The notes under the pieces are model-generated. The model was not told the DNA's origin. It saw only the letters and a program-made list of their open reading frames with translations, and searched no databases. 39,449 nt of DNA from Fimicolochytrium jonesii (Eukaryota): assembly GCF_025526975.1 (NCBI RefSeq), contig NW_026515681.1:744001-783449 (forward strand), written 5' to 3'. Position 1 is the first letter of the stretch, and each line of letters opens with the position of its first letter. The position numbers were made by a program, and so were the translations under genes. Positions 1 to 39,449 of the stretch are shown in pieces.

Positions 1-3000
1 TTGGAATACGGCTTCCGGCGACCCCGACATGGGAAAATTGGGAGTCCCCATCGACGGGGATGAGTGGTGCCTTTGGGGTGCCGGCGGCGGCGCTGGCGGC
101 AGGATCATGGCCGGGGAGGTTGGAGCGGCGATGGCAATCGCCTCGGATGTATCCGCTCCTCTCAGCGCCAGGGCCGGCGACGAAAACGACCGCGACCTGC
201 TCCGGCTGCGATTGCGCTCATGCGACGGGTCCCGCGATCGTTTCTGCGATTGTGTCGGATGCGGCGACAAAGAGGCAGATGCGTGCTCTACCTCCGTCAT
301 ACTGGCAACACCCATATCTTGCAATGGCGGTGCGACAGTCACCTCGGGCGCAGCAGCAGCCGGCCGAACCAACTCAACCCCCGCCGCCAAAAACGGCTTC
401 ACGACCAACAAGGCATCCAGCTGACTCCACGTCTGCTCCAACTGCACCCTTGTCGTATCCTCCCTCACTCCATGCAAACGACTCATACTGTTCAGCCCGT
501 CGATGCAAGCATGCACGGCAATGACACACAACTTCGAGTACGAGTTTTGGCACGAGTCGGATTCAACCGTGTTGTCCACGTTGACGACGACCCACCGCAC
601 GTCTTCGAGGACGCCTTCGATAATGGGGAGGAGCATCGGCGATGCCCCGGTGAATGTTTCCTGGTCTTGTGCTTGTAATGGAGGGCAACGTCGTGCGCTG
701 GAGACTTGCAGGGGTCTGAAGGGATCGGGTGATCGGGTTGGCGTGGGATAGGACGCGAGCTGATGAGTCTCGTCGAGCGGCTGGGTGATCGATTTCGCCG
801 CAGTCGGCGAGGACGACGGGGACCCGGGCTCAATCAGCAAATCGATGAGAAGCAACGTCGATACCAGGCGAATCGCTCGACTGCTATCTCCGCCGCCCTC
901 GGCCGCCGAGTTGCGCGCCTCATCAAACGCAAACGAGTCCGATAGCCGCGCGAGCTCGTTGATGAGACTTGCACGTAACGCCGTCACACGCTGCTTCTGC
1001 GGTTCCGTGGGTGGGGCGCGAGGCATCACAGGGTGTTGTTGCGAGTGGAGGCTCGCATCGCTCAGAGTGTGACTCTCGCCCTCCTTTTTCGCAATCTCAG
1101 CGTCAAGCAGGTTGAGTGTATGCACCTGCGCCGCAAACTCGGCAATCTGAATCGCAGCTGCAAACGTCGCGAGCCTTGACCGCTGCAAGCTCACCGCCAC
1201 TTTGTTAACACAGGACTTGTCTTCGTGGCTGGGTATCGAGCCGACGGCGCTGCATCCGGCTGTCCCGTCTTGCAAGATGACCAGTGCGGCGTTCACGGGG
1301 GCGGGTTTCATAGCCCGGAGAAACGAGTCGACTTTTTCGCCAGAGACGATGCGGTAGTGGAGGGAGAGGAGGACACAGGTCCACCAACAGAAGTTGGTGA
1401 TCTCGCGTTCCACGTCGTCTTGGGTGATGGATTGTCTTGTGCCGTGTGTTGACGATGATGGTGGTGGAGGAGACGGGTGTGAGGAGTCGCTCGACGAAGG
1501 GAGGCTTGCCTTCCTCGACGCAGTCCGTAGCCGCCACCGCTGGGCAAGCTTCCAAGTGCACTGCAGCCGCTTGCCCGTTTCGCGCCACTCCAGCACATCC
1601 TTTGGCGTCAACGTAGCCAAGCGATGCAGGATCATGATCAGGTACGCTTGCAGTGTCTCTAGCGCATCCTCGGCAGGATCATGCTTGGGCCGCGCAGCAT
1701 ACGCATCATCAAACGAGCACGCAGCGGCCGTTTCCGCATCGTCACCGCCGTCCATGGCAAAAATGTCTTGGTCTTCCGATCCAGCTTCGCAGTCGCACAT
1801 CCCGATGGACTTGCGGGCAACGTATGCGGCGGTGGTGACTGCGCGGAAGAGCGGACTGTCTCGGGAGATGAAGCCGTCGGATTGGATGAAGAGGGTCTTG
1901 TTGACAAGGTAGGAGAGCGGGTGCGTGATGAAGAAGGTTTCGGTGAGTTGGAGGCCTTCGACGGGTGATAAAGTTTTGGGAGGAGCTTGCGCGGTGGGTG
2001 CTTTGCCTTTGTTGGTGGGTGGTACGGACGCGTACGACGTGAATGCCGAGCGGACCACGGACGAGCCCGTGTGGGCTGTTGCGGCGGCCAGTGAGCATCG
2101 TGGTTTTTCATGGCTCGAGCCATTCTTCGTGTTGCGAACGTGTAAGAGCTGCTGATGCACGAGAGAGAACAAACACACATGATGCAGTTGTTCCTCACTA
2201 TGTGGAGCGCTCAACGACTGCGGCGCTTCTTCAGCGATTCTGGACGCTTTCTGATTTGGACAGTTTGTAGAAACATATGAAGACAGCGACCGTCTCTTGC
2301 ACTCCGGGGTCAACTTACGAAGTGAAGTGGAATGATGCGCTTGATCGTCCTTGCCATACGCAGGGTCAGTAAACCCGGAACCAGACTCGTCATGCCCAGC
2401 AATCGAATCCGACATCGGGAACGTATACATGCGGAACTCTTCATCAAACGCCGATTCGCTGGCATTGACTGGCCTTGATGGAGGAGGGGCGGTACCGAAA
2501 GGAGACGGCGAGTCACGAGGCGAGCCATGATCGCTAATGGACATCGCGGAGGAACCGCGGCGATTTGCTCCGTGGCGTGATGCGGATGCTGCGGGCATAG
2601 GCCGCGGGAGGCGGACGGGTACGCCATTGCGGATGGCGGTGATGTCCGCCATGGACGATGACGGGGAGCCCTCAGCGGCCGGCGAAGAGGGAGTGGATGA
2701 ACTTGGACTGGCGCTACTGCTGATCGCCTTGCTTGCGTTGAAGGGACGGCCAGCTTTGAGACGGCGGTAGTAGATGCATTCTTGCTGCTTGCTGCGACAG
2801 TGTTCGCACCCTTCAGGTTCTCCTGCGGATTCGGTTTGAGGAGGGAGAGTGATGATGAGAACGACGAAGGCAGGTAACGGACGTGCTTGACAACTGAGAA
2901 GGTAGACAACTCGAAAGACAAACGTCTCCAAACACACACCTGAGCATTTGATCTTCCTATAGCGACAAGCCTATTCAGATTGCCGAGATGCATCAGCGCG

Positions 3001-3364
3001 ATTCATATGAAACGAGCCGCTGTCGGAACACAGAGGCGCAACGGGATGCACATACCTCACAAGCAGTTCTCAGCTGCTTCTCCGACGGCTTCAAATCCGG
3101 TCGGTCGTTCATGTCGATGCGTTGTCGCAGATCCTGGCACACCTCCTGGCGCTGTTGATCTTGCTGCTCTGCCGACTGTTGCTGTTGCTGCTGCTGCTGC
3201 TGATGTTGCGGTCGCACGCTTCGATTCTGATCCTGGAGCATCTCTTGTGGCTGCTCGTATCGCTGATGTGGATGCATCGCTTGTTGCGGATGTTGATGTT
3301 GGTTATGATCGACGGCTTCATGCAGGTTGTGGTATTGTTGAAATGGAAAGCCACCTTTGCTCAT
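1..3364 (-). CDS. Zn(II)2Cys6 (GAL4-like) fungal transcription factor, spliced, 3' end runs off the left edge of the window
   Basis: Joining exons 3364-3056, 2970-2940 and 2822 onward across GT-AG introns rebuilds ACEACRYRKIKCSGEPEGCEHCRSKQQEC (C-x2-C-x6-C-x6-C-x2-C-x6-C). There is a poly-Gln N-terminus. The frame stays open from 2822 to position 1 (possible in-frame intron from 2318) and includes a middle-homology-like segment LTETFFITHPLSYLVNKTLF. Missing from the ORF track because it has no stop in the window. Confidence 0.88.
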
Positions 3365-5885
3365 ATTTCTCGAACACGTAGCAGCGGGCGACAAGCTGTC
3401 CCAGATGGGAAACGAAAGGACAATCCGGGAGGCCAAGGGTGGCTACGACTTTGGGCCACGTTCGAATTTTTGCCCAAGGGCTGAGGGCGAGGCATATAGG
3501 ACCACTAGCCTAGTACTAGTGGGGGCTTCTTGGGGTAACGCACACAAAGTGTTACAGCTTGTGGCTGGCTGGTGGCAGTTTGAGAGTCGTGGTTTAGCAA
3601 CGATGGGAATCTCCTCGCTTGTGGATGATGAGGATGGACGGAATGAGGGCAAACAAAATGGCGGCAATGGTGGCACGGCAAAGAAGATGGCGGTTGGAAT
3701 CTCGTCGCGGGCACTTTTTCACACCCGGAAGCTTTATATAATATATATACTCTGTCTCGGTTGCGGGGCGACGGGAGGAGAAGGGGTCGTCGCCGTCCCG
3801 GTCTGCCTTGCCTCCTATCCCTTTCCTCCGTCCGTTTCCCGCTGAGGGGGGGCAACGCAACGACCGGCCGCAAGGAACGTTTGTGGGTGTGCGTGCTGAG
3901 GCCGAATACCTCCGCCGCCACTCTCGCTCCCTCCCTCGCACACTGGCACCGAGCGACCCACAGCGTTGGGTGTGCTTTGCCCGGTTTTTTTCTGCTGACG
4001 AGCCGAGCCGGTTGGGAGGGCCCCGTTTCTTGCCCCCCTTTGAGTGAGAATACAGCCAAGCGAGGTGTATGCCACACACAAGTCCAATATTCCTGCGTAT
4101 AAAGCACGTACTGTATACACGCATTGTCGCACGCGGCGTGATCTTTTACGGTTTTGTGGGGGGTGGCCCGGCGGAGAGCTGACGGCTCTGTGCTCATGGC
4201 GGCGGTCTGTAACCTCTGGCAGAGGACCGAGAGAGGAGCCGCCGACGGGGGTGCTTCTGATGTACCGCACGTTAAAAAGTCCCATCGAGCCACGTTGTGT
4301 TTTCACGGACGCCTCGTCAGCAAACAGGACTGGACATCTCATGGAGGACATGCATGCGAGCGACGCGACGGGTTGAGCGCTGAACACAGTATATATAGAT
4401 AGCAGGTGGTAGCGCGCACAAGGACGAAGCACAAAACCAACCATTGTTGATGATCTCATGGATTCCGCTAGTCCATCATTCGTAGATCGAGCAGGGGGTG
4501 GCACTGGTGGGTGGTGAGGAGAACACCTCATTCTCATATTGCGGGGCGTACTGTGTGTGTAACGCTCCCATTCCACGCAGCGATTCCACAGTCCCGTCCA
4601 GTCAGGGTCCCATGAGAAATAAATCGCCCACAAGTCACGTGAGTGCCCGAGGGTGATTTCCAATGAGACCCTGACTCTGTATGTATTGTACGCGTTACGG
4701 ACGCGTCTCCATTTGCCTTAACGAGTTGACGCATGGGCTACTGCGGCATACAACAGTCGGTTGCATTTCCATCAGCTACTATCTAGGTCCCGAGTTTGTG
4801 CTCTGGACGAGGAACGTAGTCCTCTAGAGTCTATGGACGAGGAGGAGGCAATGTGGCCGAGCGGTGAACAGAATCAACGGTCGTAGCGGAGAAGCCGGCC
4901 GCCTTCGAGTGCGGCTTTCTGGGGCCTCAGGGATATAGCTTTGTTCATTGTCTCGCGTGCGGCCCAGGGTAGTGGCTTCGCAGACCGCCATGGTCCATTG
5001 GACGATGGAAACGCGTTGTTCCCTGTGTCATTTCAGGAGCGGCTGATTGCGCGAGGATGGAGAGTCCGGCGGCTTGCTCTTTCAAAGCCGACCGGCATTT
5101 TGAATTGCGTTGTCCTCATCTTCATCCTCCTCCCAGCAAGAGCGGGATATGACCATGTTTGGGACTTTTGGTTTGTCGGCCGCTTGAAATGTCGCGGAGT
5201 GAGGGTAGCGGTTCCTCTTGAAGCCGGCGGGGGAGCGAGTTCGCCAGGCTTCAGCGCTAGGACGACAGGAGTTCTTTTTTGCGTGTGTGAATTGCGTCGA
5301 GACGATGGGCACATTCGGTTCGGACATGTCATGCATGCGTACGCGTTCGGCACTCGTGGGGCCGCGGCGAGAGCGGCCTTTGTGACGTTCATGTTCAGCG
5401 AGAGCTCGTCGTTTTGCGTCGAGAGCTGCGATACGGGTTGGCGCGCTCAATGGAGTCTACAACCCTTCTCGGCGTGACGGAGATTCGCTTCCCACTCGGC
5501 TGTTTCCTCAGTGTGCGGGAAGACCCGGGATGCGGCGAAGAATACGACGCTCGTGCGACGAAGAAACGAGTCTGCTTGGGGCGCGTCTCCATTTGCATCG
5601 TCTTTGGATACCGCTCTGCCAAGGGGTCCATTCAATTGTCGAGCCGAGTGCTCTTTTTGTTTTTGTGGAAACCCACGCGCTGAGACTATAGAGAGGAACA
5701 CCGCCGAAATCCAACGTATCAATCATCCCGTATCAGAAAAAATGTATTGCCCAAACCCCCACCGTCCATAAACACAAAAGGGGGCCTCGTTCGGGGGGGT
5801 ATATATATATATCTTACGTACACCCCCTTCCCCCCCAAAAAAACCCCCATCAGCTTCACAACCCCTCGCAATATCCAATCACCCC

Positions 5886-8800
5886 TCACATCCCCAGACC
5901 ACTCTCCCACAACGTTTCCAGTTCCCCCCGTCTCCGCTCCACACACTTCCAGTCCATCTCCGCCTTCGCGACAGCCTCGACATCCCTCCACGCCTTCTCG
6001 ACGGCCGTCGCGAACCGCGCCCATTCCCTCGCGGGCGCATGTGTCATTTTCCCGATCCGGTTGAGCAAGGCCGGGGCGCTGAGTGTGGCGAGGGAGGCCA
6101 GCAGCGTCGTCGTGTGCGCGTGCGTGGGGTGGGTCGAGACGGCGAGGAGGTGGACGACCAGCGCCTGCACCTGTCCGGTCGTCTGCGATATGGTGGAACC
6201 GACGCTGGCTCGCTCGATGAGGCTGTCGAACACTGCGGACTCGACCCACGCACGCCGGAACCGCACCAACGCGGCCCCGAGCGCCGTCGGGTGCCGCGCG
6301 GGCGTGAAATACCGGTCTAGGGGTACGCCCAGCGCCAGCAGCCGTAGGAGGGGGAGGATCGCGGCCCCGGTCGTCGGTCGTGGCTTCCGCCCCCCCGCGG
6401 CGGTGTCGGCACACATGGAGGTGAACTCCGGGATGGGCGTGTCGAGGATCTTGCGCGCGAGGATGTGGCCGGCGGTGGAGGTTTGGCGGAGGACGGCGGT
6501 GAGGGTTGGAAAGGGGATGGTGGGGAGGGCGGGGAGGGGTGGGAGCGGGGTGGGTGGCGGGTGGGTGAGTGGAGTGGTGCTGGGGGAGGTCGCGGTGGAG
6601 AGGATGTCGAGGGCCAGGGAGACTATGTCGGGGTCTGCTGCAAACTCCTTTGGTTGTGCGGCGAGGGTGGGAGTGAACTCGCTGGGGGAATCGGCGCCCG
6701 CGGCTTGTGGTCTGGACGGGTCCGCGGACGCTGAGACGGTCCGTGTGGGTTCTGCTGTATCCTGCGCATCCGCACTGTCGGAATTTTCCGCAACTTCGCG
6801 AACCCACCCCCAAACAACCCCCCTCTCTTCCCCATTGAACCACCGCTCCATACACCCCCCCACTTCACAAGCCCTTGCAAACGCCTCACACATCCCACTC
6901 GCAACAATCGCATCCGCAATCTCCCCCGGGGTACCCCGCGCAAGCAGGTCGTTGATCCGTATCGTGGAGCCCGTGGGGGTTTGCAGCGTGAGGGTGTTGT
7001 GTCGGGTTCGCCCGAGCCGGGATTTGGCGCGGAGGAGGGATAGGAGGGCGGGTGGGTGCGTGTACGTCGACGTCGGTGGCGGAGAGTCAGATATCGAAGA
7101 GGTATCCGACCCTGGTTGTTCAGTATCCGTACTCCTCGAAATCGCAAACGGGCATGTGGGTCCCGTGGTGGTAAGTCCCGAAACCGGGCATTTCCCACCA
7201 CTCTCTCTCTGCGTTGAGACACCCTCCACCTCCACCTCGTCTTTATCACCACTCAACCCCCGAATCCACTCCCCGAGAACCCTCCGTTCCCCCTCATCGA
7301 AAACCGCAAACATCGGCCCCCCGAACCCACACAACCCCGCCAACAACCCACTCCTCTCCGGCCTCCCTCTCCACACCCACCGTTTCTCCCTACTCAACAC
7401 CTCAACCAGCTCATCTTTCCGTGTGTGGATGTGGGCGGGGTCGAGCCAGTAGTGCAACGGGTGGGACCCGAGCCGGGAGTGCGGGGAGTGGATGCGGTGG
7501 GCGTAAGGGGATTTCCGGGCGAGGATGTGGGACACGGCGTGGGTTAGGATTTGGTGCGGGGTGGGTGTGGTGGTCGGGGAGGAGGTGAGGGTGGTGAGGG
7601 ACCGTTCGAGTTGCCGGCGCCGATCGATATGCGGTTGGAGCGGGTTGCGTTCAGAGAGGTAGAAGCCTGCCACGATGCGTTGCCAATGTTCGTTCATTCT
7701 GTTAGAACCAGGGGAAGGGAAGATTGTCAGTATACAGTTGGTACGTCATGCCAAGAGGTCAACAGCACAAAGGAGATTTTGGAATACTCACACATCAACC
7801 CCACTGACGGTCCTCACCCACTCCAAATAGTTCCTCACCGCATCGACAGCCAGCCTCGCATGGCCATTCGCCGCGTTGTCGATACTGACATGCAGCAAAA
7901 AATACGTCGCGTCCAATCCCATACGCTCAAACTCCCAACTCGTCACCAACAAATGCAGCGGGAGCTGCTCATACCCCAGGTTATATCCCAGGGCCTCCGG
8001 GAAGAATTCGTGCGCGGAGAATTGGCCGAGGGCGAGCTGGATACAGCCGCGGGTGAAGGCGGGGGTGAGGATGGTGGGTGTGTGGGCGAAGGTGGAGGAG
8101 TGGGCGGGCGGGAGGGAGGGGCTAGTGGAGGAGAGGGTGAGGGTGTAGACCGTGACATGGTTTTGTGGGAGAATGCCGTCGCCGAGTTCTTCGATGAAGG
8201 TGGTGTAAAGGGGGAGGGCGGTGCGTTTTGCTTGCGTGTGGTGGTGGTGCGGTTGTGGTGAGGTTGTTGTTGTAGGCGGGAATGGGGAGTGGGAATCCGA
8301 CGACGACGGCGCGGAAGTGCCGCTGCCTACAACGTGCTGTAACCACGCTCCGTCGACTAGTTTGGTCGGCGCGTTCTGCAACAGCCACCATTCGGCGAAC
8401 GCCCGGCTCGGAAACATCGTATTCGCGTATCGCAGGGCTTCCGCTTCCTCTTTCTCTTCATCCACCTCCTCATCATCTCCCTTCCTCGTCTTTGCTCTTA
8501 GAGTCTCCCACTCCTCCATCCGACGATCCCATCCGGCGCGATACTCATGGTACGCGTCCATGGTGCGTTGGTGCTGGGCGAGCATGAAGGATTCCAGGGC
8601 GGCGGGGTCGTACCCGTTGCGCATGGCGGCGCCGAGGGTGGCTGGGGGTGTTGTTTGGGTGAGCTTAGAGGCAGCGGCGTCGTGGGCGGCTTGGATGGCG
8701 GAGAGGCGTAGTTGGGATTGGAGGAATGTGCGGGCGATTGGCAGGACGTCTATAAGTTGAGGAAATGTTAGGATGAGCGAAGTGAATGGAAGCTTGCGCG

Positions 8801-9193
8801 GATCGGGCGGTACATACCAGGATAATCCTCGACATTCATCAACCGATAAAAGAGTTCGCGATGCGAGATGTGACCATCCTCCTCTTTCACGTCACCCTCC
8901 ATATCGTCCCCCCACCAAGTTCCCCTCCCATTCTCGCCCGCAACCCTCTCAACCTCCCTCACCCAGTCCCCAAAAACTCCGCCATCCTCGTCGGTCTCCT
9001 CAACATCCCCAACAGTCGTCGATCCACTTGACGACGTATTCGAACCACGACGAGGTGTTTTGGGGGGCGTGATGGTGGCATCGTCGTCAGCGGTTGGGTA
9101 GGAGTTTGTCGTACAATGGTTGTTTGTTGGAGTGACGAGGTGGGATGGTTTGAGGAAGGAGGTTAGGAGGGCTGTTAGGGGTGTTGGGAGCAT
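5886..9193 (-). CDS. Iron-containing redox enzyme family protein (heme-oxygenase-like diiron oxidase, HDO), ~1048 aa, 3 exons
   Basis: Exons 9193-8818, 8749-7792 and 7698-5886 total 3147 nt, in frame, with GT-AG introns and CTAAC branch sites. Motifs APTKLVDGAWLQ, EELGDGILPQNH, GYNLGYEQ and YFLLHVSIDNAANGH supply candidate E/H/E/H/D/H diiron ligands. Downstream FGGPMFAVFDEGE..LGEWI is also typical of the family. Confidence 0.8.
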
Positions 9194-12100
9194 TTTTTGT
9201 GCGTGGGCGTTGATGGGGGGTTGTTATTGTTGTCGATGAAGAGCGTCGCTGATAATTTCGATGCTGTTTTTGGCTCGTCCGTTGACGCTGAATGCAGCAG
9301 CAGGTGGTAGTGATCACTGAGAGAGATGAGTGAATGGAAAAAGAAGCGTTTGTTCCAAAACCGGTTCAGGCGACAAAGGAGAAGAAAGGGCGTATAGGTC
9401 AGATGTACTGTATTTGTGGAGTCTGATATATGGTACAAGACGGGATATGATATGGGAGAGGGAATATCCGCCAGTGAAAGAGGAGATCTATGGGAAATAC
9501 AGTACAGCGCGAACGGGCGCCCACCCAAAGCGTCGTTTTTTGTGATGGGAAAGCGAGTTCTTCCGTCTCCCATGACTTGACTTGACGTATTTATGATAGG
9601 GACGGATGCGCCGGAGGTTGCGGGAGGCAGAAGCAAGCAAAGGACAACGTGCCCCAGCAGGGGATCCGCGTATGTACTATGATATGTAGGACGGAGTAAC
9701 TTGTGGTTGCAACCCGATTCCCCGTCGCTCACTCTCACTTTCACTTGGGGCTTCCAGATCCAAGTCACGGGCCTCACCCTCCCTTCTCTTGCTTGAGTCT
9801 TGTGGGTGGGAGGGAGTGACCACATGATGATGGGGGGGGGGCGCGGGGGCCAGTCCCAAGGATGCTCCGCAAAAGCCTCACCCAAAAAAGAAAAAGGAAT
9901 GGATGCGGATGAAGCGCCTGACAGGAAACGGGAATGACCGGGGGGGACGGGAGTTACGCCGTATGAGGTCATGTACGCGTCATGCATGACTCATGCTACT
10001 TAAACTATCCACTCGCGTCATGTGACCTTGCGCTTGGACTCGGATGTGTGAGGATATCTCAGAATGCTCTATCATGGGGCCAAGCTTGCGCACCGCGGAT
10101 CTGGGAATGATGAAGATCGTGGATACTCTTTCAACGTGGGAGGGGAAGCTTCAGTGCAGCGGGCGGTGATACCTATGTGCGACGGTGCCGGAAAGGAGGA
10201 AGGTTCCGGCAGACGGATTGGTGATGGTCATCTATATTTGATTGCATGTTGGAAAATCAAACGTTTGCCAAACTGCCAAAGAGTGTTTCATGGGGACGGA
10301 GAGGGATTGATGCTAGACCTGCGGATCTGGACCAGCGAGCCCGCTCCGTTGAGTTCGTAACCCATCGATGGCAACTTCTCAGAACCAGCCTTCGGTGGGA
10401 GGTCGTACGGCAGATGGCACAGGAAGGCGGAAACCACCAAATGAAAGCGACAAAGACGACAAGTCAAAAAGACAACATGGCAGCGCAACTCTCACCCACC
10501 GCCCGCTGCCTCCCCCCGACGAGCACAAGCAATATCGGTTGGCGCAGCAAAGTGTCACGCAAGAGCAGCAGCAGCAGGCGCACGCACGATTTGCAAGCGA
10601 CCAAGGTTGAGGCTTCCCGGTTTACTCATTGCTGATGTGCTGTCGCCGCACACAGCGGCCGTCAAAGTGGCAGACATACATGCGTAGCTTGAAGCCATCA
10701 TGACCGTTGTGCAAAGAGTAGCCTCCAGCCAGGGTGACGGAGACTCACTCGGTATTTTGCAGACCACTCATTCGTGACTACTATTTGTTGGAGCTTCACT
10801 CCCTGACTCCCAGGTAGCCGCTGCGGGACTCCAAGTCAGGCCCATGTCGGGATACCACTAGCGCCAAGGGCGCGGTGGGCAGCTTGACCTGCTGGAAAAT
10901 GTTTGCAATAGCCTGTGACCTTCGCTCACTTGCCCGAGATCGAGATACGCTATGCCACTCCACACACGACTGACCTTGAGTCAGGGTACCACTGCCGTCA
11001 GGTATGCAGGGTATCCTGCACCGTGCAACGCCTTAGAAAACCATGCTTGGCCTGCAGACTCGGCACACCTGGCACCTCTATATGACGGCGAAAGAACCTT
11101 TAGCAATGCGAAGAAGCACTGAGCAAAGGGGCGCAGGTCCCGTCATTTCCGGCGCGATTCCGGCACTAACGCCATCCCGGCGTTTCGGTAAGGTCGGGAC
11201 GGTTCCGGGACACAATACGTTACACAAATTACCACAACATCCGCCAAATTTGGGAGAGAAACACCCGCGAAGTCGAACAAGTTGCACGACGGGCTCCGAT
11301 CAGCTCGCCGGGTGAAGGATCCCGTCGGGATGATCGACAAATCATGACGATTCCCGGTGAACGAACGGACGTTTCACGAGGGAGGTGTGAATTTGAAGTT
11401 GGGAATTCGTCGACCAGAATTTCTTCGGCGCGTCGCGTTGCGCAGCTTTGTCTTCCGACATATTCGGTGCTCAGAAAATGGTCGAATGGACGAGTCAGAG
11501 TCGGACGACCGTCTGTAACATGCATGCAATTCACCGGCTGGTCGATGCAGCCGTGGCCTATCGATGAACGGGATCAGTGGGTACCGGTTATGACGCTGTG
11601 CATTGGCGGTTAGTTGGAACTTGGAACTTTGCTGAGCGAAGAGCGGGTTGGTTGATCATGCAACCCGCCTTCTCTCGAGTTTCGTATGAATGCCAGATCC
11701 ACCAACCCCTTCTTTCTTCGGCGTAGAAGCTTCCACCGGCCATCATCCATGCAGCACTGGCATATGGCTCGGATGACGGTAGTGGCCTTCCGTCTACGTC
11801 GCACGCGTGCTTTGTGTTCAAGGACTTCAAAACCATGTCAACTCTCGGAATGCGTTGCCGAATAGGAGCATTGCGCGCCATCAAAAACTGATGCGACCAG
11901 CGATAGTAAAGTCTCACAGAAGTCGGATCCCTCCGAGTTGTGGATCCGGCCCCAAATCGCGTATCCTTCAAGACGAGGAGAAGATGGCCTCGACCCTTAT
12001 TTTGTCCAATGTTCCCGGATACCCCCTTTCTTTATACGGAATGCGAGAAAAACCTCGACGCTGCGCTACCCGTAGGCACCGTCCACTGCGGGAATGTTAG

Positions 12101-12557
12101 TCAATCATGAATCAGGCAGGCCCGGATCCAAAGAATGCGACGCAAAACCTCGTTCAGGGACCATGACGTTCTCCGATTGCATATCTATGGTTTTTTGTGT
12201 CTAGCCAACCCGGCCCGGACATGCTCGGAACATGAGGGATTTCGCTACGAAAGCGTCGAAGGATACAGGGTCAATCCCGTCGTTTCCGGCCAGCTTTTCC
12301 AAGCCCACTGCCGGATGCGAATCCCTGGGTAGGCTGGATATAAAACTACGTGGATAGCTCTTCCGGGTCCCATAGTCTACGATAATCGCCCTCGGCTGTT
12401 TCCTCGGTTCCCTTTTGCCCTGCGCCCTGACTTGGACGTTTGCTTCCAAGTTCATCCAAGCGCTCGCAAAATCCTCTCGCTCGCGCGCCGGTTTCCGCTG
12501 TCACTGTCACCCACTACTGCCAGCGGCCCCCCTTTCCAGGTTCGCATCCCACCCGCC

Positions 12558-14883
12558 ATGGGCATCCAACCACACACAATCGCGGCTCCACGCGCCCCAG
12601 CGCCCACCCAACGCTTCATCACCCGTGGCGTCGCCATCATCACCGTCCTCGCACTCGTCACCGCCGTCTGCCTGCGCCAATTCCAAAATTACACCTGCAT
12701 GTCACAGGCCTGCTCCGAGCGCGACGATGACTACGCCTACCAAAATCTCGTCACCGTCTACGCCTTCTATGGCTTCTCCCTTTTCCTCGGGATCGCCGTC
12801 TACGCTGCCCAACACCGCCGCAGCCGACAGTGGGCGGCTGTCACGGCTTTCAAGATTGGGAGGTGTCGAGTCTCCCGGATGAGGATCTTCGTGTGGACGG
12901 CCGTAATCGTGTTCCAGGTCCTGGTGTTTGCTTATTGGTGGGATGCGGCGAATAAGGTTCGCGTCGAGCAGATGAGGGAACGGATGGCGAAGGGTGGTGC
13001 TGCCACCGGTGGACATCGCCGACGCGCCGAGATGGCTCATGATACTGAGATCCATATCCCGTTCACGTTTGACATCTTTTGCTCCAACATGTTCAGGTAA
13101 TGGTCCTAGTCATTCAGGGCACGTAGGATACCGTTGCCTACCTCAGCTAGCTCATCAACTGACACAACATCCCCCCTTCCGTTACTTCCCAGAGCCAGCG
13201 CTCATCCCCTTGCCATCCAACTCGCACTCGCTCTCCTTCCCATCTCTCGCCGAGGCATCCTCTCCTCCCTCCTCAACATCGACTACGATGACTCACTCCA
13301 ATTCCATCGATGGTCCGGCGCGGCCTCCGTCTTGTTTGCCTTCCTCCATGGCGCTGCCCATGAGGCACCTGGGTTCAGGAACAGAGGCTTTGTTGGGCAA
13401 ATGCAGGCGAGGTTCAAGCCTGCTGCGACTTACAGGGTAAGTACTGAGTTAGCCGCTTTTGGGAATGGATCCCAAGTACAATGAAGTATGATCAAGTATG
13501 GATCACACAAGCAATGAGCCTCATTCGCCTTTCCTTTCAACCTCTCGAACAGAATGGAATCTCCCTAATCGGCTTCATCGCCGCCCTCATCTTCCTCTGG
13601 GTCGGCCTCAACGCCATCCCCTACATCCGCCGCAACAACTACACCTGGTTCTACCTCAACCACATGCTCGCCTTCGTCGGCATTGGCCTCGCCTTCCTGC
13701 ACGCCAGCCCAATGTTCTACCTCTCACTCCCCGCCCTCGCCGTCTACGTCTTCGACCTCGCAACGCGGCTGTACAGCAGGCATAGGGATACATGCCACAT
13801 TATCGACGTGCGGAAGGAGGACTGTGGGTACCTGCGAGTCGACATTGCGGGTTGGGAGGGTGTGTATACCCCTGGTCAGTGGGTGTCGGTCAAGATCCCC
13901 GAGCTGTCGCATTTCATGTGGCATCCATTCACGATTGCGTCAGCGCCAGCGCAGAAGAGGATTGGATATGTGGGTCCGGATATCGACGACAACGGCAGGG
14001 ACGCTCCTGTGACGGTGTATCATGACGATGAGGTGCCGCGCGGCGAGGAAAAGAAGGCAAAGTACCGCCGAGGAGAATCGCAGGAGACGGTTTTGCGAAA
14101 TACGTCTGATGCGGTGCCTGTCAGCAACGTGATTACGTTGATTATCAAACCAACAAACAAACAAGGACGGTGGACAAGCTCGTTGATCAAGTTATGGGAG
14201 AAGCGGAAGGGCGAAGAGGGACATAGTCCAATAAAGGTGAGTTGAAAATGATTCGAAGTATGACTTGCACCGTCTGAATATCATCTCACTTCCCGTCCTC
14301 TTTCTATTCCTCGCAGATCCTCGTCGACGGGCCCCACGGCAACCTCCCACTCGGCTTCCTCGAATCGCCTCACATCGTCGCCATCGCCGGCGGCAGCGGT
14401 ATCCCCGGCGCCCTCTCCATCGCCAACCACGTCCTCTCGGCCTCGAACCCCCATCTCGACCAAAGCGTCGATTTCGTCTGGACGGCGCGCGAAGAGTTTG
14501 CAGGCAAACTGTCGGCGTTTGCGGAACTGCAAGAAGCTCACGGCGCCGTGCATCGCGAGAACGTCGAGAGACTGCGTGAGTTGCACGTACGCCAACGACG
14601 AGCATCATCAAGTTCGGATGGACGACAACAACAAGACTACGAATACATCGAGGTCGAACCCGAATCAACACACACCTGTAATTTCAACCTCTCCTCGGCA
14701 ACACGGCTCGACGTCTTCGCCACCGTCGCCGAGATCATGGACCGTCACGCAGAAGCGGACGATGTGTCGATTTACGCGTGTGGGCCGCGGACGTTGTTGG
14801 AGGCCGTGGCGGATGCGGTGGGTGTCGCGAGGAAGCGGAGGACCGGAAGGATGGTGTTGCATTTGGAGGGATATGAGCGGTGA
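12558..14883 (+). CDS. Ferric reductase / NADPH-oxidase-like transmembrane flavocytochrome (FRE family), ~677 aa, 4 exons
   Basis: Exons 12558-13096, 13193-13436, 13553-14236 and 14317-14883 total 2034 nt, in frame. Bis-His heme helices HRWSG..FAFLH and NHMLA..LAFLH, FAD motif WHPFT, then VDGPHG, IAGGSGI, FVWTAR, YACGP and C-terminal HLEGY. Confidence 0.9.
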
Positions 14884-15605
14884 CGGACTTACAAGACTTG
14901 TGCTCGACATCCAAGTTATCGAACATCGACTGGATTAAACGGCTCGGCGCCAGGCTGTCCTGCGGTGTCCAACGTCAACCAGACTCTACGGCGTTATGTA
15001 TTCGGACTTCGGACGTTGGCATTTACGTATAGATGGAACCGTGACTGCAGGACTTTCACCGCACCTTATACACCGCGCCTCCCACAGTCACTGTTTGAGA
15101 AGGAGGGCTTTCAGTCCCAAGTTGTCGGTTAGACGCTCCCCTCTGGACGCCTGGCTCGACTCAAACAGACATTTGTACCATAATATTGTTCTGACATTTC
15201 TGTAAAATTACTTTTTATTATATACGGCCAATCTTTGAATGTGTTTTGGCGACTTTGACTTGGGATCTTGCTTCTACTGCCAAACCGTTCGCTTCGCTCG
15301 TTGGATATACCATTTTCCTTCCTTTGCGGAACGGAACTCGATTACGAAGAAATGACGGATGCGCCTCGGTGCCCTCATCCTTTCCTAACCCGCCTTGGCC
15401 TATTCTCCCACCTTCACGGAACGGAGATCGATATCCAATGAGGACATACTGTCGGGGCTGTTGGGCATGCCGGGGCTATCGTTTGCCGGACTTTTGCTCA
15501 AGGGGGAGACGGGCGGCAGGAAGCGGTTTCTCCATATTGAAGCGGTACCAATGCACAAACCGCGTATGCCATCGACATATTCCAAAAAACATCGGATTTC
15601 AACCA

Positions 15606-15712
15606 GCTTCTGTGGCGCAATTGGTTAGCGCGTTCGACTGTTACACAAGAGTTACACAATGTAACACAAGTTAGCAATCGAGAGGTTGGCAGTTCAAGCC
15701 TGCCCAGGAGCG
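15606..15712 (+). tRNA. tRNA-Asn: tRNA-Asn(GTT) with a 33-nt intron (15644-15676)
   Basis: Acceptor stem GCTTCTG/CAGGAGC, D-arm TGGCGCAATTGGTTAGCGC, anticodon stem TTCGA/TCGAG with GTT at 15640-15642, intron one base after the anticodon, T-loop GTTCAAG. An oligo-T Pol III terminator follows at 15715-15722. Confidence 0.93.
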
Positions 15713-16699
15713 AGTTTTTTTTGATTTCATGAAGAGTTCAACAGTATTTGTTCCTGAGCCGTTCGTCCATTCTTTTATTCGCCTAGCTTGATATGTACGA
15801 ACGTTGCGACCATATATTACTCAGGATCTTTAAATGCCAATATTATACGCAACCTGATCATCGTACTGTACGTTTCACGCTGAAGAAGCGCGACGGGCAC
15901 GATATATTCAGTTAGATCGCAGAAACTCTTAATCATACTCTGACCAAACTATTCTCCGACGTCAGATACAGTGGATGCGACGTTGGAATGTTGAACTTGG
16001 AACCATTTTCTGAAATTCCTATTGATGGTATATCAAGAGTTCCTGCCGCTGGGATCATGCAGCCATATTGCTTTCTCATGGCGCGTCCTGGCGGACTGTG
16101 AAGTTCTGACGTGGCGGCGGATCGGACGGGAGCGAGCTGCTCTTTATGATTGAGCGTTCGAGAATATCTCTCTCCATGTCCGCATTCGCCTGTTGCGTTA
16201 GCGTTCGTGAACATTCATTATTATGTTCTGTATATGTTTTTTGTCGATCTCAACACGTATGAATGCCGAGTCTATGTACCGGTCCTTGGAACGCAGCTCG
16301 TCATGGGAGGATGTCAGATTCCGGATGTGACTTTGCGACGAGGCGTGTTGACTGCATTTACCATCTCCGCCAATCTGGTGGCGGATCTGGTGGTCGAGTT
16401 CGAGGTTGAGGAAGATGGGGCGGCGGGACCATCACCATCCTCATCCTCATCCTCCAACACCCGCTTCCCCTTCCTCTCCGGGGCCTTGTTTGTGAACGCC
16501 CAAACGTCCCTCTTTCCCCTCTTCCCCAAACCCACTTTCGGAATCTTCGCTCCTGTACGCGACATTTTTGCACTATGCGAGGCGAGTAGACACTAATCGC
16601 AGAGCCACAAAGGGGCCGGTGGTTGCAAGCGATTCGAATACATTCATCGAACAGGAGCGCTCGTCGCTGCGGCATTAGGTCAGTACGCAGCTTCGATGA

Positions 16700-17030
16700 A
16701 GGCTACGGTGTTGACCCAGAGGTCCCCCCCGCTGACAACGCCACTCCGGGAATGAACAAGGCCGTCGGGGCACGGTTGGCAGCGATGCAGGAGACGAACT
16801 CTGGAGAGAGCGTCAATGAGTCGCTTCTGAAGTGCTCGCTAGGCGGAGACAAGATCGACTACCGTCCTCTGTTCAAAGAAGCGCGAGAGTTCTATCCTCA
16901 TTTCAAGATGATCTTGTGCACGAACAACCCCTTGACCATCAAAGGGACGGATCACGGAAGCTGGCGAAAGATTCGGATGGTTCCTTTCGAGAGCCGCTTT
17001 GTGGCCAAGACTGACAAGGTGGCCGAGAAG
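16700..17030 (+). pseudogene. Relic of a D5-like superfamily-3 helicase (viral/PLV primase-helicase C-terminal half)
   Basis: GARLAAMQE (Walker B), GGDKIDYRPLF, FKMILCTNN (motif C), DHGSWRKIRMVPFESRFV. No Walker A or primase part upstream. Boundaries approximate. Confidence 0.75.
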
Positions 17031-17473
17031 GAAGGATCCCCGCCCGCCGAACCCATCGAACACTTGGTCCAAGATGCCGAAGGGGACGCCGTGTTTGAGA
17101 CGGATCCCCAGCAAACACGACATCCAAGGTCGTTGTCAGTACATATACAGCGTCCACACCCGCTCTGTTCTCACCATCACTTCCCCCTCTGTCATCGCTA
17201 ACCGCACCATCAGTGCCAACATCACTACCAGCGCCATTTCTCGTACCACCTCCGCGGTCGCCTCCGTAGATCATCGTAGATCCGGAGTTTTCCCGTTTCG
17301 CACATATACTGTATATAGGCAGGACCTATATGTAAAATAAGCCTACAATAGATATTCAGAACCTTCTCGCATTCGTTCCGAGTCTTACTCCCGTGAATGT
17401 CAGAGATCACATTTGCTCTAATATCAGCGAGGTATCACATCGTCTCTTTTCCCCACTGCCTGGATCTTTACGA

Positions 17474-20368
17474 CTACGAGCTCCTCCACCACCGACTATT
17501 CCTCCTTTTCTCCACAACCATCTCAAACTCTCTCACGATCCGCTCACACTCCGCCCTTTCAAACCCACTCTTCCTCCCCGCCTCCTCCCACCACGCCTCT
17601 TCAACAACCCTCGGCTTCCTCCTCTGCCACCACCATTTTTTCGGCGTCCTCGGCGGCACCTGCACGCCCAACTCGCCCTCAAACACCTTCTTCGCGCGCT
17701 TGCGCTTCGCCGCCTGCCTCACCGCGCCTTTCAACCAACACCCAACGCCCGTCAATAACCCGCCGAGAGCTTTTGTGACGTTGAGACACCCGATGAGCAG
17801 GCCGAGGAAGAAGCCGAGGAAGCAACCGTGGGAGCGGCCGTATTGGACGGGGCGGCGGAAGATATCGGCGAACGCTGCCCAGACTCCGACGGCGATTTGG
17901 CGGAAGCCTTCGATGAGACCAACGCCGAAGTTGTTGATGGGGCGGATGGATTGCTCACGCGAGTACCGATCGTAGAGGAGGGGAAAGCGGCGGAAGAAAT
18001 CTCCGACTTCTATTAGCGTGTAGTAGCCCACTGTTCGGGAGGGAAAAAGGGGTGCGTCAGTACATCAAACATCATCAGTATATCCAACCACGATGGCCAA
18101 AAAAAAAACTCACTCTCATAAGGACAGCACGCCAACCAACAAAGCGCCAAAATCGCCGCCCAAACCCCCACCAAACCCCTCGCAAACACCCCACCCCCTT
18201 TCTCTCTCTCTCGCCTCGCCGCGGCCACAGGGGCTCTCACCACATTCGACAGCCTGTCCATCAACACCCTCACCGCGCCGGTGCCGGGTATCCCATCATG
18301 TTCATGCGGGATGAACCACCGCTCGGTTCTCAGAAACTCCAACTCAGTTTCTGCTATGGCGCCCGTGGCTACGAGCACCTGCGCGACCTGCTGGGAGAGC
18401 TGGAGGTTGTGTTTTGGCGCATAGAGGGAGGCGGCGTAGGTGCTGTTGAGTGCGCTGTGGAGGGTTGTGGATAATGGGAGGGAGGCGTGGAGGGATGCGA
18501 CGCCGAGCTTGACGCCATTTTCTTGGGCCATTTGGTTTGCGATGTGTTGAGCGGCGTGAACGGTGGCGGGGGAGAGGGCTGTGGTTATGGCGGCGGCGAG
18601 GCCGGAGGCTGTTAGGTCTTTTGCGGGGACAGGGAGAGGACCGGCTTTCATCTATGAATCGTTGGAGAGGTGAGTGTGTATTGAGAGCATCGCCGAACAA
18701 GCAATAACCTGAAAGTCGCAAACCCACCCGATAAACCATTGCCCCCCAGAAAAACTGATCCCCAAAAAACGGCACCACAACCGTCGGCTTCCCACACCTC
18801 AGTCCCGCACTCAACGTCCCAGCCCCTCCATGATGCACCACCGCCGCCACATGCTGAAACAACCAATCATGCGGACAATCCCCTATGAAGAGGACTTTAT
18901 CTCCCAAATCCGGTATACCGCTTTTGGCCCCGCTTTCCCCGCCGCCCATGTTCATCCACCCTTTGGAGATGATGGCGCGCACGCCGGCTTGTTGCACGGC
19001 TTGGAGGATCGTGGATGTGAATTTGCCAGGATCTTGGCCAGTGATGCTGCCGAAGCCGATGTAGATAGGGGCGGGGGAGAGGTTGAGGAAGGTGGAGAGG
19101 TCCGGTGGTGGGGTGTAGTTGTTGGCTTGATCGAGGAAGTAGAAGCCCGAAATCGCTAGAGGAACGGGGAAAGAAACGAGATTTTAGCAGACATTTCGCA
19201 TAACACCACTGCCAGGGCGGTCAACGCGAAACCCACCAATATTGGGCCCCCAGTCAACCGGCTTAGGAATCAAACTCGGACTCCAACAAAACGTCCAGGG
19301 CACCTCCATATACTCCACCGTCTCGGTCCCCTGCTGCACACCCATCCTCTTCAACCCCAGCACATCCCTCCTAAACTCATTAATCACATCCCCGACCCCC
19401 AACCACGTCAGTGTGTCGACGACGCCGTAGCTCATCTTATTGACGAGCTTGTGGACGGTTTTGCTGTGCTCGATGTTGGTTAGCGGGTGTGGGAAGGAGA
19501 TTGTGCGCACCCACGGCATGGTGAAGGACATGTGGAGCGGGATGCTGAGCTTTTCGGCGCAGTGGATGTGGCCGAAGGAGGGGGGGTTAGCGATTATAAC
19601 TGAGGCGCGGAAGGGTTGGCCTAAAGAAACCAGCGGTTCATCATCAATTCCCCACCCTTTTGCAATGGGTATCATATATTCCCGCCCACATACCAGTCTC
19701 CTCATCAGCCTCAACACAACTCTTCCAACTCCCCCTCAAAATCTCCCTAATCATCTTCCGCTTCGAGCCGATATCCCCCTTTGCGATCGACGCGTAGCTT
19801 GGTATCAGACCTTTGTTTTCCACCATGAAAGCCATCAACACCGCTGGGTCGCCGCCAATGGGGTAGAATTCGACTTCGTTGCGGCGGATCCAGGCGCGGA
19901 AGGTTTCATGTGTTGCTATGCGGACTCTGTGTTTGTTTGGTGATATGAATTTGAGATGTGAACGTCACGGATTGATGCGCCTCACCTATGCCCATAAATC
20001 TGCAACTCCTTTGCCAACGCCAAAAACGGCTGCACATCCCCCCGACTCCCCACAATTTGAATCACAATATTCATAATCGGCACCGACACATCAATCCTCG
20101 TCTCCCCATTCAATTGCGGATGCGCCGGTGGTGGATACGCCGCCTCATGTCCTCCAGGCGACGCAAGCTGCGCCGTACCTAGCGGGATCGGTCGTTGCTG
20201 GAACAGCTCCTCGAAGGAGTCGGACGGTACCACTTCGCTTGTTCCTGCATCGTACGGCGGGGGTGCCTGGGAAGTGTGCGAGAGGCGGGGGATGGAGAGG
20301 AGGCCGTTTTGTTGGAGATCGACTTCGGATGCGAGCTCCACGAAGGAGTTACTTTGGATTGGACGCAT
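17474..20368 (-). CDS. Sterol 3-beta-glucosyltransferase-like (UGT80/ATG26 family, GT1), ~840 aa, 6 exons
   Basis: Exons 20368-19986, 19926-19694, 19620-19237, 19155-18728, 18651-18114 and 18030-17474 total 2523 nt, in frame. Motifs [55 protein letters not shown] and [11 protein letters not shown]. The start codon is inferred (TATAAA ~130 bp upstream). Confidence 0.9.
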
Positions 20369-21061
20369 CCGGCCCAAGGTAAAAAACGCGAGGGTCTAGG
20401 TTATATCGTCCGGGAAAATGATGGATCAGCCCCACGACTACAACAGATCCAGAGGTTGTGTTGTCTGGCGAGGAACGGGACGAAATCTTCAGGGTCTTTA
20501 TAGCTTCATCCGTAGATATATGAAGACATGCAATCCGGCGTCAAAGCGCGCGCATTTGTCGGTTTGAGAGGACATCATTTTAACACTATGCGTATCTTGA
20601 GTAAGAATGGGACGGTGTTTGCAGCAGGATGGACGTCCCCCTGCCAGAGTTCCGGTTCACTTAGATGCAGTTCCGTATCCATGGTTGCCCAGCGCGACGG
20701 AATGAAGGGACTTTCCTATTACTTTGGACGTTTTTGTATCCCGGCAACGATGTTCTTTGGTTTGTGCTTTCCTGGCGTTGCTTTTGTGGCTTTGGCATTG
20801 ACGGGATGTATTTCACATTGCCAATGAAAACTCGACAGCGCGTGTATATATATATATCGGGTTTCAGGACCGCGTCAGGACCGAGGCCCAATTACGGCAG
20901 GACCGGTCACGTGAGGCAGATATCCGCACATATGATGCCAAATATGCGCACATATTTGGCCTATTGACCTGACCTGACAGCGTAAGTTACGCACCGACTC
21001 CGCACCTAGCTGTTTGCTCCCACCTTCTATCACCCACGTTGCAGCAATTCCACTCCACACC

Positions 21062-21830
21062 ATGCACTTAGCTGGAGCAGCACCAGGTGGAGCGATGCCT
21101 TCTCAGCAAGCAGTCACAGATGCCTCCCTCCAGATGGAAATGGAGCTTTCCATCCAACAGAAGCACCAAAGGATGACAGACGTCAGACCAAAGAAGACCA
21201 CTCAGCAGTACGGCCCCAAGCAGCGGGAGTTTAGGAGCTGGTGTGACAGCAAAGGCTTCCCTATGGAGACGAGGTACACTATCACCAGCAACCAGCTACA
21301 CCTATTCCTTGAATCATAAGTAATAGGACGCCAGAGGAAGAGAGGCAAAGCTGGAACTGTTGGGCGGTCCACTGTGACTGGTTACGTTTCAGCATTGGTT
21401 GACCTTTGGCGACATCAAAGCGCTCTCAAAATCAACAGCCATCCCAATCCCAATGACGATGTTGTCAAACAGTTGGTCAGACACACCGCACTAGATACTA
21501 CACGCATCAGCAGGGAGAATTTTAACAACAGGGGAATTGGGACGCTGCTGGATGGATATTCCACTGGAGCCCAACTGGAGGGAATGAGTGCGGCATTCTG
21601 GATGAAAACCAGAGAGGCTGGCGTGCACTTGCGGAACAATGTTGCATTCCTCCTCTCACATTACGCTCTGCTCCGTGGTGAACTGGCAAGGCAGGCTGAG
21701 CTTGCGGATCTTCACTCTGTCACGCTGGAGCATGAAGGTTTTACAGACTGTAAAGCTTTGGTGCTAGTCTTACGGCAAGGGAAAACCAATCCTTTCGGGA
21801 GAATAGAAGTGTCAGCGTGCATTCGAAGCC
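21062..21830 (+). pseudogene. Crypton-type tyrosine recombinase (NDC10_II-like), with a premature stop and 3' truncation
   Basis: ORFs 21014-21319 and 21374-21856 are in the same frame, separated by TAA at 21317-21319. RPKKTTQQYGPKQREFRSWC, LHLFL, YVSALVDLW, RGIGTLLDGY, FLLSHYALLRGE..R..ELADL and GKTNPFGR..SACIR match CryptonF/Ndc10-like recombinases. Homology stops at ~21830, before the catalytic H/Y. Confidence 0.8.
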
Positions 21831-21840
21831 AGACCGCCGT

Positions 21841-21891
21841 GTGGATCAGTGCATAGCATAAACCAATGGTTTATGCTATGCACTGATCCAC
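21841..21891. repeat. Perfect inverted repeat, 25-bp arms with a 1-nt spacer
   Basis: GTGGATCAGTGCATAGCATAAACCA-A-TGGTTTATGCTATGCACTGATCCAC, read directly from the sequence. Confidence 0.97.
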
Positions 21892-21906
21892 TATACTATT
21901 ACACTG

Positions 21907-22071
21907 TGCATTAACCGTACCTGGCTCGACTTTACACTGTGCATTAACCGTAGCGGCTGCTGAAAGTGTTATGCATTAACCGTATTCCTGATGTAGGGTG
22001 TAATGTATTAACCATGTATCCTACACCTTTGGTATTATGCATTAACCGTACCAGCCTATGAGCCATTAACC
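21907..22071 (+). repeat. Regularly spaced TGCATTAACCGTA repeats (5 copies plus a partial, period 32-34 bp)
   Basis: Copies start at 21907, 21940, 21972, 22004 (variant TGTATTAACCATG) and 22038, with a partial CATTAACC at 22064. Confidence 0.9.
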
Positions 22072-22249
22072 AGGAGTCGGGTAAGACCGTGTTCTTCAGT
22101 TCCCACGACGCGCTGTCAAATTCTGTTACTTTCCCTTCACAATCTAAGCCACTGGGACATTCGGATGTCCCCTTGCGCCGCAAGAACCATGCGTTATATG
22201 AGTACGATGTGTACAATGAGTATCAATTTGACACCTCCCATACCCATCC

Positions 22250-22779
22250 TGTTATGAACGACGCGTCCATACCATGCGCTTACCTCATGACAGCATCCCA
22301 ACAGTCAGTCAATGTCAATTCCCTGTCAAAACCTGACATCTGCCAAACCTCGCAGCCGCACGCAGCCGCGCTACCCCACACCTGCCACTGCCTTCATTTC
22401 TCCACGCAGCCGCACGTAGCCACACCTCCCAACACTCGGCGCTTACAAACCCTTCTCCATACTTCCCCACGTACCCGCCCACAGCCTCAGCGTAGCCACC
22501 CCATCCCCAGTCTTCTGTTTCTATGCTTCCCCACCCTTGGCGCTTCTCTTGGCTTCCCTCTCATTCCGTACCCTTCTGCTTCCCCACGCTTCCCCAGCCT
22601 TCCCAGAAAAACATAAATAGCCGCCTCCCCTGAGCTCCCCACTTCCTGATCCCCCAGCAGATCAACACCAGTTCTTCCTAGTCTTGTTCTAGTTCTTGTT
22701 TCGGTCTGAATACCATTACCTGTCAACAACCTGCACCACAAGTCGCCTCTATTTCCATCGGCTCCGCCCGTTCATAACA
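22250..22779 (+). repeat. 5' LTR (530 bp)
   Basis: TGTTATGAACG...CGTTCATAACA 11-bp terminal inverted repeat. By eye it differs from the 3' LTR at only ~3 positions. Confidence 0.96.
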
Positions 22780-22830
22780 GTTTGATCTGCTCAACAACCC
22801 CCAGCCGCTGTACCTCCACGCCAAATCACC

Positions 22831-23757
22831 ATGTCCGACGCCCTTCCCCTCACGGCCGAAGCCTGGCAAGCCATGTGCAATGCGATTGACGAACTTCGAG
22901 CGCAGAATACCACCCTACAAGCCGAACTAGCGCAAACCCAGACCACTGCCCCTGCCACCCACGCCCCCGAACCCAAAATCAGTCTCCCAGACAAATTTGA
23001 TGGCACCCGAAGCAAGTTCCGTGGGTTCCTCAACCAGATCCGGCTCATGTTCGCCCTCCAACCCAGGCGCTACCCCAACGATCAGACCAAGATACGAACT
23101 ATTGGCACCTACCTCACTGGCACCGCCCAGGCCTGGCTGGCGCCCCTTGTCGAACAAGACCATCATTCTCTTATGAACCTGGATGATTTCATCCAGCAAA
23201 TGCAAGCAGTCTTTGGAGACAGCGACAGGTTCCGCACGTCCGAAAACAAGCTCCAGAACCTTCGACAAACCCGTGCAGCAACAGAGTATGTAGCTGAATT
23301 CCGACAGCTGCAATGCGATGTGTCATGGAATGACCAGGCATTGATTGCCACCTTCCGTCGCGGCCTCAAAGAAGACGTCAAGGACTTAATGCTCACGATG
23401 CCCCCTACCGCCTCAATCGACACCGTGATGGAACAGGCCATCCAATGTGACAACCGATTGTTTGAGCGCCGTCTAGAGCGAAGCAGGAACCGACAGCCAT
23501 ATGTGCCAGTTACCACTAGCCCCACCCTCATGAGCCCCGACAACCGCCCAGACGACCCTATGATCATTGACGCTGCTCGTCCGCGAGGACCCCTCACACC
23601 GCTAGAGCGCCAACACCGCATCACAAACAAACTTTGCCTCTACTGTGGTAAACCCGGCCACATAGCCAAACTCTGCCTGAACAAGATACGCACGGCGAAT
23701 GTCGCGGTGAAGGAACCTGCACCTATCCAGGATTTTGCCCAAGTCCAGCTGCAGTAA
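22831..23757 (+). CDS. gag: Gag (Ty3-type capsid plus CCHC zinc knuckle)
   Basis: PEPKISLPDKFDG, LRQTRAATEYVAEF, FRRGLKEDVK and CLYCGKPGHIAKLC. Confidence 0.93.
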   Translation: MSDALPLTAEAWQAMCNAIDELRAQNTTLQAELAQTQTTAPATHAPEPKISLPDKFDGTRSKFRGFLNQIRLMFALQPRRYPNDQTKIRTIGTYLTGTAQAWLAPLVEQDHHSLMNLDDFIQQMQAVFGDSDRFRTSENKLQNLRQTRAATEYVAEFRQLQCDVSWNDQALIATFRRGLKEDVKDLMLTMPPTASIDTVMEQAIQCDNRLFERRLERSRNRQPYVPVTTSPTLMSPDNRPDDPMIIDAARPRGPLTPLERQHRITNKLCLYCGKPGHIAKLCLNKIRTANVAVKEPAPIQDFAQVQLQ

Positions 23758-26700
23758 AGGCCGAGCAGCTGGGCAACACCTGTCCTGGGCCTTCTCACCA
23801 CGCAAGTACTGCCAAGGGAGAAGCCACAAAACCTTGCTCCGATCCTGGCATCTCCAGCAACACCCTTCTCCTGACCACCAACAATGTCAATCTCCTATCT
23901 GAGATACCCTCACCCATGCGGACTTTGGGCCCATCCTCACCATTCGAGTACCCTGTTACCCTGCAGATATCGGCCCAGCGAGCTCCAGTTCAGCTTTCAG
24001 CACTACTCGACACCGGTGCGATGTCGTGCTTCATCGACGAAAGTTATGCCCGCAAGCACCGCATCCCACTTGTCAAGAAGGAGGACCCCATTGCGCTTGA
24101 ACTGGTTGACGGACGTCCCAGCCATGCGGGCTCCATTACCCATCACACCCAACCTTTGGGCATGTGGGTCAACGACCATTTTGAGGAGGTTGTATTCCAT
24201 GTGACATGTTCCCCGCATGCGCCAATCATCCTGGGGCTTCCCTGGTTTGAGCTCCATGATGTGGAGCTACATTGGAAGACTCGCACTCTTTGCGTCCGCT
24301 GCCATTGCGGTTTTGGACAATACGCCTCCTGGGATGCCCTGCCAACAGAACCTAGCCCGAAGCCCTCAAGAACCCCTGAACCTCTGATCCGTATCCATCA
24401 AGACGAGATTTCAGTCTCCCTGGCCCAGAGACCCAACACACTGGACCCAGCACCCACACCGATCCACGTATCGTTTATCAGCGCCCCAGCTTTCCGTGTG
24501 GCGGCAAGGCATGACCAGGCATTCATTGCCTACGCCAATCCGACCAAGTCAGATTCCCAAGCCCTGACGACCACTCCTCCAAAAGATCCGAAGGCCATCA
24601 TTCCTGAAGAATACCAAGATTTTGCGGACGTCTTCGCCAAGAAGAACGCGGATACCCTCCCAGAGCACCGACCCTACGACTGTCCCATCGACTTAGAAGA
24701 GGGCAAACAGCCACCGTTCGGCCCAATCTATAGTCTCAGCGAGCCTGAAATGCAAGCACTCTGTGACTACCTTGAAGAGAACCTAGCTAAGGGGTTCATC
24801 AAGCACTCCAAGTCTCCCGCCGGTGCCCCAGTCCTCTTTGTCAAGAAAAATGACGGTTCCCTCCGTCTGTGCGTCGACTATCGTCGACTCAACAATATCA
24901 CCATCAAGAATCACTATCCCTTGCCCTTGATTAACAGCATCATGGATCGTCTTCGAGGGGCACGCCGGCTCACCAAGATTGACCTCCGGGGAGCCTACAA
25001 CCTTCTTCGGATCCGACCAGGGGATGAATGGAAGACAGCGTTCCGATGTCGCTACGGCCTATTCGAGTATAATGTCATGCCGTTCGGGCTCACCAATGCC
25101 CCTGGAGTATTCCAACACCTCATGAACGACATATTCCGTGACATTCTCGACGTTTTTGTTGTGGTCTACCTTGACGACATTCTGATCTTCTCAAAAAACC
25201 CAGAAGACCACCCCAACCACGTCCGAGAGGTGCTCTCACGACTCCGCCAGCACGGGCTGTATGCGAAACCGGAAAAATACGAATTCAACCGTGACTCTGT
25301 TGAGTTCCTGGGGTTTATCATCTCCCAGCAAGGCATTTCCATGGACCCAAAGAAGACGGCTGCCATTACCGAATGGGAACCCCCGACGAATGTCAAAGGC
25401 ATCCAGCGCTTCCTTGGTTTTGCCAACTTCTACCGGCGATTCATCAAAGGGTACTCTGCGATCGTTGCACCCCTGACCACGCTCACTCGCAAAGACTTGC
25501 CATTCAAATGGACCCACGCTGCACACCTAGCTTTTGAAACCCTCAAGAAAGCCTTCACCTCCGCACCTATCCTGACTCACCCCTGACCCTGACAAGCCCT
25601 TCATTGTCGAATCCGATGCCTCCGACTTTGCCCTTGGTGCCGTCCTCCTTCAACCCGATGACACAGATCAACTCCACCCCGTGGCCTTTCACTCCCGCAA
25701 ATTTACTCCTGAGGAAATCAACTATGAGATCTACGACAAGGAACTCCTGGCTATCCAAGACTCATTTGCTCAATGGCGACACCACCTCATTGGTGCCCGC
25801 CACAAGGTCATCGTTTACTGTGACCACAAGAACCTCCAGTACTTCATGACTACCGGTACCCTCAACCGCCGCCAATCCCGCTGGTCAATCTTCTTTGCTG
25901 ATTTCGACTTTGTCATCACATACCGCCCTGGTACCCAGCAACACCAAGCTGACGCCCTCTCTCGTCGCTCTGAATACGAGCTAAGGGAGGGGGAAGAAGC
26001 ATTCCGCTCCCAGGAAACCACGATCCTCACCCCTGACCATCTCCGCCTGGCCGCCACTTATCTGACCCCACTGGACTCCTCGCTCCTTGACCAAATCAAA
26101 GCTGCCCTGGCATCCGATGTGTTTGCGCAAACCATCCGGCGACAGCTTAGGGCCCCCATTGCCCAGCAATCTCAAGAAGACCAAGAACGGATAAAGCGAT
26201 TCTCCGAGGAAAATGGGGTTCTGCTGTACGACAACCTTGTCTACGTCCCCACCAACAAGCTCCGTGCTGAGATCTGCCGGGACATGCATGACACGCGTTT
26301 GGCAGGACACTACGGCATGTCAAAGACCCTGGAGCTCATCTCACGCAACTACTGGTGGCCTAGCCAGTGGCGTTTTGTCAAGTCCTACATCAGGTCCTGC
26401 GACGTATGTGCTCAAGCCAAGACCAGCAGACACAAGCCCTACGGTCTCCTCCAACCCCTGCAGGTCCCTGACCGCCCCTGGGGGTCAATTTCCATGGACT
26501 TCATCACGGATCTACCAGCCAGTGATGGGGTTGATTCTGTGCTCGTTGTCATCTGCCGGTTCACCAAGATGGCGCACTTTGTACCGTGCAGGAAAACTGC
26601 CACCGCTGAGTCAACTGCAGATCTGATCTGGCACCATGTCATCCGGCTCCATGGACTCCCCGACGATATTGTATCTGACCGTGGCCCACAGTTCAACTCC

Positions 26701-27585
26701 CACTTCTGGAAACGTCTCTTCGCTCTCCTGGGAACCAAGGTCAACCTCTCATCGGCGTTCCATCCCCAGAGCGATGGACAAACCGAGCGGACCAATCAGA
26801 TTCTTGAGCAATACCTTCGCTGCTTTTGCAACTATCAACAAGATAACTGGAAGGAACTCTTGTCTTCTGCTGAGTTCTCTTACAATAACACCATCCACTC
26901 CGCCACCCAGACAACCCCCTTCTATGCCAACTATGGGTTCCATCCTCGATTCAGTCTGGCTTCCGCGACCACAACCGAATCCCTTAATCCTGCAGCCGAA
27001 GCTCGTGCCAACCATCTCAAGGAAATCCATGAACAGCTTGCCACTGAGCTCAAGGAGGCCCAAGGACGCATGAAGCGCTTTGCCGATGCTAAGAGGGCAC
27101 CTGGCCCAGACATGAAACCCGGGGACAGTGTCTGGCTCTTACAGCGGAATCTCAAGACTCTCCGACCTTCCCAGAAACTTGATCACCGTAAGATTGGCCC
27201 CTTCACAATCACGGAGAAGATCAACTCGGTCACATATCGCCTCAAGCTTCCCCCATCCTACAAAATTCACAACGTCTTCCATGTCTCCCTTCTTGAACCA
27301 CGTTTCACCATTCCGGAGCGAACTGAGCCAGAACCCACCCCACCAGAAGAAGTCGAAGGACAGGAGGAATGGATTGTGGAAGACATTCTCGACTCCCGTA
27401 TTTGACGCACGCACCTTCAGTACCTCATCAAGTGGCAGGGTTGGCCAAGCTCGGAGAACACATGGGAGCCAGTGGAACACCTTGCCCGCTGTCAAGAGCT
27501 TGTTGCCCAGTTCCACCAAAAGTACCCCGACAAACCCCGACCAAAGCCTGCCAACATCAAAACAACATCCGGACGCCGTGGCTAA
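23730..27585 (+). pseudogene. pol: Pol (protease, RT, RNase H, integrase, chromodomain) in the -1 frame of gag; disrupted by a +1 frameshift (~25580-25583) and a TGA at 27403-27405
   Basis: ALLDTGA (protease); LCVDYR, MPFGL and YLDD (RT); ESDASDFALGAVL and YDKELLAI (RNase H); H..H..CDVC with SMDFI/SDRG/QTER (integrase); EEWIVEDILDSRI*RTHLQYLIKWQGWPSSENTWEP (chromodomain). The pol frame is open from 23652. Confidence 0.92.
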
Positions 27586-27597
27586 AGGAGGGGGTGA

Positions 27598-28127
27598 TGT
27601 TATAGACGACGCGTCCATACCATGCGCTTACCTCATGACAGCATCCCAACAGTCAGTCAATGTCAATTCCCTGTCAAAACCTGACATCTGCCAAACCTCG
27701 CAGCCGCACGCAGCCGCGCTACCCCACACCTGCCACTGCCTTCATTTCTCCACGCAGCCGCACGTAGCCACACCTCCCAACACTCGGCGCTTACAAACCC
27801 TTCTCCATACTTCCCCACGTACCCGCCCACAGCCTCAGCGTAGCCACCCCATCCCCAGTCTTCTGTTTCTATGCTTCCCCACCCTTGGCGCTTCTCTTGG
27901 CTTCCCTCTCATTCCGTACCCTTCTGCATCCCCACGCTTCCCCAGCCTTCCCAGAAAAACATAAATAGCCGCCTCCCCTGAGCTCCCCACTTCCTGATCC
28001 CCCAGCAGATCAACACCAGTTCTTCCTAGTCTTGTTCTAGTTCTTGTTTCGGTCTGAATACCATTACCTGTCAACAACCTGCACCACAAGTCGCCTCTAT
28101 TTCCATCGGCTCCGCCCGTTCATAACA
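27598..28127 (+). repeat. 3' LTR (530 bp)
   Basis: Near-identical copy of 22250-22779, preceded by the polypurine tract. Confidence 0.96.
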
Positions 28128-28560
28128 CATCCCTCACCGACTCTCACCATTTGTCTATCTCATACAAAAAGGTCCTTTCCGCCATGATTTCAACCACTTT
28201 CTCAAAACTACCCTATCTGTCGCGCGAGTACGATGAGGTATATGAATATGATGAGCATCAATTTGACACCTCCAATACCCAGCCCTCCCCGATGTACAAA
28301 TGCCCAAACAATCACAAAAAGGTCGCTTTCGCCATTATTTCAGCCACTTTCTCAAAACTACTCTATCTGTTGGGCGAGTACAATGAGTTATGTGAGTACG
28401 ATGAGTATCAATTTGACACCTCCAATACCCAGCCCTCCCCGACGCACAAATGCTTCAGAATCATAAATCGGCCCTTTTCACCGTGATTTCTCAAATCCGT
28501 ATGTTCAGAAGCGTGAGTATAATGAGTACGATGAGTAGAATGAGTATCACTTTGACATCC
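28128..28560 (+). repeat. Tandem ~140-150-bp units, each with four GAGTA-like pentamers in 9-bp phase followed by TCAATTTGACACC (first unit at ~22190-22249, before the Gypsy)
   Basis: Pentamer clusters start at 28226, 28376 and 28515, with another at 22191-22222. Confidence 0.88.
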
Positions 28561-29226
28561 CCGCTTCCTGATCCCGCACGAAAAAATGCGATATTTTGAA
28601 ATGTCATTTTTGTCGTAAATTTCGGTTTTTTCGACCCAAATTTGCAACTTTTTTCCCAGATTTCGCCGTTTTCTCCCTTTATTTTCTCACTTTTCTTTCA
28701 TATTCTCATTTCCATTTTTAAAAACTTACCCTCAATTTCATTCCGTTGCCATCCATATTGGTCCGCCTCCATCCCCATCTACATATCCTCTTCTCCTCGC
28801 GTTTCTACCTCACTCCATACATCACTTTTTAACCATTGCCTAACCTTGTGCTCCACCGATTCAACCACTTTCACTACAGTCCCTTTTCTCACCACTTTCC
28901 CCGTTCCCTCCATGTCTCAAGCCATTCCCGTCACTTTTCCAATTTTTACCCTCCATCTTTTATCGAAATGCCATCTGTAGTATTGTAGTTCTTTTTTTCA
29001 GAAAAACTATATTTTAAACAGGCACTTTTAAAAAAAAAACTCTCTCCGTCGCAAACTCTTTTCTTACCCCCCCCCTATTATACAGAGGTTTCTACCCATT
29101 TTCACCACTACAATGCTACAAATCCGCCATATACTACCTTTACACTTTTCACTTTCTCCGTGCCCGTCACATTTACACCCTGTCATTTTGATACTCATCA
29201 TACTCATTTTACTCTCCTTACTCTCC

Positions 29227-31710
29227 TTACTCATCCGCCGAGTCTTCACATACTGAATACGATTGTTGCGGAAGCATCTCATATCGGTTTAATTTGATAC
29301 CTTGGAATCCGGTAGAAACTTTCGACATCCCTTTACCGTCTACATATTTTGTAACTCGAAGACACTTGTGGTAAGTTATATCATCTTGTGATCTAGCATA
29401 GTTTTGTAACCATTTCAACATATCGTTTCGGTTAATGCGTATGTTCTTATTTTGTTGCCGTTTGGCCCACTCGATACATTCTTTGTGGATATCCTCCACT
29501 AGAATCTTGTTTTCAGGTGCATGGAGACAGCAATCATCAAAAAACGTCTGATAGATGTCGTTATTTCTCTTGTACTTGATCGTATCATCGAGAATGGATT
29601 GCGGCGTCTGGATTCCTTCTTCCTTATACAATTTGTAATATTTGATTAGAATGGACATGAAGTACGGTGCTTGAAACCCTCGGTTTCGTTTGGCTCCCTT
29701 GTCCGCAAGATAGATATGCTTGTCAGGATCGCATAATGCCGGATCTGTAACGAAAGTGCTTGTAAGCGCAATTATGTTGATCCGTCTCCACGTACCATTA
29801 TCGACTTCTAAGATGACAGGTAGATCATTCACGGACAAAAACAGCAATGCTTTGATGACAAAGTTGGAACCGTTCTCATAGAGATTTCTCGCACGGACTG
29901 GATCGTAACCGGTTAGTTTTTTAACGTTCTCCATATTGAGGGCTTTTTCTTTCTTGTTTTCTTGGATCTCAATGAAACGTTTATATTTACCATCTGCCAA
30001 CTCCGGGTTCGCTTTGTCCCCGTTAAAGTCGTTCACCAGAATGGATGAGTTCCAACTCGTTGCGTAAACATCCATACTTTCGGTCATTAATCCTACAAGG
30101 AACGATTTTCCTTGTGCGCCCGGGCCGACCATAATATTGAACTTATCGTTGTGATTACACCCCAGAGATGAAGCGAAGTTTTCACAACATATTCCCTTTT
30201 TTCCGGAATCGGTAGAACTTTGTCAATTTGACTTTTCAAACGAACCGTTGTCTCATCATGCGGATCATACTCGATATAGTCATAGCCAATTTGCAGGAGA
30301 CAGTAATCGTTTGGCTTTCCATTCCGAAACTCCAATTTGTCTAAATCATAGACCCCGTTTCGAAAGCAGACAATATTTGTACATGTCTCTAATTTACGCT
30401 CAAACTGAAGGAAATCTTCCTGTGGAAAAGTAAAGGGCCGAGGTTTTACAAACGTTGAGGTAAAACTGATATGTTTCGACACAGGACGACAGTTTCTTTA
30501 GCATACCAATTAAGCGCTCGTCGCTTTGATGACTTTTCCATTTTGTCTTTTCTTCCAATAGAGGCATCAATTCTGTCAAAAGGCGATGTTGAAAGAACTC
30601 GCCGGAATCGCAAGTCCACCGATGGGACGAAAAGTACCACCAGACCTTATTCTTGTAGTAAAAATCATCTCTCCACAAAACAATAAGAAAGCGAGCGACC
30701 GCATCATGACTTCTGTGGAGAATAGCGTTTTTGGCAAGTTGATCTAACAAAGGATCTTCAAAAAGCGGTAATCTAATGAGAGGCGCTGTCTCTTCCACAC
30801 TATCGCTCTGTGCTACAATTGGTATGACTTCAAGTCCTAACTTCTCCAGGTAACTGACCTCGTAGTTCATTGGCTTTTCTTTGATGACGACGGAGAGGCC
30901 AGTCGTTTTGTTGACATGTTGCTGCAAGTTATTAATAAGAGTCTGGTCGACCGGTAAATTCTCTTCGTTTCGAAGAACTTGAAGGCCGTCGAATACGAGA
31001 ACAGGTACTTCATAACCACTGCTCTCCAGGAACGTCTCCATTTCGCCAAGAATGATGTTTTCATGATATTGAAGAACTTTGCTGTAGAACGAACCATCCC
31101 TATTTCCGTCGTTTTTGTTTTTCTTGGTAATTGCCCAAAGTTCCTTGAATTCGGGCATTTCCTTGAAAGGTGGGAGGAAAGTTTCGTATATAAATTTGTG
31201 AATGCTTTTGATGAACGGGTGACTGGGAACTTCATATGATTTGTTGAGCGCTTCCAAAACGGACTTCTTATTCAACCCGTATTTCTGAAGGATCGTATCA
31301 CGCTTTCTAACGTACTCGGTCAAATTCTTGCATTTGGGTAATTTCAGTTTCTTGCTCAATTGTAAGGTAATGCTTGGAAATGCGTTTTCGATGTCGAGAT
31401 CAATGTACAAGTCCTCCATACTGTAACAACGTAGATTCCTCTCAAACCCTTGACCGCCGACAAGGTGGCGCGCATACAACCGGCACTTCGGAGACGTTTC
31501 GGAGTACACATACTGAACATAGAATTTGTTTGTATCGTTCAACCTCAAATCCATGTACCTCTTGATTTGATCACGAGTGGCAACGTCGAGCAATTTACAA
31601 TTCTTCAATTGAATGAGTCTGTTGACATGTGCAACTTCGTGCTTTTCTCTCTCTTTAACGGCCGTCTTTCTAAAGCGTGTGGATTCAATGATCTGTTCAG
31701 CCATTTTCAT
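29227..31710 (-). CDS. TV-Pol (PolA-like) primase/polymerase fused to D5_N and SF3 helicase, ~827 aa; split by two 1-nt frameshifts (~30427 and ~30180)
   Basis: RLYA..., DLDIENAFPSI (PolA motif A-like), LQYHENIIL, VLVFDGL (motif C-like). Then FERKL..IVCFRNGVYDL..FRNGKPNDY (D5_N), GPGAQGKS (Walker A), FIEIQE (Walker B), LSVND, DNGTWRRI, and a winged-helix-like tail ending GFQGIKL. Spans ORFs 30400-31737, 30093-30482 and 29227-30132. Confidence 0.85.
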
Positions 31711-32098
31711 TTTGTGTGTGCTTAACGTTAGGCACACAATTGTTTTCTCAGGTTTCTAAACGCATTTTGGACGATGTCACAGATGCGTCTACGCATGCAG
31801 CAATTAAAGAAATAATGGCCTAATAGTATACAATTGAACTAAGGCGAACAAATGGCATATCAATATATTGGAACGTACGAAAAATATGGAATGAAACACA
31901 AATTCATTTCAAAGACAGTGCGGGATCTAGCGAAACAGATGGGGTAAACCGAAATACCATTACTTTGATCTCAAAATGCCCCGGGGGAAAACGATCAAGA
32001 CAAATTTTACCAATAACGGTTCAGAAGATTACGATTCCAGACAACATTATGTCCACAAAGGAATCTCAAATAAGTCCAACTGAAAATGGCCCAAATCC

Positions 32099-32476
32099 GA
32101 CAATTGGAGATTTATAGTTTAGGAGGCCCGGGAAAATGGGGGTAATTCTGATGCTCACGGTACTCACGGTACTCACGGTACTCATTATACTCAAAAAAGT
32201 ATGACAAATATGTCCATTGAGAGCGACGCAAAAGCGACAATTGGAGATTTAAAGTTTAGGAGGCTCGGGAAGATGGGGGGCTATTCTGATGCTCAAGATA
32301 CTCAGAGTACTTACGGCACTCATTATACTCTAAAATTTATGACAAAGATGTCCATTGGAAACGGATCAAATCGACAATTTTAGATATATAGTTTAGGATG
32401 TCTGGGTAGACGTGGGGTATTCCTGATACTCAAGGCGCTCAAGGCGCTCTTTGCACTCACGGTAGTGACTATACTC
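32099..32476 (-). repeat. Three tandem ~137-bp units with GAGTA-like pentamers in 9-bp phase, inverted relative to the 28.2-28.5 kb units
   Basis: TACTC/TGCTC/CACTC at 32152, 32161, 32170, 32179 and 32188; again at 32290-32330 and 32427-32476. The units share CGACAATT..AGAT.TA.AGTTTAGGA. Confidence 0.88.
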
Positions 32477-33013
32477 CTGGGGAATCATTCCACCTCGTGG
32501 TGAGTTTTTACCATAATTTTTGTGGTTGTGGATTTGCTCTCCAAGGCTGCAATTCAAAATGATCCAAACTCTCCGTCTATCAAATGGATTGGAGTCTTCA
32601 CAGCACCTGCACTCTAGGCAATCTGACGAAGTCTTGTGATATTTGTTGCAAAAATTGCAAATATAAGCGTGCTTTGCAACAAATCTATGTTTGAACATCG
32701 TTGCTTGGAACTGCTTCCAAAGTTTTGCGTCGTTAAACTTCCGGGGCAAGTATTCAAGAGGCTTTTTCAATAGGAACATCTTTTTCACATGAAACAAAGT
32801 CTCGTAATGGCCGGTTTTTTTGTAGGCTTCCATCTGCTCAGACATTCTATCTACTATATTTTCCAATTTTGTTTGGATCTCGTGCGGTGAAGCCATTGTT
32901 GAAACAATGCTCTTCTGCTCACGTCTCTCATAATTTTGCTTATATGCAAAGCGCCCTTTCATCGGTTCCTCTTCTGTGAGATCATCGTATTGGTCATTTA
33001 TCATCGAACTCAA
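32393..33013 (-). CDS. PLV orphan protein with a Cys cluster (possible zinc finger), 206 aa
   Basis: ORF within the viral gene block carrying CNFCNKYH..DCLECRCC. No recognised family. Confidence 0.55.
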   Translation of the reverse strand: MSSMINDQYDDLTEEEPMKGRFAYKQNYERREQKSIVSTMASPHEIQTKLENIVDRMSEQMEAYKKTGHYETLFHVKKMFLLKKPLEYLPRKFNDAKLWKQFQATMFKHRFVAKHAYICNFCNKYHKTSSDCLECRCCEDSNPFDRRRVWIILNCSLGEQIHNHKNYGKNSPRGGMIPQEYSHYRECKERLERLEYQEYPTSTQTS

Positions 33014-33016
33014 TCG

Positions 33017-33208
33017 CTATCGAAATTTAGACTCCAACCTTTTGGTCCTGTACGTTTGTCCCCACCAACATTTACCACAAAGGACTCGTCTTGGGATAAT
33101 TGGAATAATTTCGTCACAATCTTGACACTTTCGACACTGCGAAGGAATGATGATTTGTCCATATCGGTTGAATTTCTTTGTGTACGGTTTGAAAGTCTCT
33201 TCAGGCAT
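33017..33208 (-). CDS. Small Zn-ribbon-like protein, 63 aa
   Basis: CRKCQDC...CGKC. Ends 3 bp before the next ORF on the same strand. Confidence 0.5.
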   Translation of the reverse strand: MPEETFKPYTKKFNRYGQIIIPSQCRKCQDCDEIIPIIPRRVLCGKCWWGQTYRTKRLESKFR

Positions 33209-33466
33209 TGTTTACTTTATTTTTGCAGATAACTTTATATTTTTGAACCGCGCTCGTTAGTGGAGTTCAACAATACCGCAACCGTCAAGAAATTTGACAG
33301 TTTCCTCTTTTAGTAACTCCTTATCGCGAAATAGAGTTAAGTTTGAAAACAATGGAGTGTATCCACCACTGTTGACGCACCTATAATGAATCCGGAGGTG
33401 CGCTCAATATATAAGGTCGGGCGCCATCTGTAGCACCCCCAGTCATCAATAATCCTACTATCAAAC

Positions 33467-34552
33467 ATGCCTGCCGAACGACAACAACGCCCTGGACATC
33501 CGGATGTCCAAAGGAACAACAGACCTGCCGAACGACAACAACCGCCAGGACATGCGGATGTCCAAAGGCACAACAGACGAAAGAAGCGCGCTGAATTAAG
33601 CGAAGCGGAACTTCAGAAAAAACAGAAAGAACTTCAAGAGACACATGCCCGACGTTTTGCACAACAGATTGGATTAGTTCGCCGGAAGAACGCAGCCGGT
33701 GTTGAGATTGAACCCGAGGATCCTTTCCTGGTGTGGAACGATTACCACATCGAAACGACACTGCGAGGCGCACATGTGAACATCGACCCAATCGCTCCTC
33801 GTCAAGAAGCGAGTCGAAATAATGTCCCCGACATCGAACTCGATGTGTTCAAATTATTCATTTCGTCGAAAACCTCCGGTCTCGCAGAAAATTTTGATCG
33901 ATTTGTGAATCATTACTACGTCGGCTACTACTATAAGTGGCTCGTAGATCAGCGAAGAAATAGTCCCGGCAACGAAGATGTGCAAAGCGAAGAAGCAAAA
34001 GAGCAGTTGCGAACACAAATATTCAAAGCCAAACTTGAGAAAGAGAAGGGGATTCTTGCGGGCGGGTCGTCAAAGCGACAAATCAAATCGTTCAACCGCT
34101 TATGCACGAATATGTATATCGCTATCGACGAATTTGGTTGGGGCATTCTTACATGTCCTGCCCTACTTCGCTCGTCGAAAGGGAAAGCGATTGAAAATCT
34201 CACCGAGGATATCATCAATCGAGTCTTGAAGCGTTTTGTAAAACAAGGCGCGCACCAAGTGTCAACGATGTACGATGAAGACGTCCAGAAGCATGTGGAA
34301 AACCGTTTTCGCCTTTTGGAACCGGGAAAAGACGAACGCGTTGATATAACCCCCAGACAAGTTCGTCTTAACACGGTCAAGGAGAAAATAATGGAGGCGC
34401 AGGCGAGACGAGAACAAAATTTGCAGAACAACGAGGAGCAGGAGCAGGAGCAGGAAGAGGAAAACGAAGACGTTGGAGAGCAGGAAGAGCAAAACGAAAT
34501 CGTTGGAGAGGAGGAGGAGCAAATTGTGGAGGAGGAATTGGAATATGCTTGA
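33467..34552 (+). CDS. PLV orphan protein, 361 aa, with an 18-aa N-terminal tandem repeat, a basic NLS-like patch and a Glu-rich tail
   Basis: Long ORF with PAERQQRPGHPDVQRNNR/PAERQQPPGHADVQRHNR, RRKKR and an acidic C-terminus. Confidence 0.7.
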   Translation: MPAERQQRPGHPDVQRNNRPAERQQPPGHADVQRHNRRKKRAELSEAELQKKQKELQETHARRFAQQIGLVRRKNAAGVEIEPEDPFLVWNDYHIETTLRGAHVNIDPIAPRQEASRNNVPDIELDVFKLFISSKTSGLAENFDRFVNHYYVGYYYKWLVDQRRNSPGNEDVQSEEAKEQLRTQIFKAKLEKEKGILAGGSSKRQIKSFNRLCTNMYIAIDEFGWGILTCPALLRSSKGKAIENLTEDIINRVLKRFVKQGAHQVSTMYDEDVQKHVENRFRLLEPGKDERVDITPRQVRLNTVKEKIMEAQARREQNLQNNEEQEQEQEEENEDVGEQEEQNEIVGEEEEQIVEEELEYA

Positions 34553-34633
34553 TCATGAACTTCGATGTAGCGATGTAATATCGATATATGCGATTCTTTT
34601 TTTAACTTGTTATTTGAAGAGTAAAAACGAGTA

Positions 34634-35794
34634 ATGGTTTATGCACAACCAAAGAACGACGCAGCAATGAACATTGAACTAGCAAAAAAACTTATCAACC
34701 GATATGCCGATACCGTCCATCAAAAGAATGGAACGATAGGATTGGCTGCAAGTAGCCGAAAGGTATACCTCTCTGCCTGTAATGCACTTGAAGCATACGG
34801 AATTCTTGATCCGAACGTTCTATCATCGCCAACCGATGTCATGAAAATCTTGAAAAAGAATTACCCCAAAGACGATGGAGCGAATTGTACAAAGGTGTTG
34901 TCTGCTATGTTCAAAATTATGACAAACGAGGAAAAAATAGGATTGTACGATTGGCTTTCGTCTAGCCTCTACGGTGAAACTGCAAAGAAACAATTCCTAG
35001 GTGCGTGCACAATGGACAAACTTACGCATATTGACGAAATGGGAGGTTTCTATCTCAAGATCAATAGCGATCGTTGTAAAGAGATACAAGCCCGCGATCT
35101 CGTAATGGATAGAGAATATGAAACGAAGCGCTTCATTGAAAAAGACCCTTTAATCAACGCTCTTTACGAGAAATTGGATCAACTTAAAGAAAATGCCGTC
35201 AAAGACCCTTATAAGTATGGTTTGTTGCTTGCAGCGGCTTGTTTTGTTGGTTCAGATGTTATTCGAAGAGCGGACATTGGCCAAGCAAAGTTTATGCACA
35301 TTTCCGAAGCGGATAATGTGACATTTGATACGGGAACCCATACCTTTCTGATAAAAGCATGTAATACAAATAAGGGAGACACCGATGTTCTTATTACAAT
35401 TATCGATGACATTGTTAAAAGGCACATTGATAATCTGGTTGATATTCGTAAGGCTAAAGGACAGAGTAGATTGTTTGAAAAAGCGCGCAACGCAAGTAAA
35501 CCCTATGAAGGCGGAGGTTTTGGAAGGGCTATGAAGATCGCTTGTAAACAACATATCGGAAAAGAACTTGGAGTCAATGAACTTAGAAAAATCGTAGTGA
35601 TTGACTCGATCAAATTGGATAACGGAGATCCTCGGGTTCAAAAAGAGTTTGCTAAAAAGCATGGTCATTCCTATGCAACACGACAAGTCTATTATAATCT
35701 TCACAGGGAGAAGAACGAAGGCTCATCTAATGATGATGATGCGATGGATATTGACGATCTTAATGATGATTTAAATCTAGATGACAAGTTTTGA
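34634..35794 (+). CDS. Tyrosine recombinase of PLV/virophage type, 386 aa
   Basis: IRRADIG (R), NTNKG (K), VNELRK (HxxR variant) and AKKHGHSYATRQVYY (H and Y) in the canonical order. Confidence 0.8.
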   Translation: MVYAQPKNDAAMNIELAKKLINRYADTVHQKNGTIGLAASSRKVYLSACNALEAYGILDPNVLSSPTDVMKILKKNYPKDDGANCTKVLSAMFKIMTNEEKIGLYDWLSSSLYGETAKKQFLGACTMDKLTHIDEMGGFYLKINSDRCKEIQARDLVMDREYETKRFIEKDPLINALYEKLDQLKENAVKDPYKYGLLLAAACFVGSDVIRRADIGQAKFMHISEADNVTFDTGTHTFLIKACNTNKGDTDVLITIIDDIVKRHIDNLVDIRKAKGQSRLFEKARNASKPYEGGGFGRAMKIACKQHIGKELGVNELRKIVVIDSIKLDNGDPRVQKEFAKKHGHSYATRQVYYNLHREKNEGSSNDDDAMDIDDLNDDLNLDDKF

Positions 35795-35801
35795 AAACGT
35801 A

Positions 35802-37139
35802 TTATCCATTTTGCTCTTCATACTCGGCTATGGTCTCCCGTGCATTTTTGAGATTCCCTTCATCTTCCCAAGTTGATTGGGACGCATCATAACCACTCCA
35901 TAGAACCTTGTACTGCTTTATCCTTCTGTTGCCTCTACGTACTACTCTTGAATCAAGTATTGAATCAATTTTGTATTCGTTGTTTTCATTTGGATCTGGC
36001 TGGGAAGCAATGTCTGGTAGGGTGACGGTTCCTGATGGAACTATTCGAAGATCGTTAGCCGATATTAAACCGGGAAGTCTTGTTCCATCCATTCTGTTTA
36101 ATTTGTACGATGAAACATAACCTGCATAATTACTTTGCACTTTCCCTTCAATTCTATAAGTTTGTGACGAGAAATACCCCACTTTTGCGCGTCTTTTAAT
36201 ACCACTTGGTAACGGTATTATCTTTCTTACAATATCTCCCATCTTAAATTCGTTCAAAACTGTTGATTTCACCCCTTTCAATTTCTTGTTCCGTATGCGA
36301 TCAAAGATGGCTTCATGTTCATCTTGTAAGATTTCATTTGAAGCCTTCCCTGTCGCATACGTTTTCGTGTTGTTTAAATTATCTATGAGTTTTTGAAGAT
36401 AATTTGGCCAATCCCGTTTTCCGAAACGTATCGAGGAATAGATCAGATTTTTTATATTTTTGTTAACGGATTCAATCTGACCTTGACCTTGCGGGACACC
36501 GGGTTGTCCGAACTTCCACTCCACGTTGTTCGAGTCAGCCCACTCTTGCACCAGACCTTGAAATTCCGTACCTACATCGGATGTGAAACTTACTAATACA
36601 GCGCCATCCCGTTTCATTGTTTCTAGGCACTTGACAACAGTGGCTTGATCTTGTGTCTTCATTGGCATACTGTACACCTTTTTGGTGAGAATGTCTGAAG
36701 CGTTGACCGAATACTTATATCCACCGTATGGTACGGACATTAGGTTGATACAATCAGTCTGGTAATTTCCTTCCTTTCTGGCCAAAATCGGTTTTATCGA
36801 GCCTCGCGATCCCATAACTTTTGTAGACCTCTGCCAAATCTCTTGCTTCTTGAGAAAGTCGTTAAGAAGGGTTCTTTGCGAAATCCTGCTATTGGGAAAC
36901 GCTTTTCTATATGCATACCACAATTTGTCTTGTCCTAGAAAATTTTGATTCTGATAGTAAAACTTGGTGAGGTTCCGGAGATCCTCCGGAGTGATGGGGT
37001 CATATCTGAGAGATGAAGGGCCTTTGTTGTCGGAGTCCATCTTTCGTTTATCAATTGACCACAAATTAATGTTGTGGTCAATTTTTTTTTCATTGTTCGG
37101 TAAAAATTGAGAAAAATACCTGAATCTTTTCTCGGGCAT
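35802..37139 (-). CDS. Polinton-type retroviral-like (rve) DDE integrase with a C-terminal chromodomain, 445 aa
   Basis: LTKFYYQ..FLGQDKLW N-terminus; YQTD, FTSDVGTEF and QGQIESVNKNIK give the D-D-E triad; chromodomain YKIDSILDSR...YKVLWSGYDASQSTWEDEGNL. Confidence 0.9.
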   Translation of the reverse strand: MPEKRFRYFSQFLPNNEKKIDHNINLWSIDKRKMDSDNKGPSSLRYDPITPEDLRNLTKFYYQNQNFLGQDKLWYAYRKAFPNSRISQRTLLNDFLKKQEIWQRSTKVMGSRGSIKPILARKEGNYQTDCINLMSVPYGGYKYSVNASDILTKKVYSMPMKTQDQATVVKCLETMKRDGAVLVSFTSDVGTEFQGLVQEWADSNNVEWKFGQPGVPQGQGQIESVNKNIKNLIYSSIRFGKRDWPNYLQKLIDNLNNTKTYATGKASNEILQDEHEAIFDRIRNKKLKGVKSTVLNEFKMGDIVRKIIPLPSGIKRRAKVGYFSSQTYRIEGKVQSNYAGYVSSYKLNRMDGTRLPGLISANDLRIVPSGTVTLPDIASQPDPNENNEYKIDSILDSRVVRRGNRRIKQYKVLWSGYDASQSTWEDEGNLKNARETIAEYEEQNG

Positions 37140-37318
37140 GAGCGCTCAGTCAAAAGGTCATACTATATAGGCAAGATTCGAAAAGCCTGAAAAGCACAAC
37201 CCAAATATAGTAAAATGGCACCAATTTGTTCAGGAGTTTGGTCGCGCAGAAGATGTCTTTGTTGCTCAACTCGGAGAATAGTTTTTCGTCTTATTCAGGA
37301 CGGAAATCTTGGAAATCT

Positions 37319-37528
37319 TCAAGCGGTCTTTTTCCGCCTAGTGACTTTAGGTTTTACCTGGTCACCTAAAATCTTCTGTACCAATGCTTCTGCCATTTCC
37401 TTTTGTAAGGATTCGAGTATTTCTTTTCTGGAGTTTTCGTCAACGTCTAACCAAAGGCGATCTTGGGAAAGCGCTGCTAAAACCGTGTCATACGTTTCCT
37501 TTGTTACAGTATCTGGTATAAAGAACAT
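37319..37528 (-). CDS. Small hypothetical PLV protein, 69 aa
   Basis: ORF fills the gap between the ATPase and the integrase on the same strand, with an AAATG start context. Confidence 0.45.
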   Translation of the reverse strand: MFFIPDTVTKETYDTVLAALSQDRLWLDVDENSRKEILESLQKEMAEALVQKILGDQVKPKVTRRKKTA

Positions 37529-37549
37529 TTCTATTCAAAAACCAACAAT

Positions 37550-38260
37550 TTAAAAAAAGTCGTGAAACCCGTCTTTGTCGCAATACCGGTACATCGTTCG
37601 CGCATCATCCGCTGCCAAATTCACATATGCAAACGAATACGGCTCCTTTGTGCTTTCCGTAAGATACGATAGAACTTCTTTTTTTGTTTTGAACGCACTT
37701 GTCAATAATTTCGCCAAAGATTCCATATCCTCCGAATTATTCTTAAAGATTATAAACTCTGTTGTGTTGTTCTTCATCTTTCGAGTAAGTTGACCGCTCA
37801 CGGATTGGATACACACCATGGTGGAGCAGAGAAAGTGGCGTCCTTTCGTATAGAGTTTAGACAACTCTTTGTTTAACTCCTTCCCTTGAGCATTGTCTCC
37901 AGCGTCGTCAATATACAACAGCAAGGACTTTCCGCTTTCCGCCAGCAACTTTTGATCTTCCAAAATCTCGGCTATCATGGCATTATTCACTTCATCTGTG
38001 AAAAAGATGTTCCTGTGCTTAGTGCTCTGTGCCAATTGTTTTATGCTCTTATCGTTCAAGACTGTATCTGACATTATTATCACTCTGTCAAACACTTTTG
38101 CATAAACATCTTCGATCAATCCACATACAAGAGCGGATTTCCCACTTTTGCGCGGTGCGATAAGTGTACTACATATGGGAGGAGCCTGAATGTTGATCGG
38201 AATGATTTTGTTTCGAACCTCGTTTTTCTTCGGAAAGATTGGTTTTGGTTTGTAAGACAT
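37550..38260 (-). CDS. A32-like FtsK/HerA genome-packaging ATPase, 236 aa
   Basis: IAPRKSGKS (Walker A), LLYIDD (Walker B), KGRH (Arg finger) and MVCIQS. Size typical of PLV, Polinton and virophage ATPases. Confidence 0.9.
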   Translation of the reverse strand: MSYKPKPIFPKKNEVRNKIIPINIQAPPICSTLIAPRKSGKSALVCGLIEDVYAKVFDRVIIMSDTVLNDKSIKQLAQSTKHRNIFFTDEVNNAMIAEILEDQKLLAESGKSLLLYIDDAGDNAQGKELNKELSKLYTKGRHFLCSTMVCIQSVSGQLTRKMKNNTTEFIIFKNNSEDMESLAKLLTSAFKTKKEVLSYLTESTKEPYSFAYVNLAADDARTMYRYCDKDGFHDFF

Positions 38261-38283
38261 TAATTCTCTTACCTTATTACTAA

Positions 38284-39003
38284 ATGTATTCAGAAATTTT
38301 ATACTCTAGCGTCTCCCAACGTACATACAACATCCAACCTAGACGGATCGAGGCTTTCAAAATACTGAGCCTTTCTTTTCTTCAAGATTGGGATCTGGTT
38401 GAAAATAACGTGAATGATACTATCGCATTTGCCCAACAAGGGTCTGATACCATCTTGTACGCAAAGATCCCAAATGGTAACTACTCGATCGTTGACTTCC
38501 CAAACGCTGTTTCCAGCGCTATGAATAGCGCCGCTGGCTCTAATGTATACTCTGCTACATTCGATGGTGTTAGACGCAAGTTAACGGTAAATAGCAACTC
38601 TGTTCCTTTCAAGATACTTCCTGGCAATCGTGGGTCGACAGCCTATATTCTTATGGGAATGTCCCGTCGAGCGGATATTGGCTTTGGTTCCTCTCACGAG
38701 ATGAAGAATCCTGTCAATTTAAGCGGTTCATATCCTGTCATTTTGACTTCCAACATTCAATGCAAAGGCACCCAGTATCTTGTTGATTATAACGACAGCG
38801 CTCAATCAATCTGTTGCAGTATCGTACCTGATAGTTTTGGGGACATTGTACAATATGAAAATTCAGGCGAGTTTCTTCCCGTTGGACAGACCATATCTCA
38901 AGTCGAGTTTCATCTTATCAATTCCCTTACCGGAACAGAAGTATCATTGAATTCTCCTTTAAGTGTCAGATTCGCCATTCTAGACGATGTAGACGATCTC
39001 TGA
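38284..39003 (+). CDS. Probable minor capsid protein (penton, single jelly-roll), 239 aa
   Basis: Beta-rich. NNVNDTIAF..IPNGNYS insertion domain and C-terminal ISQVEFHLINSLTGTEVSLNSPLSVRF resemble PLV pentons. Adjacent to the packaging ATPase. Confidence 0.72.
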   Translation: MYSEILYSSVSQRTYNIQPRRIEAFKILSLSFLQDWDLVENNVNDTIAFAQQGSDTILYAKIPNGNYSIVDFPNAVSSAMNSAAGSNVYSATFDGVRRKLTVNSNSVPFKILPGNRGSTAYILMGMSRRADIGFGSSHEMKNPVNLSGSYPVILTSNIQCKGTQYLVDYNDSAQSICCSIVPDSFGDIVQYENSGEFLPVGQTISQVEFHLINSLTGTEVSLNSPLSVRFAILDDVDDL

Positions 39004-39057
39004 CCGCACCTATGTTCCTCTTAAATATTTTGTTTTCTTTATAAAAACTCGTGTTAA

Positions 39058-39449
39058 ATGAGCGAAGATCCAAATCATTCGAGTGCCTCTGCCGATTCTC
39101 CTGCCAATACTGACACGGTACAAGAATCTGTACAAGATTCAATACCGGAGATTCGATCACCTTCACCAAAGCCAGAGTTAAAACCTAAAAAGCAAAGAAC
39201 ACCCGCACAGGAAGCGGCTCTGAAGAAAGCCGTTGCCACACGGAAAAAAAACTTGCAAGAATTGTCCGCTATGAAGAAAAAGGAAAGCGAAGATAGAAAA
39301 ATCCAAGAAGCGAAACAACTTCTTGAAAAGGAGAAACTTGCAAAGAAATTGGTGAAAGAGGAAAAGGCTAAATCAAAGCCACAAACATCACAAACCGCTA
39401 AACGGGCACGTTCAATCAAAGTTCCACATAATGAACCGACTGCAATTCG
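39058..39449 (+). CDS. Lys/Glu-rich coiled-coil PLV protein, partial (runs off the window)
   Basis: ATG in TAAATG context. MSEDPNHSS...KPKKQRTPAQEAALKKAVATRKKNLQE... stays open to the window end. Confidence 0.65.
   Translation, partial: MSEDPNHSSASADSPANTDTVQESVQDSIPEIRSPSPKPELKPKKQRTPAQEAALKKAVATRKKNLQELSAMKKKESEDRKIQEAKQLLEKEKLAKKLVKEEKAKSKPQTSQTAKRARSIKVPHNEPTAI

Follow-up and report, generated by a model that had tools for sequence, protein, structure and literature searches.

The window analysed here, a stretch of 39,449 nucleotides, carries a block of virus-type genes flanked by eukaryote-type genes. The GC content steps from 0.565 over positions 1-20900 to 0.414 over 28128-39449, and long unspliced ORFs make up 83% of 29227-39449. 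The following features were assigned along the locus:

20978..21856, + strand: truncated host-side gene, presumed Crypton-like (NDC10 domain II; PF16787, E 3.4e-7)
21840..39449: left 17.6 kb of a very probable integrated Polinton-like virus (PLV), as delimited in the original prediction and ending at the window edge
21841..21891, unstranded: perfect 51-bp palindrome (25-nt arms, 1-nt loop), computed
21899..22050, + strand: subterminal 13-mer in four exact copies, found by motif search
22183..22249, + strand: incomplete unit of the viral 150-bp repeat on the left side of the retrotransposon, found by sequence comparison
22250..28127, + strand: Ty3/Gypsy LTR retrotransposon of 5.9 kb (LTRs 22250-22779 and 27598-28127; 5-bp target duplication)
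28164..28562, unstranded: non-coding 150-bp tandem array with 9-bp sub-repeats
29227..31710, - strand: TV-Pol (family A-like primase-polymerase) fused to a D5/SF3 helicase, in three frame pieces
32098..32434, unstranded: 137-bp tandem array upstream of TV-Pol, holding the 9-bp motif of the 28164..28562 array in inverted form
32393..33004, - strand: Cys-rich ORF of 203 aa without a family, also in a near-identical relative (P0019)
33467..34552, + strand: charged ORF of 361 aa without a convincing family; an identical protein is on record
34634..35794, + strand: likely tyrosine recombinase (R212, K247, R318, H345, Y354)
35802..37139, - strand: rve (DDE) integrase with a C-terminal chromodomain (D129, D188 and E223 present)
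37550..38260, - strand: A32/FtsK-type packaging ATPase (Walker A/B and GRH motifs)
38284..39003, + strand: penton, by fold (model pLDDT 93.8)
39058..39449, + strand: charged ORF running past the window edge, whose homologue follows the penton gene in chytrid relatives

At the left junction, the PF16787 match in the host-side gene spans profile positions 4-95 (of 317) and stops at residue 171 of 178, directly before the palindrome. This NDC10-domain gene, presumably Crypton-like, breaks off precisely at the left junction with the virus. The palindrome has an arm of 25 nt, compared with at most 10 nt in 10 shuffled versions of the window and 10 nt for the second-best palindrome in the window itself; a further test of the palindrome gave z -6.1. 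We infer that it represents the left terminus of the virus. The subterminal 13-mer gave five matches with at most two mismatches, the four exact ones among them, and none of 100 shuffles reached five.

The Ty3/Gypsy element inserted into a viral repeat within this left end. Its GC content is host-like (0.546), and its two LTRs differ by 3 mismatches over 530 bp. Its pol is shifted in frame once, near 25585, and interrupted by an in-frame stop at 27403-27405. The repeat piece on its left (22183..22249) is identical to the units at 28253 and 28403 in 29 and 30 of 32 bases, but the flank on its right matches the repeat unit in only 12-13 of 30 bases, which speaks against this reading. Because a viral repeat is interrupted by a retrotransposon that has host-like GC and a 5-bp target duplication, the virus appears to be chromosomally integrated. 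Integration is also supported by the product of the 361-aa ORF, which has been recorded from a 783-kb contig. The AT-rich block that had been described for the whole region held for 28128-39449, whereas 22250-28127 turned out to be the retrotransposon.

The gene at 29227-31710 had been read as a PolA-like primase fused to a D5 helicase, and this identity was confirmed, although two frame changes that compensate each other, one near 30430 and one near 30180, split the gene, with 8 internal stops in the main frame. An unbroken 816-aa relative (P0159) aligned from end to end at 51%, and the polymerase-helicase fusion is uninterrupted there. A relative named Fimicolochytrium jonesii was identical in 796 of 837 residues (gap-free columns), and its reading frame is intact across the second break. 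The P0157 search returned two loci in which the helicase part alone matched, at 25-27% identity, and which were set aside. Judged from its reading frames, this copy as assembled would be unable to make the full-length TV-Pol/helicase. Two explanations are about equally probable, namely a decaying copy that needs a sibling in trans, or assembly errors behind the single-base shifts.

The polymerase structure model, built from 6 sequences, is of low confidence (mean pLDDT 55.8). A fold search against BFVD with the polymerase gave 16 matches at E<=0.001, and those with names included the Zamilon DNA replication protein (E 2.9e-8) and the Qinghai Lake virophage helicase/primase/polymerase (E 5.8e-7). 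Comparison of the model with the PDB by Foldseek gave no match at E<=0.001, and sequence searches of the polymerase against the PDB and phage records returned none either. For residues 92-283, family A polymerases matched best, with Pol nu at Z 6.8 (rmsd 4.4, 181 aligned), a Z that can reflect a common arrangement. The palm aspartates by which TV-Pol was defined (Iyer 2008) are present as D104-x-D106 and D241; the D241 motif is kept in all 6 aligned rows and, of the 4 rows covering the D104-x-D106 motif, 3 have it intact. R77, in the predicted strand 77-83, is kept in relatives and corresponds, by position only, to the arginine of the TV-Pol pre-palm beta-hairpin. The fingers motif RxxxK was not found in its strict form: the sole RxxxK in the ORF lies at 46, upstream of the palm, and K148 has no arginine four residues earlier. 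On these residues, strict TV-Pol membership would be weakened, with the likeness to TV-Pol left untouched.

The jelly-roll fold expected for the penton-like gene at 38284-39003 was borne out, as its model matched the mavirus penton (E 1.4e-10) and Sputnik chain 3j26_N (E 2.1e-9), and a profile search matched PBCV-1 P1v1 (E 2e-14). The A32 assignment of the ATPase likewise stood on its Walker A/B and GRH motifs and on PF04665 (Pox_A32), which is present in 11 of the 14 homologues, including relatives at 75% and 69% identity; the window ATPase itself fell below a match to this family, and its profile found nothing among PDB sequences. All eight named proteins among the 14 matches are chytrid proteins or belong to chytrid MELD viruses. 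In the ATPase tree the nearest rows include MELD virus 2, with unsettled forks around the window row; the outgroup formed a very long branch and the root was disregarded. In three relatives (P0021, P0022 and P0025), penton and the homologue of the terminal ORF at 39058..39449 are joined in a single gene model (E 2e-10 to 1e-6).

The rve integrase was verified by Pfam matches to rve (E 6.6e-8) and Chromo (E 3e-13), and it is the gene expected of a Polinton/Maverick. An origin of this gene as a Gypsy fragment was rejected, as it is weakly similar to the Gypsy integrase and has a virus-like GC3 of 0.41. The residues of the neighbouring recombinase were read against the R-K-HxxR-H-Y scheme, which we assume to apply, and asparagine stands at the first His position. 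Language-model (Atlas) leads pointed to Preplasmiviricota clusters at 0.96-0.97, one of them with PF00589 on 16% of its members, and searches of Pfam, PDB and phage records returned no match. The call of a tyrosine recombinase is hence backed by catalytic motifs and the language-model lead and lacks a profile match. A role of the putative recombinase as a protelomerase was considered as a possibility.

The window covers the left viral end alone, and no right end, terminal inverted repeat or target duplication of the virus was seen in it. In its five non-coding gaps, the longest stretches without a stop run to 75-126 codons, and no candidate for the major capsid protein (MCP), which belongs to the minimal morphogenetic module of PLVs (Yutin 2015), was found in the window. 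Neither a maturation protease nor a virophage-type MCP was found there, and no protein-primed PolB was found among the window ORFs, which have a TV-Pol/SF3 gene instead. Searches for tRNAs and Rfam families gave no matches. No confirmed related locus came from IMG/VR (queried with the ATPase, its alignment, the recombinase, the integrase and the 21-mer repeat), JGI metagenomes had no match for the penton or the palindrome arm, and no sequencing runs were listed for 33400-39449, which is uninformative on expression or copy number.

We conclude with high confidence that the window contains the left 17.6 kb of a PLV that carries a penton, an ATPase, an rve integrase and TV-Pol/SF3 and is integrated in a chromosome probably belonging to a chytrid. 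The virus was likely inserted by the rve integrase and would replicate without a protein primer. The fold matches of penton and polymerase support the endogenous PLV with TV-Pol/SF3 replication in fungal DNA that had been proposed. Most genes fit its description as largely intact; the replication gene in its assembled form does not, and a retrotransposon lies in the left end. The major capsid gene, a predicted double jelly-roll, probably lies to the right of the window.

A capsid-less or truncated relic that kept penton and ATPase, lost its major capsid gene and moves, if at all, as a transposon would fit the window gaps, in which no capsid candidate was found, as well as the broken replication gene and the inserted retrotransposon with its own stop and frameshift. 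We consider this quite unlikely, as the window stops within the very ORF that follows the penton gene in relatives, the frames of penton, ATPase, integrase and recombinase are open, and the nearest ATPase comes from a 14,337-base record named as a virus. An endogenous virophage is very unlikely, even though some virophages typically have TV-Pol/SF3, paired integrases and terminal palindromes, virophage proteins are the best fold matches of both penton and polymerase, and rve together with a tyrosine recombinase has been reported in Halocafeteria virophages (not its PLVs) and in mid-GC EMALEs. The ATPase is 58-75% identical to those of viruses named MELD viruses, and a 2026 preprint treats chytrid A32 ATPases under Aquintoviruses/PLVs. 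Furthermore, fold matches at 7-20% identity mirror the contents of the library, and replication modules are swapped freely between virophages and PLVs.

Perfect palindromes can arise as assembly artefacts, which would suit a chimera of fungal DNA joined to a free or contaminating virus. Such a join is extremely unlikely given the host-type LTR element with its target duplication within viral repeats, the host-side gene interrupted precisely at the junction, and homologues on chytrid contigs of 0.3-3 Mb.

For the integrated PLV, the rve-chromodomain integrase would insert the linear viral genome, with the chromodomain possibly steering insertion to repeat-rich chromatin. After excision, the SF3 helicase would unwind the DNA, TV-Pol would prime and extend it, and the ATPase would pack it into a double jelly-roll capsid. 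The 51-bp palindrome may fold into a terminal hairpin and thereby solve end replication, to which we give slightly less than an even chance; the alternative would be a circular intermediate via the tyrosine recombinase. Hairpin-primed replication is suggested by the combination of palindrome, TV-Pol and two integrases in a fungal element. PolA occurs mostly with tyrosine recombinases and DDE integrases mostly with pPolB according to a preprint, so the acting integrase here could be either. A bolder and doubtful possibility is a fungal PLV with the full virophage module, in which, besides hairpin ends and TV-Pol/SF3, the rve integrase would serve integration into the host chromosome and the tyrosine recombinase would act on the genomes of giant viruses. 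Such a PLV would live as a resident hyperparasite of Mycodnaviridae, and a single culturable chytrid would carry several copies of it that are nearly identical.

Documentation of DNA viruses in fungi is sparse, and a large protist survey of such elements excluded fungi. In this chytrid copy the point where virus meets host is defined exactly, and a palindromic terminus and a TV-Pol replicase come with it. A fungus could thus be used to ask how the ends of a PLV genome are copied when there is no protein primer, and whether the PLVs of chytrids rely on Mycodnaviridae, the giant viruses recently described from zoosporic fungi. The remaining interest lies in palindrome, TV-Pol and two integrases occurring together in a fungal element.

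Among known systems, Powellomyces chytrid fungus MELD viruses 2 and 3 (DAC81645.1, DAC81661.1; PMC8502044) have ATPases 75% and 58% identical to that of the window and, like it, Powellomycetaceae hosts. With these as the nearest named ATPases and with chytrid PLVs already published, the suggestion of a possibly undescribed fungal PLV lineage was given up. The replicases of the six Powellomyces viruses are either PolB or of varied non-PolB types, and a figure legend names PolA, S3H and YRec (Starrett et al. 2021, PMC8502044). MELD viruses 2 and 3 were assembled from reads, whereas the window copy is seen at its host junction. PLVs of the S. punctatus (SP) group (Bellas and Sommaruga 2021, PMC7805220) are likewise integrated in a Spizellomycetales chytrid, and lake PLV proteins match SPPG_00918-00930, which include pPolB, MCP and the ATPase SPPG_00930 (PMC7805220). 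The window ATPase matches SPPG_08456 (69%) rather than SPPG_00930, and SP-group membership was dropped, as the ATPase points to this different S. punctatus locus. A 2026 preprint distinguishes two chytrid ATPase groups, and the window ATPase likely belongs to the other one, not to that of SPPG_00930. The TV-Pol-SF3 of Sputnik/Zamilon (Iyer et al. 2008, PMC2579912) and PgVV-like PLVs (Yutin 2015, PMC4642659) shows the same palm-D5 fusion with no exonuclease domain seen (Zamilon fold E 3e-8). Identity to the Sputnik/Zamilon protein is only ~18%, and the window copy lacks the strict RxxxK and is frameshifted.

The hosts of the Halocafeteria elements and EMALEs are stramenopiles. Endogenous virophages and PLV subtype 4 of Halocafeteria seosinensis have terminal palindromes of 52 nt, compared with 51 nt here, and share non-pPolB replication and rve integrases with our element (bioRxiv 10.64898/2026.07.28.741278). 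Halocafeteria virophages and mid-GC EMALEs (PMC8547959) also resemble it in having rve plus tyrosine recombinase and nested retrotransposons. In Halocafeteria, virophages had the two-integrase set and PLVs did not (bioRxiv 10.64898/2026.07.28.741278). Each of the three traits, TV-Pol/SF3, paired integrases and terminal palindromes, has precedents in PLVs or virophages, and the element is a further example within the already described chytrid viruses rather than a new virus group.

The element is a real provirus, young-looking and partly damaged, and its lineage is that of the already described chytrid PLV/MELD viruses. GC content steps from 0.565 (1-20900) to 0.414 (28128-39449), and long unspliced ORFs make up 83% of the low-GC part (29227-39449). 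The viral genes named in the original prediction (A32 ATPase, penton-like gene, polymerase-D5 helicase, tyrosine recombinase and rve integrase) were correct, the recombinase as a likely identification, and its span of 21840-39449 does contain them, but that span is not viral throughout, as 5.9 kb of it is a Ty3/Gypsy element. The main features are:

20978-21856 (+), NDC10-domain gene, cut by the virus; the match ends at profile position 95 of 317
22250-28127 (+), Ty3/Gypsy element with gag, protease, RT, RNase H and integrase
29227-31710 (-), replication gene, TV-Pol fused to D5/SF3 helicase
34634-35794 (+), likely tyrosine recombinase with a recombinase-like residue set
35802-37139 (-), rve integrase with D129, D188, E223 and a chromodomain
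37550-38260 (-), A32/FtsK-type packaging ATPase, with relatives carrying Pox_A32
38284-39003 (+), penton, by fold match and profile matches

Eukaryote-type genes in several pieces occupy the left half; they encode a ferric reductase, a glycosyltransferase and an iron-containing redox enzyme. The redox enzyme (5886-9193, minus strand; Haem_oxygenas_2, E 1e-18), whose family is known mostly from bacteria, is split over several ORF pieces. A lone C-terminal D5/SF3 helicase fragment also lies within this host-like DNA (16734-17051, plus strand; DUF5906 match, GC3 0.66); it matches P0159, an unbroken 816-aa ENA relative of the TV-Pol/helicase protein, at 29% (E 1e-9) and is likely a separate, older viral relic.

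At the left junction, the match of the NDC10-domain gene, which we take to be Crypton-like, ends directly before a perfect 51-bp palindrome (21841-21891) with a 25-nt arm, against 10 nt for the longest arm in 10 shuffles. The rest of this gene is predicted to lie at the right viral junction. Beyond the palindrome are four exact 13-mers and then, left of Gypsy, a partial copy of the viral 150-bp repeat, identical at 29-30 of 32 bases to the units at 28253 and 28403, while the right-hand Gypsy flank matches a repeat unit at just 12-13 of 30 bases. The partial copy indicates that viral DNA begins left of Gypsy and that Gypsy jumped into the virus; no other observation argues as strongly that the virus truly resides in the host genome. 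The Gypsy element is young; its 530-bp LTRs differ by 3 mismatches, it is flanked by a 5-bp target duplication, and it carries one frameshift and one in-frame stop, with a chromodomain-like tail beyond the stop. Three mobile elements (Crypton-like, virus and Gypsy) are nested at the left end. A search covering few subscription journals found no published account of palindromic ends in any fungal PLV.

P0159 aligns from 31704 to 29275 at 51%, and the replication gene corresponds to it in three pieces (residues 1-434, 406-512 and 513-814), the outer two lying in a common frame that has 8 stops in between. Short base runs occur at or close to both breaks, and comparable breaks in other endogenous PLVs are often assembly errors according to excerpts of PMC10120064; real decay is also possible, given the frameshift and in-frame stop in Gypsy. 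A relative named Fimicolochytrium jonesii, identical at 796 of 837 gap-free columns, reads in frame across the second break, and so close a protein sequence points to sibling copies of the element and to a host in the Powellomycetaceae. A 9-bp motif is repeated at 28393-28547, 29192-29232 and 32161-32430, in non-coding arrays that flank the replication gene in opposite orientations; as a guess, these could be origin or binding sites, and they possibly mark a swappable replication cassette.

The C-terminal part of the protein is a D5/SF3 helicase. No Pfam or PHROG family was found for the N-terminal polymerase part, whose model is weak (pLDDT 55.8). Foldseek gave no PDB match to this model at E<=0.001, the top-ranked entries being family A polymerases, and VIA-align with Pol nu gave Z 6.8 and rmsd 4.4 over 181 aligned residues. 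In the viral library BFVD, 16 matches at E<=0.001 included the Zamilon replication protein and a Qinghai Lake virophage helicase/primase/polymerase. Of the TV-Pol features in the available text of Iyer 2008 (PMC2579912), the gene shows both aspartate motifs, the arginine of the hairpin and the fusion to D5, whereas the RxxxK motif was not found in strict form.

The penton-like gene was borne out by its model (pLDDT 93.8), whose fold matches include adenovirus penton bases as well as the mavirus penton (E 1.4e-10) and a Sputnik chain (E 2.1e-9). Its ORF has 135 relatives at E<=0.001, 66 of which were aligned with it, and the penton profile matches PBCV-1 P1v1 and an EhV-201 penton. No major capsid candidate was found within the window, where the longest stop-free stretch in any gap is 126 codons and the ORFs left unassigned, in contrast to the penton, are rich in charged residues. 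Three chytrid gene models likewise have the last ORF after the penton, so the window ends within a conserved block. A 71-codon frame between ATPase and integrase (37319-37534, minus strand) has no convincing family, and a 361-aa ORF carries coding tandem repeats of 54 bp and 30 bp at its two ends (33470-33578 and 34448-34523, plus strand). ORF 34634-35794 groups with Preplasmiviricota proteins (Atlas), one cluster having PF00589 on 16% of members; no profile search of it confirmed a recombinase family.

Most likely, this is a linear virus whose genome the rve integrase would insert, TV-Pol and the SF3 helicase would copy and the A32-type ATPase would package. The terminal palindrome might prime replication as a hairpin, to which we give a little less than an even chance. 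Halocafeteria elements, in the portion of a preprint consulted (10.64898/2026.07.28.741278), have terminal palindromes of 52 nt next to target duplications, and these elements combine rve integrases with non-pPolB replication; hairpin priming is proposed there, with accidental annealing as the alternative. The likely tyrosine recombinase might insert the element into a giant virus, as proposed in the same preprint and for EMALEs (PMC8547959, in part). Alternatively, it might make a circular intermediate (passages of PMC4642659). Giant viruses of zoosporic fungi were recently described (PMC13533422, abridged), and any dependence of the element on them is hypothetical. PolA is associated mostly with tyrosine recombinases in sections of another preprint (10.64898/2026.10.13.758929).

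Of 447 ATPase candidates, 14 were relatives, 11 with Pox_A32, and all 8 named ones are chytrid proteins. Identity is 75% to the FtsK of Powellomyces chytrid fungus MELD virus 2, 58% to that of virus 3 and 69% to Spizellomyces punctatus SPPG_08456; the proposed undescribed fungal PLV lineage thus gives way to a described one. In Starrett 2021 (PMC8502044, in extracts) six Powellomyces MELD viruses are described, whose replicases are PolB or of varied non-PolB types; NCBI taxonomy lists all of these viruses, and the newness of the gene combination here hinges directly on their gene maps. Parts of a 2026 preprint place chytrid ATPases in two places and describe replication modules as often swapped, TV-Pol included (further literature, also in part: PMC11071308, 10.1101/2023.10.16.562556). 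A PLV group of S. punctatus was described by Bellas 2021 (PMC7805220); judging from the sections available, the ATPase of that group seems to be encoded at another locus than the SPPG_08456 matched here.
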